Positions 1 to 64,000 of a DNA stretch of 64,000 nucleotides are shown here, piece by piece (within the stretch, counting starts at the first letter, position 1; every line of letters begins with the position of its first letter). This stretch comes from an uncultured archaeon (GTDB lineage Archaea; Iainarchaeota; Iainarchaeia; Iainarchaeales; CAZILS01), in contig CAZILS010000004.1 in the NCBI GenBank assembly GCA_964540145.1, positions 605 to 64,604 of the forward strand. Reading direction: 5' to 3'. The notes beneath the pieces were generated by a model. That model was not told where the DNA came from. It worked only from the letters and a program-made list of their open reading frames with translations, and ran no database searches. The translations under genes were made by a program, and so were the position numbers.

Positions 1-150
1 TTTTTCTTTTAAGGCCTGAATGCCTGAAGCGTCTTTATTTAATGCCAACACCCCGTCTTGTATCAGCAGAACCTTGTCTTTAGGATTCAAATGCCTAATC
101 GCGCTTGGTTCTCCTTTCAGCAAAGATTCTTTTATTATGAATAACACCAT
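1..150 (-). CDS. DsrH/TusB-like sulfur relay protein, 3'-truncated by window edge (N-terminus MVLFIIKESLLKGEPSAIRHLNPKDKVLLIQDGVLALNKDASGIQALKEK...)
   Basis: Manual translation of the minus strand from ATG (cat at 148-150). It has the LLxQDGV motif typical of DsrH/TusB and sits immediately downstream of the DsrE/DsrF-like genes on the same strand. Confidence 0.55.
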   Translation of the reverse strand, partial: MVLFIIKESLLKGEPSAIRHLNPKDKVLLIQDGVLALNKDASGIQALKEK

Positions 151-158
151 TTTTCACC

Positions 159-509
159 TCAAAAATTAATGATTGCTTCAGCCTCGTCGATGAATCCCCT
201 AATCTCCCGTGAAGTTACCTGCTTTGCCCCAATCAAACTGTCCTTTTTAAGGTTCCTCTCAGAGGTGGAATCGGCATCGGCGAATATTTTTAGCCCGAAC
301 TCTTCAGCATTGCTAAATCCCTCCCCCAATCCGGTCATTTCAGCGATTTTCGGGCGCTGGTTTTTTAAAAGGCAGAATACGCCGTCGCCTGAAAAAACAA
401 GCTTTGTCTCCAAGTCCATGCCCGCAAAAGCTATGCCTGCCCTCAATGCTTCTGCCGCAAAAACGCTTCCAAAAGGAGCATTGTTAACCATTATTAACAC
501 TTTTTTCAT
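159..509 (-). CDS. DsrE/DsrF (TusD/TusC) family sulfur relay protein
   Basis: 116 aa. N-terminus MKKVLIMVNNAPFGS with a conserved Cys-containing GDGVFC segment, typical of DsrE/TusD-like proteins. Confidence 0.7.
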   Translation of the reverse strand: MKKVLIMVNNAPFGSVFAAEALRAGIAFAGMDLETKLVFSGDGVFCLLKNQRPKIAEMTGLGEGFSNAEEFGLKIFADADSTSERNLKKDSLIGAKQVTSREIRGFIDEAEAIINF

Positions 510-518
510 TTTGACACC

Positions 519-863
519 TCATATGCTCACGAATTTGTCGCATTCCTTTATTAAGTCTGCAAGCCCTGGGAGGCCTTCAAGCTCTCCTTTTTCTATAAGC
601 TGGCCTCTTTTAATTCCCCTGTACTGAACACAAACCCCGCAAATTTTTACTTCAACACCTAATCTTGTCAATTCATCAAGCTTTCTTGCAAGGTTTCTTT
701 CACTCCCGGAGTTTATCTCTTTGTTTGCCGCAATAACGCTGTCAACATAAAGAAAAATCTTGACCTCGTGCTTTTTTTCAAGTGCTGCCTTTGCCAAATA
801 ATATGCTGTGTCCATATCTTGGTAAGTGTATGGCGGCCTTATAAGCATCAATCCCAGCTTCAT
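519..863 (-). CDS. DsrE/DsrF-like (TusC/TusD family) sulfur relay protein
   Basis: 114 aa with the DsrE-fold pattern (MKLGLMLIRPPYTYQD..., internal Cys). It lies in tandem with a second DsrE-like gene and DsrH. Confidence 0.65.
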   Translation of the reverse strand: MKLGLMLIRPPYTYQDMDTAYYLAKAALEKKHEVKIFLYVDSVIAANKEINSGSERNLARKLDELTRLGVEVKICGVCVQYRGIKRGQLIEKGELEGLPGLADLIKECDKFVSI

Positions 864-1870
864 TGTTTTTCACCTCTCATAAACATAAAGTATGCTGCCG
901 CCCATGCTCCAAGCACAATAAATGTTCCTGCTGTGATGCTGCTTACCGCTAATTGCGGAACCCCGCTCAAAATATGGCCTATGTTGCAGCCGCCGGCAAT
1001 CACCGCGCCCAATCCAAGAAGCATTCCTCCAAAAAGCGCCTGCGCGCCCATTTTTGCTGGCGGCAATCTTATCTTGAATTCATTAGCTATTAACGCCGCA
1101 ATAAAAGCCCCTATTATCAAGCCAATAACCTCAAAAGATTCCCATACTAAAAAGTTTTTTCCCATAACGATCGATTTCACGATGGTTTCAAAACCCGTTG
1201 TTATGCCTAAAGGGTAATTTCTGCCTGCAAAAGCAGAAGCGACAAAAGCAGTTATCCCTATGAGCCCTATGATTATTCCCGCGTTTTTCCACGTCCACCC
1301 TGTCTTGAACCATTTTTCAAAAAAAGGCTTATTGTTTTCGACAAGCCCTTCTTTTTTTCGGAATAGAAAGTAAAATCCAATTGCTGAAAGTATAACAACA
1401 AAAACCCGGCTCGGAACCCCTGTCAAGGCCGATAAAGTTATCTCTCCTAAATCAAATTGGTGAACAGATTCTGTAATATTTGACAGGAAGCCGTCCTTAA
1501 AGAAAAAAGCAGTTAATGCAAATGAGAATAAAGCCAGCATGGAACTCACCATTCCTTCACCCACACGATAAGCTGTGCCGCTAGCGCAGCCTCCTGCAAT
1601 TACCATGCCAACCCCGAACACAAATCCCCCGATAATGGCGCCAAACAGGTAGAATGTTTTTGGAGCAAGGGCAATAATTCCTAAATACGAAAGGAAATGA
1701 AATCCAATCATTTGGATAATCAATGCTAATGCTACTGCCTTCAAGAGTGTAAAATCTTTGAATACCAAAGGGTCGCGGAATGCTGAATTCATGCAGAACC
1801 GCCCCCTCTGCAAGGCAAAGCCGAAAAGCAATCCTACAAACAACCCGCTTATAATTCCGGCTATTTCCAT
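860..1870 (-). CDS. YeeE/YedE family sulfur-compound (thiosulfate) transporter
   Basis: 336-aa polytopic membrane protein with duplicated halves each carrying a conserved Cys motif (GFALQRGRFCMNS; GGCASGTAYRVGEG; GGCNIGH). The adjacent TusA gene fits the YeeE-TusA pairing. Confidence 0.75.
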   Translation of the reverse strand: MEIAGIISGLFVGLLFGFALQRGRFCMNSAFRDPLVFKDFTLLKAVALALIIQMIGFHFLSYLGIIALAPKTFYLFGAIIGGFVFGVGMVIAGGCASGTAYRVGEGMVSSMLALFSFALTAFFFKDGFLSNITESVHQFDLGEITLSALTGVPSRVFVVILSAIGFYFLFRKKEGLVENNKPFFEKWFKTGWTWKNAGIIIGLIGITAFVASAFAGRNYPLGITTGFETIVKSIVMGKNFLVWESFEVIGLIIGAFIAALIANEFKIRLPPAKMGAQALFGGMLLGLGAVIAGGCNIGHILSGVPQLAVSSITAGTFIVLGAWAAAYFMFMRGEKQ

Positions 1871-1874
1871 TGTC

Positions 1875-2111
1875 TCACTTCACTTTTATTAAAATCCGGT
1901 GGTCTGCCCCGCCAATTTTTTCAACAGCAACGACCTTATGCCCTTCCTTTTCCGTGTTTCTTGGGATTCTCTCAAGCGATAAAGGGTAGTCAGTGAGAAC
2001 TTCAAGAATCTCACCGGATTTCATCTCCTTTACTTTTTTCCTCGTTTTAATATCGGGGTAAGGGCAAATTTCTCCCCTCACGTCAATTGTAGCATTTGGC
2101 TTCTCACTCAT
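1875..2111 (-). CDS. tusA: TusA-like sulfur carrier protein
   Basis: 78 aa with the CPYP active-site motif (GEICPYPDIK) in a two-layered alpha/beta sandwich-sized protein. Its start/stop are coupled with neighbouring genes. Confidence 0.8.
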   Translation of the reverse strand: MSEKPNATIDVRGEICPYPDIKTRKKVKEMKSGEILEVLTDYPLSLERIPRNTEKEGHKVVAVEKIGGADHRILIKVK

Positions 2112-2563
2112 TTTGTTTCACCTCGGTTTAATTTATCTCCTGGATTTACACACCCCGTATCAATGCAGGATTTGATTTTGTCTTCCATTTCTTTTGCCAT
2201 GTGGTCTGCATAGCCAATCCAGTACTTGTCCCCAATGAATGTTGTTGGAACCCCCTGCGCCGTTGTGCCGTAAGCTTTTGCGACTTCGTCGAATAGTTTT
2301 GCGTTTTCCGGGTTTTTCCAGGTTTCGAATATTTTTATTTCTATCTCCGGATACTTCTTCTGCATTTCTTCAAGGAATGGTTTTTCGGCAGCACAGTGAG
2401 GGCACCCGTCGCCCCAAAAGAAATAAACTGTTACCTTGCCGGGGTCATCATTGTCAGCCATGACAACATTGCCTGCCGGCGTTGTTTGCGTATCCGAAAT
2501 GCATCCTGCTAATACTATTGCCCCCAATATCACTAACCCTAAATACAAATGCGCGTATTTCAT
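2108..2563 (-). CDS. Thioredoxin-fold lipoprotein (thiol:disulfide oxidoreductase, CPHC)
   Basis: Lipobox LAGC, a WGDGCPHC active site and a thioredoxin fold. Its C-terminal roughly 95 aa are identical to the first Trx domain of the 2948..4621 gene. Confidence 0.8.
   Translation of the reverse strand: MKYAHLYLGLVILGAIVLAGCISDTQTTPAGNVVMADNDDPGKVTVYFFWGDGCPHCAAEKPFLEEMQKKYPEIEIKIFETWKNPENAKLFDEVAKAYGTTAQGVPTTFIGDKYWIGYADHMAKEMEDKIKSCIDTGCVNPGDKLNRGETK
2160..2437. repeat. 278-bp exact direct duplication (copy 1), encoding a thioredoxin domain
   Basis: 2160..2437 is identical to 4230..4507 at the nucleotide level, covering the CPHC Trx domain of two different genes. Confidence 0.9.
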
Positions 2564-2964
2564 TTTATTTTCACCTTGTATGCTTTTTCTGCTTCTGTTG
2601 AATCCAACAATTTATCCGTCTCTTTTTTATCTTCTATTTTGGCCTTCATTATCCAACTTCCGTAAGGGTCTTTATTGATTTTTGAAGGCTCGTCAAACAA
2701 AGAATCGTTCACTTCTATGATTTCTCCGCTAACCGGGCTTGAAAGGTGACCCGACCATTTCACAGCCTCAAGGGAAACATATGTTTCTCCGGCTTTCAGC
2801 TTTTTTCCTTTCTCCGGCAACTTAATAAACACAAATTCCTTGACTTTTTTTGCCGCAGGCTCTGTAATGCCAACGGTTGCCGTGTCTTCATCAAATTTTA
2901 TCCAAGAATAATCATTGTTGTATTTCAGATTACTCGGTAATTTGTATTCACTCATTTTTTTCAC
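2560..2964 (-). CDS. Glycine-cleavage H-like lipoyl carrier protein (GcvH/LbpA-like)
   Basis: 134 aa with a GcvH fold signature and a probable lipoyl-Lys in SLEAVKWSGHLSSPVSGEIIEVN. No gcvP, gcvT or lpd genes are nearby. Confidence 0.7.
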   Translation of the reverse strand: MKKMSEYKLPSNLKYNNDYSWIKFDEDTATVGITEPAAKKVKEFVFIKLPEKGKKLKAGETYVSLEAVKWSGHLSSPVSGEIIEVNDSLFDEPSKINKDPYGSWIMKAKIEDKKETDKLLDSTEAEKAYKVKIK

Positions 2965-4621
2965 CCCTGTTTTTTTTCTTAGTTATTTTTGTGACAACAA
3001 TGATGGTTCCCGCAATAATTACTGCTGTTGCCATTAGCCCAAATGAAATAAATATGTTGTTGAGCAATGCGGGGTCTATCAAGAGTATTGAACCAAGGCA
3101 AAGCATCATTGTTCCCGATATCAGCTTTAAAACCCGCCCTTGCCATTCAGAGAGCTTTTTGGCGCCCAAAGTAATCACGAACATTAGCACGATTATGAGC
3201 AAAGGAATTACATACACCAAATTGTATAGTGCCAAATAAAGATAGTATTCTGTTGACGGTATGTTGTTAAGGGTTAAAATTCTTGTAAAAACCATTGGAA
3301 ACCCCGCGGTGCACAAAAGTTCATAGCTGTTGGCCGCAATGGCTAATACAATAGTGCCTGCCATCATTGAAGTAAGGGATGTGGCTTTAAGCAAATTTCT
3401 CATTTTTTGGAACAATTTTGGCTTTGCGCTCTCAGGGATTACTAATGAAATTCCTTTTTCAAAGAAAAAGAAATCCTTGACATTGATTAATCCAACAACC
3501 AATGCGATTGCCCCCGCAATTGTTGTGACCAGCATGATTTCGCCTATTAAAAGGAAAAGATTTAACCAGGCCGCCATGAACAAAAAGTACATTAAAGCAG
3601 AAACAAACACAAAAGTAAACCCAATCAAAAGCATTCTTTTCCTGCTTTTAGCGTATATCAGCATGCTTAAAAGGAAAAAAAGGATAAAAAAAGCGCAGGG
3701 GTTAAAGCTATCGAGCCCCGCGATTATTATTGTAAATAATGGCAAAGGCATATTTTCAGTGTCAATCTTGCCAAGCACAGGCAACTCAACAACAGTGCTT
3801 TCTTCAGGAGTAATGTCTTTTGGTTGAGGCGGGTATGGAGTAATGCCATTGATTTTACTTGCCGGGCAAACACAACCGGCGTCCTCGCACTTGGTTATTT
3901 CTGAATCAAGATTCTCCAAAATCGCGGTTTCCCCGGCCAAATATTTATTGCCTATAAAAACTATCGGAAATCCGGCGTCAGAAAGCGAATAGATTTCCTT
4001 AAACTGCGAGTATAATTCTTTTTCACCCTCATCGGAAACATCGTGTATTTTTAATTCAATGTCTTGCCGGGCATTTAAAGAGCCTATATAAGGAAGAACC
4101 GAATTGCACTGCGGGCAGTCTCCGATGATAAAAACATGAATGCAGGGAACCTCTTTTGAGGGGGCCGGAAGCGGATTATCTGTCGGGTTATCTTTTGCCA
4201 GCATATCTCCCGGGCTTGCGCATTGGTTTTCAATGCAGGATTTGATTTTGTCTTCCATTTCTTTTGCCATGTGGTCTGCATAGCCAATCCAGTACTTGTC
4301 CCCAATGAATGTTGTTGGAACCCCCTGCGCCGTTGTGCCGTAAGCTTTTGCGACTTCGTCGAATAGTTTTGCGTTTTCCGGGTTTTTCCAGGTTTCGAAT
4401 ATTTTTATTTCTATCTCCGGATACTTCTTCTGCATTTCTTCAAGGAATGGTTTTTCGGCAGCACAGTGAGGGCACCCGTCGCCCCAAAAGAAATAAACTG
4501 TTACCTTATCAGAATCTGTTTGAGCCAGTGCTGGCTGAGCCAGTGCTGGCGAAGCCAACATAAGCGCCAATAAAACCAGAAACAATAGTCGCCCTGCATT
4601 TTTTAAGCCATTCATTTTCAT
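2948..4621 (-). CDS. Fusion protein: signal peptide + two thioredoxin domains (CPHC, CPQC) + CcdA/DsbD-beta-like transmembrane domain
   Basis: 557 aa. Domain 1 is a WGDGCPHC Trx. Domain 2 is IGDCPQC. The C-terminal TM domain carries the GLDSFNPC motif and a second conserved Cys, as in CcdA. Confidence 0.8.
   Translation of the reverse strand: MKMNGLKNAGRLLFLVLLALMLASPALAQPALAQTDSDKVTVYFFWGDGCPHCAAEKPFLEEMQKKYPEIEIKIFETWKNPENAKLFDEVAKAYGTTAQGVPTTFIGDKYWIGYADHMAKEMEDKIKSCIENQCASPGDMLAKDNPTDNPLPAPSKEVPCIHVFIIGDCPQCNSVLPYIGSLNARQDIELKIHDVSDEGEKELYSQFKEIYSLSDAGFPIVFIGNKYLAGETAILENLDSEITKCEDAGCVCPASKINGITPYPPQPKDITPEESTVVELPVLGKIDTENMPLPLFTIIIAGLDSFNPCAFFILFFLLSMLIYAKSRKRMLLIGFTFVFVSALMYFLFMAAWLNLFLLIGEIMLVTTIAGAIALVVGLINVKDFFFFEKGISLVIPESAKPKLFQKMRNLLKATSLTSMMAGTIVLAIAANSYELLCTAGFPMVFTRILTLNNIPSTEYYLYLALYNLVYVIPLLIIVLMFVITLGAKKLSEWQGRVLKLISGTMMLCLGSILLIDPALLNNIFISFGLMATAVIIAGTIIVVTKITKKKNRGEKNE
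4230..4507. repeat. 278-bp exact direct duplication (copy 2)
   Basis: Identical to 2160..2437. Confidence 0.9.
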
Positions 4622-4702
4622 TCCTCCGCAATTAACTTAATTTGTGCTGAAATCCTTTATAAAGATTTATTTCAAAAAATGAAATTGCTTGTTTTGATCC
4701 TT

Positions 4703-5239
4703 TCATTTTATGAAAAGTGCCTTGAAGTCGTTATTCAAAATCACTTTTTTAGTCATGCCTTTTTTTTCTCTCTGCAGTATGCCCTTGGATTCTAGAGCCA
4801 ATAGTCGCCTATGCAGTTTGACAGGACTCAAACCAGTTGCCCCGCCAAGCAGGCTCTGTGTGGCTTCCCCCCTTAGTTTAATTATTTCGCACAATATTTT
4901 CCTCTCTTCAGGGGCTAAAAAATTAAGGGTTTTTTCCACGTCGCCAAAAATTTGCTTCTTTTCTTTTGAAAAAGACACGGATAAAAAATAGTATGTTAAA
5001 ATCCCGACAAACACGCCTAAAGAGGATAATGCCGCAATTACAATCGGCAAGGATGCCCTGCAACCGCAATCCAAACCATATAGTTCCCTTACAAGATAAA
5101 TTGACAGCATAACGATAAAGGTAAAACCCATCACCAACCCAACGGCAAGAATCACATTATTTAAACTATTTTTTTTTTGCAAATTATGAACTCGCATTAT
5201 ATCCACCGGCCACCGGTAAAACATATTGATATAAATCAA
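4703..5239 (-). CDS. Membrane-anchored winged-helix transcriptional regulator (MarR/TrmB-like wHTH C-terminus)
   Basis: Two N-terminal TM helices followed by a C-terminal wHTH (ILCEIIKLRGEATQSLLGGATGLSPVKLHRRLLALESKGIL). Confidence 0.5.
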   Translation of the reverse strand: MIYINMFYRWPVDIMRVHNLQKKNSLNNVILAVGLVMGFTFIVMLSIYLVRELYGLDCGCRASLPIVIAALSSLGVFVGILTYYFLSVSFSKEKKQIFGDVEKTLNFLAPEERKILCEIIKLRGEATQSLLGGATGLSPVKLHRRLLALESKGILQREKKGMTKKVILNNDFKALFIK

Positions 5240-5644
5240 TATTTAAATGTTTTTCTGTTTGTAGTATGCAATTGCGGGGAGTTCTGCCTTTTTAAGCATG
5301 CGGAAACCGCCTTGCCTGTTTATTCGCCAATCTTCCTACAAAATAGCCAAGCAAGCCCCCCGGCACCGGTGTCATTATCTTTATCGGCACAAGGCTTACC
5401 AACTCCTGCTAGCCTATCAGTATTGCCGCCGGAAGAAAAACCGGGAATGAAACCAAAATCCCCTTTAACGCATTATTAATCTTAAGTTCCGAGGCCGAAA
5501 TAAAAAACCGGAAACAACCCAAAGTGAAAATGCGGAGATGTTCGCATCCCGGCCAAGCCCCCGCAAAACCATCGGCATAACATCAAGTATCCCGGCAATC
5601 GCCCCAAAGGCAACCCTGCAAAGACCTTCGGCAGTTTCATCATT

Positions 5645-6415
5645 TCACATTTTGTTTTTCCTTCGCAAAAAGCAGCCCTCCCCGATCTCCTCCTTCAGCA
5701 TCCTGAAAAAGCATTTTTTTGGAGGCCTGTCCCTGTACTTCTCTGCGGCTCTTATTATTTCTTCCATTACCTTTACCACGTGTGCAGGGTGCTTTCCCAG
5801 TGCACTTTCCTCCGAAAGCATGACCGCGCCTGTCCCGTCCAACACAGCATTGGCAACGTCGCTCACCTCCGCCCTAACCGGAATCCTGTTCTTTGTCATT
5901 GACATAAGCATTTCGGTCGCAGTAATAACAAACTTTCTCCTCTTTCTGCACCTCTTGATTATCTCCTTCTGTATGAAGGGAACCTTACACATCGGAAGGT
6001 TTTTCCCAAGGTCGCCCCTAGCAACCATAATCCCGTCGCTTGCCTTTATTATTTCCTCCAAATGCTCAAGGCCCGGAGCCGATTCTATCTTTGAAATGAC
6101 CTTAATCTCCCGCGGCGCAAACTTCTTCCTTAATCTCTCAACCTGCTCCGCGCTCTCCGCAAATGCCATCGCAATGTAGTCAAATTCCCTGCCCTTCAGC
6201 CAGCCGATATGCTCGTTGGTTATGATGTCGAACATCAGCTCGCAGTCCAGGGGCTTAAGCACCCTTATAATTCGGGTGTACTCTTTTTCCGTGCCGTATT
6301 TTGTGTTTATCCTCGCGATATCCATCCCGTTCCTTATCATAGTCTTTATGGTGCGGGTGCCAAAACTCGCAGGTCCGACAGTTGCGACAATCTTCGTATG
6401 CATGGAAATACTCAA
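5645..6415 (-). CDS. Pyruvate kinase-like minimal TIM-barrel protein (A domain only; B lid and C allosteric domains absent)
   Basis: [18 protein letters not shown] (Arg/Asn), KVISKIES (Lys/Glu), MVARGDLG and [11 protein letters not shown] (Thr) match PK active-site motifs. It is only 256 aa, with about 20 aa where the B domain normally sits. Confidence 0.7.
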
Positions 6416-6533
6416 TTGCGCAGCCCCTTATAAAGCTTGTGGCATTTGCCGTTTGCCATTAAGTCAATAGGCGAAATATCGCCTATTCGGCACCGGGTTC
6501 CGCCTTTTAATCCTTTCCGCATATATTGCGCCT

Positions 6534-7100
6534 ATGCTTTCCATAATCCAGCCGCTGATACTTTTCCTCGTGATAATGGACCCGCTGGTCGGGATTTCCG
6601 CACTCCTATCCATGGGGAAGGGGAAAACAGAGAATGAGCTCAGGAAGATAGCGGTAAAGTCGGTAATCGTGGCTTCGCTTGTTTTCTTCACATTCGCATT
6701 TTTTGGCTCACTCGCCCTGCAATTGCTTGGGGTAACCCTTGACAGTTTCAGGGCTGCGGCAGGGATAATCCTCATACTCCTCGGGTTACAGTTTGCGCTC
6801 GGCCTCTCCTTTCCCAGAAAGAACGAGGAGATAAGCGAGGTCGCCGTTGTGATAGGAACCCCCCTTATAAGTGGGCCTGCAACCATCTCCGCAACCATAG
6901 TCCTTGTTAGCGACACCGGCCTTTTCACAACCCTCTTTGCGGGAACAATCGCACTCGCAATGGTTCTCGCAGCCCTTCTCTTTGCCACCCGGATAAGCAG
7001 GATAATCGGCAGGGCAGGGATGCAGGTTTTAACCACGATGATGGGCTTGGTTACAATAGCATGGGGACTCCAGTTCCTTGTCCAGGGCCTGGGGTTCTAG
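6534..7100 (+). CDS. MarC family (UPF0056) integral membrane protein
   Basis: 188-aa 6-TM protein with a MarC-like hydrophobic pattern. The antisense ORF 6464..7036 is rejected. Confidence 0.65.
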   Translation: MLSIIQPLILFLVIMDPLVGISALLSMGKGKTENELRKIAVKSVIVASLVFFTFAFFGSLALQLLGVTLDSFRAAAGIILILLGLQFALGLSFPRKNEEISEVAVVIGTPLISGPATISATIVLVSDTGLFTTLFAGTIALAMVLAALLFATRISRIIGRAGMQVLTTMMGLVTIAWGLQFLVQGLGF

Positions 7101-7116
7101 AAAACCTAAAAAGGCA

Positions 7117-8379
7117 CTAAATAGGCATCCTAAGCAAACCCATAATAATCGCCAGCCCGAGAAGAATCAGGAGCAGCCCCACTGCCCAGTGAAGGTTCTG
7201 TATGTTCCTCTCCCGCCATCCGCTCACATCCTCGACCGCGACAAAGCCGGCATAGATGACAAGCGTAATCCCGACCATCGGCGCTATGAATATGCCGAGG
7301 TAAAAGAGCAGGTAGGGGAGCATAACCATAAGCGGGAACTCCGAAAGGATGCCTGCGGCAATCACATATGCCTGTGCCGTGCAGGGAGTTAAGAAAAAGC
7401 TGACAATAATCCCCGCGAGGAACGCCCCTATCAAATAGGACTTGCTTTTCAGCAGGCCGATTATTGTGTCGGTTTCCATCACGCCGCAGCCGGGGCAGTC
7501 CTTTTCCCCCTTCTTCGGTTTCTCCCTCTTTTTCGCGCCAACGCTGTAAAGTATCTGTTTCATCCTCGGCCTCCAGCTTTCCGGCACTTCCATAACAAAG
7601 CCCCCGCCCTTATACCAGATTGCGTCCTTTATGTTCAGCAGGCCCATAAGTATCGCAAGTATCCCCAGCAGCTGGTAGAAAGTCAGGCCGGTGAACGACA
7701 CCATGAGGACGTTCAGGCCTCCCGACATCCCGCCGACAGCCTGTATCCCCCCTATCAGGAGCAGGCCGAAAACGAAGTACATTATGAAGATGGCTGCGCT
7801 GAAGGCGAGTCCCGCGGCAAGCGCCTTCCTCCTCTGCTTCGGATACCTCGTCATTATCGAGGTGAGCAGGATAACAAGCACCGCAATTTCGCAGGGGTTG
7901 ATTGCGTCGATGAATGCAAGGACGCCGAGCTCGATGATGTTTATGTTGTGCCCCTTCTCCCCTATGGGCGGGCACGGTTCTTCCTCCCCGCCATTGGGCG
8001 GCCCGCACGCCTTATGCTCCTCTATCGCGCCCCTCACAGACTCGATACAGGGCCTGTCCCCTATGCAGTAGAAGTCCCCGATGAAAACCTTAGGCACGGA
8101 GCCGTATTCCGAGACAGGTATCCCGTGCTGCTTCTGCAGCCCGAGGAATTCCTGCCAGCCCTCGTTCACGTTTATCTTCTCGACGCTTATCGCGTCCCCG
8201 TATTCCCCCTTCAGCGAGTCAAGGTGCTGGGATAGATTCGCGCAGTGCGGACAGCCGGGCCCGTAGAAGAACTTTACCCCGACCGTCTTCGCGGGCTCCG
8301 CAAATGCACCTCCCGCCAATAACGGGAGCGCGAGCAACGCAAGCAACAGGATAATATGCGGTTTTCCCATCAGGACCAC
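7117..8379 (-). CDS. Thioredoxin (CPHC) - CcdA-like transmembrane fusion protein
   Basis: Signal/TM segment, FYGPGCPHC Trx domain and a C-terminal polytopic domain with the conserved-Cys motifs AINPCEIAV and FLTPCTAQAY, as in CcdA. Confidence 0.75.
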   Translation of the reverse strand: MVLMGKPHIILLLALLALPLLAGGAFAEPAKTVGVKFFYGPGCPHCANLSQHLDSLKGEYGDAISVEKINVNEGWQEFLGLQKQHGIPVSEYGSVPKVFIGDFYCIGDRPCIESVRGAIEEHKACGPPNGGEEEPCPPIGEKGHNINIIELGVLAFIDAINPCEIAVLVILLTSIMTRYPKQRRKALAAGLAFSAAIFIMYFVFGLLLIGGIQAVGGMSGGLNVLMVSFTGLTFYQLLGILAILMGLLNIKDAIWYKGGGFVMEVPESWRPRMKQILYSVGAKKREKPKKGEKDCPGCGVMETDTIIGLLKSKSYLIGAFLAGIIVSFFLTPCTAQAYVIAAGILSEFPLMVMLPYLLFYLGIFIAPMVGITLVIYAGFVAVEDVSGWRERNIQNLHWAVGLLLILLGLAIIMGLLRMPI

Positions 8380-8434
8380 GGGATATTATTTGTATTGCAG
8401 GGTATTTAATAATTGCGCTTTTAACAAGTATAAT

Positions 8435-8995
8435 ATGGAGAAAAGAAAAACCCTGCTGTTCGTGACCTCGAACAGGCACAAGTTCGGCGAGGTCAGGAAA
8501 GTCCTCGCCGAGCACAACATTTTGCTTAGGCAAAAGCACATGGATTTCATCGAAAGCTCAACCCTCTCCTTGGAGGAGGAGGCAAGGCGCAAGGCCGAAA
8601 AAGCGTATGAAAAATACAAACAGCCCCTGATTACCGAAGACACCGGCTTTTATTTCAAAGCATACAAAAACTTTCCGGGAACAAACGCAAAGGAGATGTT
8701 CAACGCACTTGGCTTTGACGGCCTGTTCCGCCTGCTCAAAGGAAAATCAAGGTCTGCCTATGCGAAGGTAGCAATCTGCTACTGCCCCTCAAAAGGAAAA
8801 TACAAAACCTTCACGGGAAAGCTCGAGGGGAAAATAGCAGAGAAGGTTTACAGACCAAGCGATCATAGAATGCCCTATGAGCACATCTTCATAGCCAAGG
8901 GGAGAGAAAAGCCGATGGTGCAGATGTCAAGGCAGGAAAAGAACGCAGTTTCCCACAGGGCGCTTGCCGCAAGGAAACTCTGCGCTTTCCTTTAG
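8435..8995 (+). CDS. Ham1/RdgB-type non-canonical purine NTP pyrophosphatase (ITPase)
   Basis: LLFVTSNRHKFGEV at the N-terminus and a TEDTGFYF motif. The ORF-track start at 8390 is probably a 5' extension; the ATG at 8435 (MEKRKTL...) is preferred. Confidence 0.75.
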   Translation: MEKRKTLLFVTSNRHKFGEVRKVLAEHNILLRQKHMDFIESSTLSLEEEARRKAEKAYEKYKQPLITEDTGFYFKAYKNFPGTNAKEMFNALGFDGLFRLLKGKSRSAYAKVAICYCPSKGKYKTFTGKLEGKIAEKVYRPSDHRMPYEHIFIAKGREKPMVQMSRQEKNAVSHRALAARKLCAFL

Positions 8996-9555
8996 CGCCC
9001 TGTCCGGTTTTCCCACTCAAGGTAGCGCGCGGACAATTTCATTACCGCATCATCAAACGCCCGTGCAAACCCCATAATTTTCTTTTCCGGGGTGTTTATA
9101 TCCCTGCCGGCAAACGCAATAAATTCCGCCCTCATTTTTCCCTTTGCTTTTGTGTGGAGGCTTTCCCCCTCCCGCGAGTAAGGTATGCCGCACTCCTGCT
9201 GGAGATAATAACCAATTGCTTCCCGCACAATCGAGACAGGCATAATCCCGAGAGGATCCTCCTTCCCCCCCAACTCCCTGGTCAGCCTGAAAAGGTGCCG
9301 CCTGCTCAAATCGAACTTATCTTTTGAGACAAGGCTGTCAAGGTAGGATTTGCCCCAGGAGACAAAGTGGCGCTTAAGGCGCGGCGGCATTTCCCTCTTT
9401 TTGGATGCCACGAAAGCGGAAACCTCCCTTTTTCGCAGCAGCTTCCCGATTTCGTGGGGGGCTGCCGTTATCTTACCCGCGGCTTTTTTCAGGGCCTGCT
9501 TTGCCCCCCCTTTCCCGGCTTTTTTCCCCTTTTTTATCGCCATGCTTTTCCCCAA
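8992..9555 (-). CDS. Hypothetical protein with Lys/Ala-rich N-terminal tail
   Basis: 187-aa ORF with coupled ends. No recognisable motif; the N-terminus MGKSMAIKKGKKAGKGGAKQALKKAAGK is histone-H1-like low complexity. Confidence 0.45.
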   Translation of the reverse strand: MGKSMAIKKGKKAGKGGAKQALKKAAGKITAAPHEIGKLLRKREVSAFVASKKREMPPRLKRHFVSWGKSYLDSLVSKDKFDLSRRHLFRLTRELGGKEDPLGIMPVSIVREAIGYYLQQECGIPYSREGESLHTKAKGKMRAEFIAFAGRDINTPEKKIMGFARAFDDAVMKLSARYLEWENRTGR

Positions 9556-9672
9556 CCATTAAATACTGTTCATCGACTATTTATTTGTGCGGTTTGCGGG
9601 CCTTCCCGAGGCAAGATGGCATATTGCCGGCAGGCTGCCGGTAAAAGCACGCTGCGCACAGAATGTGTTTTG

Positions 9673-9756
9673 GCAGGGGTTCCCGAGCGGTCAAAGGGGC
9701 TAGGTTTAGGGCCTAGTGGTTTAGTGCCTTCGGCGGTTCGAATCCGCCCCCCTGCA
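9673..9756 (+). tRNA. tRNA-Leu (anticodon UAG), type II with long variable arm
   Basis: Acceptor GCAGGGG/CCCCTGC+A, anticodon stem CTAGG/CCTAG, loop TTTAGGG, T-arm GGCGG-TTCGAAT-CCGCC. Confidence 0.8.
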
Positions 9757-9820
9757 CAACTTTTTTCCAAAAAGTTGACAAAAATCAGGAGTTGACAAAA
9801 ATCAGGGTGCGAGCCCCATC
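9739..9820 (+). repeat. 82-bp direct repeat copy 1 (tRNA-Leu 3' end + hairpin CAACTTTTTTCCAAAAAGTTG + 2x GTTGACAAAAATCAGG)
   Basis: Near-identical to 9887..9968, with 2 mismatches. Confidence 0.85.
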
Positions 9821-9886
9821 AAGGCGAGCTCGGTCTATACGGAGCAGAGCGAAGTATAGACCACGTACCAGGCGGACGTGTCGCCT

Positions 9887-9968
9887 TTCGAATCCGCCCC
9901 CCTGCACAACTTTTTTCCAAAAAGTTGACAAAAATCAGGAGTTGGCAAAAATCAGGTTGCGAGCCTAA
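9887..9968 (+). repeat. 82-bp direct repeat copy 2 (orphan tRNA-Leu 3'-terminal 21 nt + trailer)
   Basis: No matching 5' acceptor strand upstream. It is preceded by a perfect 9-bp hairpin GGTCTATAC...GTATAGACC (9835..9869). Confidence 0.85.
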
Positions 9969-10106
9969 TTGAGGCGTTGATTCAAAGGGCAACATACTCT
10001 GTTTCAGCAAGGAAGGCGTAAAAAGGATCGGTTAACCCCGGCCGGAGATTTGTTCCAAAACCCTTATATACCCAAAAAGCCAATAATTGTGAGTTAATTC
10101 AAAAAG

Positions 10107-11351
10107 GTGCTTTGGTTGGCGATATTTGAGGATGCGATAATACTTCTCGTGCTGCTGTTCTTTTCAGGAGTATTTTCGGGAATGGAAACAGCATTGGTTT
10201 CACTTAGCAAATACCGGATTAAGATATTGCTTAAGAAAGGGGCCAGGGGCGCCGGAAGCCTCGAAAAACTGAAGAAGAAGCCCCAGCGGATGATAACAAC
10301 AATCCTGATAGGGAACAACCTTGTCAATATAGGGGCAGCCTCTTTCGCAACTGTTGTCGCAATTCAGCTGTTTGGCGACGGCGCAATAGGGGTTGCGACA
10401 GGAATAATGACATTGCTTGTCCTCATATTCGGTGAGATAACCCCGAAGACACTTGCGTTGAGGCATGCGGAAGGGATTTCCCTGGCTGTGGCAGGTCCGC
10501 TTCTCTGGCTTTCATACATCCTCGGGCCGGTTATATTTGTCCTCGAGAAAATAACAAAGCTTATCGTAATGGTTTTCGGGGTGAGCTCGATAGAGAAGGG
10601 CCTCACTGAAGACGAGGTTAAGGCAATGGTTTCGATGGGCGCCGAGGAGGGCGCGATTAACCGGGCCGAAAGGGACATAATCCACAGGGTTTTCCGGTTC
10701 AATGACATTCCGGTTGAGGATGTGATGACTTCCCGCACTGAAATGGTTGCCGTGCCGCACAACTCAAACGTTTCCGATATCCTTAAGGTCTTTGAAAAAT
10801 CCCCCTTCTCAAGGATACCTGTCTACCGGGAAAGCGAAGACAACATCGTGGGGATTTTCTATGTCAAGGATGCCCTTCTAAGGATGTCGAAAGGGAAGGG
10901 CGACCTCAAGGTGGAGAAGATAATGAGGACGGCTTATTTCATCCCCCCGACAAAGACCCTTGAAAAACTCCTTGGGGAGTTCAGGCATAAGCACATCCAC
11001 ATTGCGATTGTTGCAGGGGAGTATGGGGAAGTCCTTGGCCTGGTGACAATAGAGGATTTGCTTGAGGAACTTGTCGGGGATATTGTGGATGAGCTTGAGG
11101 CGGAACCTAAAATACAGAGGCTCAATGAAAAAACAATCAGGGTTCCGGGCAATATGGAACTTGAATTGATTAACAAGGAATTGGGAACAAAACTCTCCTC
11201 CGATGAGTTTGACACAATCGCGGGCCTGATTATGGCGAAGCTTGACCGGGTTCCTGAAAGCGGCGAGGCCATCATCCTCGAAAAGATACGAATCGAGACC
11301 GAGAAGGTCGAGGGCGCAAAGATATCCTCCGTCAAGATAGTGAAACTATAG
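10107..11351 (+). CDS. CNNM/CorC-HlyC family protein (DUF21 TM domain + CBS pair + CorC_HlyC domain), putative Mg/Co transporter
   Basis: 414 aa with 4 N-terminal TM helices, a CBS pair and a C-terminal transporter-associated domain. Confidence 0.8.
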   Translation: MLWLAIFEDAIILLVLLFFSGVFSGMETALVSLSKYRIKILLKKGARGAGSLEKLKKKPQRMITTILIGNNLVNIGAASFATVVAIQLFGDGAIGVATGIMTLLVLIFGEITPKTLALRHAEGISLAVAGPLLWLSYILGPVIFVLEKITKLIVMVFGVSSIEKGLTEDEVKAMVSMGAEEGAINRAERDIIHRVFRFNDIPVEDVMTSRTEMVAVPHNSNVSDILKVFEKSPFSRIPVYRESEDNIVGIFYVKDALLRMSKGKGDLKVEKIMRTAYFIPPTKTLEKLLGEFRHKHIHIAIVAGEYGEVLGLVTIEDLLEELVGDIVDELEAEPKIQRLNEKTIRVPGNMELELINKELGTKLSSDEFDTIAGLIMAKLDRVPESGEAIILEKIRIETEKVEGAKISSVKIVKL

Positions 11352-11387
11352 TTTTATTTAAAAGATTTAACCACCCCCTTTCATATT

Positions 11388-11576
11388 ATGGAGTGCAAAA
11401 AAGAGGAGAACGCAAGGGGGTGCAACTGTACCTATCCCTGCGGCAGGAAGGGCATTTGCTGCGAGTGCGTGGCCTACCACCGCAAAAGGGGGGAGCTTCC
11501 TGCCTGTTACTTCGATTCGAAGACCGAGGCTACGTACGACCGGAGCTTCGAGGCCTACCTTAACTCCGGCAAATAA
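11388..11576 (+). CDS. Small cysteine-rich protein (7 Cys in 62 aa)
   Basis: [42 protein letters not shown]. No family recognised. It ends 4 nt before tRNA-Val. Confidence 0.4.
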
Positions 11577-11579
11577 TAC

Positions 11580-11651
11580 GGGCTCGTGGTCTAGTGGTAT
11601 GACGCCGCCTTCACACGGCGGAGACCGGCGGTTCAATTCCGCCCGGGCCCA
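11580..11651 (+). tRNA. tRNA-Val (anticodon CAC)
   Basis: GGGCTCG acceptor, anticodon loop TTCACAC, T-arm GGCGG-TTCAATT-CCGCC, CGGGCCC+A 3' end. Confidence 0.85.
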
Positions 11652-11675
11652 TATTTTCGCAGAGGGGACTTTGCA

Positions 11676-13178
11676 TTGCCAGATAGGCAACGGTTTTTAA
11701 CCTCCCTCCCCCATATTTCTTTTATGGTTTCAACCCGCACAAAGACGCTGATAGCCATACTTCTGATAGCTGTGTCCCTTAGGATAGGGCCTGTATTCCT
11801 CTTTGACGGAATGCCAATAGGATATGACAATCCCTACCATGTTAGGATGTCGGAGATAATTCAGGACAGTGGTGCTGTCCCTGGCCAAGACCCTATTTTG
11901 GGGGGAAGGCCCTACACCTACCCCGCCTTTTACCACATACTCCTCGCTTCCCTTTCAATTGTTTCAGGACTGCCAGTACAAACACTAATCCCTTTTCTCC
12001 TCCCATTTATTTCATTCCTTGTTGTTCCCGCAATCTATATTTTTGCAAGGCAATTTTCCGGCGAGACGTGGGCGTTAGTTGTTGCGCTTATGGCGGCATG
12101 CGCCTCGGCTTTGACAATGGCATCTTACAACTCCCCTGAAAACGCGGCTTTCCTTCTCCTCCCCCTGTCAATAATGCTCCTTGCGAGAGGGAGGCTGTTC
12201 CTCGGGAGCCTTCTCTTTTCGCTTTGCCTTTTCTGGAACTATTTTGCGTTCCTTATTTCATTGCCGGCAATGCTGCTGGCATTCGCATGGAGAAGGGAGG
12301 TTCTCCCTAATTTCCTGTTCGCACTCCTGGCTTCCGCCTTAGTCTGGCTGCTTTCATACGGCCCCGATGCCCTGCTGTGGTTCAGCGTAAGCTCGGGAAC
12401 CTCCTTCGTTGCGAATAACCTCAAGGATGTGATGCTTTCGCTTGTCCTTGACTCGGGCCTCATCCTTCTGGTTTTCCTTGCCTATGCCGCGAAGAAACTA
12501 ACAACCCCTGCTGCAAAATACTGGTATCTCTATGCGCTTACCTCCGGCATTGCCCTGGTAAGCTATCTTATAACTCCGGTAATGCGGAGCTGGGAGCAGC
12601 CAAAATTCCTCTCACTTGGCATTGCCTGCCTCACAGCATCGATTGTCGCGGGCAAGTATTTCAAGAAATTCGTTTACGCAGTGATAATAATTTTCTTTTT
12701 CGCCTCTTTGCTAAGCGCGTTCCAGATTGCCTACCCAAAAACAAATTCATTGGACCTGCACGCAATCTCCTGGCTTGAATCAAAAAATCCCGAAGGAAAC
12801 ATTCTTGCAGACCCCACCCTGTCCGAGGAGATAGCAAACCGCACCTCCCTCGCCCCGCAGATAATGACAGCATTGCAGTTTGAAACCCTCACCGAAAATA
12901 ATTTTGTCGAATCCTCCTTGAAGTACCTTGGCAACCAGCCTTTGGAAGATGAGCAGGCTTACGTGAGGGAAAGCGGCCTGCAGTACATCCTCCTGAACTT
13001 TGAGGACGAGAAAGTAAGGGGCACTTCCCACCTTGATGAAAAGCCCTACCTTAACAAGGTCTATTCCCTGAACTATTACCAGCCCTGCCCTTTCGGCCTG
13101 CTGCCGGTAACGCAGGGATTTGCTTGCGGCAATCTTGAAACAAAGATACTCAAGGCGAAAACAGAATTCCTTAATTAA
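11676..13178 (+). CDS. Polytopic membrane protein, possible GT-C-type glycosyltransferase (PMT/ArnT-like)
   Basis: 500 aa with about 12 TM helices and an extracytoplasmic C-terminal domain. The start may be the internal ATG at about 11724. Function is inferred only from topology and weak similarity. Confidence 0.55.
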   Translation: MPDRQRFLTSLPHISFMVSTRTKTLIAILLIAVSLRIGPVFLFDGMPIGYDNPYHVRMSEIIQDSGAVPGQDPILGGRPYTYPAFYHILLASLSIVSGLPVQTLIPFLLPFISFLVVPAIYIFARQFSGETWALVVALMAACASALTMASYNSPENAAFLLLPLSIMLLARGRLFLGSLLFSLCLFWNYFAFLISLPAMLLAFAWRREVLPNFLFALLASALVWLLSYGPDALLWFSVSSGTSFVANNLKDVMLSLVLDSGLILLVFLAYAAKKLTTPAAKYWYLYALTSGIALVSYLITPVMRSWEQPKFLSLGIACLTASIVAGKYFKKFVYAVIIIFFFASLLSAFQIAYPKTNSLDLHAISWLESKNPEGNILADPTLSEEIANRTSLAPQIMTALQFETLTENNFVESSLKYLGNQPLEDEQAYVRESGLQYILLNFEDEKVRGTSHLDEKPYLNKVYSLNYYQPCPFGLLPVTQGFACGNLETKILKAKTEFLN

Positions 13179-14650
13179 ACCCTTCCGGCAATGACTTTCC
13201 CGGAATATCCGCTCTCCCTAACTTTTGCCATTATGGTCATAAGCTGGAACATAGGGAGAGTTTCCCCCTCGACATAAACAGTTGTCTCGTTTCCCTTTGT
13301 CTCAAGGGACATAACCCTGAGGTCAAGGAGATTCCCCCGGAAAACCATTTCCGCATCAGGAACACCGTCCATCCATCTGAACTTGGCCGCAACAATCCTC
13401 TTTACAGGGAAATTATATTCCGCAATAAGGTATGTTGTTGTTGGAAATTTTCCCCGGAAGAAATCCTCAATTTGCCTTGCCCTGTAATCTTCCCGGTCGG
13501 GGAAAAGCCTGAAGTAACCTGCCCATCCAAGCACATCTGCCTCGCTAACCTCGCCAAATTCAGAGGCTGCGCTGTGCAAGTCGTCTGATGTTGTCCCTTC
13601 AGGCAGGCCGTAAACATAGATAACAGCTTCGCTTGTGATAACCTCGCCATAGGCGTTGCTGAGGAATGCCCCTCCCAAAGGCATTGCTGAAATTGAGAGC
13701 AGGTAAATCGCGGCAACAGCAAGAGCCCCGGTCCTTATCAGGTCTCCCTTTTCAGGAACCCCGATAGCCTGCACAAGGATAATAACTGCAGTAAGGAAAA
13801 CAGCAACGCTCCAGCCGCTTGCATAAACAAAACCTTCGTAGTTCACATTTCCCAGAATGAAGGTGTAGAGCGAAACCCCAAGCAGCGGGAAAAGCCTTTC
13901 AATCCAGCCCTCCAGTTCAAGCATGTTCCTCCCGATAAAAAACAGGAGGAAGAAAAGCGCAACAATCATGTATGTGCTGAACATTCCCCCGTCCACAATA
14001 AGCACGGCAATCCCGAACACCGCCGCGATTAGCGCGGTGTAATCAACGATGCCCAGCTCATTTGCCTTGATTGTGGCAAAGCCAACTCCTGCAAGAACAA
14101 TAATTATGGAGAGGAGCATGAAAGTAATCCCTATTTCTAGAGAATTATCAAGAACATCGTATAACGGCTGCCCAGTGTCAAGCGTATTGGGAAATGTTAT
14201 TCCTGTAATTTCAGAAAATGCCGCAAGCGCAACCTTTGGAAAGTGGTTGTGCTCAAGCCAGGAAAGCTCCGCCCCGTGGTGGCTTTCTTCCTGTATGTAT
14301 GAAATGAAAGGCCCGCCAGACCCAAAATCCTGGGAAATGCTGTTGAAGAGCGAATATCCCGAAATAAAACCAAATGCGGAAACAACGAGAAAAACTATGA
14401 ACAAAATATTTCCTATAAGCCCAAAGCCTTTATCCCCCATGAATCTCCTGAAAAGAACTCCTATCAATGGAACAACCGAGAACCAGCCCAGGGTGAGGAA
14501 TGTTTTTCCCATCGAGGTTCCGCCAAAAAGAAGCTCGCTAAGCCCGTGCATGATTAAGAGAAAGTCCCTGCTAATCGCCGAAAGGACGAGGAGTGTTATG
14601 AAAACCCCGCCCAGCAAACCGAGCTGTTTTTCGCTAGCCATAGAAACCAC
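13175..14650 (-). CDS. Polytopic membrane protein with C-terminal soluble domain (hypothetical)
   Basis: 491 aa, mostly TM helices. It lies tail-to-tail with the previous gene, overlapping by 4 nt. Confidence 0.55.
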   Translation of the reverse strand: MVSMASEKQLGLLGGVFITLLVLSAISRDFLLIMHGLSELLFGGTSMGKTFLTLGWFSVVPLIGVLFRRFMGDKGFGLIGNILFIVFLVVSAFGFISGYSLFNSISQDFGSGGPFISYIQEESHHGAELSWLEHNHFPKVALAAFSEITGITFPNTLDTGQPLYDVLDNSLEIGITFMLLSIIIVLAGVGFATIKANELGIVDYTALIAAVFGIAVLIVDGGMFSTYMIVALFFLLFFIGRNMLELEGWIERLFPLLGVSLYTFILGNVNYEGFVYASGWSVAVFLTAVIILVQAIGVPEKGDLIRTGALAVAAIYLLSISAMPLGGAFLSNAYGEVITSEAVIYVYGLPEGTTSDDLHSAASEFGEVSEADVLGWAGYFRLFPDREDYRARQIEDFFRGKFPTTTYLIAEYNFPVKRIVAAKFRWMDGVPDAEMVFRGNLLDLRVMSLETKGNETTVYVEGETLPMFQLMTIMAKVRESGYSGKVIAGRV

Positions 14651-14662
14651 CTTTCAGCGCCT

Positions 14663-15958
14663 TCAGTCCGTGAAGGCGGTTGCGGTAACGCCCCCGTCCC
14701 AGGAAAGCCTCGGCCTTATTTTGACCATCCATATTTTTTCCGTGTTGTCGTCTATAATAAGCGCAAACCCCTTTGCGTTGGGCATCTCCGCATAGTACTT
14801 GTCCAAATCCTGGTGTAGGTAACTTGGTCTCAATGCCCCCACCGCCTCTATGTCCGGCTTTGCAGTCATCCTGTGCGAGATGAAAAGGTCGCACTGCGAA
14901 ATACAGTCGGGATGAAGCCTGTTCGGCCTTTGCGTTGCCAGCACTAAGGACAGGCCGGGCTGCCTTCCGACCCTCACCCACTCGAGCAGGACAGACAGCG
15001 CTATGTTCTCCTCGTCTTTCGGCATGAACATGTGCGCCTCATCGATAAACATCCAGATAATCGGCATCGAACTCTTCCTTCCTTCTCCCTTCATCAGCTT
15101 TACTTCTTCTTCTTTCCTGAAGAGCATTCTCTCCTCAAACAATTTCTTCCCGAGCAAAGCAACTATGATGTCCCTTGTTCCTTCCATGCCAATCGCTTGC
15201 CGGTAGGCGGAAACATCAATAACGGTAATAGCGCCGGGCTTCGCAATCTCCGACATCCTAGTGCCCTCCTTCTCAAGAAGCCCCCAGGTCTTTGCAACAT
15301 TAAGCCTGTTGATAAGCGCCTTCTTCGCAAGCTCCTCGGCTTCGGTATCGGCCTTGACCGCGGCTATGATGTCATCAATACCATAATAGGTTCCCAGTTT
15401 TTCCTTCACACTTGTAATTACCCTTGTGAGCAGCACCCCTTCAGGGTCTTTCCATGTGAGCTTGAACATCGCAAGCCATTCGGTATCGTCAAGCTCGGAT
15501 GTCTTTATCGTAAATGCGCCATCGACAGGCAGCTCCTTCTCCTTGTAGAAATCGAGCTTTCCCTTAGGAACCATAACCCTTACATCGGTTTTCCCGGGCT
15601 CCAAGTCCCATTTCTCAAGCTCCTCCTTGTCCAGCTTGTTCGCAACCTTCAGTGTCCAGAAAATTCCCACAGTGTCTATTGCTATGACGGAAAGCCTTTC
15701 CTTGATTTCGGGGGGCTGCCTCGCAAACTCCTCAAGGACAACGCTCATAGTGTACGATTTTCCGCCTCCGCGCTTGCCGCAGATAAGCATAACGTGCGGC
15801 ATCGTGACATCACTTAGAATCTTCCTCCCGAGGACAGGCCTCTCCCCGGAACTCATCACCACCTTTCCCAAATAGGCGGTTCCCCGCTCGCCGTATTTTT
15901 CGATGTCGCCCAAAGAGCGCCCTATTATGGATTTTTTTTCGCTGATGTCGAGGGCCAT
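14663..15958 (-). CDS. HerA/FtsK-like P-loop ATPase (DUF87 family)
   Basis: Walker A GKRGGGKSYT, Walker B MFIDEAHMF and an LATQRPNRL arginine-finger region. The N-terminal domain is short for HerA, and there is no NurA partner nearby. Confidence 0.65.
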   Translation of the reverse strand: MALDISEKKSIIGRSLGDIEKYGERGTAYLGKVVMSSGERPVLGRKILSDVTMPHVMLICGKRGGGKSYTMSVVLEEFARQPPEIKERLSVIAIDTVGIFWTLKVANKLDKEELEKWDLEPGKTDVRVMVPKGKLDFYKEKELPVDGAFTIKTSELDDTEWLAMFKLTWKDPEGVLLTRVITSVKEKLGTYYGIDDIIAAVKADTEAEELAKKALINRLNVAKTWGLLEKEGTRMSEIAKPGAITVIDVSAYRQAIGMEGTRDIIVALLGKKLFEERMLFRKEEEVKLMKGEGRKSSMPIIWMFIDEAHMFMPKDEENIALSVLLEWVRVGRQPGLSLVLATQRPNRLHPDCISQCDLFISHRMTAKPDIEAVGALRPSYLHQDLDKYYAEMPNAKGFALIIDDNTEKIWMVKIRPRLSWDGGVTATAFTD

Positions 15959-16015
15959 GCCCTAATAATGCACGTTCTATTATTTAAAGACTTATACCCA
16001 AATATTTGCGATTGC

Positions 16016-16477
16016 ATGGCTGACCTGAAAGAGAGGGAAGAACGGCTGAAATTCATACTTTCCAAGGTAAACACGGAGATAGAAAAGTTCGGGAAAATAC
16101 AGTCTGCGCTTGAGGCAAGGCAGGATGAACTAAGCGAGGCTGTTGCAGGGAAGGGAATTTCAAACATCCCCGTGAACATAACCCCCCACACCGAAAGTTC
16201 GGAAAACCTCTACGAGGAAACGAGGCAGCACATAATGGAGCTTACGAAGCTGAAGAGCCTGATAGAAACCAGGCTCAATCTCGTGATAAAGGAGGAGGAG
16301 CTAATCGCGGAGCTGAAGGATAAGTACGGGGATAATGTTTCCCTCGCTAAACTCCCCACAGGGGAATTCCGGCTTGAGTTTAAAGATGAGAAGAGCGAGG
16401 ATGCCTTCGAGCAGCTCAAGATGAGCAAGAAGATGGTAGGGCAGTTAAGGGAATCGGTCCAAGATTCCCAAAAATAA
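16016..16477 (+). CDS. Coiled-coil protein (hypothetical)
   Basis: Heptad-rich and E/K-rich sequence. ATG at 16016 (MADLKEREERLKF...) is preferred over the ORF-track start at 15968. Confidence 0.45.
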   Translation: MADLKEREERLKFILSKVNTEIEKFGKIQSALEARQDELSEAVAGKGISNIPVNITPHTESSENLYEETRQHIMELTKLKSLIETRLNLVIKEEELIAELKDKYGDNVSLAKLPTGEFRLEFKDEKSEDAFEQLKMSKKMVGQLRESVQDSQK

Positions 16478-16479
16478 AA

Positions 16480-16833
16480 CTGATTGTAAAGAAATAAGTG
16501 TAATGCCCTAGGTTTTGGTGGGGGTTGAAACTAGTCCTAGGGCACAACTGTAATGCCCTGAAAATTGGTGGGGGTTGAAACTAGTATTCCCAGGGCAAAA
16601 CCGCAATTTCTCTCCCCTCCGGGAAGAGAATTGAAGAAAGGGGGTCACCTCACGAAACCCCTCCTTTCTTCTCTTTTGTTTTTTTGTATTGAAGTTAACT
16701 CTTCTTATTTTTTTGTATTGGGGTTAAGGAGGGGCGGCACCCCGGATCCTTCGTTTCGAAAGGCAAAGGATTTGGTGGGGTCAATTGCCAGGGCGCCTTC
16801 CTTCCTCAAAGCTTTTGCACCAGTGCTTTCGCA
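16480..16833. ncRNA. Candidate structured ncRNA / repeat region in a convergent intergenic gap
   Basis: Two roughly 52-bp tandem units, each an inverted repeat (GCCCTAGG...CCTAGGGC; GCCCTG...CAGGGC) enclosing the conserved loop TTGGTGGGGGTTGAAACTAGT. Further hairpins follow (GAAGAAAGGGGG...CCCCTCCTTTCTTC; GCACCAGTGC/GCACTAGTGC). The region lies between two converging genes, so it is not a promoter. Confidence 0.35.
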
Positions 16834-17310
16834 CTAGTGCCTCAGCAAGTATAAAACCTTCTTTCCAGACCTCACCTTCTGGAGATACCCCTCCCTGCAA
16901 AGTTTATTCAATCTCTGTGAAGCTCCATTCAATCCGCTGTAATTCAAAACCGACATTATGTCATGGGCTGTTCCCTGCTCCCTTTCCCCAATGAACTCAA
17001 GGATGAGCTTGTCCTGCTCGGGCAGTATTTCATACTGCGTTCCCTTCAGCTCTTCCTGCTGTAAGTTTGGGCTGCCTGTCTTCAACTGGAGCATAATCTG
17101 GTCGTATTTGTCGTTGATGCTTTCAAGAACCTTGTTGGTTTTTTCCCTTTCCTGGGCAACCTTGAAGAGCAGTGCGGCCAACGTCCTCGGATCTTCAGCG
17201 TTATCCATGATTTCCTCAAGGTCTTGTGTGGAGCTCTTAAACACTTCGCTTATTTTGGCTACTGAATCATGCTCCTTTTCCAATGCCTTGATTGTATCAT
17301 GACTATTCAT
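16834..17310 (-). CDS. Winged-helix DNA-binding transcriptional regulator (hypothetical)
   Basis: 158 aa with a C-terminal wHTH-like segment (DIMSVLNYSGLNGASQRLNKLCREGYLQKV). Confidence 0.5.
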   Translation of the reverse strand: MNSHDTIKALEKEHDSVAKISEVFKSSTQDLEEIMDNAEDPRTLAALLFKVAQEREKTNKVLESINDKYDQIMLQLKTGSPNLQQEELKGTQYEILPEQDKLILEFIGEREQGTAHDIMSVLNYSGLNGASQRLNKLCREGYLQKVRSGKKVLYLLRH

Positions 17311-17345
17311 GTTGTATCATGATAGTATCATGATATTTATATACT
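17288..17345 (-). promoter_or_regulatory. Operator-like array of 3x GTATCATGA(T) palindromic repeats spanning the start codon, with a TATA-like box (ATTTATATAC)
   Basis: tgtatcatga at about 17293, 17313 and 17325. ATCATGAT is an 8-bp palindrome. An A/T-rich TATA-like element sits at about 17335-17344. Confidence 0.4.
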
Positions 17346-17393
17346 TTTCGGTTTCATTTAGCAAACCCGCGCCATATGCCGAAAAACACAGCA

Positions 17394-17750
17394 TTAGCCA
17401 ATATCTACGACAAGCCTTTTCGGGCTTTGGACCTTTATCCGGATTTCCCCGCCCTTCTTCATTTGCATGAAATCCGCAATATCCTTGGAGATAGGCACAG
17501 CAAAGCTGTTTCCTACTTTAGTAATCTTCTTTCTGGATTCAAAGGGTTGTAAAATGCCCAGCTTGGAGACTTCCTCGTAAAGCTTATCTCCTTTTTTTGA
17601 GTCAAACAGCTCTTCTTTGCAGTCAGGGCAGTAATGGGCCTTAATGTCGTTTATCACAACTTTCCCCCCAAAGAGCTCCATGCTTGTTTTTATCTCCTTC
17701 AATTTTCCTCCGCACACACACTTCATTTTCTCACCTCTTTTCAGAGTCAT
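17394..17750 (-). CDS. Zinc-ribbon + SpoVT/AbrB-like domain protein (putative transcription regulator)
   Basis: CxxG...CPDC zinc ribbon followed by a swapped-hairpin AbrB-like segment (ITKVGNSFAVPISKDIADFM). The start may be the ATG at 17727. Confidence 0.5.
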   Translation of the reverse strand: MTLKRGEKMKCVCGGKLKEIKTSMELFGGKVVINDIKAHYCPDCKEELFDSKKGDKLYEEVSKLGILQPFESRKKITKVGNSFAVPISKDIADFMQMKKGGEIRIKVQSPKRLVVDIG

Positions 17751-18054
17751 ATGCCTTAATCTCCCGTTCGCTGCTTTTCCAGCAGGTTATAATCTTTATG
17801 CCGAATCTCATCCTCGCAAAGATTGCCGTGCAATAAACCCCCCCCAACCCTGCAGACCGCTTTCTCCTTTCCCAGCTTGCTTTCCAGAACAACACATTTG
17901 GAAAGCGCCTTTTCCACCTCGCTTTTGATTATTTCGTATTTCTCCTCGCCGGAGAAATGCAGGCAACATTTGTTGGCCGAAGGAAGCCTGCCTTGCCAAA
18001 GAAAAATGTGGGCAAGGATTAAATATATGCTTGCACTTATAAGCAATTGGTGGT

Positions 18055-18612
18055 TTGATGGCGAAGAAGGTTTTGGTTGCTTACGGGACAAGATACGGTG
18101 CAACCGAGAAAACCGCGAACGACATAGCGAATGCCCTGAAAATTGCGGGCCTTGAGGCGAAGGTTGCCGATTTGAAAAAAGAGGCGCCGAAGGTCGGCAG
18201 CTTTGATGCGGTTGTTGTCGGTTCGGGCATTGCCGCGGGCAATTGGACAGGGGATGCAAAAAAATTCCTAAGGAAAAACAGGGAAAAGCTGGGTAAGGGG
18301 AAGAAGCCATTAGCGGTCTTTGTCAGCTGCGGCAAGGCGCTTGGGGATTCCGATGGGGCGAAACAGCAGTATATAACCCAGGTTATGGAAAAAGAGGGAA
18401 TTAGGCCGGACCTTGCCGAGGCGTTCCCCGGCATTTACGATTTCTCGGAAACCTCTAAAATCAATTTCATCATGAAGGCCATAATGCGGAAGGCGGCGCC
18501 CTCGCTGGCGAAGGAGTCCGGGAGGAAAATAGATCCCAAAGGGAAGAACGACCTGCGCGACCTTTCAAAGATAAGGCGGTTTGCGAAGAACTTCGCGGCA
18601 CTTGTCGAGTAG
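18055..18612 (+). CDS. Flavodoxin-family protein
   Basis: KVLVAYGTRYGATEKTA N-terminal flavodoxin signature; 185 aa. Confidence 0.65.
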   Translation: MMAKKVLVAYGTRYGATEKTANDIANALKIAGLEAKVADLKKEAPKVGSFDAVVVGSGIAAGNWTGDAKKFLRKNREKLGKGKKPLAVFVSCGKALGDSDGAKQQYITQVMEKEGIRPDLAEAFPGIYDFSETSKINFIMKAIMRKAAPSLAKESGRKIDPKGKNDLRDLSKIRRFAKNFAALVE

Positions 18613-18623
18613 ATGCAGTGCGG

Positions 18624-18941
18624 TCACTTCTTTCTTGTGAAGGTCAGGTTCTTGTATTTCAAAGTATTGTTGTTGACAAGCTCGTACTCAATTTTTTCTG
18701 TTGCGGTTGTGCCGAACATATCCCCTGTTACCTGCATTGTCTCGCCGTCGATTATCTCGTAGTCGAAGGAAACAGTGCCGAGCTTTGATTTGATAACCCC
18801 CGTGCCATCTCCGTAGAACGAAAGTTCAGTTTTCAGCCCCAAAACGCTTGTCTCCCAGTCCCCTACCAAAGGATTCCCGAAAGTGCAGCCGCTTGCAAAG
18901 ACAACCGCCGCAACCAGTGCCAAAACCAATATCTTCCTCAT
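18624..18941 (-). CDS. Small secreted lipoprotein (hypothetical)
   Basis: Signal peptide + lipobox (FASGC); 105 aa. Confidence 0.5.
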   Translation of the reverse strand: MRKILVLALVAAVVFASGCTFGNPLVGDWETSVLGLKTELSFYGDGTGVIKSKLGTVSFDYEIIDGETMQVTGDMFGTTATEKIEYELVNNNTLKYKNLTFTRKK

Positions 18942-18942
18942 T

Positions 18943-19290
18943 TTATCCCCTCTTCCTGAAAAGTTTTTTCAGTTCGCTGAAAAGTATCGCAAGTGCAATA
19001 AGTATGATTGCCGCAGGGACGAAAGGGAACTCAAGGCTCCACATCCCGAGCTCGGTGCCGAGCCATGTTACCCCCCACGCAAGAAGGAACAGCGCAAAGG
19101 CAATCCCGCCTGCGCTCGGACCGGGGTGGAACCGCCATTCCCTGCCGCAGAACCTCGCCCCCATACTGTCCCCAAATTTCTCGCCCCAGTCTTCCCATTT
19201 CCTGCCCCACTCTTCCCAGTCCTTGGGATTGCCTATTGGGGGAGGGCCTATCGGCTCCTCTTTCTGCGATGATTCCTTGCCATTGGCCAT
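18943..19290 (-). CDS. Small membrane protein, paralog A (W-rich soluble N-terminus + 2 TM)
   Basis: GIAFALFLLAWGVTWLGTELGMWSLEFPFVPAAIILIALAILFSELKK is homologous to the 19341..19589 product. Confidence 0.5.
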   Translation of the reverse strand: MANGKESSQKEEPIGPPPIGNPKDWEEWGRKWEDWGEKFGDSMGARFCGREWRFHPGPSAGGIAFALFLLAWGVTWLGTELGMWSLEFPFVPAAIILIALAILFSELKKLFRKRG

Positions 19291-19340
19291 AGGCTAATTA
19301 AAATACTTAGAACTATAAAAGCATATCTTTGGGCATTGGC

Positions 19341-19589
19341 TTAGGACATGCTTTTTTTTATTGCCTTGAACAGGAAACCGAGGGCGATAACGATGACGAG
19401 CACAGGCCAGAACGGGAAGTTCATCGCCCACCAGGTCATCTCGTTTCCCAGCCAGATTATGCCCCAGATGAGCACAAACAGCCAGAATACTATGCCGGAG
19501 GTTTTGTCGTGCGAACCCATGAATGGATAACGCCTTTTTGGTATAAAAGCCTGCCCCCTACACTGCGTTTTCGAGCACAAGCTTGGCAA
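19341..19589 (-). CDS. Small membrane protein, paralog B
   Basis: GIVFWLFVLIWGIIWLGNEMTWWAMNFPFWPVLVIVIALGFLFKAIKK. Confidence 0.5.
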   Translation of the reverse strand: MPSLCSKTQCRGQAFIPKRRYPFMGSHDKTSGIVFWLFVLIWGIIWLGNEMTWWAMNFPFWPVLVIVIALGFLFKAIKKSMS

Positions 19590-20382
19590 GCATCATAGTT
19601 CCTGCCACTATGCTCGCAGCTGCAACCGCTTTCCTGAGTTTGCCGTGGTCGAGCGTCCTTACCGTGTGCACGGCGGCGGGGGTTGCGATGAGCCCGCCTG
19701 CAAGCAGCGAGGCGGTGAGCGGCAGGTTGAGGAGCCCATGCCCGTTTAGCGCGACATATACCGCAACTCCCGCTATGCAGGTTGCGCCCTCCGCCATCGC
19801 GGTTATCCCCACCGCTTTCCTGCTTTTTACACCCGCTATTATTTGCCCCCCTGCCAGGACAGGCCCGTATCCTCCCCCGGTTATCCCCTTGTTGAAGGCC
19901 GCAAGCGCCCCGAGCAGGCCCATTTTCGCCCAGGAAAAAACATACTCCTTCCGCCCTGTGGTGAGGAGCCGCGCCCCAATTATGATTATCACCCCGCTTA
20001 TGTAGGCTTCAAGCATTGCCTTAGGAAGCTCCCCCGCAACCAGCGCGCCGGCCGAAACCCCGACAAGCCCCATCCCCACAAGGAGCGCCACGACCTTGAG
20101 GCTCTTGGAGTCCAGACCGAAATCCACATTGCCTGCCTGGTGGTGCATAACTCCTGTTATCGTGCTGAGCACGGCGCTTGTGGCAAGCACCGCAAGCACG
20201 ACCTCCAACGGCGGGAAACCGAGCAGCAGCAGCAGGGGAGTCATCACCCCATAACCCTGCCCGACCGAAGCGTCAAGGAATTGCAGCGCGAAGGCCGCCA
20301 CCGCCGCAGCCGCGAGAAGCACAATCACCCATACCACCGAAATAATTTCGCAAGACACCTTATTAAACTTTCTCTGCCGCAT
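19558..20382 (-). CDS. TauE/SafE (DUF81) family anion permease (sulfite-exporter family)
   Basis: 274-aa polytopic protein with the KGITGGGYGPVLAGG motif. It lies in a GC-rich segment. Confidence 0.65.
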   Translation of the reverse strand: MRQRKFNKVSCEIISVVWVIVLLAAAAVAAFALQFLDASVGQGYGVMTPLLLLLGFPPLEVVLAVLATSAVLSTITGVMHHQAGNVDFGLDSKSLKVVALLVGMGLVGVSAGALVAGELPKAMLEAYISGVIIIIGARLLTTGRKEYVFSWAKMGLLGALAAFNKGITGGGYGPVLAGGQIIAGVKSRKAVGITAMAEGATCIAGVAVYVALNGHGLLNLPLTASLLAGGLIATPAAVHTVRTLDHGKLRKAVAAASIVAGTMMLAKLVLENAV

Positions 20383-20532
20383 TCAGCCCCCTTGCCTCCC
20401 TCCCCCCCGAACAGCTGCGCCGCTGACGAGCCAAGGCCAAGCAGCATCATTATGCAGCCTGCGGCAATCGGGATATCGCCGTATTGCCCCGACGCAAAAT
20501 AAGAGCCGGCAACCATCCGGAGTATCAATGCG

Positions 20533-21249
20533 ATGTTCCGGAACGCCGGGAAGGTTTATATACTTCAAGGCGGATTTTCTTACGGTAACATGGGAATCGA
20601 GAGGCCGAAAAAGCCCGGCGCAGTGGGAAATAAGCCCCGGGGCAGGAGTAACTTGCAGAAGGAAAGGCCGAAAGGGCGCAGGGCCCCGCCGCGCTCCCCT
20701 ACCTATTACAAAGACAAGGCGCGCAGCGGCGAATACTATATCGAGGAGGCAAATGGCTGGAGCTACGAGGACAGGGCCGGCTCGAAAAACCCAATGGAGC
20801 CGATGCACAGCGGCATGCAGCACTTGGTCCTGAGGGACCGCTACAGGGAGCCGAGGTTCACCCTGAGGTTTGCGGAAACCCCGTTCCACACACTCGAGAT
20901 ATTTTCCATACAGCGGGAACGCACTGCATACGCCCCCGGAAAGGACGGGCTTTACTGGGATGCGGAAAAGGAAACCGCGAGGAGCAAGGAGCTCCGGGAG
21001 AGGCTCGGGAATGTCCACCCTTCCGAATTCCTCCTTGCCGAATTCCTTCACCTAAACCGGGAAAAAATAAGGCGCGGGCTCCATGTCAGCCTGCATGTTC
21101 CCGTGGGCCAGGCGGCGGCCTACCGCGGCCTTGTCAGCAGGTTCTGCACCGAGAAACCGAGTGCGGCAGTTGAGAACGACGGCATCGAATGCCTAGTATA
21201 TCCCCTCAACCCCTCGCGGGAAAGGGTAAAGGCAATTTTAGGCTTATAA
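20533..21249 (+). CDS. Hypothetical protein (GC-rich island)
   Basis: 238-aa ORF with balanced composition. It is preferred over the overlapping antisense ORF 20383..21051. The start may be the ATG at about 20590. Confidence 0.35.
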   Translation: MFRNAGKVYILQGGFSYGNMGIERPKKPGAVGNKPRGRSNLQKERPKGRRAPPRSPTYYKDKARSGEYYIEEANGWSYEDRAGSKNPMEPMHSGMQHLVLRDRYREPRFTLRFAETPFHTLEIFSIQRERTAYAPGKDGLYWDAEKETARSKELRERLGNVHPSEFLLAEFLHLNREKIRRGLHVSLHVPVGQAAAYRGLVSRFCTEKPSAAVENDGIECLVYPLNPSRERVKAILGL

Positions 21250-21252
21250 AAA

Positions 21253-21744
21253 TCAGCCGAATGTTATCTCTATACGGGAGCCGAGGAGCTGCCCCATCGT
21301 CCTTTCCGCATCCTTCCTCCCCGACACCTTCGAGGAGTCCTTCCTGTTCACAATAATCCTTGTCCTTGCGCCCTCCGGCGTAAACACCCTGTTAACCCCG
21401 AGAATCCTCGCATAGGGAAAGAAGCTCCTCGCAAGCCTCTTCTCATCCTTGGTCTTCTCGACAACCGCAATCTTCTTTCCCAAAACTTTCTCCATGTCCC
21501 GCAAAACCCTTTTGTTTGAGGAGATGCAATTCACATTCCCCTCACATAGCAGGACAAGGGTTTTTCCTAAGTCCATGCTCCTGTGGAACTCAACATCCGG
21601 AAAGATATGCTTGTTGGAAAGCCTTGCCAGCATCCTTGAAAGCCTGACATCCCTCTCTGAAATCTCGCCCTTTTCAACCTTGTCCCTGCATTTGCTGCAG
21701 AGGGTGTCGCGCATAGCGTCGGGCATGCAAATCGCTGTCTTCAT
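21253..21744 (-). CDS. Zn-ribbon / KH-like putative RNA-binding protein
   Basis: N-terminal CMPD...CSKC zinc ribbon, then a KH-like segment (LGKKIAVVEKTKD...ARILGVNRVF). Function is tentative. Confidence 0.4.
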   Translation of the reverse strand: MKTAICMPDAMRDTLCSKCRDKVEKGEISERDVRLSRMLARLSNKHIFPDVEFHRSMDLGKTLVLLCEGNVNCISSNKRVLRDMEKVLGKKIAVVEKTKDEKRLARSFFPYARILGVNRVFTPEGARTRIIVNRKDSSKVSGRKDAERTMGQLLGSRIEITFG

Positions 21745-21790
21745 ATAGAAACCCCTGTGGGATAAGGTTAAAAGAAAATGGTGAAGATGC

Positions 21791-22066
21791 TTACTTCTTG
21801 AGAGAAATCTCGATAGCGGAAACTTTCAGGGGGGCGCTTCCTTCCTCGCCTTGCACTTCTTCTGTGCTGATAACGATGCCTGAAACGCCGATATCCCGCA
21901 CGAACTTATTTTTCACTATTTCCGCGACATCAACAGCCCGGCTAATGGCTTTTCCCCTTGCCTTGAGCTTGATTTCCGGCGCACCCTGGTTTACCTGCGT
22001 GATAACAGCCAGGACATAAGCCATTGCGGGCTTCTTGCCGATAAATATTGTGTTTCTCTCAACCAT
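21791..22066 (-). CDS. albA: Alba chromatin/RNA-binding protein
   Basis: [49 protein letters not shown] is a canonical Alba sequence. Confidence 0.85.
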
Positions 22067-22123
22067 GCTACCCCCTCATCTTAAACTTTGCTTAAGCCTT
22101 TCCTAAGACTTTAATGCTAAGCG

Positions 22124-22981
22124 TTATCTAAAGTACTCGAGCGTTTCCTGGAAAATTCCGGGAGTTTTTCCCGGGTTGTAGTTGAAGTATATGCTCTTTC
22201 CTATAATGAGGTTCTTCTCCACGATGGCGGTGTAGTACCTTTTGGTCACAGCGTCCTGTATGTATGCGACTTCCTTTCCTGTCCTTGAGACATCGAAAGC
22301 CTCAACAACAATATCTAAGTTAGGGTCTGCAGGCGCCATCTCTATTCCCCTCATAATCTGATGGTCCTCGTCTTCCCTGTAAATCTTGCCTTTGACCACT
22401 ATTGGCTGTGTGCATGTCGGTTTCCCGGCAACAACCCTGTCGCATTCAACCGGAACAACATCCCCGAAAGTTGCTTCCCAGCCTATCACATCCGGGGCGT
22501 TCTTTCGGTAAATTCCGGAATTCTTGACCACAATAAGCTTTCCGCCGCTTTTGACATAGTTCTCAACCGCCTCCCCCAAAGCCCTTGAAACTGTCTTATT
22601 GCTTTCCATGGACTGGTCGAGGAGAATGATATCGTACTGCGCCAATTGTTCCTTGGGATTTCGCTCAAGGTCTTCAGCACTTTTGACCCTGAACTGGACA
22701 AGGTCCGCACTTTCGTTAAGCACATTGATTGTCTCCTGTGAGGAATTTCCTATAATAAGCATGCTGGCAGGCCCTCCGCCTCCCCCGAAAACGTCCGCAA
22801 CCACCCCGATAATTGGTGTGCTGCTGCCGATAACTCCGAATTTTATCGCCAAAAAGAATGCGATAATCAGGATTAAAATCAGAGGTATAAACCCTTCAAG
22901 ATTCTTGGAAAGGAAACCCCCGCGTGGTTCGCTGTAGTAGTCTGCCGCAGGGGCAGCATCTCCTCCGCCTTCAGGATACAT
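22124..22981 (-). CDS. Membrane-anchored extracytoplasmic protein (class-I glutamine amidotransferase-like/ThuA-like fold?), paralog 1
   Basis: N-terminal TM helix, then a domain with QYDIILLD...VKSGGKLIVV. Paralogous to 23122..24171. Confidence 0.5.
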   Translation of the reverse strand: MYPEGGGDAAPAADYYSEPRGGFLSKNLEGFIPLILILIIAFFLAIKFGVIGSSTPIIGVVADVFGGGGGPASMLIIGNSSQETINVLNESADLVQFRVKSAEDLERNPKEQLAQYDIILLDQSMESNKTVSRALGEAVENYVKSGGKLIVVKNSGIYRKNAPDVIGWEATFGDVVPVECDRVVAGKPTCTQPIVVKGKIYREDEDHQIMRGIEMAPADPNLDIVVEAFDVSRTGKEVAYIQDAVTKRYYTAIVEKNLIIGKSIYFNYNPGKTPGIFQETLEYFR

Positions 22982-23121
22982 TCATTTTCACCTTTTGTAA
23001 TTAATCTGTTAATTCCTATATATTCTTGTTATCTTTTTCCTTATAAAGATATGCTTTATTATAAGCCGAAAGTCCTATTTAAAGCTTTCTTAGTGCCTGT
23101 CCCGGGCTGCCCTGCCGAGCC

Positions 23122-24171
23122 TCAATGGAGCATGCCATAATACATGTTCTCCATGAAAAGCGAGTATCTCTCGGGCATTCCTTCCGAAAGCTGCATTTCA
23201 GGCGGTATTGAGTAATATACCACCCTGCCCCCAAAACCGCTTTCAACAATTGCCGGGAATATCCTCCCCAGGCGTTCCTCGCCTTTCTTCAGGATGTTCC
23301 CCCCTGTATCAAGGTTAAGGACAACCGTGGTGGGGGTATCCCCTCTCGCCTTGACTATCGCTGTATTGCCATAGGCCTTGAGCCCGGGCCTTATCGAATT
23401 TACCAAAGGATGGCTCCTTTCCGCAGGGTCGTAAACCCCTGTCCATGGAAACTCATCAGAGCAGCTGTTCGGTGAAAGGCCGCAGTAATTGCCAAGGTAG
23501 TTAATCCCCAAAAACCGGTCAAAACTAACCTGCTTATCAAACTTCTTCCTCGCCCACGGTCCTATCGGCTCTTCGCTTCCCCCCTCCTCCCTTTGCCCTA
23601 ACTGCAGGTACTCGTCTGTATTGCCTTTCTCGGTTCCGGCATCCCCTGTCCAGACAAGCCTGCCCCCAAAACCGACATACTCCATGAACATCTCAAGCTT
23701 CTCGGAGCTTATCTTCTTTGCCCTCGTAACAATAACCAGGTCATAGTTCCGCAAATTTCCGATTGTAACAGCATCCAATAACATCGTCCTCGGCCTAACC
23801 CTGATATAGGAGGGGTCCTCCATCATCGCCTGCAGCAGTTCCGGATCTCCAAGGCCTGTGTCGGATGCGGGGCCGTGCACAATAAGAACCTTGGGCTGCC
23901 CCCCCTCCGAGAAGTGCAGCGTTCCCCAATAAACCTCGCACCCAAAAGGAAAAAGCGAGCATGAAATTACGCTTGTCCAAACAAGGGTAAACCAAAGCCC
24001 AAAAACCAGCACAACAAGAAGCGCTATTTTCGGCAGATCCTGCATCATCCTGTCAAATTGGCCCATGTTATCAAATAGATTTATGCTTAAACTAGTATAA
24101 AAACCCTCACAACCCCCTCCCCCCCCTCGGAGAGGCGAGCCAGCAACCATTTTAAACCTTAGCCAACGCAT
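23122..24171 (-). CDS. Membrane-anchored extracytoplasmic protein, paralog 2
   Basis: NYDLVIV...VGFGGRLVWTGDAG is similar to the previous gene. The start is likely the internal ATG (MMQDLPKIALL...). Confidence 0.5.
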   Translation of the reverse strand: MRWLRFKMVAGSPLRGGGGGCEGFYTSLSINLFDNMGQFDRMMQDLPKIALLVVLVFGLWFTLVWTSVISCSLFPFGCEVYWGTLHFSEGGQPKVLIVHGPASDTGLGDPELLQAMMEDPSYIRVRPRTMLLDAVTIGNLRNYDLVIVTRAKKISSEKLEMFMEYVGFGGRLVWTGDAGTEKGNTDEYLQLGQREEGGSEEPIGPWARKKFDKQVSFDRFLGINYLGNYCGLSPNSCSDEFPWTGVYDPAERSHPLVNSIRPGLKAYGNTAIVKARGDTPTTVVLNLDTGGNILKKGEERLGRIFPAIVESGFGGRVVYYSIPPEMQLSEGMPERYSLFMENMYYGMLH

Positions 24172-24185
24172 ATAATTCAGATACT

Positions 24186-24350
24186 ATGAAAATGAACAGG
24201 GGACCAAGCGTATCGAGCCCAAGCTCCTCATTGGGAATCATGAGATTTTTCGATTCGGAGATGGAAGGCCCAAAAATGACGCCCGAATTCGTGATGATAG
24301 TGACAATCGCTTTCATAGCGGTTGAAGTGGCGCTGCATATGATGTCATAG
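24186..24350 (+). CDS. Sec61-beta / SecG-like preprotein translocase subunit (54 aa; missed by the ORF track)
   Basis: Manual translation gives MKMNRGPSVSSPSSSLGIMRFFDSEMEGPKMTPEFVMIVTIAFIAVEVALHMMS. The GxxRFFDE motif plus a single C-terminal TM helix is typical of archaeal Sec61-beta. Confidence 0.6.
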   Translation: MKMNRGPSVSSPSSSLGIMRFFDSEMEGPKMTPEFVMIVTIAFIAVEVALHMMS

Positions 24351-25313
24351 CCGGAGCAGGCCTTTTTCTTTCAGCGCGGCAATCGCAAGGCTGAAGTTTA
24401 TCGTTGCATCCCCGTAAACAACGGCTGTTTTCCCTCTCTCTTTGATTTTGCCCCAGCTCTTCGCCTCTTTCGGGAACGCCCCGCTTAAGCTCCCATCGTA
24501 TTCCTGCGCGGTTGTAAAATAGGCGGCGTAATCCAAACCTTCCCTCAGAAGGTTCGACCCGATTGTGAAGTGCTTCGCTATCCCTCCGCCCAAAATAATT
24601 CCCGCTGTTTTCCTGCTCCCTATGACAAGGTCGGCAAGCTCCTGCATATCCGCGGTTACATCCAGCCCAAACCCCTTATTGTCCTGCCTGAAGAAATAGC
24701 TCTGCAGGCCTATTGCCCCGTCAACTATTCCCGGGCAGAAAACAGGTATGTTATTTCTTGAGCACTGCGCAAGGAAAGAGTGCCCGTCCTCCAAAGACGC
24801 CCCTATCTTCGCAGTCAGTTCCCTCGGGCTCAATACCTTCTTATCTTTGTATGCGGAGGCAAGCACCTTTTTTATCTCTTTCTCAAACCTTTCGAAGTTA
24901 CTTGTGCTTATGAAAATGTTCCCAAGGCGGTTGATGCCTTTTTTATGGAGATGCTCGTCATCCGCCCCGAAAACCCCTAATTCATATTCTCCGGAAGCCT
25001 TAATCACATCATGGTCAATACTGCCCGCGGTTGTTATCACGGCATCGACAAACCCTTTCTCGCAAAGCTCTGCGATAACCCCGCGCAAACCACTTGCAAC
25101 AAGGTTCGCCGTGAAGGCAAGGAAAATAGTGCAGCCTTCTTTCTTCGCCGCCCCGATAACCCTCACCGCATCCGCCAGGTTGCTTGCCTGGAAACCTGCC
25201 GAGGAAAAGGAATCGACAAGCTCCCCCACGCTTATCTTTTCTTTGAGAAAAATGTCCTTTACCTTACCAGCCAAATTCTCCCCTTCCCAAAGGTTTAAGT
25301 TTAAGCTCCGCAA
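24345..25313 (-). CDS. dys: Deoxyhypusine synthase
   Basis: ILGGGIAKHFT and AQEYDGSLSGA motifs; 322 aa. Confidence 0.85.
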   Translation of the reverse strand: MRSLNLNLWEGENLAGKVKDIFLKEKISVGELVDSFSSAGFQASNLADAVRVIGAAKKEGCTIFLAFTANLVASGLRGVIAELCEKGFVDAVITTAGSIDHDVIKASGEYELGVFGADDEHLHKKGINRLGNIFISTSNFERFEKEIKKVLASAYKDKKVLSPRELTAKIGASLEDGHSFLAQCSRNNIPVFCPGIVDGAIGLQSYFFRQDNKGFGLDVTADMQELADLVIGSRKTAGIILGGGIAKHFTIGSNLLREGLDYAAYFTTAQEYDGSLSGAFPKEAKSWGKIKERGKTAVVYGDATINFSLAIAALKEKGLLRL

Positions 25314-25926
25314 CCATGGAATCGGTTATCCCAAGCTTTTTTAATGTTGGGAAATGGGCCCTTATTTTTCCCGTGCCAATATCCGAAACCCAGCCGTAAA
25401 CAGAAATATGTTTGGGGATTTTTTTCAGGTAGAACTTCTTGAGGTTATGCACCTGCAAAAGGACATTCGCCTCGACAATCGCTTTCCACATGGTTTCCTC
25501 ACTCAACGAAAGGTCAATTTTCCTTTTTTTCAGCAGGCCCTCAACCTTCCCCAGAATCCACTTGGAATTTGAGACCCATTTCTTCACAGGCTTGCTCCTG
25601 ATTTTCTTAAGTTCCAGAAGGGCTTTCATGCCGCCGCAGCCGTAGTGCCCGCAGACAACAATGTCCAAAGGCGAGAAATGGGAGATAGCATACTCTATTG
25701 CCGAACCCACAGCATAGTCATTCGAAACTATGTTCGCAACATTCCTTAGCACAAACAGCTCGCCGGGCTTCGCATTAACCAATTTCTCGGGAACAACCCT
25801 TGAATCGGAGCAGCCTATCCACAACACCCTTGGATTTTGCCCTTTGGAAAGCTTGTGGTAAAACGCATCCTGCTGCAATACCTCTTCCTTGTAAGCCTTG
25901 TTTCCCATGAAAAGCTTCTTCACCAT
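25264..25926 (-). CDS. Beta-class carbonic anhydrase
   Basis: CSDSR and HYGCGG zinc-ligand motifs. Confidence 0.8.
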   Translation of the reverse strand: MVKKLFMGNKAYKEEVLQQDAFYHKLSKGQNPRVLWIGCSDSRVVPEKLVNAKPGELFVLRNVANIVSNDYAVGSAIEYAISHFSPLDIVVCGHYGCGGMKALLELKKIRSKPVKKWVSNSKWILGKVEGLLKKRKIDLSLSEETMWKAIVEANVLLQVHNLKKFYLKKIPKHISVYGWVSDIGTGKIRAHFPTLKKLGITDSMVAELKLKPLGRGEFGW

Positions 25927-28778
25927 TGTTTCGCCTTCTCCCCAAGCTCTATGAAAAAATGCCTGTCAAGTAACTTCTCCATATTGCCTTTTTTATCTTT
26001 TATCCTTGAGTTTGTGTCCTTCTCAATTTCTTTCGCAAACTTCTTAATGAACGCAGGGTCGCTGCATCCCAAAAACAGCTCAACCCTGTCATTGGGGTTA
26101 AGTTTTGCCTCTTTCCTCATGGCCTGCACCTTCCTTGTAAGTTCCCTCAGCTCCCACTCGTCTTTCAAACCCTCAGAATCAATATTCAAATGGACCTTAA
26201 CATTGCCTACTTCCTTCACGGCGTAATTCCCCCCGGAAGGGGCTTTCTTCATTTCACTCGCTTCCTTGACATTAATCATCTTCGCAAGCACCCCTTTCAG
26301 CGAGGCAAGTTCCTTTCCCGACCCGCTCTCGACAACAACTCCCTTAAGCGGCCACCTAAGCCTCAGCCTGTTCTCTTCCCTCATGGAAAGCAGGGCTTGT
26401 GCGGAAGCCTGTACAACCGCCATCTCCTTCTCAAGCCGGCTATTCGGCATTTTTTTATCCTGTTCAGGAAGCTCCAGCAGATGCACGCTCTCTTCCATGC
26501 CCCTTGTCCTGTAGCCCCGGTAAACATACTCGGAAATGTGGGGGGTCACAGGCGCAAGCAATTTGACAAGCTCCATAAGCGCAATATTCAGGGTTTTCTT
26601 CGCAGCCTTCTCTGTCTTGGTTCCAACCCTGTCCTTGACGAGTTTTATGTAGGTCCTGCTTAAATCCTCCATAACAAACTGCTCAATGCCCTGCCGTATC
26701 TTCGGATAATGGTATTTGTTATACGCTTCCCTGCACTCGCCGATAACCCTGTTAAGCCGGCTCAATAACCATTTATCTTCCGGCTCAAGCTTAACCTTCT
26801 CCTTCACAATGCCGGGGTCCAAGCCCAGGTAAAGCTCTATGTAGTTGTAGGTGTTCCAGAAGATATTGAAAAACCTATGGACATCTCTGAAAGCGCCCCA
26901 GTCGAACATTATGTCCTCGCCCTTGCTCTCCCCGGAAAGGTAAAATCTTAAGTAATCACGGCTGTACTTTTCGATAACCTCAAACGGCGTAACAATATTC
27001 CCCAAGCTTTTTGACATCTTCTTCTTGCCCATATCGAGGATGGTGCTGTGCATCATCACCGCCTTGAACGGCTTCTCATCAAAGCATATCGCCGAGGTTA
27101 TTAGCTGCGAATTCCACCAGCCCCTTATCTGGTCCTTTGCCTCGATGTTCAAATCAGCGGGCCAGAATTTCTTGAACAGCCCGCCGTTTCCGGGATAGCC
27201 TAAACTCGCCCAGGAGCTTGCGCCCGAATCAAACCAGACATCAAGCACCTCGGGAACCCTTTTCATTGCGCCCTTGCACTTTCCGCAGGGAAAAATAACC
27301 TCATCTATGTAGGGCTTGTGCAAATCCAAACCTTTGGGAATCGCCGCAAGTTTTTCTAACTCTTTCCTCGATGCAACAACCTTCCTCTCGCCGCAGCCGC
27401 AGACCCAAATAGGCAAGGGGGTTCCCCAATACCTCTGCCTTGAGACAGGCCAGTCCCCCAGGCTCTCAAGCCAATTTTTGAACCTATCTTTCGACCATGA
27501 AGGTATCCACGTAACCTCCTTGTTAAGCTCAATCAGCCTCTTCCTTATCTTCGTTATCCTGAAAAACCATTGAGGGGTTGCGACCATAAGCAGAGGACTT
27601 TTACAACGCCAGCAAATCGGATAGTCGTGTGTGTAAGGGTGCCTGTAAACAACCGCATTGTCTTTTTCCAAATCTTCAATTATCTCCTTGTCAATTTCCC
27701 TCGCTATGCCCCCCCTGTATTTTCCCGCTGCTTCGTTCAGGCTCCCGTTTATTTCGACAGGGCAAACTATGGGAAGGCCTGCCTTGCTCCCTGCATCAAA
27801 GTCCTCCTTCCCGTGGCCGGGCGCGGTATGCACCAACCCTGTCCCCTCCTCAAGGTTCACATAGCGCTCGCTCATTATAACCCTGTAAGCGCCCTTCAAT
27901 TCCCCTAATTTCAAATTCTTCGCAAGCGGGTTTATATACTCCTTCCCTTCAAGCTCTTTTCCCTTGAATTCCCTTTTCACAAGGAAGCCCGCCTCTATGG
28001 AATCCATCAGGTGCCGCACCCTTTCCTTGGCGAGAATCCAGGTTTCTTCCCCTGCCTCAACCTCGACGTAATCAAATTTCGGGTGTGCCATTATCCCCAT
28101 ATTCCCCGGCAAGGTCCATGGCGTTGTTGTCCAGATTATGAAAAACTTCCCTTCCTCCCCTTTCAGGGGGAATTTAACATACACAGAATTGTCCGTCTGC
28201 TTCCTGTACTCAATCTCATTGTACGCAACCGCGGTAGCGCACCTTGGGCATACGTGGACAGGGTACTTTCCCAAGTAGAGCAAACCTTTCTCCTCTGCTT
28301 TCTTGAAGGTCCACCACAGCCCCTCTATGTAGCTGTTGTCAAGGGTGAGGTAAGGATTCTCCCAGTCCATCCAAACCCCCAAGTTTTCAAACTCGTCGTT
28401 CATGAACTCGATGTGTTCTGTCGCGAATTTCCTGCATTCCTTCACAAATTTCTCAATGCCAAACGTTTCTATCTCGGACTTGCACTTGATGTTGAATTTT
28501 TGCTCGACCTTGTTCTCAATCGGCAAACCATGGGTGTCATAGCCCGGTTGGTCCCGGGCATCAAGGCCCTGCATTCTCTTGGAGCGAATCGCAATATCCT
28601 TCAAAATTTTGTTCAGGGCGGTTCCCATATGGATGTGCCCGGAGGCATACGGCGGGCCGTCCATGAAATAGAAGCTCTTCTTTCCTCTGTTGAGCGCCCT
28701 TGCCTTCTTCGGAATGCCCTTGTCTTTCCAGAACTTCCTTACTCCTTCTTCCTTCTCTCTTGAATACGGCTCCAGCAT
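25920..28778 (-). CDS. ileS: Isoleucyl-tRNA synthetase
   Basis: HIGH motif (HMGTALNKI) and KMSKS motif (KMSKSLGN); about 950 aa. The start is set at the ATG at 28778 (MLEPYSREK...), because the longer ORF (to 28997) would run through the adjacent tRNA sequences. Confidence 0.9.
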   Translation of the reverse strand: MLEPYSREKEEGVRKFWKDKGIPKKARALNRGKKSFYFMDGPPYASGHIHMGTALNKILKDIAIRSKRMQGLDARDQPGYDTHGLPIENKVEQKFNIKCKSEIETFGIEKFVKECRKFATEHIEFMNDEFENLGVWMDWENPYLTLDNSYIEGLWWTFKKAEEKGLLYLGKYPVHVCPRCATAVAYNEIEYRKQTDNSVYVKFPLKGEEGKFFIIWTTTPWTLPGNMGIMAHPKFDYVEVEAGEETWILAKERVRHLMDSIEAGFLVKREFKGKELEGKEYINPLAKNLKLGELKGAYRVIMSERYVNLEEGTGLVHTAPGHGKEDFDAGSKAGLPIVCPVEINGSLNEAAGKYRGGIAREIDKEIIEDLEKDNAVVYRHPYTHDYPICWRCKSPLLMVATPQWFFRITKIRKRLIELNKEVTWIPSWSKDRFKNWLESLGDWPVSRQRYWGTPLPIWVCGCGERKVVASRKELEKLAAIPKGLDLHKPYIDEVIFPCGKCKGAMKRVPEVLDVWFDSGASSWASLGYPGNGGLFKKFWPADLNIEAKDQIRGWWNSQLITSAICFDEKPFKAVMMHSTILDMGKKKMSKSLGNIVTPFEVIEKYSRDYLRFYLSGESKGEDIMFDWGAFRDVHRFFNIFWNTYNYIELYLGLDPGIVKEKVKLEPEDKWLLSRLNRVIGECREAYNKYHYPKIRQGIEQFVMEDLSRTYIKLVKDRVGTKTEKAAKKTLNIALMELVKLLAPVTPHISEYVYRGYRTRGMEESVHLLELPEQDKKMPNSRLEKEMAVVQASAQALLSMREENRLRLRWPLKGVVVESGSGKELASLKGVLAKMINVKEASEMKKAPSGGNYAVKEVGNVKVHLNIDSEGLKDEWELRELTRKVQAMRKEAKLNPNDRVELFLGCSDPAFIKKFAKEIEKDTNSRIKDKKGNMEKLLDRHFFIELGEKAKQW

Positions 28779-28855
28779 TTGAAACAACCTTAGTTTGATT
28801 TTTGCCTTAGCAAAAATCCTTTCTTTTGTAAACTTTTCTTTTCGAAAGAAAAGTT

Positions 28856-28950
28856 TGGGCGTAGGAGGATTTGAACGCCAACGGGTGGTTGGCGTCATCC
28901 TGCCATACTGCGTATGGCAGTTCCGCCTTGCGGCGGCCTCCCGTTGCCTT
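28856..28950 (-). other. tRNA-like fragment: orphan copy of tRNA-Ile 3'-terminal 21 nt preceded by two hairpins
   Basis: TTCAAATCCTCCTACGCCCA is duplicated from tRNA-Ile. Upstream (in the transcribed sense) is a perfect 9-bp hairpin CTGCCATAC-GCA-GTATGGCAG and a second hairpin ACGCCAAC-CACCC-GTTGGCGT. There is no matching 5' acceptor strand or T-stem, so it cannot fold as a complete tRNA. Confidence 0.6.
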
Positions 28951-29025
28951 TGGGCGTAGGAGGATTTGAACCTCCGACCCTTGGTGTATAAGACCAATGC
29001 TCTGCCAGGCTAAGCTATACGCCCC
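28951..29025 (-). tRNA. tRNA-Ile (anticodon UAU)
   Basis: Reverse complement GGGGCGTATAGCTTAGCCTGGCAGAGCATTGGTCTTATACACCAAGGGTCGGAGGTTCAAATCCTCCTACGCCCA: acceptor GGGGCGT/ACGCCC+A, anticodon stem TTGGT/ACCAA, loop CTTATAC giving anticodon TAT. Confidence 0.75.
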
Positions 29026-29120
29026 AAAACGCATTCTGTGTGCGGCATGCGTTTACAAGCCCCAATAAGCTCGTTATATAGAAACTATTATAGAACTTTT
29101 AAATAGGTAACTAAATCAGG

Positions 29121-29483
29121 CTATTTTGGCTGAAATGCGAGTTCTGAGAGATTGTTATCCTCATTCACCCCATTCACTTCTTCCCCTTCGGGAGATTCGT
29201 CAAGCCTGCCGTACTTCCCCACATTAAGCCTTATCGAGTTCCTGAACAAAGAGGTGTAGCCGTTGCCGAGGACAAATGTTTTCCCTTCCCTTACCTTGCC
29301 GATGTCCGCATCCCAGACAGAAAGCATTATCGCCGCTGTTTTGTCCCCCACCAGAAACTCCGCTATGCTGTGGACCTCGTTGTCGAACTTAAGGTTCACT
29401 TCCCTTTCATCAAGCTTTTCAACAACCTTGAACTTCGCCTCAACCTTGTACATATACGGTTTCAGTTCGGCGATATCAATCAT
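29121..29483 (-). CDS. OB-fold nucleic-acid-binding protein (SSB/RPA-like single OB domain)
   Basis: 120 aa with a beta-rich OB-like pattern and an acidic C-terminal tail. Confidence 0.5.
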   Translation of the reverse strand: MIDIAELKPYMYKVEAKFKVVEKLDEREVNLKFDNEVHSIAEFLVGDKTAAIMLSVWDADIGKVREGKTFVLGNGYTSLFRNSIRLNVGKYGRLDESPEGEEVNGVNEDNNLSELAFQPK

Positions 29484-30043
29484 TCAAGCCACTGCTCCAT
29501 AAACCTATCCGCCTTCATATAGAAATCCTTCAGTGAGCCTTTGTTTTCCAAAATCCGGTCAGTCATTTTCAGCACTTCCCCCAAACCTTTGGTTTCTATG
29601 TCCCCTTCATCTCTCCCGAAAAACTCCTTTTCTTTCCCCGGGTCTTTATCACTGCGCCTCTTAAACCTGCTTTCCTTTTTTGCGTAGGTCTCAACAACTA
29701 TAACTTTCCCAAGTTTTCCTTTTACATAATTGACTTCCTCAACAGACCTTGGCCCGACCAAGACAAGCTTGTTATTGCCAACGCCCTTCAATTTCTCAAC
29801 AAGCCTCTTCGCAACAGCATCCATGCCCTCCTTAGCCCTGAGCTCATTCCCGAGCCTTGACATATTCTCTTTGGTAACTTCCTCGCCCCTCTTCACAAGC
29901 TCTTCGGCGAGCATATCCGAGAAAACAAATTTTGAGAAGCCGTACTTCTCAACCAAGTAATCCGCAAAAGTGTCCTTCCCGCTTCTCGCCAAGCCAACAA
30001 CAATTATTACCGCCATGCCATCCCCCCAGGAATTAGGGTGCAA
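29480..30043 (-). CDS. P-loop nucleotide/nucleoside kinase-like protein
   Basis: Walker A GLARSGKDT near the N-terminus. The start is probably MAVIIVVG at about 30016. Specificity is unknown. Confidence 0.55.
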   Translation of the reverse strand: MHPNSWGDGMAVIIVVGLARSGKDTFADYLVEKYGFSKFVFSDMLAEELVKRGEEVTKENMSRLGNELRAKEGMDAVAKRLVEKLKGVGNNKLVLVGPRSVEEVNYVKGKLGKVIVVETYAKKESRFKRRSDKDPGKEKEFFGRDEGDIETKGLGEVLKMTDRILENKGSLKDFYMKADRFMEQWLE

Positions 30044-30137
30044 ACCAATAAAAAAGAAAAAGAATGCCCCCCCGCACCTGCGGGAGGGAACTCAACTACT
30101 TACATCATGCCCCACCCTGCGGATGGGGCCTCTGCCA

Positions 30138-31778
30138 TTACATCATGCCCGGGGGCATTCCGCCCATGCCCCCCGGAGGCATTTCAGGCATCTTGCCTTT
30201 TGAGGAGCCTGCGATGAGGTCGTCTATCCTCAAAATCATCTCGGAAACCTCTGCCCCGGATGTTATTGCCTGGGTTTTGACACTCAAGGGCTCAAGGACT
30301 TTCAGGGCTTTCATATCCCCAATCTTTCCATTGTAGACATCTATGCCCATTGTTTTCCCGCCCTTTGATGAGTGCTTGCTCCTCAGCCCCACGAGAGAAT
30401 CTATGGGGTCCATTCCCGCGGTTTCCGCAAGGGTTTTAGGAATTATTTCGAGGGTTTCGGCAAACGCCTCAATGGCGAGCTGCTCCCTGCCCCCAACTCC
30501 TTTCGCGAAGTCCCTGAGCTTCATGGCAACTTCTATCTCGCAGCTTCCCCCGCCCGCAAGGACCTTCCCGTCCCTTATTGCGGTTGAGGTTGCGCCGATA
30601 GCATCCACCACAGCCCTTTCAGCCTCGTCAACAACATGTTCGGAGCCGCCCCTCACAAGCAATGAAACAGCCTTGGGGTTTTTGCATCCTTCGACAAAGA
30701 CCATGTCGTCTCCTGCGACCTTCTTTTCCCTTACCTCTGCCGCATTTCCAAGGTCATCCTTGCTTATGTCGCTTACCCTTGTGACAAGCCTTGCGCCTGT
30801 TGCCCTTGCAAGGGCATCCATGTCGCTTTTCTTAACACGCCTTACCGCAAGGATATTCTCCTTTGCGAGGAAGTGCTGCGCCATATCATCGATGCCCTTC
30901 TGGCATACCAGGACATTTGCCCCGCTTGCCTTTATCGATTCCACCATGCTCCTCAACATCCCCTCTTCCTGGTCGAGGAAAGCCTGCAATTGGTCGGGCG
31001 AGGTTATCGAAATCTTTGCATCTGTCTCTGTTTCCTTTATCTCAAGAGCGGCATCGACAAGAGCAATCTTTGCATTCTTCACGGACTTTGGCATTCCGCT
31101 GTGAACAATCTCCTTATCGACAACTATGCCCTGCACGAGTTCCGAGTCGGCAACGCTTGCCCCGACCTTCTTCTCGACCTTGATGTTGTCCTTGTCGATG
31201 ACAATAGTCCCGTTTTCCTCGTCGGCAACCGAGGTAACTGCGCTGACAACAATGCCCGCGAGAACTTCCGAGGCCTCTGTCGCCTTGCCGGTCATCGAGG
31301 TAACAGCTATCTCCTTCAGCAGTTTCTTGTCCGTTATTAAGATAGGCTCCGCAATCTCCGCATAGAACTCCTTCGCCTTCTTCGCAGCCGTCCTGTAGCC
31401 GTTGATTATTATCGAAGGGTGTATATTGTCGTCGAGCATTGACTCCGACTTCTGGAGTAAGGTTCCCGCCAGCACAACCGCAGTGGTTGTCCCGTCTCCC
31501 ACTTCATCATCCTGCGTCTTCGCAACCTCGACCATCATCTTCCCTGCAGGATGCTCAATGCTCATCTCGCCCAGGATTGTCGCGCCGTCGTTGCTTATGG
31601 TTACATCGCCCAAATCATCGACAATCATCTTGTCCATGCCTTTAGGCCCTAATGTGCTCTTTACAGCGTTAGCTACCGCCTTAGCGATAAGTATATTGAT
31701 GCGCTGCGCATCCCTTCCTATTGTTCGCTTTGCCCCCTCGGGGAGAAAGACAACTTGTTGGTTTTGATTATCTGCCAT
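30138..31778 (-). CDS. ths: Thermosome subunit (group II chaperonin)
   Basis: 546 aa with full-length group II chaperonin motifs ([24 protein letters not shown]) and a C-terminal GGM-repeat tail. Confidence 0.95.
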
Positions 31779-31932
31779 ATTGAATACCTCCTAAAGAATT
31801 GGAAAATTTGTCCAAACTTTTTAGACAGTTATGATATAGATGCCCCGCGAAGCCTTTATAAAAGTTATCATTTATTGATGGATGTCCAAGTAACGGGAAA
31901 CCTTTTAGTTAGTTTCCCCCCTCTAAGTAGGC

Positions 31933-32511
31933 ATGATTTCCCCTGTAAAGGAGAGGCTTGAGGCATATGCCAAAAGGCGGAAACTCGATATTGTCGAGAA
32001 GATAGGGAAGGGCTACAGCAGCGAAATCTACCTGGTGCAAAACCTTGCCAAGGAGAAACTCGCCCTGAAAATAGAGCGGCCAAAAAGCACAAGGCAGAAC
32101 ATGGCAAAAAAAGAGGCTGAAAACCTTGTCCTCGCGAACAAGGTAAATGTTGGGCCAAGGCTGGTTGATTACGACGAGAAAAACAGGATAATCTTGATGG
32201 AGTATTTTGAGGGGGAAACACTGAACAAGTTCATCTTTGCTAAGAAAGCCCCCTGCAAAAGAGTTTTCCAGAAATTCTTAAAAGAACTCTTCAGGCAGGC
32301 CGAACGCCTCGACAAGGCAGGCCTTAGCCATGGCCAGCTCGCGGGCAAGGGCACAAACATCCTTGTGAGAAAGAACCTTCCGGTGATAATCGATTTTGAG
32401 AAGGCAAGCACAAAACGCAAGTGCAACAACGCACTGCAGCTGGCCTCCCTGCTCGTTACGAATAAGAATGGCGCGATGGCAAGGAAAACCAAAAGTATTT
32501 TGGGGGGCTAG
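31933..32511 (+). CDS. Bud32/RIO-like small atypical protein kinase (possibly catalytically altered)
   Basis: G-loop IGKGYSSEIY, ALKIERP lysine and DFE metal-binding motif. The catalytic-loop Asp position reads HGQ rather than HGD. Confidence 0.5.
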   Translation: MISPVKERLEAYAKRRKLDIVEKIGKGYSSEIYLVQNLAKEKLALKIERPKSTRQNMAKKEAENLVLANKVNVGPRLVDYDEKNRIILMEYFEGETLNKFIFAKKAPCKRVFQKFLKELFRQAERLDKAGLSHGQLAGKGTNILVRKNLPVIIDFEKASTKRKCNNALQLASLLVTNKNGAMARKTKSILGG

Positions 32512-32831
32512 CCCTTCCCGAGCTCAAGCTCCTTATCCTGCACATATTCAATGCCAAGCCTCATTGCAATATGCGCCTTCTCGATTTCCCTGCCGAGATA
32601 GCCCGCATGCTCCGGCCTCGAGACCAAGCCCCTTTCCACAAGCTCATGCACAAGCTCAACTGTCTTGTTCCCCGAGAATGTGTGGACAAGTTCATGGCTG
32701 TTGGTGTAATACCTCACAAAAATTTTCCCGCGTTCGGGAAACGGCCTAATTGTGAAATAGCCCTTGGGGTCCTGGTTCCACTTGCGCTGTTTTTTGGAGG
32801 TGTCGATTGCGTTGTCCAATTCCCTGCTCAC
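32508..32831 (-). CDS. Conserved hypothetical protein
   Basis: 107 aa; no family confidently recognised. Confidence 0.4.
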   Translation of the reverse strand: MSRELDNAIDTSKKQRKWNQDPKGYFTIRPFPERGKIFVRYYTNSHELVHTFSGNKTVELVHELVERGLVSRPEHAGYLGREIEKAHIAMRLGIEYVQDKELELGKG

Positions 32832-32867
32832 GGAACTTGCCCCTAAAAAAAGAAAAAGAGCTCGTGC

Positions 32868-33302
32868 TTAGAGCACGAACTTCCTGTCCACCTCATTAAT
32901 CAGGACGTCGCACGCAGCCTTGACCGCTTCAAGCTGCTTTATGATTCTCTCCTTCTCCTTCTCGATGTCCTGCAAATTCTCGTAGGGCTCGACAGCTTCC
33001 CTGAACATGGAGCCATCGACATAGGTGTAGGGGTGCGAATCCATCTTCGTCGCTACCCTCTCAACCATCTTGGCGAGCCAGATGTTCATCTCTGTCTTGA
33101 CCTGCCCCTTAATCTGCTTCCCCGAGGAAAGGTACTTTCTAAGCATGTTGACTATTGTGGCCCTCGGGAAAGGAAGTTTTTCGTCATCAACTTCCTCTTC
33201 CTCGGGGTCTTCCTCCCCCCCGGAATCCTCCTTCTTTGCCTGTTCGGCAAGCTCATCAGCCTGTTCATCGGCCTGCTTTTTCTCCTCTTCTTTCTCGGTC
33301 AT
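32868..33302 (-). CDS. Histone-fold protein (archaeal histone/NF-Y-like) with acidic N-terminal tail
   Basis: LPFPRATIVNMLRKYLSSGKQIKGQVKTEMNIWLAKMVERVATKM is histone-fold-like. The N-terminus is an E/D-rich tail. Confidence 0.6.
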   Translation of the reverse strand: MTEKEEEKKQADEQADELAEQAKKEDSGGEEDPEEEEVDDEKLPFPRATIVNMLRKYLSSGKQIKGQVKTEMNIWLAKMVERVATKMDSHPYTYVDGSMFREAVEPYENLQDIEKEKERIIKQLEAVKAACDVLINEVDRKFVL

Positions 33303-33402
33303 GCGTATATTCCTCCCTGTAAATATGCCTGATAAATAGCCTTTATTTAAGATATATACTGGGCGGCATTAAGATTTTAAAGCCCATTCCTGCGAATTTT
33401 GG

Positions 33403-34041
33403 CTATTTGCCCCGCTTCCGGCGCAGGTAATATGCGAGGCCGACCCCGTCAGCCCGCTCGAACAGAGTATACAGAACAGGCACGAAAACCGCCTTAAAGT
33501 ACGAAATAGGCTGTTTTGGAGAGTATCCCCTCAGCTTCTGCACAGCCATTATCTCGGCCAAATCCCGCTCTATCTCCGGGAGAAAGCGGAAAAGCACATA
33601 GGTTGGCAGGGTTATAACCTCGGGAACCCTTGCCCTTTCCAGGGTTTTCATGAGCGCGAATATATCTGTTGTGAACGCAAAGAACGCCGCGCTGAGGAAA
33701 ATGTTCAGCATCCTGATGTTAGAGACAAGCAGCCTTGCCCCCAAATCCAGCTCGGGGTTCGGAAGGAAAAACCAGAACGCAAGGTCCGTCACTATAAGCA
33801 TCGGCGCAAGCACAAGAAAGACTTTTTTGAATTCCCTAAACCCCGCAATAACCAGCATGGAAACAGTAACCGCCAACAGCAGCGCCTGCAGAGCTGCGTT
33901 TGTTATCAACAGTGCGGAGATTCCAACAGCCCCTAAATAGAGAAGTTTCAGCCCTTCCCCTGCGCCAGAAAAAAATCCTTCGCCATTGTACTGGAACATT
34001 CTTTCACCTCCCCCCTTTCGACAAGAAAAACCCTGTCGCAC
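33403..34041 (-). CDS. ECF transporter transmembrane (T) component EcfT/CbiQ-like
   Basis: Polytopic protein with an EcfT-like pattern, downstream of the fused EcfA. The start is uncertain because the ORF overlaps the EcfA stop. Confidence 0.55.
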   Translation of the reverse strand: MRQGFSCRKGGGERMFQYNGEGFFSGAGEGLKLLYLGAVGISALLITNAALQALLLAVTVSMLVIAGFREFKKVFLVLAPMLIVTDLAFWFFLPNPELDLGARLLVSNIRMLNIFLSAAFFAFTTDIFALMKTLERARVPEVITLPTYVLFRFLPEIERDLAEIMAVQKLRGYSPKQPISYFKAVFVPVLYTLFERADGVGLAYYLRRKRGK

Positions 34042-35120
34042 AACTTAACAATTTCAGGGTCGTGAGTGGCAATGACCATCGCCTGCCCTGCCCTTTCTAT
34101 GAAGCCATAAACTTTTTCCCTGTTCAAAGAGTCGAGCCAGGTTGTCGGCTCGTCAAGCAAAGCAATTGTGCCTTCCTTTATGCCCGCGACTGAAACAATT
34201 TTCTGCCTGCCCTTGCTCAACTTTGAGGGGCATTCATCCATAATCTTTTCCAGCCCAAGCTTCTTTGCGTTTGCTTCATCAACCTCTTCTCTGACAGTGT
34301 CCCTGAAAAGCAAGTGCGAGGGATTTTGCGGGGCATAGGAAAACCGCAGTTTTGAATTCACCCTTCCCACAAATTTCTCAATGCCTGCAATCGCCCTGAG
34401 CAGCGTTGTTTTCCCGCTCCCGTTCCTGCCGATAAGCGCAGCCTTCTCGCCCTGCCTAAGCCCGAGCTCAAAATTCCCGATTTCGAAACTGCCTCTCCCG
34501 ATGGAGAACCTTGAGTCGAGGACAACCGGGCCCAATTTCCTTTTTTTGGTTTTCCCCCCGGTCTTTTTTCCTTTCCCCTCCTCCCCCGGCCTCACCTTCT
34601 TCCAGCCCCTGACAAACCTCTCGTCCTTGTCAAACCACACAACAGTTTTCCCTTCCAAAGAATTTATCTCATCCCTGAATGCCCTTGCCTCACAGGGGTC
34701 AAGCAACTCAAGCGGCTCATCAAGGAGAAGGATGTCCGTCCCCTGCAGGTTTGCGAGGAGATTGACTTTCTGCTTCTCCCCCTCGCTAAGCCGGAAAACG
34801 GATTTCTTTAATAAGTGGGAGGCACTTCCCTTCTCTTCACAGTGCGAAAGCTCCTCGCTAACCGTAAGTGAAAGAAATTGCGAGGAGGGGCTCTGCAGCA
34901 CAACACCGACCTTCCCCCCGATATTGATTTTCCCGGAAACCTCGGCATCAACAATTTCGGGGATAGCGCCCGCAATAGCCAAGGCAAGCGTGCTCTTCCC
35001 GCTGCTGTTTTCCCCTATGACCGCAATCTTCTCCCCTTTCCCCGCAGAGAAGGAGAAATTATTTACCGCGGGGCTTTTGCATCCCGGAAAGGAAACAGTT
35101 ACATTCCTAAGTTCAAGCAT
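33948..35120 (-). CDS. Fused tandem ABC ATPase (EcfA1-EcfA2-like)
   Basis: Two Walker A sites (GENSSGKST; GRNGSGKTT), two signature-like motifs (LSEGEKQK; LSKGRQKI) and two Walker B sites (LLLDEP; ALLDEP). Confidence 0.8.
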   Translation of the reverse strand: MLELRNVTVSFPGCKSPAVNNFSFSAGKGEKIAVIGENSSGKSTLALAIAGAIPEIVDAEVSGKINIGGKVGVVLQSPSSQFLSLTVSEELSHCEEKGSASHLLKKSVFRLSEGEKQKVNLLANLQGTDILLLDEPLELLDPCEARAFRDEINSLEGKTVVWFDKDERFVRGWKKVRPGEEGKGKKTGGKTKKRKLGPVVLDSRFSIGRGSFEIGNFELGLRQGEKAALIGRNGSGKTTLLRAIAGIEKFVGRVNSKLRFSYAPQNPSHLLFRDTVREEVDEANAKKLGLEKIMDECPSKLSKGRQKIVSVAGIKEGTIALLDEPTTWLDSLNREKVYGFIERAGQAMVIATHDPEIVKLCDRVFLVERGEVKECSSTMAKDFFLAQGKG

Positions 35121-35145
35121 CTGGCCCGCCCCAACCCGCCGAAAC

Positions 35146-35727
35146 TTATCGGGACAGCCGCTCCTTCAGCCTGGTAGAGGTTACAAGGAGATATGCCCCG
35201 AAGAAGTCTATGATTGCGAGCAGGAAGTTCGGGATTATAATTATTTCAGGCGGGAACCGGGCAATTGCGTCCTCGATTGGAATGCCCCAGAACACCGGCA
35301 TCGCAAAATAGTAGTTCAGCAGGACCATCCCGACAACCCGCACAAGCGCCCCACCCACAAAAGCAATCCCGAGGTGCAGTTTGCCCATCCCGAACTTCCA
35401 GGTTACTAAACCTACTGCAAGCACAATAGGGAGTGTTGCCGCAAGCTTCATGAAGGCTCCTACCCAGCCCGAAGGGGCTATAAGGCCTATCGCAATTGCG
35501 GAAATAAAGGATGTAATAAGCCCGCCCCTCATCCCTAAAACAAAAACAGCTATAATCCAAGGAACCCCGACAATGTCAATGTCTATGACCCCGGCAAACT
35601 TGAATAACGGGGGAATTAGCTCAAGCGCAACGCTCAGCGCAGCAAGCATCGCGGCTGTTATGATAAGCTTGTTCCTGTTCATGAAGTAATCAGGAGGGAA
35701 TCCACTTAAAAACGTTATGATTAGCAT
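35146..35727 (-). CDS. ECF transporter substrate-specific (S) component-like membrane protein
   Basis: 193 aa, 5-6 TM helices, immediately upstream of EcfA-EcfT. Confidence 0.5.
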   Translation of the reverse strand: MLIITFLSGFPPDYFMNRNKLIITAAMLAALSVALELIPPLFKFAGVIDIDIVGVPWIIAVFVLGMRGGLITSFISAIAIGLIAPSGWVGAFMKLAATLPIVLAVGLVTWKFGMGKLHLGIAFVGGALVRVVGMVLLNYYFAMPVFWGIPIEDAIARFPPEIIIIPNFLLAIIDFFGAYLLVTSTRLKERLSR

Positions 35728-35827
35728 AATTGAGTAGCCTACTGCCTACCCCGTCGCCCCTTTGCAGGGAGGCGCCCCCACATTTATATTGGTTTTGGCA
35801 CCAACATAAACATAATTCTATCAATTA

Positions 35828-36817
35828 ATGGAGGTAATATCTGTGATGAGGAAAGCAATTGCACTATTTGTCCTTTTGGGATTGGTTCTTTCCATGGGCG
35901 CAGTTTCTGCGAAGAGCGCAAGCGATTGCGTTGAGGTAAAGCGGAGCGAGTTCCTTGAGTCGAGGCACACTTTCGACATCTCAAGGGCCATGATAAAGAA
36001 TGCCCAGATGGAAGGGGTTATAGAGGCTGCGGAGGAAAACGGCGCCGATGCCTCAAGCCTGGAATCCATCAGGGATGAAGTGAACAGTAAGTTCGATAAC
36101 ATAAGCACGGAAACCCGGGCTATGTACGGCGCCACTATGGGAGAAATCAGGGGCCTGCTGCAGCAGTTCAGGGAAACAGCAAGGGCGATGGGTGAGCTTG
36201 AGGGAAAGGAAAGCGAGGTCCGGGCAAAGATAGCCGAGAACGTTGAAGGAGTACAGGCCGAGGCAGACTCTATAAAGGGAGATGCGAAAGGCAAGGCAAA
36301 GGAAATTTCTTTGGGGCTCTTCGATTTCCATGTCTGCATAGCCGAGGTAAGGATAGGCACTCTCTCCGACAGGGGCCTTGACACAGCCGAAGCAACAGCA
36401 GCGCTCGACGAGGTAACTGCGAAGAGGCCTGTCCTTGAGGCAGCGCTTGAAACAGAAGACAGGGCCGAAATCGAGGAAGCAAACAACGAGGTCAAAGGCC
36501 TTTGGAAAGAGCTTAGAACGGCTTTCGCAAACGCCGTGAAGAAGAAAGCGCAGGAGTACGAAGAGAAGGTCATGGGCCGTGCGCAGGAAGCCATTGACGG
36601 GCTGAGGGGTGCGGGCGTTGACACTACGGCATTAGAAGAAAGCTGCAACGAAATTGAGGAAAAGTTCTCCGAGATAGATGCCTTGGCTGAAGAAGGCGAC
36701 AGGGCAGGAGCCCTGGCAGCAAGGCAGGAACTCAGGACACTGCTCCAGAAAACAGCCCAGGAAATTAAGGAAACATTCTGGGGCGTTAATGGGGGCAAAG
36801 GAGGCGCATCCGAATGA
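35828..36817 (+). CDS. Secreted alpha-helical protein (hypothetical)
   Basis: Signal peptide then an E/A/K-rich helical sequence. GGAGG ribosome-binding site and TATA-like box upstream. The antisense ORF is rejected. Confidence 0.6.
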   Translation: MEVISVMRKAIALFVLLGLVLSMGAVSAKSASDCVEVKRSEFLESRHTFDISRAMIKNAQMEGVIEAAEENGADASSLESIRDEVNSKFDNISTETRAMYGATMGEIRGLLQQFRETARAMGELEGKESEVRAKIAENVEGVQAEADSIKGDAKGKAKEISLGLFDFHVCIAEVRIGTLSDRGLDTAEATAALDEVTAKRPVLEAALETEDRAEIEEANNEVKGLWKELRTAFANAVKKKAQEYEEKVMGRAQEAIDGLRGAGVDTTALEESCNEIEEKFSEIDALAEEGDRAGALAARQELRTLLQKTAQEIKETFWGVNGGKGGASE

Positions 36818-37068
36818 ACACAAAAATAATCCTAATAGCGGCAGTTTTCGTTGTCCTTGCGGTAGGGCTTAGCGGCTGTGCGAAGAAAGCAGACGATGCC
36901 GGAACAACAGCGCCTGCAACAGGCGGAACCGATGTAGGGGATGTAGGGGAAACCCCAAGCCTTGATACAGACGTTCCCGACATAACAGGGGAAACCCTGC
37001 CTGCTGAAGGCGAAATAGACAGTACAGAGGCATACGGCTCTGAAGAGTTCGAGGAAGAGGTTTGGTGA
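36814..37068 (+). CDS. Small acidic lipoprotein
   Basis: Lipobox LSGC, D/E/T-rich; start overlaps the upstream stop (ATGA). Confidence 0.5.
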   Translation: MNTKIILIAAVFVVLAVGLSGCAKKADDAGTTAPATGGTDVGDVGETPSLDTDVPDITGETLPAEGEIDSTEAYGSEEFEEEVW

Positions 37069-37148
37069 ACGCCAAACCCCCTTTTTCTTTTTTTCACGCC
37101 GCAGGAATCCTTATATATGGGAAAACACAATAGTTCGCCGGCGGGAAC

Positions 37149-37850
37149 ATGGATTTCTACTTGATGGTAACCGCGCTTGCAATTGCCATCAACCTATACT
37201 TTGCATTTTACCTTATCCGGAAAAACCCGCATTTCCCTCCATACCAAATCGTCTTCTTCATCATGGTGTTCGTTGCCGCCTGGAACGCAAGCAGGCTATT
37301 CAGGGGATTCTTTGTTTTGGAAACCCCTGTCTCAATCGCGCTGCTCAGGATTGAGATAATCACCATACTCCTGATTATAACCCTGTTCCTGAGGTTCAGC
37401 CAGCTGCTCACCGCAAAACAGTACCCCCTCTGGCACAACTATGCCGCCTTTGCCCTGCTGGTGCCTCTTGTGGCATTCACAAGCTTCTTCGTGAAGGGGC
37501 TTCCCACACAATACTACACAACAGTCGGTTCTGCGGGAGCCCTAATGCCCCTTTTTTACCTCTATGTCTTCGTACTCATGGTGGTTTCAATTCGGTTCCT
37601 TTTAGGGGCAAGGTCGAGCGTTGAGGGCGCGCCGAAGAGAGGCCTTGAGCTCGTGATGGTCGCATTCGGCATTCCGCTTGTTGCGGGAATAATCGACATG
37701 ATAATAATCAACATGGGCATAATCGCCCCGGTCATCGCAAGCATTGCGACCGCATTCACGGGGCCGGTGATAATCTACGCTATGCTCAAGTACCATTCGG
37801 GGAAGAAACCTAAAGAAGAGGCCCCGAAAGAAAATAAGTCGGCAATGTAA
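37149..37850 (+). CDS. 7-TM membrane protein (hypothetical)
   Basis: 233 aa, seven hydrophobic helices, basic C-terminal tail. Confidence 0.55.
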   Translation: MDFYLMVTALAIAINLYFAFYLIRKNPHFPPYQIVFFIMVFVAAWNASRLFRGFFVLETPVSIALLRIEIITILLIITLFLRFSQLLTAKQYPLWHNYAAFALLVPLVAFTSFFVKGLPTQYYTTVGSAGALMPLFYLYVFVLMVVSIRFLLGARSSVEGAPKRGLELVMVAFGIPLVAGIIDMIIINMGIIAPVIASIATAFTGPVIIYAMLKYHSGKKPKEEAPKENKSAM

Positions 37851-37967
37851 AAAAATAAAAGGAGGGACAGCTACCGCCCCTTATTTGCCAAGTATATTGC
37901 CGCCCCCCGGAATACGGCGAGCCTGAATAAGCCTTTTTTATCGGCATTTGGCAAAAAAAACGGCAAC

Positions 37968-38390
37968 CTAGGAAACATCCCTCATCCTTTCCCAGTCGCC
38001 CTTACCCAGACTTCCGTCAGCATACTGCTTCGCTATTTCCCATCCAACATAAAGCCTGTACTTTCCGCTCTGCAGGAGAATTTCTGATTTTTCCTCCCCT
38101 TTCTTTTCCAAAGTTCCAACAACCGCCTTCAGCAGGCTGACAGCAGCATTAAACTCCTCAGAGTCCCCGCCTTCAACCTCATACTCGACGGTAATAGTTG
38201 CCTCCCCAATCTCAACCCTGCCAAGTTCCATGCCTGCGCTTTCCGCAATAAGTTCCTCGAATGAAGGCTCTGTAACAACTGCGTTTGCGTCATCAATCAC
38301 AGAAGTTTCTCCCCCGGCACAGCCTTCGCAAACACAACCCGCCAGCAGCAGGATTGCGAGTATTGCCGGCGCAAAAACAAAATTTTTCAT
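37968..38390 (-). CDS. Lipoprotein (hypothetical)
   Basis: The start is preferred at the ATG at 38390 (MKNFVFAPAILAILLLAGCVCEGC), which gives a signal peptide + lipobox. The longer ORF to 38594 runs into a repeat region. Confidence 0.55.
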   Translation of the reverse strand: MKNFVFAPAILAILLLAGCVCEGCAGGETSVIDDANAVVTEPSFEELIAESAGMELGRVEIGEATITVEYEVEGGDSEEFNAAVSLLKAVVGTLEKKGEEKSEILLQSGKYRLYVGWEIAKQYADGSLGKGDWERMRDVS

Positions 38391-38503
38391 GCTAAGAATT
38401 AGGAGGAAATTATATTTAAGTTTAGCACCTGTTTGCGAGTCCTTTTGGGACGAGCCAATCCCATACGCAGTATGGGATGCACTTATCGCGGGCATTGCGA
38501 TTG

Positions 38504-38717
38504 CCCTCAGTCCGCCCTCAAGCCGGTTTCGTCCGGCTGCACCGAGATATGTGTCCCACTTCATTTCATTCAGTGGGACGGTAATATTCCGCAATCAAAA
38601 GTACCCTCAGTCCGCCCTCAAGCCGGTTTCGTCCGGCTGCACCGAGATATGTGTCCCACTTCATTTCATTCAGTGGGACGGTAATATTCCGCAATCAAAA
38701 GTACCCTCAGTCCGCCC
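38504..38717. repeat. 100-bp tandem repeat, 2.14 copies, each unit containing two hairpins
   Basis: 38504..38603 is identical to 38604..38703, followed by a partial third unit. Hairpins AGCCGG-TTTCGT-CCGGCT and GTCCCACT-TCATTTCATTC-AGTGGGAC. Confidence 0.9.
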
Positions 38718-38774
38718 ATCTGTCGTCATCGGGGTGAATAGCCCCTCGGTTCATCGTCAGGTCATCATCGGGCA
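38717..38774 (+). repeat. 58-bp perfect direct repeat, left copy, flanking the AbiE-like cassette
   Basis: CATCTGTCGTCATCGGGGTGAATAGCCCCTCGGTTCATCGTCAGGTCATCATCGGGCA, identical to 40450..40507. Confidence 0.9.
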
Positions 38775-38908
38775 CACCTATAGATGACGTAACAAAATAT
38801 ATGTATTGTGTAACTAAGAAGTGTCAGGAATAGCCGGCTTGCATTTATAAATAAGCCAAATTAGGCATATATGCCTACTATTTATAAATACTTTGACTTA
38901 GTCATATA

Positions 38909-39595
38909 TTGGTAGTCTTAATGGCCAGAACCAAAAAAAAGCGCATGTTTGCCCTTTTGCTTGACCCTGCATATAAACCAACCAGCAAATATGCCCTTGC
39001 AAAAGAAGCAGGCTGCGATTCCTCCTGGGCAATAAAACTGATAAAACAGCTTGAAAACAAGGGCATTGTAAAAAATCTTGTTGTGGAGGACGCCAAAGGC
39101 CTGTTCCGGTTATTCCACAAGTTCCACCCCAAAAAAACAACTTCCAGGAGTTATTCCATCTACTCGTTTGGCGATGTGGACAAACTGATTGGCTTATTCA
39201 AAAAATCCAACAAAGAATACGCCTTTACTACTTATATGGCGGAGAACCTCGTGCAAAAGCATTTGTTCTGCCACCGGGTTGAGGCTTACATAAAGAAAGA
39301 CGATTTGGACGAATGGCACAAGCAGTTAACTGCGATAGGAACTTACGGCGGCGGCAACGTAAGGATTATTGTTTCTTCCAATGACGAGCTTTTCAATAAG
39401 AAAAGGATATCTGACACAGTAGTTGGCCGGAAATTTTTTAGTGCGAAGAAGCCCGAACGCAAAAAAGAAAGCGAAGGCCCGTGGGTAGTTAATATCCCTC
39501 AATTGATTTCTGATTTGTATGCCGAGAGCGGGCCTGCTGCCGAAGCTGCCGACCTGCTTCTGGAAAAACTCGTGAAATCATTGAAGGAGAGATAG
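38909..39595 (+). CDS. AbiEi-like winged-HTH protein (putative type IV antitoxin/transcriptional regulator)
   Basis: N-terminal wHTH (SKYALAKEAGCDSSWAIKLIKQLENKGIV); 228 aa; translationally coupled to a DUF1814-type nucleotidyltransferase. Confidence 0.5.
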   Translation: MVVLMARTKKKRMFALLLDPAYKPTSKYALAKEAGCDSSWAIKLIKQLENKGIVKNLVVEDAKGLFRLFHKFHPKKTTSRSYSIYSFGDVDKLIGLFKKSNKEYAFTTYMAENLVQKHLFCHRVEAYIKKDDLDEWHKQLTAIGTYGGGNVRIIVSSNDELFNKKRISDTVVGRKFFSAKKPERKKESEGPWVVNIPQLISDLYAESGPAAEAADLLLEKLVKSLKER

Positions 39596-40389
39596 TGATG
39601 TATGATGAGAGAGAAACCAAGCGGTCTTACGAGTACCTGCAAAAGGTGCTTTCTGTTTTGGAAGAGCCCATATGCCTGCTTGGTGGCTGGGCAATATTCC
39701 TGACTGTCAATAAGCCCTACAGGGCCAACGTTGGCAGGGATTATTTGGGTTCAAGGGACATTGATTTGGGATTTCATCTGGAGGAAGGAAAGAGTTTTTC
39801 GAAATCGGCTTTTGCCCATTCAATGAAAAAGCTTGAAGAAGAAGGCTTCAGGGAAGTTGGCGGTAGAATGGTAAAGGAGCTTGATTTTGAAACAGGCAAA
39901 GAACTCTCAAAAGTGGAAGCGCAAGCAAAGCCACCATTTGATATCCACAAAATGTTCGTTGACCTCATGGCGGACCACGCCCCAGAATTCGTCGATGAGA
40001 AAAACCACAAATTGCTTCTTGACGAAACGCTCCTTGAATGTGTTTTTGCAAATAGGGAAAACCGTACCGAGCTTGGAGAGTTCAACAAAAAACTCTGGCT
40101 GCCAAAACCTTGGCTTTTGCTGGCGATGAAAACCAAGTCCCTGCCCGGAAGGCAAAAAGAGGACAAGCGGAAAAAGGATATTGCCGACATTGCCGCACTC
40201 CTTCTTTTTGCCGGGCCGGAAAGTGCCCCCTTGAGAATGCTTGAAGTGTTGAGAAAAGACAAAATACTCCGAAGCTTGAAAGGAATTTCGCAGGCAGAAA
40301 TAAACGAAGCTGAATCATTGCTTGGCGTTCAGCTAAATTCTTTCAGAGCCGCACTGGCCGAAACTATCAACCAGATAGAACAAACTTAA
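39595..40389 (+). CDS. AbiEii/DUF1814-like nucleotidyltransferase (putative toxin)
   Basis: LGGWAIFL...GSRDIDLGF matches the KGGTAL...R(F)SEDIDF Pol-beta-type nucleotidyltransferase motif of AbiEii-family proteins. Confidence 0.55.
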   Translation: MMYDERETKRSYEYLQKVLSVLEEPICLLGGWAIFLTVNKPYRANVGRDYLGSRDIDLGFHLEEGKSFSKSAFAHSMKKLEEEGFREVGGRMVKELDFETGKELSKVEAQAKPPFDIHKMFVDLMADHAPEFVDEKNHKLLLDETLLECVFANRENRTELGEFNKKLWLPKPWLLLAMKTKSLPGRQKEDKRKKDIADIAALLLFAGPESAPLRMLEVLRKDKILRSLKGISQAEINEAESLLGVQLNSFRAALAETINQIEQT

Positions 40390-40449
40390 AAGGCAAAATA
40401 AAGAAAATTTTGTTATTTCAAGAATAAAACTTGTGTGGATTATCCTGTT

Positions 40450-40507
40450 CATCTGTCGTCATCGGGGTGAATAGCCCCTCGGTTCATCGTCAGGTCATCA
40501 TCGGGCA
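40450..40507 (+). repeat. 58-bp perfect direct repeat, right copy
   Basis: Identical to 38717..38774. Confidence 0.9.
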
Positions 40508-40539
40508 GCATAATTGCCCCTGCAAGGGTTTTTAATCGC

Positions 40540-40782
40540 TTGCCGGGCACCTTTATTTATGAAGGGAAAGTCCGGAACCAGGGCAGCTGCCCTGTGCCTG
40601 TCGATATGCTGCAGGAGCTCCCCTTGTTTAGGGATTTTGGAATACTTTGCGTCGACCTTTCCGGTTGTAAGGAAAGGGCTGGCGAGGCCATGGGAAGGCT
40701 GCGCACAGCGCTCTCCGGAAAAACCCCCGAAAAGAAGTACGCGAAGTTCACCAGGGGCCGCCGGCTCAAGGAAGCGCCTTAG
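40540..40782 (+). CDS. Hypothetical small protein (80 aa)
   Basis: ORF in a GC-rich spacer between the right repeat and the SPFH gene. Coding status is uncertain. Confidence 0.2.
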   Translation: MPGTFIYEGKVRNQGSCPVPVDMLQELPLFRDFGILCVDLSGCKERAGEAMGRLRTALSGKTPEKKYAKFTRGRRLKEAP

Positions 40783-40787
40783 GAAAC

Positions 40788-41675
40788 TTATTTCTTCGGC
40801 TTCTTTTCTAAGGGAATTATTTTCGGCTTTCCGCCGTCAAGGCCTATCATGTTGATTACCTCGCTCCCCGAGGGAACAACAAGCTTTGCGTTATCTCTCA
40901 ATGAATTCTCCGCAACCTCAAGCCTTTTCAAGGTTACTGCGTTTCCCTTGAAGTATTTCTCCGCAGCTTCATTCACAAGCTTTATGGCTTTTGCATCGGC
41001 CTCGGCCTTCAGCTCAACAGCCCTTGCTTGCCCCTCTGCTTTTTTTATCTCCGCGCGCCTTTCCCCATCTGCGACAATCTCAACAGCGGTCGCCCTGTCC
41101 TTTGCGGCAATCCTTTCGTTCTCCGCCTTGACAACATCATTCATCGTTGCCTGCACATCCTCCGGGGGCTCAATCTCCTTCAGCTCCGACCTCACAATCT
41201 GTATTCCCCAGATATTGGTCTGTTCCCTTAGCTCCTTTGCGAGGGTTGTGTTGAGCCTGTTCCTCTGGTTGTTCGCCTCTGTCAAGGTCATATTTCCAAT
41301 AATGTCCCTCAAGGTTGTCCTTGCGAGGTTCACAATCTGGTATTTGTAGTTGTCGACGTGGTATTGCGATTTCTTAACGCTCTCATCGTCCTGTTGAACC
41401 TTGAAATAAATCTGGGCATCAACCTTGGCGTTTAGGTTGTCCTTTGTGATAACTTCCTGGGATTCGGCATCAACCATCTGCTCCGTGATGTTGATGTAAA
41501 TCATCCTGTCGACAAAAGGTATGAGGAAGTGTATCCCCGCGGAAACAATGCGGTTGAATTTCCCAAACCTTTCCACAACCCCCCTGTGCGTCGGCCTAAC
41601 AATCCTTATCGAAAGGAAAAGAAGCACAGCCAGAACTATTATCACGAAACCCCAAAACATAATATCCAGAACCAT
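40788..41675 (-). CDS. SPFH/band-7 (stomatin/prohibitin-like) membrane protein
   Basis: N-terminal TM helix, SPFH domain (RIVRPTHRGVVERFGKF..., coiled-coil AEADAKAIKL). Confidence 0.8.
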   Translation of the reverse strand: MVLDIMFWGFVIIVLAVLLFLSIRIVRPTHRGVVERFGKFNRIVSAGIHFLIPFVDRMIYINITEQMVDAESQEVITKDNLNAKVDAQIYFKVQQDDESVKKSQYHVDNYKYQIVNLARTTLRDIIGNMTLTEANNQRNRLNTTLAKELREQTNIWGIQIVRSELKEIEPPEDVQATMNDVVKAENERIAAKDRATAVEIVADGERRAEIKKAEGQARAVELKAEADAKAIKLVNEAAEKYFKGNAVTLKRLEVAENSLRDNAKLVVPSGSEVINMIGLDGGKPKIIPLEKKPKK

Positions 41676-41724
41676 ATCAGCCCCCCTAGTGTAATTTCTG
41701 CCGGAAAGTGAATAAAAAGCTATC

Positions 41725-43632
41725 TTAACCGCGGTTCTTCCACAAAGTTATCCCCAAAAGCAGGAGGGAGGGCGTTAGGAGTACGGCAAAGTCCGAGAGT
41801 AGCGCGGCAAGCGGCAGCCCCCTGGTCATTATCCCCGAGAGTATGTTTGTTGCCGCGGTTAACGGAAGGACTGAGGCAATTGCGTCTATCGGCTGGGGCA
41901 TGAATTCTATGGGGAAAACCATCCCGCTAAGGAACAGCATCGGTATCAGGACAAGCAGCGAGGAAAGGATTGCGGTCGCCTGTGTCTTCATTATTTCCGG
42001 GATGAACAGGCCTATGCAGATGAACGAGAATGAAACTAACGCAAGCGCAATCACAAAGTCTGTTATGTTTGGAGGTATGGGAACGCCGAAAGCAAAGAAC
42101 GCTATCACAAGGATAATCGCAGCTTCAATCAACGCAAAGACCATCTGCCCAAGCATCTTCCCCGCAAGCCAGGATGAGTGTTTGGTGGGGGAGCTCTTCA
42201 GCCTGAAATAAATCCCCTTCTCCCTTTCGATTATGACAGAGGAGCTTGCAAGCAGGAGTGTTGTAAGCAAAAGGATGAGCGCCATGCTCACAGGAACCAT
42301 TGCGCTAACTTTGGTTATCCCATAGACAGGCTCTATCCCCAGCTTGATGGGATTCACAATATACTCGGGGCTGAACTCCTTCAGCCCCTCAAGTGTATTG
42401 ATAAGGCCGGTGAAGGTGTACTTTGCGTTTTTCAACTCGCCAAGCACAAAGACTTTTGACTCATAGGTCGAGGAGACAAGCTCCTTTGACTGGCCTATCA
42501 GGGAGCCTATCTTTGTGAAATCTCCCGAAAACTCCTCTATCTCCGCCTTTGCAAGGTCCAGCCTGGAATCTGCGAGAAGGAGCTTCTCCTCCGCGGCATC
42601 GAGCTTCTGCCTTGTGTCATCTATATCCTTAATTATCTCGTTTATCCCAACGCTCGCTTCCTTCACATCCTGCAAAGAGCTGCTTAGTGTTGAGTGTATC
42701 CCGAAGAGCAGACTTTTCAGCGGCTCATCAGAAATCTCGGCAGCACCGTAAAGGCCGTTTAAATCCTCTTCGAAAGGCAGGAGGACATCATCTATCCGGC
42801 CCCTAACCCCTGCAGCATCCTGCCTATATCCTTCCAAACTTACCTTCATCCCGTTAATGTCGGAAAGTGTGGTGTTGATATCCTGCTTCGATTGCTCATA
42901 ATACTCGTCAAACAATGAAAGCTTTGAAAGTATCTGGTTTGTGTCGATTGAATGTATGCTCTCGTTAAGGTCGAGAAGCTCCCGGTTGGTTGACTCAAGC
43001 TGGCCTATAATCTCATCCGTCTTCCCCGCCTGGTCGGAGATGTTCGAGGTTATTTCATTGAGGTTCTCAAGCAGCGAGGTCAATATCTCCGATGATTTCT
43101 TGAAGCCAATGGCGTTGATTGCAGTCTGCGCCTGCGTAAGTATTGTTCCGGATGCGAACAGCGAGGAATCATCGTATAGGAACTGCGCCTTAATAAAATC
43201 TTTTTTGAATTCAGGCGCCTGCACCACAGCCCCGACAACAACCTCCCCCTTCTTTATCCCCCCAACCAAATTATCTTTTGTGCTGTACTCAACTATGTCA
43301 AGGTATTGGAAAGAGGAAAGTTCGCCCCTAAACGAGTTCGAGTCGAAGAACAGACTTTCTTCGGGAAGGACAAGGCCCATTGCAACATTCTCCAAACCGG
43401 TCTCTCCAAATGAAATGTCAATTACAGAAACCCCGCTCAGGGCAAAAGCAAGCGACGCTATTGCAAGAACAGGGTAGAGGAAGATAAGCGCAATCGCTAT
43501 GTTCTGCGAGCGTATGAGCTGTATTTCCTTTGATGAAAAGGCAATAACCTTCTCAATGCTCCTCGCAAGCGCCTTAAGGTATTCAAAAAAACTACTCATC
43601 GGGTTTCTCCCCCGTAAGCCTAAGGAACACAT
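41725..43632 (-). CDS. ABC-2 type transporter permease with large extracytoplasmic coiled-coil domain (YhgE/Pip-like)
   Basis: N-terminal TM helix, roughly 350-aa helical ectodomain and a C-terminal 5-TM ABC-2 domain. The start is probably the ATG giving MSSFFEY. Confidence 0.7.
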   Translation of the reverse strand: MCSLGLRGRNPMSSFFEYLKALARSIEKVIAFSSKEIQLIRSQNIAIALIFLYPVLAIASLAFALSGVSVIDISFGETGLENVAMGLVLPEESLFFDSNSFRGELSSFQYLDIVEYSTKDNLVGGIKKGEVVVGAVVQAPEFKKDFIKAQFLYDDSSLFASGTILTQAQTAINAIGFKKSSEILTSLLENLNEITSNISDQAGKTDEIIGQLESTNRELLDLNESIHSIDTNQILSKLSLFDEYYEQSKQDINTTLSDINGMKVSLEGYRQDAAGVRGRIDDVLLPFEEDLNGLYGAAEISDEPLKSLLFGIHSTLSSSLQDVKEASVGINEIIKDIDDTRQKLDAAEEKLLLADSRLDLAKAEIEEFSGDFTKIGSLIGQSKELVSSTYESKVFVLGELKNAKYTFTGLINTLEGLKEFSPEYIVNPIKLGIEPVYGITKVSAMVPVSMALILLLTTLLLASSSVIIEREKGIYFRLKSSPTKHSSWLAGKMLGQMVFALIEAAIILVIAFFAFGVPIPPNITDFVIALALVSFSFICIGLFIPEIMKTQATAILSSLLVLIPMLFLSGMVFPIEFMPQPIDAIASVLPLTAATNILSGIMTRGLPLAALLSDFAVLLTPSLLLLGITLWKNRG

Positions 43633-44587
43633 CTTCCAAATCCGGTTCTTTAATCAGGCTGCTCTGTATCTCGACCTTATGCTTGGCAAGCAGTGAATTT
43701 ATCTCTGCGAGACTTTTCAGGGAGGACTTTCTTGGGAAGGAAATTGTGATGTTATTTTCCCCCAAATTTATCTCCGCTCCCGGGACTTTCTTCTCAAGGA
43801 CAGGAACTATTTTCTCATTCAATCCCGCCGCCTTTATTCTGATGATTTCCTTTCCCCCGTATTTGTCAATCAGGTTTTCCGGACCGTCTGTCTCAAGCAC
43901 CTTTCCCCCGAACAGGATGGAAACCCGGTCGGAAAGGTATTGCGCCTCATCCAAATAATGGGTTGTGAGGCAGATTGTTTTCCCCTGCCCCTTAAGCTCA
44001 AGTATCTTCTCCCAGAGCAGCTTCCGTATTGCGGGATCCAAGGCAACTGTCGGTTCATCGAGAAAAATTATCTCGGGATTATGTATAAGCGAGCAGCCGA
44101 TATTGAGCAGCCTTCGATAGCCCCCGCTAAGGAACCTTGCCTTCGTGTTCCTGAACTGCCTAAGACCGAGCCAGCCGAGGAGATAATCGCTGCGTTTCCC
44201 CAAATCCGAACCAAAAACATCGAACATCTTGCCGAACAGCTCAAGGTTCTTCTCAACTGTAAAGTCCCCGAAGAAGAACTCCTCCTGCGGAACAACCCCT
44301 ATCCGCCTCTTGTCCCTGCTGCTTTTCCCGAAGAACATTACGCTTCCGTTGTTCGGCTTCTCGATGCCGATAATCAGCTTCATCAAGGTGCTCTTTCCCG
44401 CGCCGTTGGGCCCAAGGAGCGAGTGAATCTCCCCCCGTTCCAGGGAGAAGGAGACATCGAACAGCACTATCTTTTCCCCATATATCTTCGAGACAGACCT
44501 TGCCTCGACAATAGCCTCGCCCATCTTGAAATTAACGCCTAACTCCTTTATATCCTTGCCCTTCGCTTTGCGAGGTAGCCTATGCAC
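43592..44587 (-). CDS. ABC transporter ATP-binding protein
   Basis: Walker A GPNGAGKST, signature LSGGYRR, Walker B IFLDEPT. The start is probably the internal ATG (MGEAIVEAR). Confidence 0.85.
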   Translation of the reverse strand: MHRLPRKAKGKDIKELGVNFKMGEAIVEARSVSKIYGEKIVLFDVSFSLERGEIHSLLGPNGAGKSTLMKLIIGIEKPNNGSVMFFGKSSRDKRRIGVVPQEEFFFGDFTVEKNLELFGKMFDVFGSDLGKRSDYLLGWLGLRQFRNTKARFLSGGYRRLLNIGCSLIHNPEIIFLDEPTVALDPAIRKLLWEKILELKGQGKTICLTTHYLDEAQYLSDRVSILFGGKVLETDGPENLIDKYGGKEIIRIKAAGLNEKIVPVLEKKVPGAEINLGENNITISFPRKSSLKSLAEINSLLAKHKVEIQSSLIKEPDLEDVFLRLTGEKPDE

Positions 44588-45258
44588 AGCCCCATAACTA
44601 TTGCGGAAATTATCGCGGCCGCAAGTTCAACAAATGGGAAAGCTATTGGAGCTTCAGCTTCCCCTTCGGGAAGAGGCGCTTCCCACGCATCTATTTGTGG
44701 CTGCGTATCCGAGAGTTCCTCGCCTTCCGCAGGCGCATATGTTTTTACCGGTTCTCTTTCCCCTTTTGCGGAAGTGTCCGCATCGGCACCGGTGTCTGCG
44801 CCGGCAACAGTTTCTGGTGCGGTCATAGGCGCAGGATAAATATCATTTCCGTAAACAGCCTGCCCGGAGTTTCCCGCAACTATCGGCATATCGGAAACGC
44901 CAACTCCCGCCATCATAAGGAAAACCGCCCCAACAAAAACAATCGAGGAAAATCCAAGGATAATCATAACATTTGTCTCGGAAGGGAAGACAACATTCCT
45001 TCCCTTTCTTGTGAGTTCCCAGTACTTCCACTTATACCCTTCATCCTTTTGGGAAATAAGTTCCGCGTTCTGCAGCATATCGAGGTGTTCCTTCACTGTG
45101 CTTGGCTTTAGGTTGTGCTGTTTGGAAAGCTCGCTCAATGTCTTTCTTCTTTCCCCCAGGCTCTTGAGGAGGTTAATTCTCGTATCTGCCGCGAGCGCCT
45201 TGAATGACTCCCTGTCAAGAGTTATTTTCTCCTCCACCATAAACACCTTCATGCCCAA
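44548..45258 (-). CDS. ArsR-family HTH regulator fused to transmembrane segments
   Basis: ArsR/SmtB HTH (LAADTRINLLKSLGERRKTLSELSKQHNLKPSTVKEHLDML) plus two TM helices. Confidence 0.65.
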   Translation of the reverse strand: MGMKVFMVEEKITLDRESFKALAADTRINLLKSLGERRKTLSELSKQHNLKPSTVKEHLDMLQNAELISQKDEGYKWKYWELTRKGRNVVFPSETNVMIILGFSSIVFVGAVFLMMAGVGVSDMPIVAGNSGQAVYGNDIYPAPMTAPETVAGADTGADADTSAKGEREPVKTYAPAEGEELSDTQPQIDAWEAPLPEGEAEAPIAFPFVELAAAIISAIVMGLCIGYLAKRRARI

Positions 45259-45288
45259 AGTTAAATAAAAAACCTCGGTTTTCCGGAT

Positions 45289-45564
45289 TTAATCCAGCCT
45301 CCCGGCAACGATAAATCCCACAAGTCCGGTTGTAAGGCCTATGCCGGCAAGCAAGGCGCTTGCCTTCAATGCCTCAATTTCTTCCGGGGAGGGGGACAGA
45401 ATTTTCCCGGTTGGCGGACCGCGGCTTTGCCCTGCGTTCATGTCTGCAATCCCCTGCGGCGGCACAGCCCCCGAATCCTCGGCAATTGCCATTTCAGGGC
45501 TGGGCAGAAGCCCGGGCATAAGCAGGGCAAGCCCGAAGAACGCAGCGAAGTAATTCCTGCCCAT
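45289..45564 (-). CDS. Small secreted/membrane protein (hypothetical)
   Basis: Signal peptide and C-terminal TM helix; 91 aa. Confidence 0.4.
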   Translation of the reverse strand: MGRNYFAAFFGLALLMPGLLPSPEMAIAEDSGAVPPQGIADMNAGQSRGPPTGKILSPSPEEIEALKASALLAGIGLTTGLVGFIVAGRLD

Positions 45565-45638
45565 GGATAATTATGGCAAGGGCTTTGTTAATAGGTTTTT
45601 GAAATAGTTAGGGAAACACCTAACTGCCTAAGGCTGAA

Positions 45639-46097
45639 TTATCCCGAGCAATATCCGACCAAAGGTTTGTCCCCGCTTTCAAGGACATGGGTTAGGTCCT
45701 GTGTTGAATAGTTTATATCTATATAGTAGCTGAACACACTCCCGGACCGGCAGGCCTTTCCCATCGTGATATCAAGCCTCTTCTTCTCGCCGGGGGCATA
45801 ATTTGTGTCGTTGATAAGTATGGCATTTCCATCGACAATAAACTCCTCAACAGAGATGTTTCTCACAGTGTTGTTCTGCAGTATGAACTCTGTTTCACTT
45901 TCATTAGGCGTTACTTTCCATTCCACAACCGCAAGGGGGTATGCGCTTTCCCAGTATGCCCTGCTTTCTTTCTCGGTTATGCCTGTCGCAACTCCCGGAA
46001 ACCAGCCCATAACCCCGACCACAATAAGCGCTATGATAATGATTATCGCAAGCAGAACGAGATATTCGGTTGCTCCCTGCCCTTTCAATCTTCCCAT
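45639..46097 (-). CDS. Type IV pilin-like protein (class III signal peptide, KGQ|GATEY, Q+1/E+5)
   Basis: MGRLKGQGATEYLVLLAIIIIIALIVVGV; divergent paralog of the two identical pilins upstream. TATA-like TTTAAATA at about 46128. Confidence 0.75.
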   Translation of the reverse strand: MGRLKGQGATEYLVLLAIIIIIALIVVGVMGWFPGVATGITEKESRAYWESAYPLAVVEWKVTPNESETEFILQNNTVRNISVEEFIVDGNAILINDTNYAPGEKKRLDITMGKACRSGSVFSYYIDINYSTQDLTHVLESGDKPLVGYCSG

Positions 46098-46210
46098 ACT
46101 ATCGGGGAGATATAGGCTTTTCAGGTATTTAAATATACCCTAAAGAAAAAAGAAAAAGGTTTCCCCCCGCGCCCTTGCGGAAGGAGGGGGCAACGAAACT
46201 AAACTTTGCC

Positions 46211-46687
46211 TTATGCGCAGTCGCCGACAAGCGGCTTTGCGCCAATCTGCTTCAGCCCCGATATCTTCTGGGTGTCGTAGTTGATATTGACATCAAGGCT
46301 GTATGGCTGTCCCGCGCTGCATGTGAACCCCGTCAGCGCAACCACTGTCTTGGTCTCGCCTGCGGTGAACTCAAGGTTAGCCGAACCTGTATTGAAGTCC
46401 CCGCTGCTGGTGTTTATGTCCTGCAGGGTTATCTTCTTGCTGGTCATGTTCTGTATCGCGAATTCCGCATCAGTTGCTCCTGTAGAGGTAACCTTCCAGT
46501 CCACAATTGCGAACGGATATGTGCCCTCCCAGTAGGCCCTGCTCTGCGCAGCGGTTATCCCGGTGCCAACGCCCGGCATCCAGCCCATGACCCCGACAAC
46601 AACCAATGCAATAACAATGATAACCGCGAGGATTATCAGGTATTCGGTTGCGCCCTGGCCCTTTGAATTGATTTCCATCTTTAGCAT
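46211..46687 (-). CDS. Type IV pilin (major pilin candidate), copy 1 of identical tandem pair
   Basis: MLKMEINSKGQGATEYLIILAVIIVIALVVVGV; 158 aa; identical to 46831..47307. Confidence 0.8.
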   Translation of the reverse strand: MLKMEINSKGQGATEYLIILAVIIVIALVVVGVMGWMPGVGTGITAAQSRAYWEGTYPFAIVDWKVTSTGATDAEFAIQNMTSKKITLQDINTSSGDFNTGSANLEFTAGETKTVVALTGFTCSAGQPYSLDVNINYDTQKISGLKQIGAKPLVGDCA

Positions 46688-46830
46688 CCCTCCTTTGGTT
46701 ATTTAATCTAAAAAGGGTGTTTAAACTACTATATAAAGCTGTTCTTTGAAAGCTGCTTTAAACCGAAAAAGAAAAAGGTTTCCCCCCCGCTCCCTTGCGG
46801 GAGGAGGAGGCAACGAAACTAAACTTTGCC

Positions 46831-47307
46831 TTATGCGCAGTCGCCGACAAGCGGCTTTGCGCCAATCTGCTTCAGCCCCGATATCTTCTGGGTGTCGTAG
46901 TTGATATTGACATCAAGGCTGTATGGCTGTCCCGCGCTGCATGTGAACCCCGTCAGCGCAACCACTGTCTTGGTCTCGCCTGCGGTGAACTCAAGGTTAG
47001 CCGAACCTGTATTGAAGTCCCCGCTGCTGGTGTTTATGTCCTGCAGGGTTATCTTCTTGCTGGTCATGTTCTGTATCGCGAATTCCGCATCAGTTGCTCC
47101 TGTAGAGGTAACCTTCCAGTCCACAATTGCGAACGGATATGTGCCCTCCCAGTAGGCCCTGCTCTGCGCAGCGGTTATCCCGGTGCCAACGCCCGGCATC
47201 CAGCCCATGACCCCGACAACAACCAATGCAATAACAATGATAACCGCGAGGATTATCAGGTATTCGGTTGCGCCCTGGCCCTTTGAATTGATTTCCATCT
47301 TTAGCAT
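46831..47307 (-). CDS. Type IV pilin (major pilin candidate), copy 2
   Basis: Protein identical to copy 1. Confidence 0.8.
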   Translation of the reverse strand: MLKMEINSKGQGATEYLIILAVIIVIALVVVGVMGWMPGVGTGITAAQSRAYWEGTYPFAIVDWKVTSTGATDAEFAIQNMTSKKITLQDINTSSGDFNTGSANLEFTAGETKTVVALTGFTCSAGQPYSLDVNINYDTQKISGLKQIGAKPLVGDCA

Positions 47308-47396
47308 CCCTCCTTTGGTTATTTAATTGGAGTATTGTTGTTTTTCAAGGTATATAAACCTTGTGCATATGGCATTTCTCAATCCCTTTCTCGGCA

Positions 47397-48467
47397 TTAT
47401 ATCACGAAGAATCCTGAAAGGACAACCCTTGCGATGAAGAACATTATTATGGAGGCTATCGCCATTGCGGGGGTGTATTTCACGCCGAGCAACGGCTTTC
47501 CCGTGTTTAGCACCCCCATAAACATGCTCGCAAGTATCGCATTCCCCATGAGCAGGGCATAGGCGATGACATAAACATCCTCCGAGGTTATGGAGAGCTC
47601 GCTTCCCAGAAACCCCACAGAAGTTCCGGCAGTGCCACCCACAACAGGGTTTTGCGCCTGTATCTCCGAAATCATATCAAGGAACTGTATGGAAATCGAG
47701 AGCAACATCGGCGCCCCAATAACGACGACAAACGCGACAAACATCACATACATCCTTGTGCTCGAGTACAGCTCCTCTTTCATCTCCTGGGTTTGCCTCA
47801 AATCAAAGGCAGTTGTTTCGAGAAGCTTGGAAAGTTTCCCCCCTGAACGCATAGCCTGCGAGAAGAACCATATGGTCTCTTTCAGCACCCGTGAGTTCAG
47901 CCTGTTCGACAGTTCCTTAAGCGCCTGGCTGAATGACTGCGTTCCCAATGATTTCGAGGTCGCGATTTTTATCTCTTCGCTAAGGGGGCCGAACTCCTTC
48001 CTTGCGGCGTTCCTGAATGCCGAGAAAGGGGTCATTCCCGCATTGATGTGGCTCGCAACCAAAAGGAGAAAATCCGGGAGTATCTCCTCGACAAACCGTG
48101 TCCTGCCCTCAATCATGTAGTAGAGGTGTAGATAAACCGCACCAAGCACAATTGCCATGAAAACAGGGGCCATCACAACCGAGAACAAGGCGGGCATAAC
48201 AAGGGGCTGCAGGGAGACTATGCCGAGGGGGTCCAGCGAGATTATGTCAGCCAGCCCGAAAGGAAGCAGCCCAAAATATTTCGGCAGCGTCCAGGGAATA
48301 AGGAATCCTATAACCCCGAAAAGCAGGGCAAGCAGCATCTTTTTCCCTACCCAAAAATCATAGTCCTCGGAAATCCCCCCGAAGCGGAGCTGCCTGTAAA
48401 TAAAATCCTTTCTCCCCCCCTCCGCAAGGGCCTTCTCCGCTATGCTCTTGCTTATTCTTTCGTACAT
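47397..48467 (-). CDS. FlaJ/TadC-like pilus assembly membrane protein (T2SS-F domain)
   Basis: 356-aa polytopic protein with a T2SSF-type cytoplasmic domain. Confidence 0.7.
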   Translation of the reverse strand: MYERISKSIAEKALAEGGRKDFIYRQLRFGGISEDYDFWVGKKMLLALLFGVIGFLIPWTLPKYFGLLPFGLADIISLDPLGIVSLQPLVMPALFSVVMAPVFMAIVLGAVYLHLYYMIEGRTRFVEEILPDFLLLVASHINAGMTPFSAFRNAARKEFGPLSEEIKIATSKSLGTQSFSQALKELSNRLNSRVLKETIWFFSQAMRSGGKLSKLLETTAFDLRQTQEMKEELYSSTRMYVMFVAFVVVIGAPMLLSISIQFLDMISEIQAQNPVVGGTAGTSVGFLGSELSITSEDVYVIAYALLMGNAILASMFMGVLNTGKPLLGVKYTPAMAIASIIMFFIARVVLSGFFVI

Positions 48468-49354
48468 CAGAACATCACCATCGGAATCCTGTTTTTAATG
48501 AAGCCTATAAGCACAACCTGTATCGCGAATGCCGCAAACACGACAAACCATAGCTGGAGAGGGTCTATGCTTGCGCCGCCTATCGCGGAAAGTATAATCA
48601 TGAAGGTTATCCCTATTGTGGGCACAGCCGCGGCAAGGAGAAGGTAAATGAGTATCCAGAGGTTAAGCTCCGCGGCATAGTTCTTGATTGCCCTTAGCTG
48701 GTAGTTTGTGAGGCTCGTGACAGATGCGTTGAGCGCCCCAACCAGAGAGGCCCCGCTCCTCAACGAGGTTATCAACTGCCAGGTTATTTTCTTGAGGTGC
48801 TCGGACCTTGTCCTTATCGCAAGCTTTTCCATTGCCTTCGTTTCGGACTCGCCCGCGGAAACCTCCTTGACAACCTCCTCGAACTCCTCGGACATCTTCC
48901 CGTACTTTGCCTTCGCAACATTCGAGAGCGCATCGAAAAGGCTTATCCCGGAGGTTATCTGTATCAGTATGCTCTTCAGCGCAAACAGCAGGCTCTTGTC
49001 AATCTTTTCGGCAATCTGCTTTGCCATTACCCCTGGGTAAATCACGTGCAGCATAAAGAACATCAGGCCCCCGAGAACGCCCCCGAGCGCGGCGGATGCG
49101 TAATGCGAGTTTTCAATAGCCCCCGCCCTCGCAAAGAGCAGCGCAAACACAAACCCGAAGAAAAGCAAGCCGTAAACAACCGCGGAAAATACAGATGCGG
49201 TAAGATACCTCGGCGCATCGATATCAAGCTCGGCTTTCTGCAGGTCGTACTTCGTGGAAAAGAGAAGCCTCGAAAGCCTTTCCCCAATCCAGAGAAAGCG
49301 CCTGTTTATCCTATTTGCCTTTTCAATGGAAAACAGCATGAACCGTACTCTCAC
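48467..49354 (-). CDS. TadB/FlaJ-like pilus assembly membrane protein (second T2SS-F domain protein)
   Basis: 295 aa with a T2SSF-like pattern; stop/start shared with the downstream gene. Confidence 0.65.
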   Translation of the reverse strand: MRVRFMLFSIEKANRINRRFLWIGERLSRLLFSTKYDLQKAELDIDAPRYLTASVFSAVVYGLLFFGFVFALLFARAGAIENSHYASAALGGVLGGLMFFMLHVIYPGVMAKQIAEKIDKSLLFALKSILIQITSGISLFDALSNVAKAKYGKMSEEFEEVVKEVSAGESETKAMEKLAIRTRSEHLKKITWQLITSLRSGASLVGALNASVTSLTNYQLRAIKNYAAELNLWILIYLLLAAAVPTIGITFMIILSAIGGASIDPLQLWFVVFAAFAIQVVLIGFIKNRIPMVMF

Positions 49355-49357
49355 CAG

Positions 49358-51229
49358 CTACAACTCCACGACCTTCTCATAAGGCAGGTCCTTCTTTGCC
49401 GCATTCTTGATGGCATCAGGCCTTGCATAAAACTCCTTCATAACCATGCCGACCTGGTCCATATCGTTGATGTTCTTTCTAAGCATCCACTGCAGTATCT
49501 TTGCCCTGTCCGCAAGCTCCGCATCTATCTCCTTCTCGGTCATTCCCGTAACAATGTTTATCTGCCTCACGAACTTGCTTGCCGGATTCAGGGTTTCCCA
49601 GCTATCGCTTCTAGGGTCCCAGCGGTATATGGTATTTACATTAAGCTGCTCGTTGCTTATCCCTGCCTCAATCTCTGCCATCTCATAGGTTCTCCTTATG
49701 TTGAGCCTTCTGTCCCTGAACTGGACAAGGAGCAAATCGACAGCCTCGACCTCCAAAGGCGGAATCTCTATCGGGGGCTCGGTAAGCCTTCTCAGCACCT
49801 GCTCCGCAGAGTTTGCGTGGATTGTCGAGTAGACGCTATGCCCGGTATGCATCGCCTCAAACAGCACCTCGGCCTCCCTTTTTCTCCTCATCTCCCCCAA
49901 AATTATCCTGTCGGGCCTCATCCTCAAGGCAGTCTGCATAAGGTCAAGCATTGTCACTTCCCCCAAACCTTCAGGGTTGGGGTTTTTAGTGGTGGTAGGC
50001 ACCCAGTTCCATCTCATATATTGCGGCAGCATAATTTCCCTGACATCCTCTATCGAGATTATCCTGTGGTATGAAGGAATAAATGCGCTGAGCGCATTAA
50101 GCGTTGAGGTTTTTCCGCTTGCTGTTCCCCCCGCAACAATGACATTAAGCTCGTACTGTATCGCAATCCACAGCATCGCGGCCATTTCAACACTCATCGA
50201 GTGGCTCTTGCCTATGAAATCAACAACTGTCCAGGGTCTCCTCGCAAACCGCCTTATTGTAAGCGTGTTTCCCAAAGATGAAACAGGGGAGAGTGTTGCG
50301 TTTACCCTGTCCCCACTTATCAAGTGCGCATCCAAAATCGGCGAGAGCGCGGTAATTTCCCTCCCCACTTTCCTCCCTATCTGCGAGGAATAATTCGCTA
50401 TCGCTTCCTCGCTTTCCATGCCCAGATTTGACTTCATCCACCCAAATTTCTTGTGGTAAACCGTTATTGGGGAAGAAGCAGAGTTTATCGCAACCTCCTC
50501 CAGGCCATTGTCCCCCATGAGCAGTTCAAGGTCCCCCAGGCCATACATTTCATGCAGGAGCCTCCCCGAAAGCAGATTGAGCATTGAGGGGTCCATTTCT
50601 GCGAGATATGCCTTCAGCTCCGCCTTCGCAACATCAAAGAATCTCTTTTTGAGTTCAATGCTTCTCTTAACATCGGTAATTTCGGAAACCTCTATGGGGA
50701 TTTTCTCCGCAATTTCGTCCCTCATCGAATCCAGGAAAAGCCAGGTATAGGGCCCTATGAAAGGGACCTGCACCTCGTACATAGGCCTGTGTTCAGTTGC
50801 AGCATCAACAACCCTGATTTTCACGGGGACATAATCAACGATAAATTCGTACTCGTCCAGGGGGTTCCCCCCGATTTTCGGGGGGAATTCCTTGTGGAAC
50901 TCTTTGATAAACTTTATGCTTGGCTTTCTCGCAATCATTGCGGGATATGCGACATCAACAAGCCCCTGCTTCTCGAAAACCAGGCCGACTTTTTCGACGG
51001 AATTCTGGCTCCAGTTAAGCTCCTTGGCAAGCCCGGAAATCGAAATTTCCTTTTTCTCCCTAAGGAGGTCCATCATCCTGTCTATGTTCGTTGCTTTCAG
51101 GGAAACTTTCGCACCTTTAATCTCGCTTGCCTTCTTCCCCTTTTCGGGGACTATGTCGTCAAGTGCAATTCCCTTCTTTTTTCCTGCTTCTGTTTTCTTT
51201 TCGCCCTTGGCCATATCGCACCGCTCCAT
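49358..51229 (-). CDS. Type II/IV secretion system ATPase (FlaI/TadA/VirB11 family), pilus assembly ATPase
   Basis: Walker A GGTASGKTSTLNAL plus Asp and His boxes; 623 aa with an N-terminal extension. Confidence 0.9.
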   Translation of the reverse strand: MERCDMAKGEKKTEAGKKKGIALDDIVPEKGKKASEIKGAKVSLKATNIDRMMDLLREKKEISISGLAKELNWSQNSVEKVGLVFEKQGLVDVAYPAMIARKPSIKFIKEFHKEFPPKIGGNPLDEYEFIVDYVPVKIRVVDAATEHRPMYEVQVPFIGPYTWLFLDSMRDEIAEKIPIEVSEITDVKRSIELKKRFFDVAKAELKAYLAEMDPSMLNLLSGRLLHEMYGLGDLELLMGDNGLEEVAINSASSPITVYHKKFGWMKSNLGMESEEAIANYSSQIGRKVGREITALSPILDAHLISGDRVNATLSPVSSLGNTLTIRRFARRPWTVVDFIGKSHSMSVEMAAMLWIAIQYELNVIVAGGTASGKTSTLNALSAFIPSYHRIISIEDVREIMLPQYMRWNWVPTTTKNPNPEGLGEVTMLDLMQTALRMRPDRIILGEMRRKREAEVLFEAMHTGHSVYSTIHANSAEQVLRRLTEPPIEIPPLEVEAVDLLLVQFRDRRLNIRRTYEMAEIEAGISNEQLNVNTIYRWDPRSDSWETLNPASKFVRQINIVTGMTEKEIDAELADRAKILQWMLRKNINDMDQVGMVMKEFYARPDAIKNAAKKDLPYEKVVEL

Positions 51230-51291
51230 CTCTGCCTTTGCTTACTTAATATTTCTTTACATTAATAAAGTTATTCGCATCTGCGAATTTC

Positions 51292-52152
51292 CTATCCCCT
51301 GCACAATTCCGGTTTCCTCCCCACATTTACGTCGTTTCCAAGAACATTGAGGTCTGCATTGTAGTAGCACACCAAATCCCCGCTTTCCGCGGGGAGGAGC
51401 GCTTTTATTGTTATAGCCGCAACAGTGTCCTCATCTGCCAATGATTCCCTTATCAGTATTGAGCGCCCATCGGCCCCTATCTGCCCCACATGTATTGCCA
51501 CATAGTTGCTCCCGTCTCCCGAGAAATTGAGGTCGTATCGGTTGAGCAGCGAGGAATCCAGCTTTCCGGACTGCGTTACGGAATTGCCGTCGTTATCCCT
51601 GAAATCTATGTTCACATTTATGTCCCCGCCGGAATCCCATGCCCATGCGCCGGTCGAGAAGAATGTATCGTTCACCGAAACGTTTATGTCGTAAGCAAGG
51701 ACCCCGCTGCCGTCGCCATGGTCGCCGAACTGCACATAGTTGACTATGCCGTAATTATAGTCGTACTGCAGGCCGTTGTTGAACTTCAGTTCGGTTAATC
51801 CGTCTGTCAGCTGAAGCAAATCAAGGATTACCGTTGTGTTTTGTTTCTCATCGTACTCTGTCTCGATAAAAGTCTCAAAACCGGAGAGTTTTTCCTTGGC
51901 TATTCCGGAGGGCAGCGAGTCGGTGATTTCGATGGTTGTGTAGCTTGAGCCCCTGTTCACATCTACCTCTGTGCCGAGCAAATCGTTCAGCGTATCCTCG
52001 ACATCCTCCACAATAGCCCCCGCCTTTATGACGGCATAGCTCCTTTTCAGGTCGATTTCCCTGTCGTGTACATTGCCTGCATAGAACGCCGAGTAAAGCA
52101 GGAGCGCCGAAAACAGGAACAGTGCGGATATCGCAAAGACAAAGCCCCTCAT
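51292..52152 (-). CDS. Pilus-associated secreted protein with N-terminal hydrophobic anchor (minor pilin-like)
   Basis: MRGFVFAISALFLFSALLLYS, then a D/N/G-rich beta-type domain. Confidence 0.5.
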   Translation of the reverse strand: MRGFVFAISALFLFSALLLYSAFYAGNVHDREIDLKRSYAVIKAGAIVEDVEDTLNDLLGTEVDVNRGSSYTTIEITDSLPSGIAKEKLSGFETFIETEYDEKQNTTVILDLLQLTDGLTELKFNNGLQYDYNYGIVNYVQFGDHGDGSGVLAYDINVSVNDTFFSTGAWAWDSGGDINVNIDFRDNDGNSVTQSGKLDSSLLNRYDLNFSGDGSNYVAIHVGQIGADGRSILIRESLADEDTVAAITIKALLPAESGDLVCYYNADLNVLGNDVNVGRKPELCRG

Positions 52153-52156
52153 GGTT

Positions 52157-52579
52157 TCACTTCCTGTGCCATACGTTCATCTCCGCCACACATATGTTTG
52201 CGTCGTCGTTATTCACTATGAAAACCCTCTTCGAGCTTGTGTACTCTGTGAAGTCCTTCCTGCACAGGGGTCTCCTCACGACAAAGTCGGCGTTGTTCAG
52301 GTCCTCGGTAGGATAGACCTTCACTTCCGCACAGTATGCCTGCGGAAGCTGGTTGAGGTACTTCCTTATCCTGTTCACCCTGTCGTTCTGCACTGCGTAC
52401 TCCAGCTCGCCGCTCTTCTCGAGGACGGCAATCGCGTCATCTCCGAACTCCCTCAGCTGCAGCTGCCTGTGGCCTTCGAATTTTATTCCGGCAATGTATG
52501 CGGTTGCGGTAAGCAGCATGAAGAATATTATAAATGCGGCAATTAGGGCATCGAAACTGAAGATTATCCCGCGTTTCAT
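52157..52579 (-). CDS. Minor pilin-like protein (class III signal peptide)
   Basis: MKRGIIFSFDALIAAFIIFFMLL. Confidence 0.55.
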   Translation of the reverse strand: MKRGIIFSFDALIAAFIIFFMLLTATAYIAGIKFEGHRQLQLREFGDDAIAVLEKSGELEYAVQNDRVNRIRKYLNQLPQAYCAEVKVYPTEDLNNADFVVRRPLCRKDFTEYTSSKRVFIVNNDDANICVAEMNVWHRK

Positions 52580-53082
52580 TCGCTCACCCCCACCCTCACC
52601 ACAACGCTGCTGCCGTTGTAGTACGCAGGTCTTGCGACAGTAACGACCGTTGCGTTCCCGTCCCCGTCGGTGCCGAACTTCGCAGCCTGCTGCCCCCCCT
52701 GAAGGTAATTTATCGTGATTCCCACATTGTATCTCCCCGCCCCGAAAAGCCCCTTTGCGTCGGAATAGCTTGAATTCAGGTCCACGAGCCTCGCCAGCTT
52801 GTCCCCGTCGATAACCGACCTTTCCTGTACAAGCCCTATCGAGTTGATGTCGTCGATGCTCGCCAGGTATTCCCAGTTGGCCGGGGACCCTTTACTGTAG
52901 AGCAGCTGGTTGCTTGCCCTAAGTGCCGCTTCTTTCATATCATAGTCCTTCTCTGCATTGTTGAGGCTGTTCTGGAGCGCAGTCGCATAGACTATGCTCA
53001 CCGTGACAAGCCCGACAAATACCGTGAAGGCGACGACCGCATCGGTGCTGAACATTTGCCCCTTACTATTCAACGCCCTCAA
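52576..53082 (-). CDS. Minor pilin-like protein (SKGQ|MFSTDAVVAF)
   Basis: Class III signal with Q+1. Confidence 0.6.
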   Translation of the reverse strand: MRALNSKGQMFSTDAVVAFTVFVGLVTVSIVYATALQNSLNNAEKDYDMKEAALRASNQLLYSKGSPANWEYLASIDDINSIGLVQERSVIDGDKLARLVDLNSSYSDAKGLFGAGRYNVGITINYLQGGQQAAKFGTDGDGNATVVTVARPAYYNGSSVVVRVGVSE

Positions 53083-55042
53083 CCCTTACTTTTTCCCCTA
53101 AATTGGTGGCCTTGAAAATCCTCGGGTTTTCGAGGAGTTCCCATATGCACCCCCCCTGTAACTGGCACTCCGCCTGGAGTATGAGCCCTATGCAGCTTGT
53201 GCAGCTCCCCTGGCAGTCGGGCGGTGTCCATGAACAACCGTCCTGCCCCCCGCAACTCCCCTCGGTGCCGAAGGTCCCGCATCCTGTACAGCCCCCGTAA
53301 CAGTCCGCCAAGTCCCAAGAACATCCGTCCTGCCCCTCGCACGTGCCCTGTGCACCATATGTATCGCATGCGGTACAGCCCCCGTAACAGTCCGCCAAGT
53401 CCCAAGAACATCCGTCCTGCCCCTCGCACGTGCCTTGGCTACCGTAGCTTGTGCATCCTGTGCATGTGCCGTTGCAGTCCTCATCCCAGCCACACCCGTC
53501 CTGCCCCTCGCACGTGCCTTGGCTTCCGTAGGTGCTGCAGGCAGTGGGCGAGCCTGCACACTCATCAGGGTTCCACAGGCACCCGTCCTGCCCCTCACAC
53601 GTGCCCTGTGCACCATATGTATCGCATGCGGTACAGCCCCCGTAACAGTCCGCCAAGTCCCAAGAACATCCGTCCTGCCCCTCACACGTGCCCTGTGCAC
53701 CATATGTATCGCATGCGGTACAGCCCCCGTAACAGTCCGCCAAGTCCCAAGAACATCCGTCCTGCCCCTCGCACGTGCCCTGTGCACCATATGTATCACA
53801 GCCTGTTTCCGTGCCGTAGCAGTTCTCGGGATCCCAGGTGCATCCCGAGTCCTCGCATTCCCCCTGCCCCCCGTCATGTGCCGAGCAGGCGTGCGGTTCC
53901 CCCGAACACCACCATATAATGAACCATGTTGCTGTACAGCCGTGCGCTTCGCATGTTGCCTGGTCGCCTATATATGTTGTGCAGGGGTCATGCGTGCCCT
54001 CGCAGTTCGCAAGGTCCCAAGAACACTCGTCCTGCCCCTCGCAGTTCCCCTGTGCACCATATGTATCACAGGTTGTTGCCGTGCCCTCGCAGTTCGCAAG
54101 GTCCCAAGAACACTCGTCCTGCCCCTCGCACGTGCCTTGCGCACCATATGTATCGCATGCGGTACAGCTCCCATAGCAGTCCTCCTCATCCCATGCACAC
54201 CCCCCCTGCCCCTCGCAGTTCCCCTGCGCACCGTAAGTCGTGCAGTCCGTGCATGCTCCTGCGCAGTCCTCCTCATCCCATGCACACCCCCCCTGCCCCT
54301 CGCAGTTAGGCTGGCTTGCGTAGTTGTTGCAGTCGTTACAGCTCCCATAGCAGTCCTCCTCATCCCATGCACACCCCCCCTGCCCCTCGCAGTTCCCCTG
54401 CGCACCGTAAGTCGTGCAGTCCGTGCATGCTCCTGCGCAGTCCTCCTCATCCCATGCACACCCCCCCTGCCCCTCGCAGTTAGGCTGGCTTGCGTAGTTG
54501 TTGCAGTCGTTACAGCTCCCATAGCAGTCCTCCTCATCCCATGCACACCCCCCCTGCCCCTCGCACGTGCCCTGCGCACCGTAGGCATCACAGGCGGTAC
54601 AGCTACCTGCGCACCCGCCTCCTCCCCATAAACATCCCGACTGGGCATTGCAGTCGATTTCCGTGCCGAATGAGCCGCATTCTGTGCAGCTCCCTTGGCA
54701 GGTCGTGCTGTCGATGAGCTCGGCGTTCTTTGTCAGCAACGGCATGTCAAGGAAATTGCCCCTCCATGAAACTTCGACAGTATTGTCGGCTATATCGACG
54801 TTATAGTCCTCGCCGAGCCTCCCGACATTTATGGTTGCCTCCGCCCCCGTCCCTCCCAGCCAGACATTGTTTATCCCCCTTGCAACCTCTGACGCGATTT
54901 CCTTCGCCTCCAGGACCTCTCTCGCATAGATATAACCTTCCGTCCTCTCCCCGTATGTGAAGACCGCGAACGACAGCACTATGAAAAGCGCCACCACCAC
55001 AACAATGAACTCCATGCTCGCCTGCCCTTTTTTCCCACCCAT
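53066..55042 (-). CDS. Pilin-like protein with about 17 tandem cysteine-rich repeats (consensus roughly C-T-A-C-D-T-Y-G-A-Q-G-T-C-E-G-Q-D-G-C-S-W-D-L-A-D-C-Y-G-G)
   Basis: Class III signal peptide MGGKKGQ|ASMEFIVVVVALF, then a roughly 550-aa repeat array with 5 Cys per roughly 29 aa (about 90 Cys in total). The underlying DNA is near-identical 87/174-bp repeats, and that DNA repetition is why both strands throw up many ORFs here. Confidence 0.8.
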   Translation of the reverse strand: MGGKKGQASMEFIVVVVALFIVLSFAVFTYGERTEGYIYAREVLEAKEIASEVARGINNVWLGGTGAEATINVGRLGEDYNVDIADNTVEVSWRGNFLDMPLLTKNAELIDSTTCQGSCTECGSFGTEIDCNAQSGCLWGGGGCAGSCTACDAYGAQGTCEGQGGCAWDEEDCYGSCNDCNNYASQPNCEGQGGCAWDEEDCAGACTDCTTYGAQGNCEGQGGCAWDEEDCYGSCNDCNNYASQPNCEGQGGCAWDEEDCAGACTDCTTYGAQGNCEGQGGCAWDEEDCYGSCTACDTYGAQGTCEGQDECSWDLANCEGTATTCDTYGAQGNCEGQDECSWDLANCEGTHDPCTTYIGDQATCEAHGCTATWFIIWWCSGEPHACSAHDGGQGECEDSGCTWDPENCYGTETGCDTYGAQGTCEGQDGCSWDLADCYGGCTACDTYGAQGTCEGQDGCSWDLADCYGGCTACDTYGAQGTCEGQDGCLWNPDECAGSPTACSTYGSQGTCEGQDGCGWDEDCNGTCTGCTSYGSQGTCEGQDGCSWDLADCYGGCTACDTYGAQGTCEGQDGCSWDLADCYGGCTGCGTFGTEGSCGGQDGCSWTPPDCQGSCTSCIGLILQAECQLQGGCIWELLENPRIFKATNLGEKVRVEGVE

Positions 55043-55051
55043 AAAAAACCA

Positions 55052-57469
55052 CTATGATATTACGAGGTCGATATTGTCGAACTCCGCTTCTAACCACTCG
55101 TTGTTCCCCCAATCATAGACCTTCGCCCCAAGCTCGAGGTAGTATGCTCCTGTCCCGGTTATCAGCGAGCTTACATCTATATCCTCCGAGGAGCCTTGTT
55201 CATTGGGGTTATTGTCCCAGAATATTTCATCGGTCGCATCAGCATGGCTGTCACTCCCATCTAAATCACTTCCTAAATAGGTCATCCCCGATGAGTTCCC
55301 GAATCTCGCCTTTATCCAGACTTCGTCGTTGTTGTCGAGGCGGTAATCTTCCAAATACCAGTCGAAGGTGAGGCTTGCGCTTCCCCCGTTCTGGAGGAAC
55401 AGCCAGTGGTCGGAGTTTATATCGAACTGGATACCATACGCCCCCGAGTTGTCGCTCCCCGTGTTGTTGCAGCTGTTGTCGTAGTCGCCTATGTGCACAA
55501 TTATCTTGTTTTCGCTCCCGACAGTCGAGTCCGCCGACGAATCGTCCTCGTTCGGGTCCGCGTTGAACATCACGCACTCGCTGTTCGAGGAATAGGGGGC
55601 ATAGCCCCAGTCCCAGCCGTCATACTCTGCGCCCGCCCCGAATGTATTGGCACTCGAGTTTATGTCTGTGCCGAAGTCAAGCGGCTGGGGCCTGTCGGAG
55701 GTGTGTTCGGACAGGTCGACCGTGAAGGGGCCAATCACAATGATGTTTATCTGCCTGTTCTCGTCGCTCGTTCCCTCATTGCTGTTGCCGCTGTCATCCG
55801 TGCAGTTGACATCCCAGCCGTACGTTCCCGACGTGAAGTCGTCCTTGAAGAAGTACTGTGTCACCCCCTCGGCTATACTGTTGTTTGTGTCGTCGGTCGC
55901 CCCGTTTATAACAAGCTCGCAGTTGGCTATCCCCGAGCTCCTGTCGTAGACGTTGAAGTCGAACCGGACGCCGGCGAGGTAAGAGGTGGCTCCCGGTGCG
56001 GGGGAGAGCAGGGTTATAATGGGTGCGTTTGTGTCTTCCGTATAGAAAGTCCCTGTGGTATAAACCGAGTTGTCGTCGAACTCGAACTCTATCCTGAAAT
56101 ATTCCCCATCGTCCTGTGCGTCCGCCGTGAACCTGAGCCTGTTGTCGTTGAAGCTGTCCCCTGCGGTAATCGTGAAGTCGCTGATGTCCATCCACTGCCC
56201 TGCAGAAACCCCTCCCGAGTCCCACACAAGCGTGCTGTTCAGGAAAATCCTGTCAACCTGCGCGCCGTCGTTGTCGCTGATGTTGTAGTCCAAAATCCTC
56301 ATCCTGTTTAGGGTTATGCTGTTGCCGTCATTCAGGTTCTCGACATACCAGTAGTCCAGCCTTTGGCTGTCGGAGAAATAGGCGTCGAACCAGCTGAAGT
56401 CGAAGGCGCCGGCCGCCTGTTCGACGGTTATGAACAGCGCTATCGTGTCGGTGTTAGAGGAGTCGTCCGTGGCTGTAATGGTTCCTGTGTTCATCCCTGT
56501 AGATGCCCCCCCGGGAACCGTGAGGTTTGCGTCTATAATCTCGCAGGTGTTTGCGGAAAGTGCGGGGATTGCGGGGATTGGCGAGACCCAGTCCCCGGCA
56601 TCTCCCGCCGACATAGTGAACTGCACGTTCGTGAGGTCTGTGTCCGTGGTGTTGCAGACGTTGAAGCTTTGCGACGAGCCTCCCCCCGAGAAAACGCTCG
56701 CGGTCCAGGAGGCCGGGAATATTATCAGGGGATCTGCCTCCGCCGACACGACCTCGATGTTTATCGGCACATAGAGATTCACGTCCTCGCCGCCATAGGA
56801 CGCATTTACCGTTATATAGCCTGCATAATTTCCCGCGGAGGTCGAGTTCGAGGAGAAGGATAGCGAAAGGTTGTAGTCCTCCCCGTCGTTTACCGTGAAG
56901 CTGTCCGCGCTTAACTGCATGTTCACGTCGGTGTGCGCCCAGTTCTCCCCGATGTCCACTGTTGCCGTGCCTCCCGTGCCGTTCGTTACCGTGATGTAGT
57001 CGGTTTCCGAGTCGCTCTGCGCAAGGGTGAGGTAAATCGAGGTCTTGTCGATGTCCAGCGTCCCTTCTCCGATAGCAACATAGCCTTCGTATGCACTGAA
57101 CCAGACCCAGTGCCTTCCCGGGGAGAGGTTGAGGGTCCCGCTTAACGGTGCGTTTGTTTCCGCGATTATGTCCGAGCCCATGACGTTGAACCTTATCGTT
57201 TGGTTCTCCGTGCCGCTCAAGGACTCGTCTATGGTGTCGGGAACGTCGTAGTAAACATAGCGTTTCGCGCCCTCCCCCTGCCTGTAAACATCGTCGACAG
57301 CCTCCGCAAGGCTCTTCACGGAATTCTCGGCATCTTCGAGGATTTTCCGCTTGTTCATGTCGACAACAGTCTGTGTGCCCAGAGAATATACGGAAAGTAT
57401 GATGGCTAGGGAAACAGACAGTATAATCAGGAACTCGACCGCGCCTTGGCCCCGCTTGCAGGAGAACAT
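55052..57469 (-). CDS. Large pilin-like adhesin (805 aa) with class III signal peptide
   Basis: MFSCKRGQ|GAVEFLIILSV, then a D/N/S/T/G-rich beta-type ectodomain. The antisense ORFs are rejected. Confidence 0.75.
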   Translation of the reverse strand: MFSCKRGQGAVEFLIILSVSLAIILSVYSLGTQTVVDMNKRKILEDAENSVKSLAEAVDDVYRQGEGAKRYVYYDVPDTIDESLSGTENQTIRFNVMGSDIIAETNAPLSGTLNLSPGRHWVWFSAYEGYVAIGEGTLDIDKTSIYLTLAQSDSETDYITVTNGTGGTATVDIGENWAHTDVNMQLSADSFTVNDGEDYNLSLSFSSNSTSAGNYAGYITVNASYGGEDVNLYVPINIEVVSAEADPLIIFPASWTASVFSGGGSSQSFNVCNTTDTDLTNVQFTMSAGDAGDWVSPIPAIPALSANTCEIIDANLTVPGGASTGMNTGTITATDDSSNTDTIALFITVEQAAGAFDFSWFDAYFSDSQRLDYWYVENLNDGNSITLNRMRILDYNISDNDGAQVDRIFLNSTLVWDSGGVSAGQWMDISDFTITAGDSFNDNRLRFTADAQDDGEYFRIEFEFDDNSVYTTGTFYTEDTNAPIITLLSPAPGATSYLAGVRFDFNVYDRSSGIANCELVINGATDDTNNSIAEGVTQYFFKDDFTSGTYGWDVNCTDDSGNSNEGTSDENRQINIIVIGPFTVDLSEHTSDRPQPLDFGTDINSSANTFGAGAEYDGWDWGYAPYSSNSECVMFNADPNEDDSSADSTVGSENKIIVHIGDYDNSCNNTGSDNSGAYGIQFDINSDHWLFLQNGGSASLTFDWYLEDYRLDNNDEVWIKARFGNSSGMTYLGSDLDGSDSHADATDEIFWDNNPNEQGSSEDIDVSSLITGTGAYYLELGAKVYDWGNNEWLEAEFDNIDLVIS

Positions 57470-57501
57470 CGGATTGATTATAATATAAGTAATTAATATA
57501 A

Positions 57502-58284
57502 TTAACCTTTAATTCCGTAGAGCCTTCTCGCAACCTCTTCGGCAACATCCTTTGAATAGCCTTTATCCACAACTTCTTTTTTCACGTCCGCCTTGGTGTA
57601 GTCTGCCTTGTGCTGTTCAAGCGAGGCAACTATCGCCTCAACATCTTTCTTGTCGTCTTCGGCAAGGGCTGATGCCGGAGCCGCCGCCGGGTTCTCCCTG
57701 TTTTTGGCTATGGCTTTTTCTTCCCATTCGGCAGCGGCTTTTTTCAGCCCCTTGACAGTGCCGACCTGCCCGGTCTGGAATTCCGCCTGTTTCTTCTCTT
57801 CAGGATACTCTTGGGTTAATTTAATTTTATTTGCCTCTGTTGGCGTGGCTTCAGCCACAGGTTTTTCCATCTGCTCCTCTTTTGCCAGCGATTTCATTGC
57901 CGCCTTTATCTTTGGCTCCGGCGCCGCGGGTTCGGGGGAAATTGTTTCCGCCTCTGCAGCCGCCTTCTGGGCAGCCTTTTCTCCCTTGGCTTTTTTCTCC
58001 GCGGTCTCTCCGCCTTTCCCCTTCTTCCCCCTTGAGGCTTTTTCAAACTCAATCCCGATAAGGTCTGCGCCCGACATGTAAGGCTCGATTACCCTCCTGG
58101 TAACTGCCCTTAGCACAAGTATAATCGCAACGATGATAAACATGGAGCTTGCCCCGCCTATGGCGGCAACCGCCTCCAAAGGCAGCCACAAACCGCATTC
58201 CTTGATGCCAACGCAGGCGAGAACTGCGTTTAGGCCGATTGCAATCAGCAAACACGCCACAATTATGTATTTATGGAAAGCCAT
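57502..58284 (-). CDS. Membrane protein with K/A/E-rich low-complexity C-terminal region (hypothetical)
   Basis: Two TM helices then an AEKKAKGEKAAQKAAAE-type region; 260 aa. Confidence 0.45.
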   Translation of the reverse strand: MAFHKYIIVACLLIAIGLNAVLACVGIKECGLWLPLEAVAAIGGASSMFIIVAIILVLRAVTRRVIEPYMSGADLIGIEFEKASRGKKGKGGETAEKKAKGEKAAQKAAAEAETISPEPAAPEPKIKAAMKSLAKEEQMEKPVAEATPTEANKIKLTQEYPEEKKQAEFQTGQVGTVKGLKKAAAEWEEKAIAKNRENPAAAPASALAEDDKKDVEAIVASLEQHKADYTKADVKKEVVDKGYSKDVAEEVARRLYGIKG

Positions 58285-58320
58285 TTTGAAATAATGAGGA
58301 AAGGCTATATAAAAACCTTT

Positions 58321-58563
58321 CTAAACAGCCATCGTCAGCAGTATCTTCCTTCCCTTCGAGTATATCCAGATTGCCGCGCTTAGCGCAGTTGCCCCTACAA
58401 GATAGAAGACGGCTGCGTCTGTCCAATTCCCCGAAAGCTGGACAACAAGCCCCTGCACAGCCATAAGGAAGAACATGGTGGTTGTAAGGATAAGCGAGCC
58501 GAAGAAGAACAATGCCCTAAGTATCTGGGTAAATATCGCCTGCCTCATGGCTATCACATGCAC
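58321..58563 (-). CDS. Small 2-TM membrane protein (hypothetical)
   Basis: 80-aa hydrophobic ORF, co-directional in a putative operon. Confidence 0.3.
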   Translation of the reverse strand: MHVIAMRQAIFTQILRALFFFGSLILTTTMFFLMAVQGLVVQLSGNWTDAAVFYLVGATALSAAIWIYSKGRKILLTMAV

Positions 58564-58579
58564 TTTTTTCTATTTAAGG

Positions 58580-58948
58580 CTATCGCCGGTCCCTGTTGCT
58601 TTCCACTCCCGATTTTTTTGCGATTATCTTGGCCTCATCCCTGAACCCAAAGTCCTTCCCTATTTTCTTCACAATCATCGATGCCCTCAGCATGAAAAGG
58701 AAAAACAGGAAAACCAAAACAATCCCCGGAATTTCCTTCAATGAGGGATCTTCTATCGCGACAAGCCCGGATTCGAGCAGGAAGTTCCAAACCGCATAGG
58801 GAAAGCCGCACAGCATAACTGTCATCAAAAGCCAGACCATCAGCTGTTTCGTTGTTCCTTTGCTGAGTTCCCTGTATCCCTGGTATATCAGGATTCCCGC
58901 GGCAAGCCCGATAACCGCCACAAGCAGTGTTCCCAAAACGTTAATCAA
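58580..58948 (-). CDS. 3-TM membrane protein (hypothetical); start uncertain (TTG at 58948 overlapping the upstream stop as TTGA, or ATG at about 58838)
   Basis: The long ORF (to 59086) overlaps the upstream gene and has a non-protein-like N-terminus, so it is trimmed. Confidence 0.3.
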   Translation of the reverse strand: MINVLGTLLVAVIGLAAGILIYQGYRELSKGTTKQLMVWLLMTVMLCGFPYAVWNFLLESGLVAIEDPSLKEIPGIVLVFLFFLFMLRASMIVKKIGKDFGFRDEAKIIAKKSGVESNRDRR

Positions 58949-59532
58949 GATTTCACCTCCTTTGGCGCAGTCAGGTCTATAACAGTATCGATAAATTGCC
59001 TCAGCAGGGCAACCATGCCCTTGTCCTTCTCCGCGCTTATCGCAAGCACAACCCCAATCACGCCCCAGCTTTCCATCCTCCCGCATAAAAACCTCGCAAA
59101 CTTGTTGACTGTATTGGGCTCGTGGAAAACCGAGAGCGAGGAAAACGAATCGAAAATGAGGAATCTTTTTCCCCGGGAAATCGCGGACATTGCGTTTTCT
59201 ATCGCGATGCCGAGGTCGGTAAGGTTCTGCGGGGTGTCTATGTAAAGGCAGCCCTTTACCTTGCCCGCCCCCTCCTTATCCCTCTCGGAGGAGATTGCAT
59301 CGATGAAAATCACCCTCTCGGTGTCAACGCCCTTTGCATCCAGCAAGTACTTTAGTTTGCGGTAAGGCTTGTTAAGCGTGACGTAAATGCCTGCCAAACC
59401 CCTATTCTTCACGAGGTACTCTGTTATTTCCATGTTTGTTTCAGTAAGCCTGCTTGGGCTCTCAATAACAAGCGCAATCTTGTTTTTGTCCTTGAATGCG
59501 TTCTCAAGTTTTTTTAGAATTATTTCGTCCAT
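58945..59532 (-). CDS. KaiC/RecA-fold domain protein lacking Walker A (DUF835-like), paralog 1
   Basis: YVTLNKPYRKL...VIFIDAIS...FLIFDSFSSL...FIDTVIDLT is homologous to 62139..62690. Confidence 0.55.
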   Translation of the reverse strand: MDEIILKKLENAFKDKNKIALVIESPSRLTETNMEITEYLVKNRGLAGIYVTLNKPYRKLKYLLDAKGVDTERVIFIDAISSERDKEGAGKVKGCLYIDTPQNLTDLGIAIENAMSAISRGKRFLIFDSFSSLSVFHEPNTVNKFARFLCGRMESWGVIGVVLAISAEKDKGMVALLRQFIDTVIDLTAPKEVKS

Positions 59533-59573
59533 GCAAAAACCATAATCAAATTCTATTTAAATTTTCCTTCCGC

Positions 59574-61244
59574 TTAAAACACCTCGACTTCCGGATAGAC
59601 CGCCATTCCGTCCTTCTCAAACCCGATTGCGAGGAGCTTGTTTGTGTGTTTTGTCCCCCTCATCTTCAGGATTTCGCAGCTGTGCACCCTGACCGCACTG
59701 TCGCTTTTCTTAGAGTAATAAAGCGAGATTACCGCATCCGTAAGGAAGCCGATGCTTCCCTCCTTGATTTCCGCAACCTTCGGGGGCAGCTCCGAGATAA
59801 GCAAGGAAGTTACGCCCCATGACTTTAACATGTCGATGAGCCTTATGATGCTCTCCCTCCTCTGGTATTCCTCCCGGAAAAGGAGGCTGTAAGCAGTGAC
59901 AGAGTCCATGGCGAGCCTTGTTGCCCCCATCTCCCTTATCGCATCCTTGATAGGTCCCCCGCCCTGGGTTACCAATTTCTCGGCCTGGTGCGGCCTGTAC
60001 TCAAGAATCCTGAAAAGGTTTTTTTTCTCCAGCGCCTCGAAATCCCATCCGAATGCGGAGGAATGCCTTATCAGGGAAGCCCTGTCCTCCTCAAAACTGA
60101 TGAATATCCCGGGCTCGTTGTCCCGCAGCGCGCCATAGTAAAGATACTGCAGGCAGAACAAGGTTTTTCCGGAGCCTGCAGACCCGACAACCAAAACCGC
60201 AGAGCCCCTTTCAAAACCCCCCTCTATAAGTTTGTCAAGCCCCTTAACCCCTGATTTAATTCTTTCAATCGTCAACGCAGGTTTCTTCGCCTTTGCCTTT
60301 ACAACAGGCGTTCCCTTAAGGTTTGGCCTCTTTCCCCCCCGGGTATCGGGGCTCTCGAGAAGCTCCTTAAGCGCGGTCCTGACCTTGCTATGGCCTCCGT
60401 CGGTTTTTATCGCCGCGGTTTCCCCCTCTTTCAGGGAACGTGCAACCCCTGAAACATCCATCGACCTTTTGCCCTCGTCTTTCAGGCTGTTTTTTATGTC
60501 TTCCATTGCGGAGGCGATTTTGCCCGCGAAGGAGGAAGGCGCCTCCCCGGCCACAACCGCCGGTTTTGGGGCGGGCATTTTCCCGCCATGCCCTGCTGCC
60601 GAAGTATCCTTTGGCTCTGCGGTGCCTGCCCTCTGCCCGGGAAGATGCAGGGGAACCGCCCCTCCTTTTAAGGAGGGTGCCGCCAGACCGAAGGGAGGTG
60701 CCCCAGCCGAGCCGGCAGGCGAAGGTGCCGAAGGAATTTCAATTTCCTTCTTCGCTTTGGGGGGAACGGAAATCTTTCTTTTAACAATTGGAACTTTTTT
60801 TTCTGTTTTCCTCTTGGCGGGAACCGAAGGCTTTCTTTTTAGGGAAAGGGCCGAACCCTTCCCTTTCGGTTTCTTCGCACGAGGCGGCTTCGCCGTCGCA
60901 ATCTTTGTGGGAATGGCAACCCTGCCCTTTGCAACAACCTTAACCCCTGCATATTTTCCCGCGGAAGGCACCCTTATCTCAACTTTTGGTTTTTCTCCGA
61001 GGCCCCCAAAATCCTTTTTCCCGTTTTCCCTGAGTTTTCCCAAAACCCTTCCGGGAATTGCCGCGCCCCTCGCCTTTCCGGCTGCGCCGCCTATTGCGGG
61101 CTTTTTCGAAACATTAATCTTGACGGTTGATTTTCCCCTTGCACCATCCCGTTTTTTTTTCACCACAGATTTCCCATTCTTTTTTTCTTTGGGAGTAAGC
61201 AGTCTCCCAATAACCCTTCCCGGAACAGCGCTAAGTCCTGCCAA
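59574..61244 (-). CDS. KaiC-like RecA-superfamily ATPase with roughly 300-aa Lys/Pro/Ala-rich N-terminal extension
   Basis: C-terminal domain has Walker A GSAGSGKTLFCLQY and a KaiC-like core (ISFEE, LLISELP). The N-terminal half is low-complexity basic (K-rich) sequence. Confidence 0.7.
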   Translation of the reverse strand: MAGLSAVPGRVIGRLLTPKEKKNGKSVVKKKRDGARGKSTVKINVSKKPAIGGAAGKARGAAIPGRVLGKLRENGKKDFGGLGEKPKVEIRVPSAGKYAGVKVVAKGRVAIPTKIATAKPPRAKKPKGKGSALSLKRKPSVPAKRKTEKKVPIVKRKISVPPKAKKEIEIPSAPSPAGSAGAPPFGLAAPSLKGGAVPLHLPGQRAGTAEPKDTSAAGHGGKMPAPKPAVVAGEAPSSFAGKIASAMEDIKNSLKDEGKRSMDVSGVARSLKEGETAAIKTDGGHSKVRTALKELLESPDTRGGKRPNLKGTPVVKAKAKKPALTIERIKSGVKGLDKLIEGGFERGSAVLVVGSAGSGKTLFCLQYLYYGALRDNEPGIFISFEEDRASLIRHSSAFGWDFEALEKKNLFRILEYRPHQAEKLVTQGGGPIKDAIREMGATRLAMDSVTAYSLLFREEYQRRESIIRLIDMLKSWGVTSLLISELPPKVAEIKEGSIGFLTDAVISLYYSKKSDSAVRVHSCEILKMRGTKHTNKLLAIGFEKDGMAVYPEVEVF

Positions 61245-61376
61245 TCAATCTCAACTCGCCTTGTTTCTTGCTTTTCAGTGCCTGTTTTTCACTGTGAAGA
61301 TATTATACTTTCCCTGAATATAAAACTATTGACAAATATAATACAACACCATTATATACTACTTATTTCTAATTAA

Positions 61377-61787
61377 TTGAAGAAACTAAACCCTATTGGG
61401 GAGATTGGCATGCAGGGCAAAATTTTGATTGTTGACGACGAATTTGACGACCTTTTTTCGATGAAGGAAATCCTTGAGGGAAACGGGTTTGAGGTAAAAA
61501 CAGCGGCAAACGGCGCACAGGCCCTAGACCTCATAGAGAACGAGAAGTTCAGCTTTATCCTTCTTGATATACTAATGCCCGTGCTTTCGGGATATGGCCT
61601 CATGCGCCTTTTTAGGCAGAGAATAGACAGGAAAATGCCGATTGTTTATGTTTCGATAAAGCCAAGCCAGGATGTCGACATGGATGATATTGACGGCTTC
61701 ATCCAGAAGCCGTTTACCCCCGAAAGTCTTTTTAGCGGAGTTACGAATGCGATTAAAAAATTCAAACCGGGAGATGTGGCAAAATGA
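61377..61787 (+). CDS. CheY-like response regulator receiver (single domain)
   Basis: KILIVDDEFDDLFSMKEILEGNGFEVKTAANG...LLDILMP; 136 aa. Confidence 0.8.
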   Translation: MKKLNPIGEIGMQGKILIVDDEFDDLFSMKEILEGNGFEVKTAANGAQALDLIENEKFSFILLDILMPVLSGYGLMRLFRQRIDRKMPIVYVSIKPSQDVDMDDIDGFIQKPFTPESLFSGVTNAIKKFKPGDVAK

Positions 61788-62137
61788 AGACAATAATGGT
61801 GGTAGATGACGAGCCGGACATAAGGGAAACAGTAAAAGCTGTTTTAGAGAAAAATGGTTTTGCGGTGGTTACCGCGGTCAGCGGTGACGATGCCCTGGAG
61901 AAACTCAAAACCGAGAAACCAGACCTGGTGCTGATGGATATCATGATGCCCGGAACTCCTGTAAAGGAAATAATCCCAAAGATAAAGCGGTTCAAGGTCG
62001 CGTACCTCAGTGTTGTCAGGCTGTCGGAAGCGGAAAGAGAGGCGCTCACAGAGTCCGAGAACGTTGTGGATTTTATCCAGAAGCCGTTTGACATAGCGGA
62101 ACTTCTGGGGCGCGTAAAAAAACTGGTCGGGGAATAA
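61784..62137 (+). CDS. CheY-like response regulator receiver (single domain)
   Basis: IMVVDDEPDIRETVKAVLEKNGF...LVLMDIMMPG; overlapping start/stop. Confidence 0.8.
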   Translation: MKTIMVVDDEPDIRETVKAVLEKNGFAVVTAVSGDDALEKLKTEKPDLVLMDIMMPGTPVKEIIPKIKRFKVAYLSVVRLSEAEREALTESENVVDFIQKPFDIAELLGRVKKLVGE

Positions 62138-62138
62138 A

Positions 62139-62690
62139 ATGGATATCGCGAAGGAGCTTGCGGGCAACCAGACGATTCTTCTTCTTATGCCCGGCTTAGA
62201 GTACGGCGAAATAACCGCGGGCTTGGCGAAGCAGCTTTCAAAAGGGACTGTCTGCTATTTCACGCTGAACAAAACTTTCTCCTCGCTCCTCGCAAGCTTC
62301 AAGAAGCAGGGCGTGAAAACAGGCAACATGCTTTTCGTTGACGCAATCTCAAAAAGCATGAGGGCGGTTCCGGACCAGACCGAGCAGTGTTATTACGTAA
62401 GCTCGCCCGGCGCCCTGACCGAACTCTCGATTGTGCTTTCCAAGGTGCTTAGGCACAACTTCGATTACATTGTTTTTGACTCCCTCACAAACCTCCTCAT
62501 CTACCAGGAAAGGGATCCTGTCGCAAAATTCATCTCGAACTTTGTCAACAGAGTAGGGGCAAGCGAAAGCAAGGCGGTTTTCTACGCCCTGAAAATGGAG
62601 CAGCATGCGGAACTTGTGCAGGAATGCTCGATGTTTGTCGATAAGGTAATTGACCTTTCCGGTTCCGGTCCCGGGGCGAAGGGCAAATGA
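62139..62690 (+). CDS. KaiC/RecA-fold domain protein lacking Walker A (DUF835-like), paralog 2
   Basis: YFTLNKTFSSL...MLFVDAIS...YIVFDSLTNL...FVDKVIDLS. Confidence 0.55.
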   Translation: MDIAKELAGNQTILLLMPGLEYGEITAGLAKQLSKGTVCYFTLNKTFSSLLASFKKQGVKTGNMLFVDAISKSMRAVPDQTEQCYYVSSPGALTELSIVLSKVLRHNFDYIVFDSLTNLLIYQERDPVAKFISNFVNRVGASESKAVFYALKMEQHAELVQECSMFVDKVIDLSGSGPGAKGK

Positions 62691-62702
62691 GGGGTGCGGG
62701 CG

Positions 62703-64000
62703 ATGGCTGAAAAACCAGGTTTTCCCGGATTTTTCTCAAAAAGCATAACCGGAAAGGTTTTCTTCGGCCTCCTCATCGTCATAATCCTAACCCTGTCGAT
62801 TACGGCAGTTTATATCCTTGGGATAACCTATGTTTCCGGGCAGTTCATGGAATTAAAGGACACGTCTGTCCCCCTGATATCCTCGATAACCGAGACCGAG
62901 GCGCTTTCGAAAGAGGCCCAGTCAAATGCCGTGCTTTACATCTACGCCGGCCTGGATAAGGGCGCTGTTGAAACATCGATACTTAACCTTGAAAACAAGG
63001 CATTGGAACATTTTTCATATATAGGCAGGGCAACCCTTGCCGAAAAGGAGGTTGCGGGAGAGCTTACCGAAAACATAAAACTTATGGGCAATAAGATAGA
63101 GGAGATTGTTGAACTGAAAGAGGCGGGTGCTTCGCAGGCGGAACTCGGGGACAAGTACCTTCTTGAGGTGATGCCGCTCTCATCCAAAATCGACCAAAGA
63201 ATCCTTTACCTTAAGGATGCCTATTCGGAAGGCATGTCCAAGGCGGGGATTTCAATAGCCATGAGCCTTGGCGCGGTGCTGGCATGGCTTTTCTTTTCAA
63301 CCCTGCTAATAATTGCGGGTTTCATATTCTTCGCAAGGGCTGTCTCAAACCTCTTCGCAAAGCCGATACAGGACCTCACCAACGCAACAAGGGAGATGCA
63401 GACGGGCAACTTCTCCCAGAGAGTAGACATAAAGACAGGGGATGAGCTTGAGGAACTCGGAAATGCGCTTAACACGGCAATCGCGGTCCTCGCAGATACC
63501 GACCGCGAGAGGAAACAATTGGATGTCGCAAAGACGGAATTCCTAAGCATAACCTCCCACGAGCTCAGAAGCCCCATGACTCCCATGAAGGCGCAGCTCC
63601 AGATGCTTAGGGAAGGCTACTTCGGCAGGCTTTCCGAAAAGCAGAAGGAAAGCCTGAACATAGTCTTGAGGAATGCGGACAGGCTCGACAAGATAATAGC
63701 GGACTTTTTGGAGATATCGAGGATTGAGGCGGCAAGGCTTAAGTTCTCATTCAAGAGGATGAACCCTGAGAAAACAATCATTGAGACTGCGGAGTATATG
63801 GAAAACTACATGCCCGAAAAGAAAATAACCATAAGCACACGGGTCGGCAGGCTCCCGGAGATTGAGGTTGACCCCGACAGGATAAGCCAGGTATTGAGGA
63901 ACCTGATTAACAACGCCATAAAGTTTTCCAAGGATGGCGGAAGGATTGACGTTGCAGCGGAGACAATGAAGGACCACATCCTTGTGAGGGTCAGGGATTA
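62703..64000 (+). CDS. Sensor histidine kinase (TM, HAMP, HisKA, HATPase_c), 3' end beyond window
   Basis: Manual translation is open from the ATG at 62703 to the window end. It has two TM segments, an H-box SITSHELRSPMTPM and an N-box NLINNAIKFS. It is not in the ORF track because no stop lies in the window. Confidence 0.8.
   Translation, partial: MAEKPGFPGFFSKSITGKVFFGLLIVIILTLSITAVYILGITYVSGQFMELKDTSVPLISSITETEALSKEAQSNAVLYIYAGLDKGAVETSILNLENKALEHFSYIGRATLAEKEVAGELTENIKLMGNKIEEIVELKEAGASQAELGDKYLLEVMPLSSKIDQRILYLKDAYSEGMSKAGISIAMSLGAVLAWLFFSTLLIIAGFIFFARAVSNLFAKPIQDLTNATREMQTGNFSQRVDIKTGDELEELGNALNTAIAVLADTDRERKQLDVAKTEFLSITSHELRSPMTPMKAQLQMLREGYFGRLSEKQKESLNIVLRNADRLDKIIADFLEISRIEAARLKFSFKRMNPEKTIIETAEYMENYMPEKKITISTRVGRLPEIEVDPDRISQVLRNLINNAIKFSKDGGRIDVAAETMKDHILVRVRD

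Follow-up and report, generated by a model that had tools for sequence, protein, structure and literature searches.

A toxin-antitoxin-type cassette between two copies of a C/D box sRNA gene, a probable integration hotspot in DPANN archaea

A two-gene cassette in a repeat-bounded segment

The window analysed here is a 64,000-nt stretch of the genome of an uncultured archaeon of the Iainarchaeota. As an earlier note on this DNA had claimed, an exact 58-nt repeat occurs twice in it, on the same strand and with 0 mismatches (38717-38774 and 40450-40507; dinucleotide shuffles give an expectation of 0 for such a duplicate), and the copies enclose just two real ORFs (38921-39595 and 39598-40389). 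The absence of an integrase from the cassette was likewise confirmed, and tblastn with two integrase queries returned 0 matches across the whole 64-kb window. The GC content of the cassette is 43.0%, versus 49.7% for the window. An independent Logan unitig of 1735 bp from SRR7048224 (locus L001) matches window positions 38745-40479 exactly and consists of the unique cassette sequence plus 30 nt of the repeat at each end, as k=31 predicts for a 58-mer whose neighbouring sequence differs between its copies on either side.

ORF1 (38921-39595, plus strand, 224 aa) combines an N-terminal winged helix-turn-helix (wHTH) with a C-terminal domain that resembles the nucleotidyltransferase fold. The earlier note had called it an AbiEi-like wHTH protein; the wHTH stands, but neither HMM nor fold supports AbiEi, and no AbiEi model of Pfam, NCBIfam or PADLOC matched it at E<=1. 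ORF1 is a putative antitoxin and autorepressor. The TGATG of the earlier note calls for a correction: the motif overlaps the ORF2 ATG at 39598, but the true stop of ORF1 is the TAG at 39593-39595 and the TGA is a second stop in frame (a GTG at 39595 overlaps the TAG by 1 nt).

ORF2 (39598-40389, plus strand, 263 aa) is a Pol-beta-type nucleotidyltransferase of the AbiEii/MenT kind and the putative toxin. It carries the Pol-beta motifs (GG/GS, DxD) and a C-terminal K..D..D motif, by definitions that reportedly go back to Dy et al. in 2014, and residues G29, G30, S52, D54, D56, K193, D194 and D197 show no variation among 36 sequences. Its predicted structure (pLDDT 92) had as top Foldseek match 5uvd, a nucleotidyltransferase-like protein (E 2e-4); the match to MenT1 (8an4_B) had an E-value of 5.6e-3 and a probability of 1.0, yet a TM-score of just 0.40/0.53. 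Against PF08843, ORF2 scored 14.9 bits (E=0.025), under the cut-off of 22.5, whereas 16 of the 36 homologues matched this family at E<=0.01 (best 6.5e-7). For both proteins PADLOC and NCBIfam yielded nothing useful, and PDB sequence-profile searches gave marginal matches only. ORF2 is thus a distant AbiEii/MenT-like nucleotidyltransferase with a MenT1-like fold, and the AbiEii/DUF1814 assignment of the earlier note is upheld by motifs, fold and homologues but not by the protein's own, sub-threshold Pfam score. The ORF2 family is essentially DPANN-archaeal.

Upstream of ORF1, the promoter/operator region (38844-38908, plus strand) contains two 28-nt direct repeats (38844-38871 and 38881-38908), both beginning TTTATAAATA, and a palindrome, TAGGCATATATGCCTA, at 38862-38877. 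These promoter-region repeats are kept upstream of homologous cassettes (L058, L003, L002, L022), and together with the palindrome they may provide TATA boxes and an operator. Behind ORF2, comparison with the homologue alignment identified the cassette tail (40390-40449, plus strand) as the decayed remnant of a C-terminal extension of ~50 aa that is intact in the closest homologues (313 aa); a Tyr codon has become TAA, and a coding remnant, KGKIKKI, is still recognisable. The right flank beyond the cassette (40517-40569, plus strand, CCCTGCAAGGGTTTTTAA...TTTATGAAGGG) is common to locus L058, where it runs into an ORF starting MKGK (presumably peptidase-U32-like, judged by eye); the window keeps just the start of this ORF.

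The C/D box sRNA gene and its copies

A complete C/D box sRNA gene lies on the minus strand at 38704-38775 (read from 38775 to 38704), recognised by its boxes, guides, fold, covariation and our model R1 (75.1 bits, E ~1e-18). In the direction of reading it comprises a C box (ATGATGA, 38762-38768), the D' guide (CCTGACGATGAA, 38750-38761), the D' box (CCGA, 38746-38749), an internal hairpin (38730-38745), the C' box (ATGACGA, 38723-38729), the D guide (CAGATGGGCGGA, 38711-38722) and the D box (CTGA, 38707-38710), enclosed by a terminal stem GUGCCC/GGGUAC; all four boxes and 12-nt guides are thus present in the architecture ATGATGA-12-CCGA-16-ATGACGA-12-CTGA. Because the 58-mer is the 5' 58 nt of this sRNA, the left copy forms part of a complete gene and the right one ends at ...CAGATG. 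The left 58-mer (38717-38774, minus strand) has cassette DNA upstream and the native 3' end of the sRNA downstream, as in an attR-type junction. The right one (40450-40507, minus strand), of attL type, keeps its own upstream region, C box, D' guide, D' box, hairpin, C' box and CAGATG, is then cut and continues into cassette DNA, lacks the D box and scores 36.2 bits with model R1.

Over ~30 distinct homologues the parse into boxes and guides holds, the guides are conserved between species and the loops are variable; no variation was seen in the D guide CAGATGGGCGG, and the D' guide falls into two classes, DPANN versus Euryarchaeota. The pattern C' box, D guide and D box retrieved 55 loci, all but two of them archaeal or sRNA-shaped, and relatives of the sRNA are spread over DPANN and euryarchaeal contigs. 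The terminal stem is 81% paired, compared to 45% in shuffles (0 of 500 as high) and 32-44% in slid controls, with compensatory changes at five of five pairs, in an alignment that was fitted to the sRNA model and is hence biased towards structure. Against E. coli 16S rRNA, used as a proxy for the organism's own, the D guide forms 9 contiguous pairs (1399-1407) and is predicted to direct 2'-O-methylation of C1402 (the N+5 position). The best Rfam model was sR2, weakly (20.2 bits versus a gathering score of 42); at the gathering threshold, Rfam found only tRNAs in the window and 16 loci, and did not reach the sRNA. A literature search with the guide sequence returned only irrelevant primer matches. 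Scans of IMG/VR gave 0 matches to the 3' pattern of the sRNA and to the nucleotidyltransferase, and nine matches to the 5' pattern were due to chance, in coding DNA. Three further D-guide-like matches (L002 6087, L003 3305 and L018 1803) encode the LGGWA motif of the nucleotidyltransferase and were discarded.

Adjoining the 3' end of the sRNA gene is the 100-bp tandem repeat of the earlier note, which TRF recovered at 38504-38717 (2.1 copies, 2.14 exact, 100% matches). TRF and exact comparison gave two exact units on the minus strand within 38504-38703 (38703 to 38604 and 38603 to 38504), in each of which an 86-nt part containing two hairpins precedes a 14-nt GGGCGGACTGAGGG that is identical to the 3' end of the sRNA and starts at the very nucleotide where the right 58-mer copy breaks (...CAGATG^). 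The label "hairpin-rich" is apt: both hairpins show compensatory changes between the window and the relatives L058, with one copy of the unit, and L018, with two diverged copies. A hairpin of the form GSCGG-ACGWRW-CSGSC lies directly 5' of a 3' fragment of an RNA gene in eight of its nine occurrences in ~739 kb.

Multiple copies of the sRNA within a few kb were found in DPANN-type loci only, in contrast to ~25 euryarchaeal loci with one copy each. Unrelated cargo is bracketed by sRNA copies in at least eight other genomes, and Fic, ParE-like and nucleotidyltransferase genes occur between copies; along the path L017->L022->L008 of the assembly graph, a 3.9-kb segment with an AbiE-like pair and Fic lies between two sRNA copies. 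Arrays of the sRNA occur in L018 and L024 (in the latter a 109-aa ORF may be RHH, judged by eye; a by-eye call of a 183-aa ORF as PIN had no support from Pfam). One pair of intact and interrupted sites was identified: the sRNA gene is intact in L027 and interrupted in Iainarchaeum andersonii (L016+L020), in which the flanks of L027 are held apart by an insert of ~9 kb with two further sRNA copies and a cargo of Fic, a TraG/HerA-like ATPase and a disulfide-oxidoreductase/ArsR/HMA cluster. The break in I. andersonii falls not at AGATG but at CTGAC, inside the D' guide, which points to more than one crossover point or mechanism. The close cassette homologues L002 and L006 have no sRNA nearby.

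A co-oriented tyrosine integrase gene lies ~50 nt downstream of the sRNA in six of six loci of related DPANN archaea (L033, plus five loci retrieved solely through homology of the integrase: L073, L075, L076, L077 and L078). These enzymes are integrases of the ordinary phage type, and their N-terminal domain is SAM-like. The element in L075 is closed 8.5 kb away by an attR, AGATGGGCGAACTGAGGCC, whose 19 nt repeat the 3' end of the sRNA; it is the one integrase element for which an attR was found, none being present within the sequence examined of L033, L073 and L076. The att-type identity in relatives begins inside the same AGATG as the break of the window's 58-mer. At a distance of 1.8 kb from the L002 cassette there is an integrase of 39% identity, and in L079 an AbiEii pair abuts a distant integrase.

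Origin of the cassette

We favour, with a probability of roughly 0.6, an integrase-less cassette of toxin-antitoxin type (the AbiEii/MenT-like ORF2 and the wHTH protein ORF1) that sits in an integration hotspot formed by an sRNA gene. The 58-mers would be the junctions, of attL and attR type, left by conservative site-specific recombination, to which the incoming DNA would have brought an sRNA-like arm, as tRNA-targeting elements bring part of a tRNA. The cassette may be mobilised only in trans, or via homologous recombination between the 58-mers. ORF2 would be an RNA-nucleotidylating toxin, like its MenT counterpart, which acts on tRNA ends, and ORF1 would neutralise it and repress the operon via the two 28-nt repeats; being addictive, such modules might stay at the sRNA site after elements decay. 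The predicted circle junction reads CCTGTT+58-mer+CACCTATAG (longer form ...GGATTATCCTGTT+58-mer+CACCTATAGATG...) and the predicted empty site GTCCGCC+58-mer+GCATAATTG (longer form ...CAGTCCGCC+58-mer+GCATAATTGCC...). The earlier view of a repeat-delimited defence or addiction cassette with the repeats as recombination sites thus gains partial support: the repeats are copies of an sRNA gene that in relatives is a landing site of mobile DNA with integrases, but ORF1 is not a detectable AbiEi.

The age of the insertion can be judged from L058, an independent JGI assembly with the cassette at the orthologous locus between the same flanks, in which the right sRNA copy has decayed to a remnant of ~22 nt in the same place. 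The insertion is therefore old and predates the split from L058, and the 58/58 identity in the window would be recent, by gene conversion or re-integration; gene conversion alone could produce it. Because L058 is occupied, the comparison with related genomes proposed in the earlier note yielded no empty site for the window's cassette (the synteny search gave L058 and partial synteny in L033, L008 and L009), and the current mobility of this cassette is putative.

A bolder reading, which we hold tentatively and consider doubtful, takes the sRNA gene for an integron-like capture platform of Iainarchaeota, Micrarchaeota and related DPANN, at which a dedicated family of tyrosine integrases stacks cassettes, with the window's cassette still mobilisable. 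The integrase would recombine at AGATG^GGCGG, small and often integrase-less cassettes with toxin, defence or resistance genes would accumulate together with 100-nt hairpin mini-units between the sRNA copies, and the same hairpin module would have switched to a tRNA-Leu gene in the window's genome.

It is unlikely, in our judgement, that the pair is a fixed chromosomal toxin-antitoxin locus whose right 58-mer arose by local duplication of the sRNA and gene conversion, without site-specific recombination here, and whose 100-bp tandem is the product of slippage, or of unequal crossing-over at the 14-nt repeat. The shared locus and flanks of L058 argue for vertical inheritance, the window is devoid of an integrase, the single 100-bp unit of L058 between 14-nt repeats is a ready substrate for unequal crossing-over, and in Pyrobaculum C/D sRNA genes are known to have been duplicated and rearranged (PMC6009581). 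Such a history, however, leaves unexplained why the 58-mer ends and the 14-mer starts at one nucleotide, why the break point falls inside the att core of the relatives' integrase elements, why sRNA copies surround unrelated cargo in other genomes, and why the GC content of the cassette is low.

Far less probable is an assembly artefact, in which a free circle of ~1.73 kb, sharing the 58-mer with the chromosome, was wrongly joined into the chromosomal contig, the tandem being a further mis-assembly. The k=31 unitig graph of L001 would fit an integrated copy or a circle plus empty site alike, and many homologues lie on contigs of 1-3 kb, but the independent assembly L058 shows an integrated cassette with these same flanks on either side, De Bruijn assemblers collapse repeats and do not create tandem junctions, and the cassette encodes no replication protein. 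We reject an integron-type gene cassette with the 58-mer as attC of an IntI integrase: the segment is small, repeat-bounded and recombinase-less, toxin-antitoxin genes are frequent integron cargo and integrons are reported from archaeal MAGs (bioRxiv 10.1101/2022.02.06.479319), but the 58-mer has just a 4-bp GGGG/CCCC hairpin instead of an attC-like imperfect dyad and looks like a functional sRNA whose guides are conserved, promoter repeats are present within the cassette itself, and the recombinases beside the sRNA are of the phage type described above.

On the preferred reading of a cassette in an sRNA-gene hotspot, the locus delimits a DPANN-specific branch of AbiEii/MenT-like nucleotidyltransferases, the partner protein of which itself has a nucleotidyltransferase-like domain. 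The known targets of archaeal integrases are tRNA genes, intergenic sites and some genes for proteins; if the gene of a methylation-guide sRNA is a recurrent attB, it would be a new target class. In DPANN genomes, whose annotation is otherwise difficult, the sRNA together with AGATGGGCGG would offer a simple sequence handle on mobile DNA and on genes for defence and toxins, and integration might be a mechanism behind duplicated, composite and 5'-replaced archaeal C/D sRNAs.

Comparison with known systems

The gene pair resembles AbiE (type IV) and MenAT (DUF1814) systems in its two abutting genes with the wHTH protein first and the nucleotidyltransferase second, in the GG...DxD Pol-beta and C-terminal K..D..D motifs, PF08843 matches in family members and the MenT1 fold, and in the direct repeats of the promoter. 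It differs from them in the sub-cut-off Pfam score of ORF2, the negative PADLOC and NCBIfam results, an ORF1 that is not a detectable AbiEi and has a nucleotidyltransferase-like C-terminal domain, and a family that is essentially DPANN-archaeal.

Cis-mobilizable elements (CIMEs) and their tandem accretion are known from ICE att sites of streptococci. They too are att-bounded segments without an integrase, mobilisable only in trans, and form arrays by successive integration at one site; here the setting is archaeal, the target an sRNA and the segment very small (1.7 kb), and its mobilisation is putative.

With archaeal elements that target tRNA genes, the locus shares direct repeats derived from an RNA gene around the insert, one intact and one partial copy of that gene, and (here in relatives) a tyrosine integrase adjoining the target. 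These elements include pTN3-like ones, which make use of a tRNA gene's 5' half (review PMC8371274), and in that case, too, the intact copy is found downstream of the element's DNA. The target here, in contrast, is a C/D box sRNA gene, and the window's cassette has no integrase; that review names no sRNA or snoRNA targets, and our literature search found no report of a C/D box sRNA gene as integration target (co-mentions of "box sRNA" and "integrase" were unrelated). The rearranged C/D sRNAs of Pyrobaculum (PMC6009581) likewise include duplicates and copies with a replaced 5' or 3' part, and their guides are rearranged as modules, but integrases, att sites and protein-coding cargo between copies are not described there. 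Bacterial phages and islands integrate into the small-RNA genes ssrA and ffs (PMC12540744); these cases belong to another domain of life, RNA class and integrase family, but share with the present locus a non-tRNA structural RNA gene as attB.

Exact repeats and the sRNA gene on the opposite strand

The 58-mer occurs exactly twice in the window, at 38717–38774 and 40450–40507, on the same strand and with 0 mismatches (dinucleotide shuffles give an expectation of 0), and TRF recovered the 100-bp unit in 2.1 perfect copies at 38504–38717. The credible genes between the repeats are two, ORF1 (38921–39595, 224 aa) and ORF2 (39598–40389, 263 aa), and the cassette has a GC content of 43.0% vs 49.7% for the window. 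The observation of the earlier note is real: it had reported identical 58-mers at 38717 and 40450, about 2.14 upstream copies of the unit and two genes alone between the repeats. The TGATG overlap described there does include the ORF2 ATG, but ORF1 has already ended at a TAG, and TGATG is a further in-frame stop. A Logan unitig of run SRR7048224 is identical to 38745–40479 and so covers the unique cassette with k-1 = 30 nt of the repeat on either side; since it ends 30 nt into the repeats, the raw reads too show the 58-mer in two contexts per side.

The most interesting feature of the cassette is hidden on the opposite strand. In a permissive Rfam scan the minus strand of the left 58-mer weakly matched models of archaeal C/D box sRNAs; on this strand the gene (38775 to 38704) reads GUGCCCG, C box AUGAUGA, a 12-nt D' guide CCUGACGAUGAA, D' box CCGA, an internal segment GGGGCUAUUCACCCCG, C' box AUGACGA, a 12-nt D guide CAGAUGGGCGGA, D box CUGA and GGGUAC, closed by a 6-bp terminal stem. 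The 58-mer makes up the first 58 nt, counted from the 5' end, of this predicted gene; the left copy runs on into the 3' half of the D guide and the D box, and the right one breaks off at ...CAGAUG, followed by cassette DNA. A pattern with 21 fixed bases, spanning the C' box, the D guide and the D box, was found at 20 loci in genomes and 35 in metagenomes. All were archaeal or sRNA-shaped apart from two contigs, one from Prevotella (L011) and one nearly identical to it from a metagenome (L041), in both of which the other sRNA boxes were absent. The loci were parsed into four boxes separated by 12-nt spacers, with internal loops that vary. The D guide was invariant among them; the D' guide fell into two classes, DPANN having CUGACGAUGA and Thermococci, Theionarchaea, Methanomicrobia and Halobacteria having AUCGACAGCGU. 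A covariance model built on 14 DPANN copies matched the window exactly twice, at the left (75 bits) and the right copy (36 bits). In 35 aligned homologues the terminal stem showed compensatory changes in five of its five pairs, with 81% of its cells paired vs 45% in shuffles (a value reached by none of 500) and 32–44% in slid controls, in an alignment fitted to the model's own structure. With E. coli 16S rRNA as a proxy, the D guide forms nine contiguous pairs at 1399–1407 (CCGCCCGUC), and by the N+5 rule its target would be C1402, a nucleotide of the decoding centre that carries 2'-O-methylation in bacteria and eukaryotes.

Insertions, integrases and breakpoints at the sRNA gene

Across the loci compared, the sRNA gene appears as an insertion hotspot. 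Multiple copies within a few kb were confined to DPANN-type loci (the window, L003, L016/L020, L017/L022/L008, L018, L024, L035, L038 and L045), and about 25 euryarchaeal loci have one copy each. The gene is intact in a MAG (L027) and interrupted in the single-cell genome of Iainarchaeum andersonii, in which the 5' flank, C box and CCUGAC of that gene recur in L016 (98.8% identical to L027) and give way to foreign DNA, and the 3' part with its flank picks up again about 9 kb away in L020 (85% identical). Inside the insert are a Fic gene, a TraG/HerA-like ATPase, a NUDIX gene, an ArsR/disulfide-oxidoreductase/HMA cluster and another two copies of the sRNA. In the assembly graph of MAG co17_196 (L017 to L022 to L008), a 3.9-kb segment between two sRNA copies contains Fic and a nucleotidyltransferase pair 84% identical to that of the window. 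The cargo between copies is a ParE/YoeB-like pair and a Fic gene in L024, and solely a 656-aa SEC-C-motif protein with no other recognisable domain in L045 (1749–3719; shortened to 181 aa in L035, 640–1185). The Micrarchaeota contig L018 is an array of orf248, sRNA, wHTH and nucleotidyltransferase, two units, wHTH-Fic, sRNA core (the 3' part) and again wHTH and nucleotidyltransferase.

A 414-aa tyrosine integrase (PF00589, E 4e-21) begins 47 nt past the sRNA in L033. Five loci retrieved solely by homology to the integrase (59–69% identity; L073, L075, L076, L077 and L078) likewise have a co-oriented sRNA about 50 nt upstream of it (the 3' core only in L078), so that the adjacency holds in six of six loci. 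A 19-nt stretch of the sRNA 3' end (AGATGGGCGAACTGAGGCC) is repeated without mismatch 8.5 kb downstream in L075, just ahead of a host gene, and the element thus bounded encodes an Mrr-type nuclease and an ATPase besides the integrase. In L002 an integrase of 39% identity lies 1.8 kb from the cassette. The ABC-2 permease and ABC ATPase beside the window's cassette (41725–44587) have homologues in L033 (5494–8147), a few kb from the integrase-linked sRNA, which is oriented oppositely to these genes; this suggests an inversion at the site. A separate locus, L079 (6352–9185), encodes a 209-aa ORF and a 302-aa AbiEii protein (PF08843) and, right behind them, a tyrosine integrase that shares 36% identity with the sRNA-linked family; no sRNA or tRNA was detected in this interval.

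On the minus strand, each 100-bp unit opens with 86 nt containing two hairpins and closes with GGGCGGACUGAGGG, a copy of the final 14 nt of the sRNA. L058, a relative, has one unit at the same position, and L018 has two diverged ones; both hairpins stay paired through compensatory changes at 11 of 22 predicted pairs (four sequences only). The second hairpin (GSCGG-ACGWRW-CSGSC) occurred nine times in about 739 kb searched, eight times directly 5' of a copy of an RNA-gene 3' end (seven sRNA cores and the tRNA-Leu of the window, at 9871), which argues that the unit is a conserved module ending in a copy of the target's 3' end. It looks as an attR-side arm or a miniature non-autonomous element would, and the exact tandem in the window is, by comparison with L058, a recent duplication of a single unit. 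At the tRNA-Leu gene (9673–9757) a 79-nt direct repeat (9737–9815 and 9887–9965, 97.5% identical) duplicates the tRNA 3' end and 58 nt downstream, with the hairpin GGCGGACGTGTCGCC (9871–9885), the same module as in the 100-bp units, immediately 5' of the second copy; the interval 9673–9965 resembles a small att-type scar in a second RNA gene.

The junctions converge. The 58-mer ends at G38717 (...CAGATG), which is also the first nucleotide of the 14-mer; in the L018 and L009 cores the match to the target sets in at ATGGGCGG, and in the att site of L075 at AGATGGGCG, the apparent signature of a defined crossover region. Since the I. andersonii junctions and several 5'-replaced sRNA copies break at CTGAC in the D' guide, a second breakpoint exists.

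The cassette genes and their history

ORF2 has 399 homologues, nearly all from DPANN MAGs, with invariant GG, DxD and K..D..D positions. Its AlphaFold model (pLDDT 92) is most similar to the fungal nucleotidyltransferase-like protein 5uvd (E 2e-4) and also matches the MenT1 toxin (E 5.6e-3, probability 1.0, TM 0.40/0.53). The earlier toxin-antitoxin reading was half right. The Pfam AbiEii match is sub-threshold for ORF2 itself (E 0.025), but 16 of 36 homologues match the family. ORF2 would act as an AbiEii/MenT-type nucleotidyltransferase, of which it is at best an outlying member. The C-terminal two-thirds of ORF1 have a predicted nucleotidyltransferase-like fold without catalytic motifs, so both genes may be of nucleotidyltransferase descent. 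Upstream of ORF1, two 28-nt direct repeats, each opening with TTTATAAATA, and a 16-nt palindrome are kept in L058, L003, L002 and L022 and represent a putative promoter and operator.

L058 contains the closest homologues of the two proteins (85% and 82% amino-acid identity) and shares with the window the left-hand neighbour gene (37968–38392, lipoprotein-like on visual inspection), the leader, a single unit, the sRNA and the intergenic region in full, together with the cassette and roughly 60 nt of the right flank. Where the window has its right 58-mer, L058 retains only a degenerate stretch of about 22 nt (ATCGCCAAATCAGAATAGGGCG vs ATCGTCAGGTCATCATCGGGCA); this remnant and the common flanks indicate that the cassette and both sRNA copies were in place before the two organisms diverged. 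On this sequence comparison, the perfect 58/58 match in the window must be recent, by gene conversion or by excision and re-integration. The comparison with related genomes suggested in the earlier note turned up no empty site for this cassette; L058 has the cassette at the same locus. ORF2 is a short form that lost the roughly 50-aa C-terminal extension of its 313-aa homologues: at 40381–40449 a TAA replaces a Tyr codon and the coding remnant KGKIKKI is recognisable downstream; L058 also has the shortened form. In L006, 1.9-kb direct repeats (1–1928 and 10891–12818, 91% identical, including a YcaO gene) flank a 9-kb region with a cassette homologue, near which no sRNA was found.

Elsewhere in the window, tandem minus-strand ORFs (46211–46687 and 46831–47307) encode two 158-aa proteins that are 100% identical and carry a hydrophobic N-terminal segment of archaeal pilin type (QGATEYLIILAVII...), their identity indicating a recent duplication of about 620 bp. 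Long 87-bp (and 174-bp) tandem repeat arrays (53278–54584, GC about 60%) sit inside a 658-aa minus-strand ORF (53066–55042), probably a repetitive surface protein.

Comparison with known integration systems

Our reading, to which we assign a probability of about 0.6, is that this is a case of RNA-gene-targeting integration, the target being a C/D box sRNA gene and the resident an AbiE-like cassette that lacks an integrase. As attB (the target site), a 2021 review of archaeal tyrosine recombinases names tRNA and protein-coding genes as well as intergenic sites, with no mention of sRNA or snoRNA targets (PMC8371274). A search joining "box sRNA" and "integrase" returned unrelated papers only; because the literature searched is incomplete, the sRNA-gene target is likely, not certainly, new. 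The survey of Pyrobaculum C/D sRNAs reports duplicated and composite sRNAs as well as MITE-like copies, but integration is absent from its account (PMC6009581). There is a likeness to pTN3-type integration, which uses the 5' half of a tRNA gene and leaves the intact gene behind element DNA (PMC8371274); here too, the intact sRNA copy sits behind element DNA.

Follow-up and report, generated by a model that had tools for sequence, protein, structure and literature searches.

A probable non-archaellum type IV pilus locus in a DPANN archaeon related to Iainarchaeota/Diapherotrites

The stretch of DNA analysed here, a 64-kb window from an uncultured archaeon, contains on its minus strand a pilus locus (45639-57469) that comprises an assembly ATPase, two T2SSF platform genes, three major-pilin genes, and five pilin-like genes (Table 1). 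The genes described in a first-pass annotation of this DNA are real and were all recovered at the same coordinates and on the same strand, and Pfam matches to T2SSF and T2SSE bear out its two T2SS-F membrane proteins and its secretion ATPase, but it had counted seven pilin-like genes where we count eight (three plus five). A packed gene block leads from a 260-aa membrane protein through the five pilin-like proteins and a hexameric-type secretion ATPase to two half-size platform proteins, and the three pilin genes, each with its own promoter-like box, come after it. Stop/start coupling, which had been claimed for all genes, is limited to the part from 57469 to 47397, where gaps range from -17 to +62 nt and the gene for platform protein 1 overlaps the next one by 1 nt, while the spacing around the three pilin genes is 89-143 nt. 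Each of these three genes is preceded at 36-51 nt by a TTTAWATA box, and each of the two identical pilin copies is followed by a hairpin with a T-run. The gene for the 260-aa membrane protein lies 32 nt upstream of the 805-aa gene and has a TATA-like box of its own (58306-58313), which makes it the likely opening gene of the assembly operon; this gene is specific to the lineage, with no tblastn match in the related loci.

Table 1. Genes and associated sequence elements of the pilus locus and the adjoining upstream region (the bar in a motif marks the predicted cleavage site).
Feature	Coordinates	Strand	Remarks
Pilin paralogue, 152 aa	45639..46097	-	MGRLKG|QGATEY (MGRLKGQGATEY); Class_IIIsignal 4.1e-4
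TATA-like box of the 152-aa pilin gene	46126-46133
Terminator-like hairpin and T-run of pilin copy 2	46185-46162
Major pilin copy 2, 158 aa	46211..46687	-	...SKGQGATEY; protein sequence same as copy 1
TATA-like box of pilin copy 2	46730-46737
Hairpin and T-run of pilin copy 1	46805-46782
Major pilin copy 1, 158 aa	46831..47307	-	G|QGATEY signal; predicted N-terminal helix and beta-sandwich
TATA-like box of pilin copy 1	47351-47358
Platform protein 2, 356 aa	47397..48467	-	Single T2SSF domain, 4.5e-16; TadB/TadC-like half platform
Platform protein 1, 295 aa	48467..49354	-	Single T2SSF domain, 4.7e-14
Assembly ATPase, 623 aa	49358..51229	-	T2SSE 2.5e-34
Pilin-like protein, 286 aa	51292..52152	-	MRG|FVFAISALF...; directly upstream of ATPase in relatives (22 loci)
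Minor pilin-like protein, 140 aa	52157..52579	-	MKRG|IIFSFDAL
Minor pilin-like protein, 168 aa	52576..53082	-	TTG start; SKG|QMFSTD; 37 loci
Minor pilin, 658 aa	53066..55042	-	KKG|QASMEF
Large pilin-like protein, 805 aa	55052..57469	-	KRG|QGAVEF; 30 loci
Membrane protein, 260 aa	57502..58284	-	2 TM segments, then K/A/E-rich stretch
KaiC-like protein, 195 aa	58945..59532	-	DUF7504; 9 loci
Single-domain KaiC-family ATPase, 556 aa	59574..61244	-	KaiC 1.6e-52

The two 158-aa pilin copies are identical and originated in a 620-nt tandem duplication; the 152-aa paralogue shares 46% identity with them. The mature major pilin has 148 aa and carries an N-x-S/T sequon as well as a pair of C-terminal Cys. 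Its AF2 model (pLDDT 85.6) consists of an N-terminal helix and a beta-sandwich (residues ~59-156), and the top Foldseek match in the PDB was the Aap filament of S. acidocaldarius (8q30, 1.8e-4), followed by other archaeal T4P pilins and, among the weaker matches, archaellins; the sequence profile of the pilin also matches 8q30 (6.8e-4). The structure prediction, a check that had been proposed beforehand, yielded an archaeal T4P pilin fold, but one whose globular domain is unlike the Epd pilin. The family has 2813 representatives at E<=1e-3, with members of mostly about 150 aa among the matches listed. Both Q and E of the motif G|QxxxEY are invariant in 36 aligned pilins, and all 93 homologues with a locatable G-Q motif have QxxxEY, the Y being likewise invariant. 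The C-terminal Cys pair covaries: of 114 homologues, 109 have exactly two Cys at a distance of 34-38 residues, and three others lack both.

A Gly-ended signal with Gln+1 and Glu+5 was found in five of the eight pilin-like genes. The first-pass annotation had rightly reported many such class III signals but misplaced the cleavage bars (KGQ|), as Q+1 and E+5 hold only with cleavage at G|Q. In a six-frame scan of the whole window, the combination of an N-terminal [KR]GQxxx[ED] with a strongly hydrophobic stretch after it was confined to five genes, all of them in the locus, and the single further match to the motif lacks the hydrophobic segment. The Pfam model Class_IIIsignal reached the pilins at E=4e-4 and 20.6 bits, below its cut-off of 23.7, and PF04021 (the DUF361 motif of EppA substrates) was the only Pfam model of pilin type that any locus protein matched. 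The strict FlaFind regular expression matched only the 658-aa minor pilin at its predicted cleavage site and missed the other seven genes; simple signal prediction would thus "fail" for most pilins of the locus, although these genes are still pilins by profile, fold, and synteny. As the annotation had said, the prepilin peptidase lies outside the window: a Pfam scan of all ORFs with at least four predicted TM segments outside the locus gave no Peptidase_A24 in the 64 kb, and a scan of the window for the GxGD[..]K motif was negative as well. Since no prepilin peptidase was detected adjoining any of 80 related loci either, prepilin processing is assumed. It is normal for T4P loci to lack the peptidase, so its absence does not exclude membership among archaeal type IV pili (TFF superfamily). 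Published DPANN gene tables list EppA (arCOG02300) in three of 15 DPANN genomes and FlaK-type peptidases in nine of 15.

In the products of all five genes of the pilin-like cassette, a hydrophobic helix comes after an N-terminal [KR]G. The 168-aa and 140-aa proteins are distant homologues; the former has a Q that is invariant among its orthologues, some of which match DUF7287, and the latter has two conserved Cys and a weak match to DUF7288. The 805-aa protein, with weak Ig-like/CBM-like matches (DUF7289 0.002, Big_13, Big_7), is a candidate tip adhesin. In the 658-aa minor pilin, a ~130-aa pilin core is split before its last strand by a lineage-specific insertion of about 525 aa, which consists of ~17 cysteine-rich 29-aa repeats with 85 Cys. 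These repeats also occur in bacterial N_methyl-type pilins, and their structure prediction gave no usable fold (pLDDT 41). The three small cassette proteins had no significant solved relatives in a sequence-based search.

The ATPase belongs to the VirB11/FlaI/PilB family of secretion ATPases and is longer than afGspE and FlaI (623 vs 511-513 aa), with readable Walker A (GGTASGKT), Walker B, and His-box motifs, an N-terminal extension (residues about 47-123) with faint HTH-like matches, and collinearity with A. fulgidus GspE over residues 128-606. Its best NCBIfam model was FlaI (286.6 bits, cut-off 550), with 163.3 bits for TadA (cut-off 373), and among structures it scored 245.9 bits with afGspE (2OAP), 177 with FlaI, and 143.4 with CpaF. 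It thus appears closer to FlaI and A. fulgidus GspE than to CpaF/TadA, a placement judged by these models as proxies, which tends to speak against the CpaF-like lineage of clade 1 (arCOG01819). The two platform proteins are paralogous (25% identity, E=4e-12), and platform protein 1 fits the N-terminal half of the UpsF profile.

Of 80 related DPANN loci, 73-75 also have the ATPase followed by two platform genes (platform protein 1 in 75, platform protein 2 in 73), and contigs of Iainarchaeota and Micrarchaeota repeat the order KaiC-like ATPase, five minor pilins, ATPase, two platform genes, and pilin. In relatives, the gene for the KaiC-family ATPase is located directly upstream of the minor-pilin block (24 of 80 loci). 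Given this conserved order, the pilus locus probably extends upstream to about 61244. Here, the 556-aa KaiC ATPase has a K/A/P-rich N-terminus of 320 aa and a Walker A motif (GSAGSGKT), which was not seen on reading the sequence of the 195-aa KaiC-like protein. While the genes were correctly given in the first-pass annotation, the conserved unit reaches further upstream than its reported start, and the description of the locus as "complete" was wrong because the essential peptidase was missing by its own account; the syntenic KaiC-like module had been omitted as well. The same cluster is present in many related uncultured archaea, and the present one has a few unusual details, namely the Flp-like G|QxxxEY motif, the covarying Cys pair, and the repeat insertion in one minor pilin.

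A non-archaellum type IV pilus of the archaeal kind is in our view the probable product of the locus. The organism is a DPANN archaeon with relatives among Iainarchaeota/Diapherotrites, to whose proteins the ATPase is 61-64% identical. The first-pass annotation had gone further and called the pilus "Epd/EppA-type", a label that suits the signal motif and the split platform but not the major pilin with its globular domain or the apparently FlaI/GspE-like ATPase. A strict Epd pilus (Makarova clade 1 or "System 1"), orthologous to that of Methanococcus maripaludis and processed by the 9-TM EppA, is in our view unlikely. Common to both are Gly-ended class III signals with Gln+1 and Glu+5, the match to PF04021, a platform of two genes with a single T2SSF domain each, about five minor pilin-like genes with a large putative adhesin, and a non-motile function. 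Moreover, a 2026 preprint places System 1 loci in DPANN, and the Micrarchaeon Mia14 has a Methanococci-type system; the annotation "CpaF family" is given there to the ATPase of this system, and "archaellum/pili biosynthesis" to the ATPase of the other, euryarchaeal-type one (PMC5498576 Suppl. Table 2). However, many clade 2 loci have two tadC genes, and some 4A/4B loci also have two platform genes, so the split platform does not discriminate. The Epd major pilin has about 70 aa (arCOG06620) and no globular domain (PMC4858521, PMC6668835, bioRxiv 10.64898/2026.04.22.720090), against 148 aa for the mature pilin here, and the invariant Tyr+6 is absent from M. maripaludis pilins (PMC3875500). Further, the ATPase appears less CpaF-like than FlaI/GspE-like, and its N-terminal extension is a System 2 trait according to the 2026 preprint. 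The Epd locus has EppA, a FleN/MinD ATPase, and DUF2341 (PilY-like) adhesins; we found no EppA in the 64-kb window, and none of the locus proteins scanned against Pfam/NCBIfam matched FleN/MinD or DUF2341; a KaiC-family ATPase is present instead.

With the euryarchaeal pili of clade 2 or "System 2" (Haloferax PilB3/PilB4, A. fulgidus GspE) the locus shares the afGspE-collinear ATPase with its N-terminal extension, several pilin-like genes adjoining the ATPase (the arrangement of the "euryarchaeal-type" locus in Mia14), minor pilins weakly linked by Pfam to the archaeal DUF7287, DUF7288, and DUF7289, and a KaiC-family ATPase, as such ATPases are often linked to clade 2 loci (PMC4858521). On the other hand, System 2 has one platform gene (bioRxiv 10.64898/2026.04.22.720090) in place of the split platform, Haloferax pilins have no Glu+5 (PMC3875500), and the major pilin family found here is DPANN-wide and not PilA (arCOG02416). 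The bacterial Tad/Flp (type IVc) pili have the same processing motif G|xxxxEY (Glu+5, Tyr+6), an ATPase followed by two half-size platform genes (tadA-tadB-tadC), and likewise no separate retraction ATPase; Gram-positive Flp pilins also show Gln+1 (PMC3875500). The pilin described here, however, has a globular domain and three times the length of Flp, the ATPase falls far short of the TadA cut-off, and no matches to Flp_Fap, TadZ, secretin, or the pseudopilin TadE/F were found among the locus proteins (Pfam/NCBIfam). The Aap pilus of S. acidocaldarius offers the best solved match to the major pilin, with an N-terminal helix and an Ig-like beta-sandwich, but identity is only 16%, and its gene set (AapA/B/E/F/X) has a single platform gene and no Q+1/E+5 signal.

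In the non-archaellum type IV pilus that we favour, prepilins would insert into the membrane, where an A24 aspartic peptidase encoded elsewhere would cut after Gly and leave Gln+1. The two T2SSF proteins would pair into a heterodimer that corresponds to one FlaJ/PilC, and the ATPase docked on it would lift the mature pilins from the membrane, their N-terminal helices stacking into a filament. The beta-sandwich domains would form the outer surface of this filament, probably N-glycosylated and closed by a C-terminal disulfide. What the cassette, the KaiC ATPase, and the cysteine repeats do is inferred solely from where their genes lie and from analogy: the five proteins of the cassette might form a priming or tip complex, as bacterial minor pilins and PilY1 do, in which the 805-aa protein would be the adhesin and the protein with the cysteine repeats would serve as an extended stalk or as a surface module, while the KaiC-family ATPase might regulate the motor or partner with it, as ArlH does for ArlI.

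Attachment to a host cell or surface would be the most likely role of such a pilus, with DNA or nutrient uptake as a secondary possibility. That the locus encodes mainly a DNA-uptake (competence) device or a short pseudopilus-type secretion/uptake device instead of an adhesive fibre seems rather improbable to us. Natural transformation of M. maripaludis needs T4P genes (PMC10133366), DPANN archaea with their reduced genomes may scavenge nucleic acids, and for Mia14 an exchange of DNA by way of T4P has been suggested. Yet none of the locus genes scanned was a ComEC-like or Ced-like gene for DNA binding or translocation, the large pilin-like proteins with Ig/CBM-like matches or with repeats resemble adhesins, and three pilin genes, each equipped with a promoter, suggest that the filament subunit is abundant. 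A reduced archaellum, i.e. a swimming organelle, is highly improbable, as the first-pass annotation had also held, since the top FlaI model of the ATPase, the archaellins among the weaker Foldseek matches, and the nearby KaiC-family ATPase are outweighed by a FlaI score far under its cut-off, a KaiC score of 28.9 against 215 required by the ArlH/FlaH models, the platform split over two genes, the lack of Pfam matches to archaellin or ArlF/G (FlaF/G) families among ten locus proteins down to E=0.1, and the reported absence of archaellum genes from most DPANN (PMC5498576).

With the non-archaellum type IV pilus as the preferred reading, a syntenic DPANN pilus gene set can be defined: a KaiC-like ATPase, the cassette of five minor pilins, the motor, the split platform, and a highly conserved pilin of 150 aa. 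Most DPANN archaea are uncultured; their genomes are very small, and they are believed to live in attachment to other cells, a contact for which pili are leading candidates; to our knowledge, no DPANN pilus has been characterised so far. DPANN T4P islands with unrecognisable pilins have already been described and a role at the host interface proposed (PMC6393860, PMC5498576, bioRxiv 10.64898/2026.04.22.720090). As comparable loci are thus catalogued, the present one adds an example to a known machine and not a new kind. It is a speculative and rather doubtful idea that the DPANN-wide pilus represents a distinct archaeal T4P lineage, which combines "bacterial" pilin traits with an archaeal FlaI/GspE-type motor. 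These traits would be Glu+5, the Flp-type Tyr+6, a D-region-like C-terminal disulfide loop, and the tadA-tadB-tadC order. If true, this lineage could be a nearer living relative of the bacterial Tad ancestor than Methanococcus Epd. Alternatively, pilin modules could have been exchanged between ultrasmall archaea and bacteria, which is conceivable because the cysteine-rich repeat is common to the DPANN minor pilin and bacterial N_methyl-type pilins. The sequence hallmarks of the major pilin, i.e. G|QxxxEY, the conserved sequon, and the covarying Cys pair, could guide annotation, antibody, or cryo-EM work as well as the evolutionary placement of this pilus relative to Epd and Tad pili.

We file this locus as an archaeal type IV pilus (T4P) of DPANN, without assigning it to a subsystem such as the EppA-dependent (Epd) pilus of Methanococcus maripaludis. 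The genes listed in the first-pass annotation were all found, on the minus strand, but its count of seven pilin-like genes becomes eight. Cleavage had also been placed after Q, whereas the Q+1/E+5 arrangement of the mature pilin needs G|Q cleavage (bars mark predicted sites). An N-terminal [KR]GQxxx[ED] pattern with a strongly hydrophobic segment occurred in only five genes of the window in a six-frame scan, all of them in the locus, and is thus not due to chance. The Class_IIIsignal score of the pilins (20.6 bits) lies slightly below the Pfam cut-off of 23.7.

Genes of the pilus locus and its upstream extension (window positions)
Feature	Position	Strand	Match or remark
KaiC-family ATPase	59574-61244	-	KaiC 1.6e-52
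KaiC-like DUF7504 protein	58945-59532	-	no Walker A motif seen
Lineage-specific membrane protein	57502-58284	-	TATA-like box at 58306
Pilin-like, 805 aa	55052-57469	-	MFSCKRG|QGAVEF
Pilin-like, 658 aa	53066-55042	-	MGGKKG|QASMEF
Pilin-like, 168 aa	52576-53082	-	TTG start, MRALNSKG|QMFSTD
Pilin-like, 140 aa	52157-52579	-	MKRG|IIFSFDAL
Pilin-like, 286 aa	51292-52152	-	MRG|FVFAIS
ATPase, 623 aa	49358-51229	-	Pfam T2SSE 2.5e-34
Platform protein	48467-49354	-	Pfam T2SSF 4.7e-14
Platform protein	47397-48467	-	Pfam T2SSF 4.5e-16
Pilin	46831-47307	-	Pfam Class_IIIsignal ~4e-4
Pilin	46211-46687	-	Pfam Class_IIIsignal ~4e-4
Pilin	45639-46097	-	Pfam Class_IIIsignal ~4e-4

Stop/start coupling, proposed for the whole cluster, holds from 57469 to 47397 (gaps of -17 to +62 nt) but not for the pilin genes, which lie 89-143 nt apart and each have a TTTAWATA box 36-51 nt upstream. 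Such boxes number 15 in the window against 4.1 expected, five of them in the locus and on the correct strand. The TATA-like box closest upstream of the assembly block precedes the membrane-protein gene and therefore probably marks the operon start. Two of the pilins are identical 158-aa copies within a 620-nt tandem duplication whose unit spans the ribosome-binding region to the terminator, a GC-rich hairpin and T-run 26 nt past both stop codons; the differing flanks argue against an assembly artefact. The gene directly downstream of the pilins (44548-45258, -) encodes an ArsR-type winged-helix protein that has an acidic linker and predicted membrane segments and was matched in only one of 80 related loci; an ABC transporter pair (41725-44587, -) comes next.

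With 2813 representatives (50% identity) reaching E<=1e-3, the pilin family is a large one; its named homologues come from "Candidatus Diapherotrites" and Micrarchaeota. Across 36 aligned members, Q+1, E+5, Y+6 and L+7 are invariant, as is one Asn that usually lies within an N-x-S/T sequon. Exactly two cysteines, 34-38 residues apart with the second adjoining the C-terminus, are present in 109 of 114 full-length homologues and both are missing in three, the pattern that a disulfide would produce. In the AlphaFold model (pLDDT 85.6), an N-terminal helix leads into a beta-sandwich. The model's closest PDB match is the Aap filament of Sulfolobus acidocaldarius (8q30, 1.8e-4), also matched by the sequence profile (6.8e-4); next in rank are T4P pilins of Pyrobaculum and Saccharolobus, and archaellins. 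A 3213-aa metagenomic protein (P0154) has 26 matches to the globular domain, indicating that the beta-sandwich also serves, in tandem copies, as a surface repeat.

The ATPase matches Archaeoglobus fulgidus GspE best among solved structures (245.9 bits, collinear over residues 128-606), followed by S. acidocaldarius FlaI (177 bits) and CpaF (143 bits). Residues ~47-123 (50861-51091, -) make up an additional N-terminal stretch that faintly matches HTH-like families (DUF3489, Lrs14) and is common to Iainarchaeota and Micrarchaeota orthologues; matches in Woesearchaeota and Aenigmarchaeota start near residue 124. Identity is 61-64% to proteins of archaeon GW2011_AR10 and of Candidatus Iainarchaeum MAGs, and 43-57% to counterparts in Micrarchaeota, Altiarchaeota, Woesearchaeota and Aenigmarchaeota. 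The platform proteins are paralogues with one T2SSF domain each (25% identity, E=4e-12).

The Epd/EppA-type label of the first-pass annotation survives in part. The Q+1/E+5 motif, tied to EppA processing (PMC3875500), and the split platform agree with it, and System 1, to which Epd belongs, has been reported from DPANN. However, the mature pilin is globular and 148 aa long, where that of Epd has ~70 aa and no globular domain (PMC4858521, PMC6668835), the ATPase is FlaI/GspE-like rather than CpaF-like and bears an N-terminal extension, no FleN/MinD or DUF2341 match occurs among the locus proteins scanned, and EppA was not found in the window. The locus resembles more closely the widespread arCOG01818-type system, to which it adds a split platform and DUF361-type signals. 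In a table of 15 DPANN genomes, arCOG01818 is listed for 14, arCOG01819 for eight, FlaK for nine and EppA for three, and Micrarchaeon Mia14 has a single, FlaK-like peptidase (PMC5498576). An archaellum is excluded, in line with the first-pass annotation: FlaI is the best NCBIfam model for the ATPase, but both it (286.6 bits, cut-off 550) and TadA (163.3, cut-off 373) remain sub-threshold, and archaellin, ArlF/G and ArlH were not found at the locus.

The absence of a prepilin peptidase from the window, noted earlier, was borne out by a Pfam scan of every ORF outside the locus with at least four predicted TM segments and by a GxGD-motif scan of the window, which extended to ~1250 ORFs of the 80 related loci with the same result; a Pfam scan of 10 multi-TM neighbours yielded none either. 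The 491-aa product of 13175-14650, for which no family match was found, has one possible N-terminus (...DKG|FGLIGNILF) that resembles a class III signal, but was rejected as a pilin because of its ~8 predicted TM segments. It adjoins a HerA/FtsK-like ATPase (DUF87; 14663-15958, -), and 13175-15958 (-) may represent a separate membrane-associated ATPase system.

When window proteins were compared by tblastn with the 80 related loci (DPANN contigs carrying related pilus genes), the ATPase followed by two platform genes was found in 73-75. The 168-aa protein has a counterpart in 37 loci, 36 carry a same-family pilin, and the 805-aa protein is represented in 30. In 24 there is a KaiC-family ATPase, mostly immediately upstream of the 805-aa orthologue, and this retained order with the cassette of five pilin-like genes makes the conserved unit larger than first reported. 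Ahead of its single KaiC domain, residues 1-320 of the window protein (60287-61244, -) are lysine/alanine/proline-rich and of low complexity.

In each of the five cassette proteins, a short basic N-terminus leads to Gly and a hydrophobic helix. Distant homology links the 168-aa and 140-aa families (hhalign 88.8%, E=2.5e-6). For the 168-aa protein, the public gene call (P0138, 159 aa) starts at an ATG just past KGQ and loses the signal peptide; a TTG nine codons upstream restores the KGQ conserved in orthologues, with Q invariant. A profile search for this family gave only 14 unnamed DPANN-like matches and no named euryarchaeal protein, PDB profile searches gave no significant match for the three small proteins, and PHROGs no useful match for the large ones. 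DUF7287 and DUF7288, both archaeal Pfam families, are matched by some cassette orthologues, while the 805-aa protein has weak DUF7289, Ig-like and CBM-like matches; the links to these DUFs, for which we found no literature, are only a lead. By analogy with bacterial minor pilins and PilY1, and with models in PMC4858521, the cassette may supply an adhesin together with a complex for priming or for the tip.

Orthologues of the 658-aa protein in other DPANN genomes measure 124-154 aa; the window protein carries ~525 aa inserted ahead of the last beta-strand, namely ~17 copies of the 29-aa unit CxGxCxxCxxYGxQGxCEGQxGCxWDxxx, and has 85 Cys in total. Aligned repeat windows, including those of other proteins, show little or no variation at Cys 1, 8, 17 and 23 and at Trp 25 of the unit, and Cys 5 occurs only in those of the window protein. 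Copies of a 174-nt higher-order unit (54163-54583) are 98% identical, which indicates either recent expansion of the array or a spot of possible short-read misassembly. The exact product is missing from the protein collection searched, though those of its neighbours occur there. The best database match of the repeats, a 597-aa protein, begins like a bacterial N_methyl pilin (G|FTLVELL) and lies on a contig encoding a full sigma-70; a second match likewise starts as a bacterial-type pilin. More broadly, a cysteine-rich repeat of 22-31 aa without a Pfam family (C..C..[YF].....C.....C.W; window 53129-54613, -) recurs in the proteins P0123 (L081:8001-9794), P0125 and P0129, its hosts being the DPANN minor pilin, two bacterial-type-pilin proteins (one with PF07963 N_methyl) and other large surface proteins. 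AlphaFold on a four-repeat fragment with the repeat-window alignment was unusable (pLDDT 41). For the repeat array we favour a putative disulfide-stabilised stalk, with metal binding as the alternative. Two membrane proteins with thioredoxin/glutaredoxin-like domains and 7-8 predicted TM segments (2948-4621 and 7117-8379, both -) could be an extracytoplasmic disulfide-handling system, which would matter both for the pilin Cys pair and for the 85-Cys protein.

A 2019 study drew attention to T4P islands in DPANN whose pilins could not be recognised (PMC6393860), and DPANN loci carrying a pair of platform genes were reported in 2026 (bioRxiv 10.64898/2026.04.22.720090), so the locus adds to a known type of system. 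Since the ATPase does not resemble TadA, we see Tad ancestry or inter-domain exchange as a possibility with weak support. What justifies moderate interest in the locus are features for which we found no description in the literature: the invariant Flp-like G|QxxxEY motif of the pilins, their covarying C-terminal Cys pair, the conserved order of KaiC plus the five-gene cassette, and the cysteine-repeat insertion common to the minor pilin and bacterial-type pilins.

Follow-up and report, generated by a model that had tools for sequence, protein, structure and literature searches.

Within the window (the whole 64-kb stretch of DNA that was analysed, from a small archaeon of the DPANN type), the KaiC-family and two-component genes beside a type IV pilus operon form two modules placed back to back and not one cluster (Table 1). 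Module A lies on the minus strand (61244 to 57502) and reads straight into the pilus operon; it comprises an active single-domain KaiC ATPase, a KaiC-fold paralog lacking the Walker A motif, and three small membrane proteins. Module B starts at 61410 on the plus strand, where two receivers, a catalytically dead KaiC gene and a HAMP histidine kinase follow one another in this order. Judged from the gap sizes, the genes are tightly spaced on both strands, and the AT-rich region between the modules presumably holds the promoters of both. No other KaiC or two-component genes were found in the 64-kb window. All nine genes in the original prediction are where it had placed them, apart from slight adjustments at the boundaries of three. 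The related genome and metagenome loci used for comparison carry L numbers, L001 being from the same genome as the window.

Table 1. Features of the two modules and of the adjoining pilus operon, by position in the window.
Feature	Coordinates	Strand	Basis
Pilus core	45639..51229	-	T2SSE 2.5e-34, T2SSF twice, Class_IIIsignal
Three pilin genes of pilus core	45639-46097, 46211-46687, 46831-47307	-	Class_IIIsignal
Two TadC-like platform genes	47397-48467, 48467-49354	-	T2SSF
PilB/FlaI-type ATPase of pilus core	49358-51229	-	T2SSE 2.5e-34
Five pilin-like genes (805, 658, 168, 140, 286 aa), directly downstream of membrane genes	51292..57469	-	ORFs, N-terminal TM segments
Membrane protein, 260 aa; two N-terminal TM segments, A/K/E-rich tail of ~190 aa	57502..58284	-	Hydropathy, composition; gene call in L001
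Small membrane protein, 75 aa, ~2 TM	58321..58548 (corrected boundaries)	-	Hydropathy
Small membrane protein, 122 aa, ~3 TM	58580..58948	-	Hydropathy; gene call in L001
Catalytically dead KaiC-fold paralog, 195 aa, KaiC-linked subfamily	58945..59532	-	DUF7504, AF2 fold, no Walker A
Single-domain KaiC-family ATPase, 556 aa, basic N-terminal extension; first gene of pilus-direction array	59574..61244	-	Pfam KaiC, motifs, composition
AT-rich divergent intergenic region between KaiC gene and first receiver gene	61245..61409		Sequence read directly, gap sizes
Single-domain receiver, 125 aa (136 aa from upstream TTG at 61377)	61410..61787	+	Response_reg
Single-domain receiver, 117 aa	61784..62137	+	Response_reg
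Catalytically dead KaiC-fold paralog, 183 aa, receiver/kinase-linked subfamily	62139..62690	+	AF2 fold, homologs
Membrane sensor histidine kinase, cut by window end	62703..64000	+	Pfam; L001

Pilus, membrane and two-component genes

The operon into which module A reads is that of an archaeal type IV pilus, with a PilB/FlaI-type ATPase, a TadC-like platform and pilins with class III signal peptides. On the FlaI model its ATPase scores 286 bits, under the cut-off of 550; the pilins match Class_IIIsignal only, and no matches to the archaellin, ArlF, ArlG, ArlC/D/E or ArlX families were found in the locus. Judged by gene layout alone, viz. the presence of two tadC genes, its organisation is like that of euryarchaeal clade 2. 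The five pilin-like genes all have N-terminal hydrophobic segments of the class III type, and their order is kept after the KaiC ortholog in L101, L091, L119, L135, L168 and L169.

The three small membrane proteins predicted beside KaiC are present, with corrected boundaries for two of them. The 122-aa gene had been listed as 58580..59086, whereas its real start is a TTG at 58948, by which it overlaps the stop of the 195-aa paralog gene by 4 nt; it recurs in 4-5 loci, and its homologs adjoin dead KaiC genes in L041, L147, L148 and L159. In 10 metagenome loci (L089-L099 and L125) the gene that immediately follows the KaiC ortholog encodes a homolog of the 75-aa protein, and no homologs of the 260-aa membrane protein were detected. 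The retention of small membrane proteins beside KaiC suggests a membrane-associated complex.

On the other strand, the first receiver, whose likelier start is at 61410, matches Response_reg (PF00072) at 1.1e-19 (71.1 bits against 30.2) and has the residues DD, acceptor D53, S82 and K100; the second matches it at 5e-21 (75.4 bits against 30.2), with acceptor D52, S76 and K100. The gene for the second receiver overlaps the upstream gene by 4 nt and stops 1 nt before the dead KaiC gene. The two proteins had been predicted to be CheY receivers; both are indeed single-domain receivers with an acceptor Asp, but they are not CheY of a chemotaxis system, which is excluded as neither the window nor L001 contains CheA, CheW, MCP or CheF. 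The kinase has, as predicted, a HAMP domain, together with two TM segments, HisKA (His286 in SHELRSP) and HATPase_c; it extends past the end of the window and its full length in L001 is 606 aa.

The KaiC ATPase and its dead paralogs

The ATPase at the head of module A agrees with its predicted description as a KaiC-like protein with a Lys/Pro/Ala-rich N-terminus of about 300 aa. Pfam KaiC (PF06745) matches at aa 329-552 (1.6e-52, 178.7 bits; gathering score 26.6), and the active-site motifs, viz. Walker A GSAGSGKT at aa 354, E385/E386 in SFEED, and D447 of the Walker B motif LAMDS, are all in place. These catalytic motifs are invariant across 17 orthologs, and Walker A is found in 119 of 120. 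The gene begins with TTG and its start is not certain; as called, the N-terminal 320 aa consist of 17% K, 13% A, 13% G and 10% P, with a net charge of +50. Basic tails are common in relatives of this KaiC, ranging in length from 0 to 320 aa with several close orthologs having none, and the tail contains conserved short motifs that are more like docking helices than DNA-binding repeats. As the orthologs are 55-72% identical in the KaiC domain and variable in the tail, the core function appears to lie in the KaiC domain.

The ATPase fold and catalytic motifs are shared with the KaiC of the cyanobacterial KaiABC clock. However, the protein has one KaiC domain and not two, it scores 102.3 bits against 546 on TIGR02655 and 149.6 against 408 on NF006799, and there is no KaiA or KaiB in the locus, so that a circadian KaiC was rejected. 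The proposed check against ArlH/FlaH models was likewise negative, the scores being 28.9 bits against a cut-off of 215 (NF052589) and 33.4 against 194 (NF004723), and hence this protein is not an ArlH ortholog.

Both paralogs predicted to have a KaiC fold without Walker A are, as modelled by AF2, of the KaiC/RecA fold with the P-loop lost. The model of the 195-aa paralog (pLDDT 89.7) has PH0186, SSO2452 (KaiC-like) and KaiC as best PDB matches, and that of the 183-aa paralog (pLDDT 90.4) has PH0284, KaiC and FlaH (4yds), with a TM score of about 0.7. Walker A is absent from all related dead-paralog sequences inspected (0 of 136 ORFs and 0 of 149 representatives). The family to which they probably belong is DUF7504/DUF7090: the 195-aa protein matches DUF7504 (PF24336) with 49.4 bits, above the gathering score of 27, and KaiC at 3e-5, while the 183-aa protein reaches 26.4 bits on the same model, slightly below that score, and all 30 of its aligned homologs match it at E values up to 1 (best 3.6e-10). 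DUF835 (PF05763), which had been suggested as a model to check, was rejected, its threshold being reached by neither paralog (14.3 bits against 33.1 for the 183-aa protein; 20 of 30 homologs match weakly, best 1e-4), and the family does not reach the MEDS threshold.

The two paralogs are 29% identical (E 2e-18) and in sequence clustering they fall in separate subfamilies. The 183-aa protein has 277 homologs in DPANN archaea, 53-60% identical to it, and of the 92 other members of its cluster 81 are immediately preceded by a receiver. Of the 18 members of the cluster containing the 195-aa protein, 15 adjoin a KaiC and none is linked to a receiver, and another cluster of dead paralogs is KaiC-adjacent in 18 of 18. 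Fusions found within the family, viz. KaiB-V4R-dead KaiC and dead KaiC-WD40, fit the role of a hub or adaptor.

Gene neighbourhoods in related loci

The original prediction regarded the whole cluster as a possible bespoke regulatory or assembly module for the adjacent pilus, and it was to be given up if the cluster occurred in relatives without pilus genes. For the minus-strand half the prediction is supported. Pilus genes adjoin the KaiC orthologs nearly always. Among contigs of 8 kb or longer, 17 of 20 have a close ortholog heading this pilus operon, as do 7 of 7 of those reaching 15 kb; a dead paralog is its neighbour in 14 of the 20. Independent gene calls give the same KaiC-pilus order, and the head-of-operon position is conserved across DPANN lineages.

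For the plus-strand half, occurrence without pilus genes is what was found. The cassette itself is conserved across DPANN archaea, and it is also seen in annotated operons: 72 of 78 loci have a receiver immediately before the dead KaiC, an ortholog of the first receiver is at the same position in 41 of 72 related loci, and a kinase follows the dead KaiC within at most 2 kb in 43 of 61. However, pilus core genes are within 10 kb of it in only 12 of 80 loci overall and in 2 of the 22 that are fully flanked, the other 20 having none. Its usual partner is a KaiC ATPase, located within 10 kb in 15 of these 22 loci.

A possible route from signal to pilus

That KaiC is tied to archaeal pili and to signalling has been proposed already (Makarova 2016, 2017). 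The back-to-back position of the two modules suggests that signals from the environment may be passed on to the pilus by KaiC proteins, and we infer that the connection between cassette and pilus is an indirect one. Wherever cassette and pilus genes meet, KaiC is at the junction (L025, L028, L060, L064, L021, L091), and in L025, L028 and L064 they form one co-directional array. In L011, moreover, the last gene of a two-component operon is a KaiC of the window's ortholog group, which has the same N-terminal motifs and, of all the genome loci, gives the best match in the KaiC domain (E 1.7e-113). As no KaiC follows the kinase in the next 6 kb of the same genome (L001), and the pilus KaiC lies divergently beside the cassette, the latter most likely signals to the pilus via this KaiC. 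The reading that we prefer, and to which we assign about an even chance, is that KaiC serves the pilus ATPase as an accessory or regulator in the manner of ArlH, and that it is probably signalled to by the two-component cassette in this genome.

It should not be overlooked, however, that only module A may be concerned with the pilus, the cassette being an autonomous, general signalling unit of DPANN archaea whose output is directed elsewhere, to its own type of KaiC or some other target, and its adjacency being a rearrangement without functional meaning. In addition to the scarcity of pilus genes around the cassette, the KaiC proteins linked to cassettes fall for the most part in another cluster, none of whose 18 members adjoins pilus genes, and the juxtaposition in the window could therefore be incidental; of the 43 loci centred on close orthologs of the pilus KaiC, only 2 contain two-component genes. 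Further, as the window covers only 64 kb of the genome, a dedicated KaiC of the cassette type may exist elsewhere. Against this stand the tight joining of the two modules where both are present, the operon in L011 and the lack of a KaiC within 6 kb after the kinase, and we regard an autonomous cassette as possible, but clearly less probable than a signal passed to the pilus KaiC.

Module A is the conserved head of a type IV pilus operon of DPANN archaea. If its KaiC does act as an ArlH-like regulator, it may, by analogy with ArlH and ArlI of the archaellum, form an oligomer dependent on ATP and autophosphorylation. This oligomer would bind to the PilB-type assembly ATPase and the TadC platform, or gate them in some other way. 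The nucleotide-blind 195-aa paralog may serve KaiC as a partner without catalysis, and the complex could be anchored by the small membrane proteins. In module B, the membrane HAMP kinase would phosphorylate the two stand-alone receivers, the second of which, translationally coupled to the dead KaiC adaptor, would correspond to one of the known receiver-dead KaiC fusions split into two genes; the cassette would then feed environmental signals into pilus assembly or activity through contacts between KaiC and KaiC-fold proteins. To our knowledge, DPANN archaea are largely without DNA-binding response regulators. More tentatively, a chain made of proteins only can be envisaged in these archaea, in which a histidine kinase, a stand-alone receiver and a nucleotide-blind KaiC adaptor act in turn on an active KaiC ATPase that switches the type IV pilus motor directly, although we consider it rather doubtful. 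If such a chain exists and the pili are used for attaching to hosts or for uptake, the system would amount to an attachment machine gated by signals. Its KaiC-PilB-TadC core would, in addition, stand between pili and the archaellum as an intermediate still living today, with ArlH as a recruited KaiC.

Makarova, Galperin and Koonin (2017) reportedly treat KaiC-like ATPases, and KaiC domains that have lost their activity, as archaeal signalling hubs. The coupling of dead KaiC-fold domains to receivers and kinases is known, with fusions such as REC-DUF835, REC-MEDS and iKaiC-REC (PMC5847659); the window resembles these in coupling a dead KaiC with a receiver and a kinase, and differs in that receiver and dead KaiC are separate, translationally coupled genes, the latter probably of the DUF7504/DUF7090 family. 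For ArlH, both oligomerisation and binding to ArlI are controlled by autophosphorylation (10.1101/2021.03.19.436134). As in the ArlH (FlaH)/ArlI/ArlJ archaellum motor, a single-domain KaiC-fold protein shares an operon with a FlaI/PilB-type ATPase and a TadC-like platform, and FlaH, as noted above, is one of the structures that the 183-aa paralog matches best. However, the pilins here are PilA-like without an archaellin domain, the Arl proteins listed earlier were not found, and there are two additions not reported for ArlH, viz. a dead paralog and a long basic tail.

KaiC-family genes in or beside the operon, predicted to be regulators, two tadC-like genes and PilA-like pilins are also features of archaeal pilus loci in the available text of two studies, viz. 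that of Makarova, Koonin and Albers 2016, which describes the two-tadC layout (PMC4858521), and that on the Pyrobaculum calidifontis pilus locus (PMC10334743), and the window shares all of them. As far as this text goes, such surveys include few DPANN genomes and do not describe a fixed place at the operon head, a dead paralog paired with KaiC, the small membrane genes or a two-component cassette lying back to back with them.

It could also be that KaiC controls gene expression and not the motor, its Lys-rich tail binding nucleic acid and its ATPase/autokinase state setting the transcription of the pilus operon, as for CirA or GvpD. GvpD acts in gas vesicle control. CirA of Haloferax volcanii is a KaiC-like protein, encoded divergently beside a type IV filament cluster, that regulates this filament system, and its loss changes arl transcript levels (PMC10983859). 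The window KaiC resembles CirA in being a KaiC-like protein and in its position beside type IV filament genes; CirA, however, lies beside archaellum genes and affects cell shape as well as arl transcripts, and no dead paralog or two-component cassette is described for it. Together with this precedent, the winged-helix domain fused in front of a cassette-type KaiC in L043 and L012 (HTH_24, 23.2 bits against a cut-off of 21.9) points to transcription control rather than docking on the motor, and the charge of the tail, the occurrence of basic tails in relatives and the presumed divergent promoter region adjoining the KaiC gene agree with this. However, a tail that several close orthologs do without, beside a well-conserved KaiC domain, motifs resembling docking helices, and membrane proteins suggestive of a membrane-associated complex all argue otherwise, and control of expression seems unlikely to us. 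Lastly, it is highly improbable that KaiC and its dead paralog are a RadA/RadB-like unit for DNA repair or handling, without a role in pilus control and with the synteny due to hitch-hiking or DNA uptake through the pilus, since, despite membership of the RecA superfamily and a basic tail, the matches of the ATPase to RadA, RadB and DnaB models are weak (at most 26 bits, against 150-180 bits for KaiC models), the locus has no DNA-processing genes, and the position of KaiC at the head of the pilus operon is the one kept across DPANN lineages.

Gene content of the region and its two dead KaiC paralogs

All of the genes listed in the original prediction, which had read this region as one KaiC/two-component cluster that may serve the adjacent pilus, are present as open reading frames, and no further KaiC, receiver or kinase genes are found within the window. 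On the minus strand, the gene for a 556-aa KaiC ATPase is followed, in the direction of the pilus operon, by genes for a 195-aa KaiC-fold paralog and for membrane proteins of 122, 75 and 260 aa, the last of these being a protein for which no homologs were found. These genes are spaced by -4 to 41 nt and the last of them ends 32 nt from the first pilin-like gene. An AT-rich spacer of 165 nt separates them from the divergent plus-strand genes, viz. two receivers, each a single domain whose acceptor pocket is complete, a 183-aa KaiC-fold paralog and a kinase in which two transmembrane segments are combined with HAMP, HisKA and HATPase_c domains, all four genes overlapping or lying at most 12 nt apart. 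In another assembly of the same genome (L001) the kinase has its full length of 606 aa, and beyond it lie genes for a 1287-aa dCache-PAS-GAF protein and for a lone PAS protein of 118 aa, followed by tRNA-related genes; no KaiC gene occurs in the next 6 kb after the kinase. The 1287-aa protein, encoded beyond the end of the window, has several PAS domains and is without a kinase or other output domain; its position in related operons is taken by a dCache protein of ~505 aa and a conserved protein of ~245 aa. The contents of the window are archaeal (thermosome, pilins with class III signal peptides).

The KaiC protein matches the Pfam KaiC profile over its C-terminal 230 aa (1.6e-52), its Walker A being GSAGSGKT, its catalytic pair lying within SFEED and its Walker B Asp being D447. 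RadA, RadB and DnaB were ruled out by score, and tests of this protein for ArlH/FlaH and circadian KaiC, and of the paralogs for DUF835, gave no membership of these families. Among Pfam profiles, the 195-aa paralog matches DUF7504 above threshold and KaiC weakly, and the 183-aa paralog is DUF7504-like. The AlphaFold models of the 183-aa and 195-aa proteins are confident (pLDDT 90.4 and 89.7), and their top PDB matches are single-domain KaiC-like proteins of Pyrococcus and Sulfolobus, KaiC and FlaH, at query TM values of 0.6-0.7. At the expected P-loop site, after the first strand, one paralog has ESPSRLTE and the other PGLEYGE, while T-L-N-K stands in place of the catalytic Glu pair and the Walker B Asp alone is kept. 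As modelled, both paralogs are thus dead KaiC folds, i.e. KaiC-fold proteins without Walker A, and this motif is likewise absent from all 136 related dead-KaiC ORFs and all 149 library representatives. The two paralogs share 29% identity. Due to the fact that BLASTP of the 195-aa paralog against active KaiC gave no match, and that the profile-profile comparison of the dead-KaiC and KaiC-ortholog alignments was not significant (probability 1.9%, E 0.026, Walker B region only), the case for their homology to KaiC is built on Pfam matches and on the fold.

A word-indexed search recovered 5 relatives of the 195-aa paralog, whereas a full HMMER scan recovered 1621 representatives, and the former search was therefore limited by its sensitivity. 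Two representatives of this family (P0258 and P0316) are fusions, viz. KaiB-V4R-dead KaiC and dead KaiC-WD40 propeller. A literature search on DUF7504, DUF7090 and DUF7125 returned nothing specific. When the 136 dead-KaiC ORFs are clustered, their partners differ by cluster: a receiver-linked cluster (n=93) includes the 183-aa protein, and a receiver lies directly upstream in 81 of its 92 other members, whereas two clusters (n=19 and n=18) are KaiC-adjacent, the first of them including the 195-aa protein.

Coordinates of features in the window and in related loci (L-numbers)
Feature	Sequence	Position	Strand	Remark
Segment of lower G+C	window	1-6000		0.40-0.43, vs ~0.50 in the remainder
Third related pilin	window	45639-46097
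Pilin, first copy	window	46211-46687
Pilin, second copy	window	46831-47307
Pilus ATPase	window	49358-51229
Second pilin-like protein	window	53066-55042		658 aa
Cys-rich repeats in it	window	53278-54584
Dead KaiC, 195 aa	window	58945-59532	minus
KaiC ATPase	window	59574-61244	minus
Two-component cassette	window	from 61410	plus
Dead KaiC, 183 aa	window	62139-62690	plus
1287-aa dCache protein	L001	1039-4902
PAS-PAS protein	L169	11182-12060
Winged-helix KaiC	L043	8904-10142		HTH_24 above cut-off
Winged-helix KaiC	L012	18871-20148		weak HTH_IclR
Hemerythrin upstream of KaiC	L011	14326-14745
Hemerythrin upstream of KaiC	L012	14750-15139
Hemerythrin-KaiC fusion	L063	18197-19828

KaiC at the head of the pilus operon

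The association of KaiC with pilus genes was counted, among 80 metagenome loci around its closest orthologs, in the subset with at least 50% identity, the KaiC domains of orthologs being 55-72% identical. At this identity, pilus genes accompany KaiC in 17 of the 20 contigs that reach 8 kb and in all 7 that reach 15 kb, and a dead paralog adjoins KaiC in 14 of the same 20; two-component genes are present in only 2 of 43 loci, with contigs of any length included. The gene order in the orthologous loci is that of the window, viz. KaiC, an optional insert, one large and four smaller pilin-like genes, the ATPase, two TadC-like genes and a pilin; the gene calls of two contigs with independent annotation agree with it. 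As for the optional insert, 10 loci have a membrane protein of 75 aa, others a dead paralog, which is often divergent, and one locus has a PAS-PAS protein. In that locus (L169, from a close relative) the PAS-PAS gene comes directly after KaiC where the pilus operon begins, and its product is possibly another signal input at the same position. When active KaiC domains are clustered, that of the window falls in a pilus-linked cluster (n=52), 27 members of which have pilus genes within 1.5 kb, and a separate cassette-linked cluster (n=18) has no pilus neighbours. In relatives of ~40% identity (L147, L148, L159, L146, L155, L163, L165) two or three KaiC genes stand in tandem with the dead paralog divergent, and in the first three of these loci the dead paralog has as its neighbour a gene homologous to that of the 122-aa membrane protein.

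From this gene order we infer that KaiC would combine with its dead partner and the small membrane proteins into a unit that assists or regulates the pilus machine, acting as ArlH does on ArlI. Autophosphorylation of ArlH is reported to govern its oligomerisation and its binding to ArlI (10.1101/2021.03.19.436134), and the likeness to this pair is one of proposed role: domain content, fold, loss of motifs and synteny are observed in this work, whereas all interactions are inferred. The main alternative for KaiC itself is that it controls transcription, as the KaiC-like protein CirA appears to do (PMC10983859), and the N-terminal part of the protein is of relevance here. Its first 320 aa are rich in K (17%), A (13%), G (13%) and P (10%), with a net charge of +50, and across orthologs this tail varies from 0 to 320 aa, with two short motifs kept, viz. 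K-x-D-F-S-x-h-h-G plus lysines, and E-G-F-D-F-K-Q-V-T-x-Q-I-K-E-K. A motif related to that of the pilus-type tails is present in the cassette-type KaiC proteins, and in the cassette-linked cluster a winged-helix domain lies N-terminal to KaiC in two proteins and a hemerythrin domain in one. Due to these fusions and to the motifs in an otherwise variable tail, the tail may bind DNA, membrane or a partner protein. A spurious ORF extension was considered and rejected, since relatives have similar basic extensions with common short motifs. In the alignment of KaiC orthologs (A4), K-K-D-F-G-G-L-G of the window tail aligns with the first conserved motif, and EVF is the C-terminus of each of the 17 aligned proteins (consensus YPEVEVF). 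The tail also has a duplicated short motif, PGRV[IL]G[RK]L (aa 5-25 and 61-86).

A two-component cassette of DPANN archaea and its proposed link to the pilus KaiC

For the 183-aa paralog, 277 homologs were detected, with 53-60% identity, a sequence conservation that is unusually high for DPANN lineages. The closest homologs of this protein and of KaiC are labelled Woesearchaeota, Pacearchaeota, Nanoarchaeota and Iainarchaeum/Diapherotrites, and on the basis of these labels the window is assigned to a DPANN-type archaeon. The ORFs of 80 genome loci around such homologs were searched with the window proteins: a receiver lies directly upstream of the dead KaiC in 72 of 78 loci, two receivers lie upstream in 41 of 72, and a kinase lies at most 2 kb downstream in 43 of 61. 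Among 22 fully flanked loci, an active KaiC is found within 10 kb of the cassette in 15 and pilus core genes in 2 (12 of 80 overall). The longer annotated operons read receiver, receiver, dead KaiC, kinase, ~245-aa protein, dCache protein, hemerythrin, KaiC. Based on these counts and operons, the plus-strand half is best described as a general DPANN signalling cassette; thus the original prediction of a pilus-dedicated module is supported for the minus-strand half, which heads a pilus operon, but not for the plus-strand half. Hemerythrin genes recur just upstream of KaiC in DPANN two-component operons (L086, L087, L011, L012), and in L063 hemerythrin is fused to KaiC, a hint that the input may be oxygen, iron or NO. 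Cassettes of the DPANN type also occur on contigs labelled Sulfurovum, Chloroflexota, 'bacterium' or Methanosarcinales (L008, L022, L076, L014 and others), probably due to mis-binning and not to transfer.

The cassette is predicted to be a phosphorelay in which a receiver would act, via the dead KaiC adaptor, on a KaiC ATPase, which in the genome of the window would probably be the pilus KaiC. The main alternative, to which the rarity of pilus genes near cassettes is pertinent, is that the juxtaposition of the cassette and the pilus KaiC is incidental. However, KaiC lies at the junction of cassette and pilus genes in L025, L028, L060, L064, L021 and L091 (in L089, at the far end of the pilus core), and some of these loci form one co-directional array of ATPase, TadC, TadC, KaiC, receiver, receiver, dead KaiC and kinase. 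Further, in L011 (Iainarchaeum) a two-component operon ends in a KaiC of the window's ortholog group, downstream of which pilus genes are absent. Of the genome loci, L011 gives the best KaiC-domain match (E 1.7e-113), and this KaiC has the short N-terminal motifs and the YPEVEVF C-terminus in common with the window KaiC. Together with the lack of a KaiC gene after the kinase in the window's genome, these loci make it plausible, on genomic grounds, that signals would pass from the cassette to the pilus KaiC.

The genomes of DPANN archaea are tiny, and these organisms are presumed to rely on host cells. For the way in which they sense their surroundings and control surface filaments, the locus and ~160 related loci provide a concrete, testable wiring diagram, consisting of KaiC and a dead partner at the pilus head, a second, highly conserved dead KaiC tied to receiver and kinase, and KaiC at cassette/pilus junctions. 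A 2017 paper reportedly put forward KaiC-like ATPases as hubs of archaeal signalling, and this idea is here extended to a lineage barely covered at that time. The diagram tells two dead-KaiC subfamilies apart by partner, and it provides candidates for pull-downs or complex prediction. Current views are not overturned: KaiC-family genes in or near archaeal pilus operons, with a predicted regulatory role, were described by Makarova et al. (PMC4858521), for Pyrobaculum calidifontis a KaiC-like gene in the pilus locus has been discussed as a step on the way to the archaellum (PMC10334743), and receiver domains fused to inactivated KaiC domains have been catalogued (PMC5847659). What appears to be new is a cassette found throughout DPANN archaea in which receiver and dead KaiC are encoded by separate but coupled genes; the division of dead KaiC proteins into two subfamilies, one linked to receivers and the other to KaiC; the fixed position of KaiC at the pilus operon head, where it is paired with a dead paralog and accompanied by small membrane genes; and the recurrent KaiC junction between cassette and pilus genes. 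In the literature searched, including for DPANN combined with KaiC/pili and two-component systems, no paper describing these four features was found.

Further observations on the pilus genes

Two neighbouring pilin genes, 620 nt apart, have identical 158-aa translations and are therefore a recent tandem duplication; a third pilin is related to them (E about 1e-43). The second pilin-like protein contains at least ~17 copies of a 29-aa Cys-rich unit, encoded by an 87-nt tandem repeat in which some 174-nt units are 98% identical. Since its counterparts in related loci are only ~130 aa long, this array has expanded within a minor pilin in a lineage-specific manner. In the pilus ATPase, the first ~170 aa, ahead of T2SSE, form a Lys-rich extension, which in the L168 ortholog gives a weak zinc-finger match.
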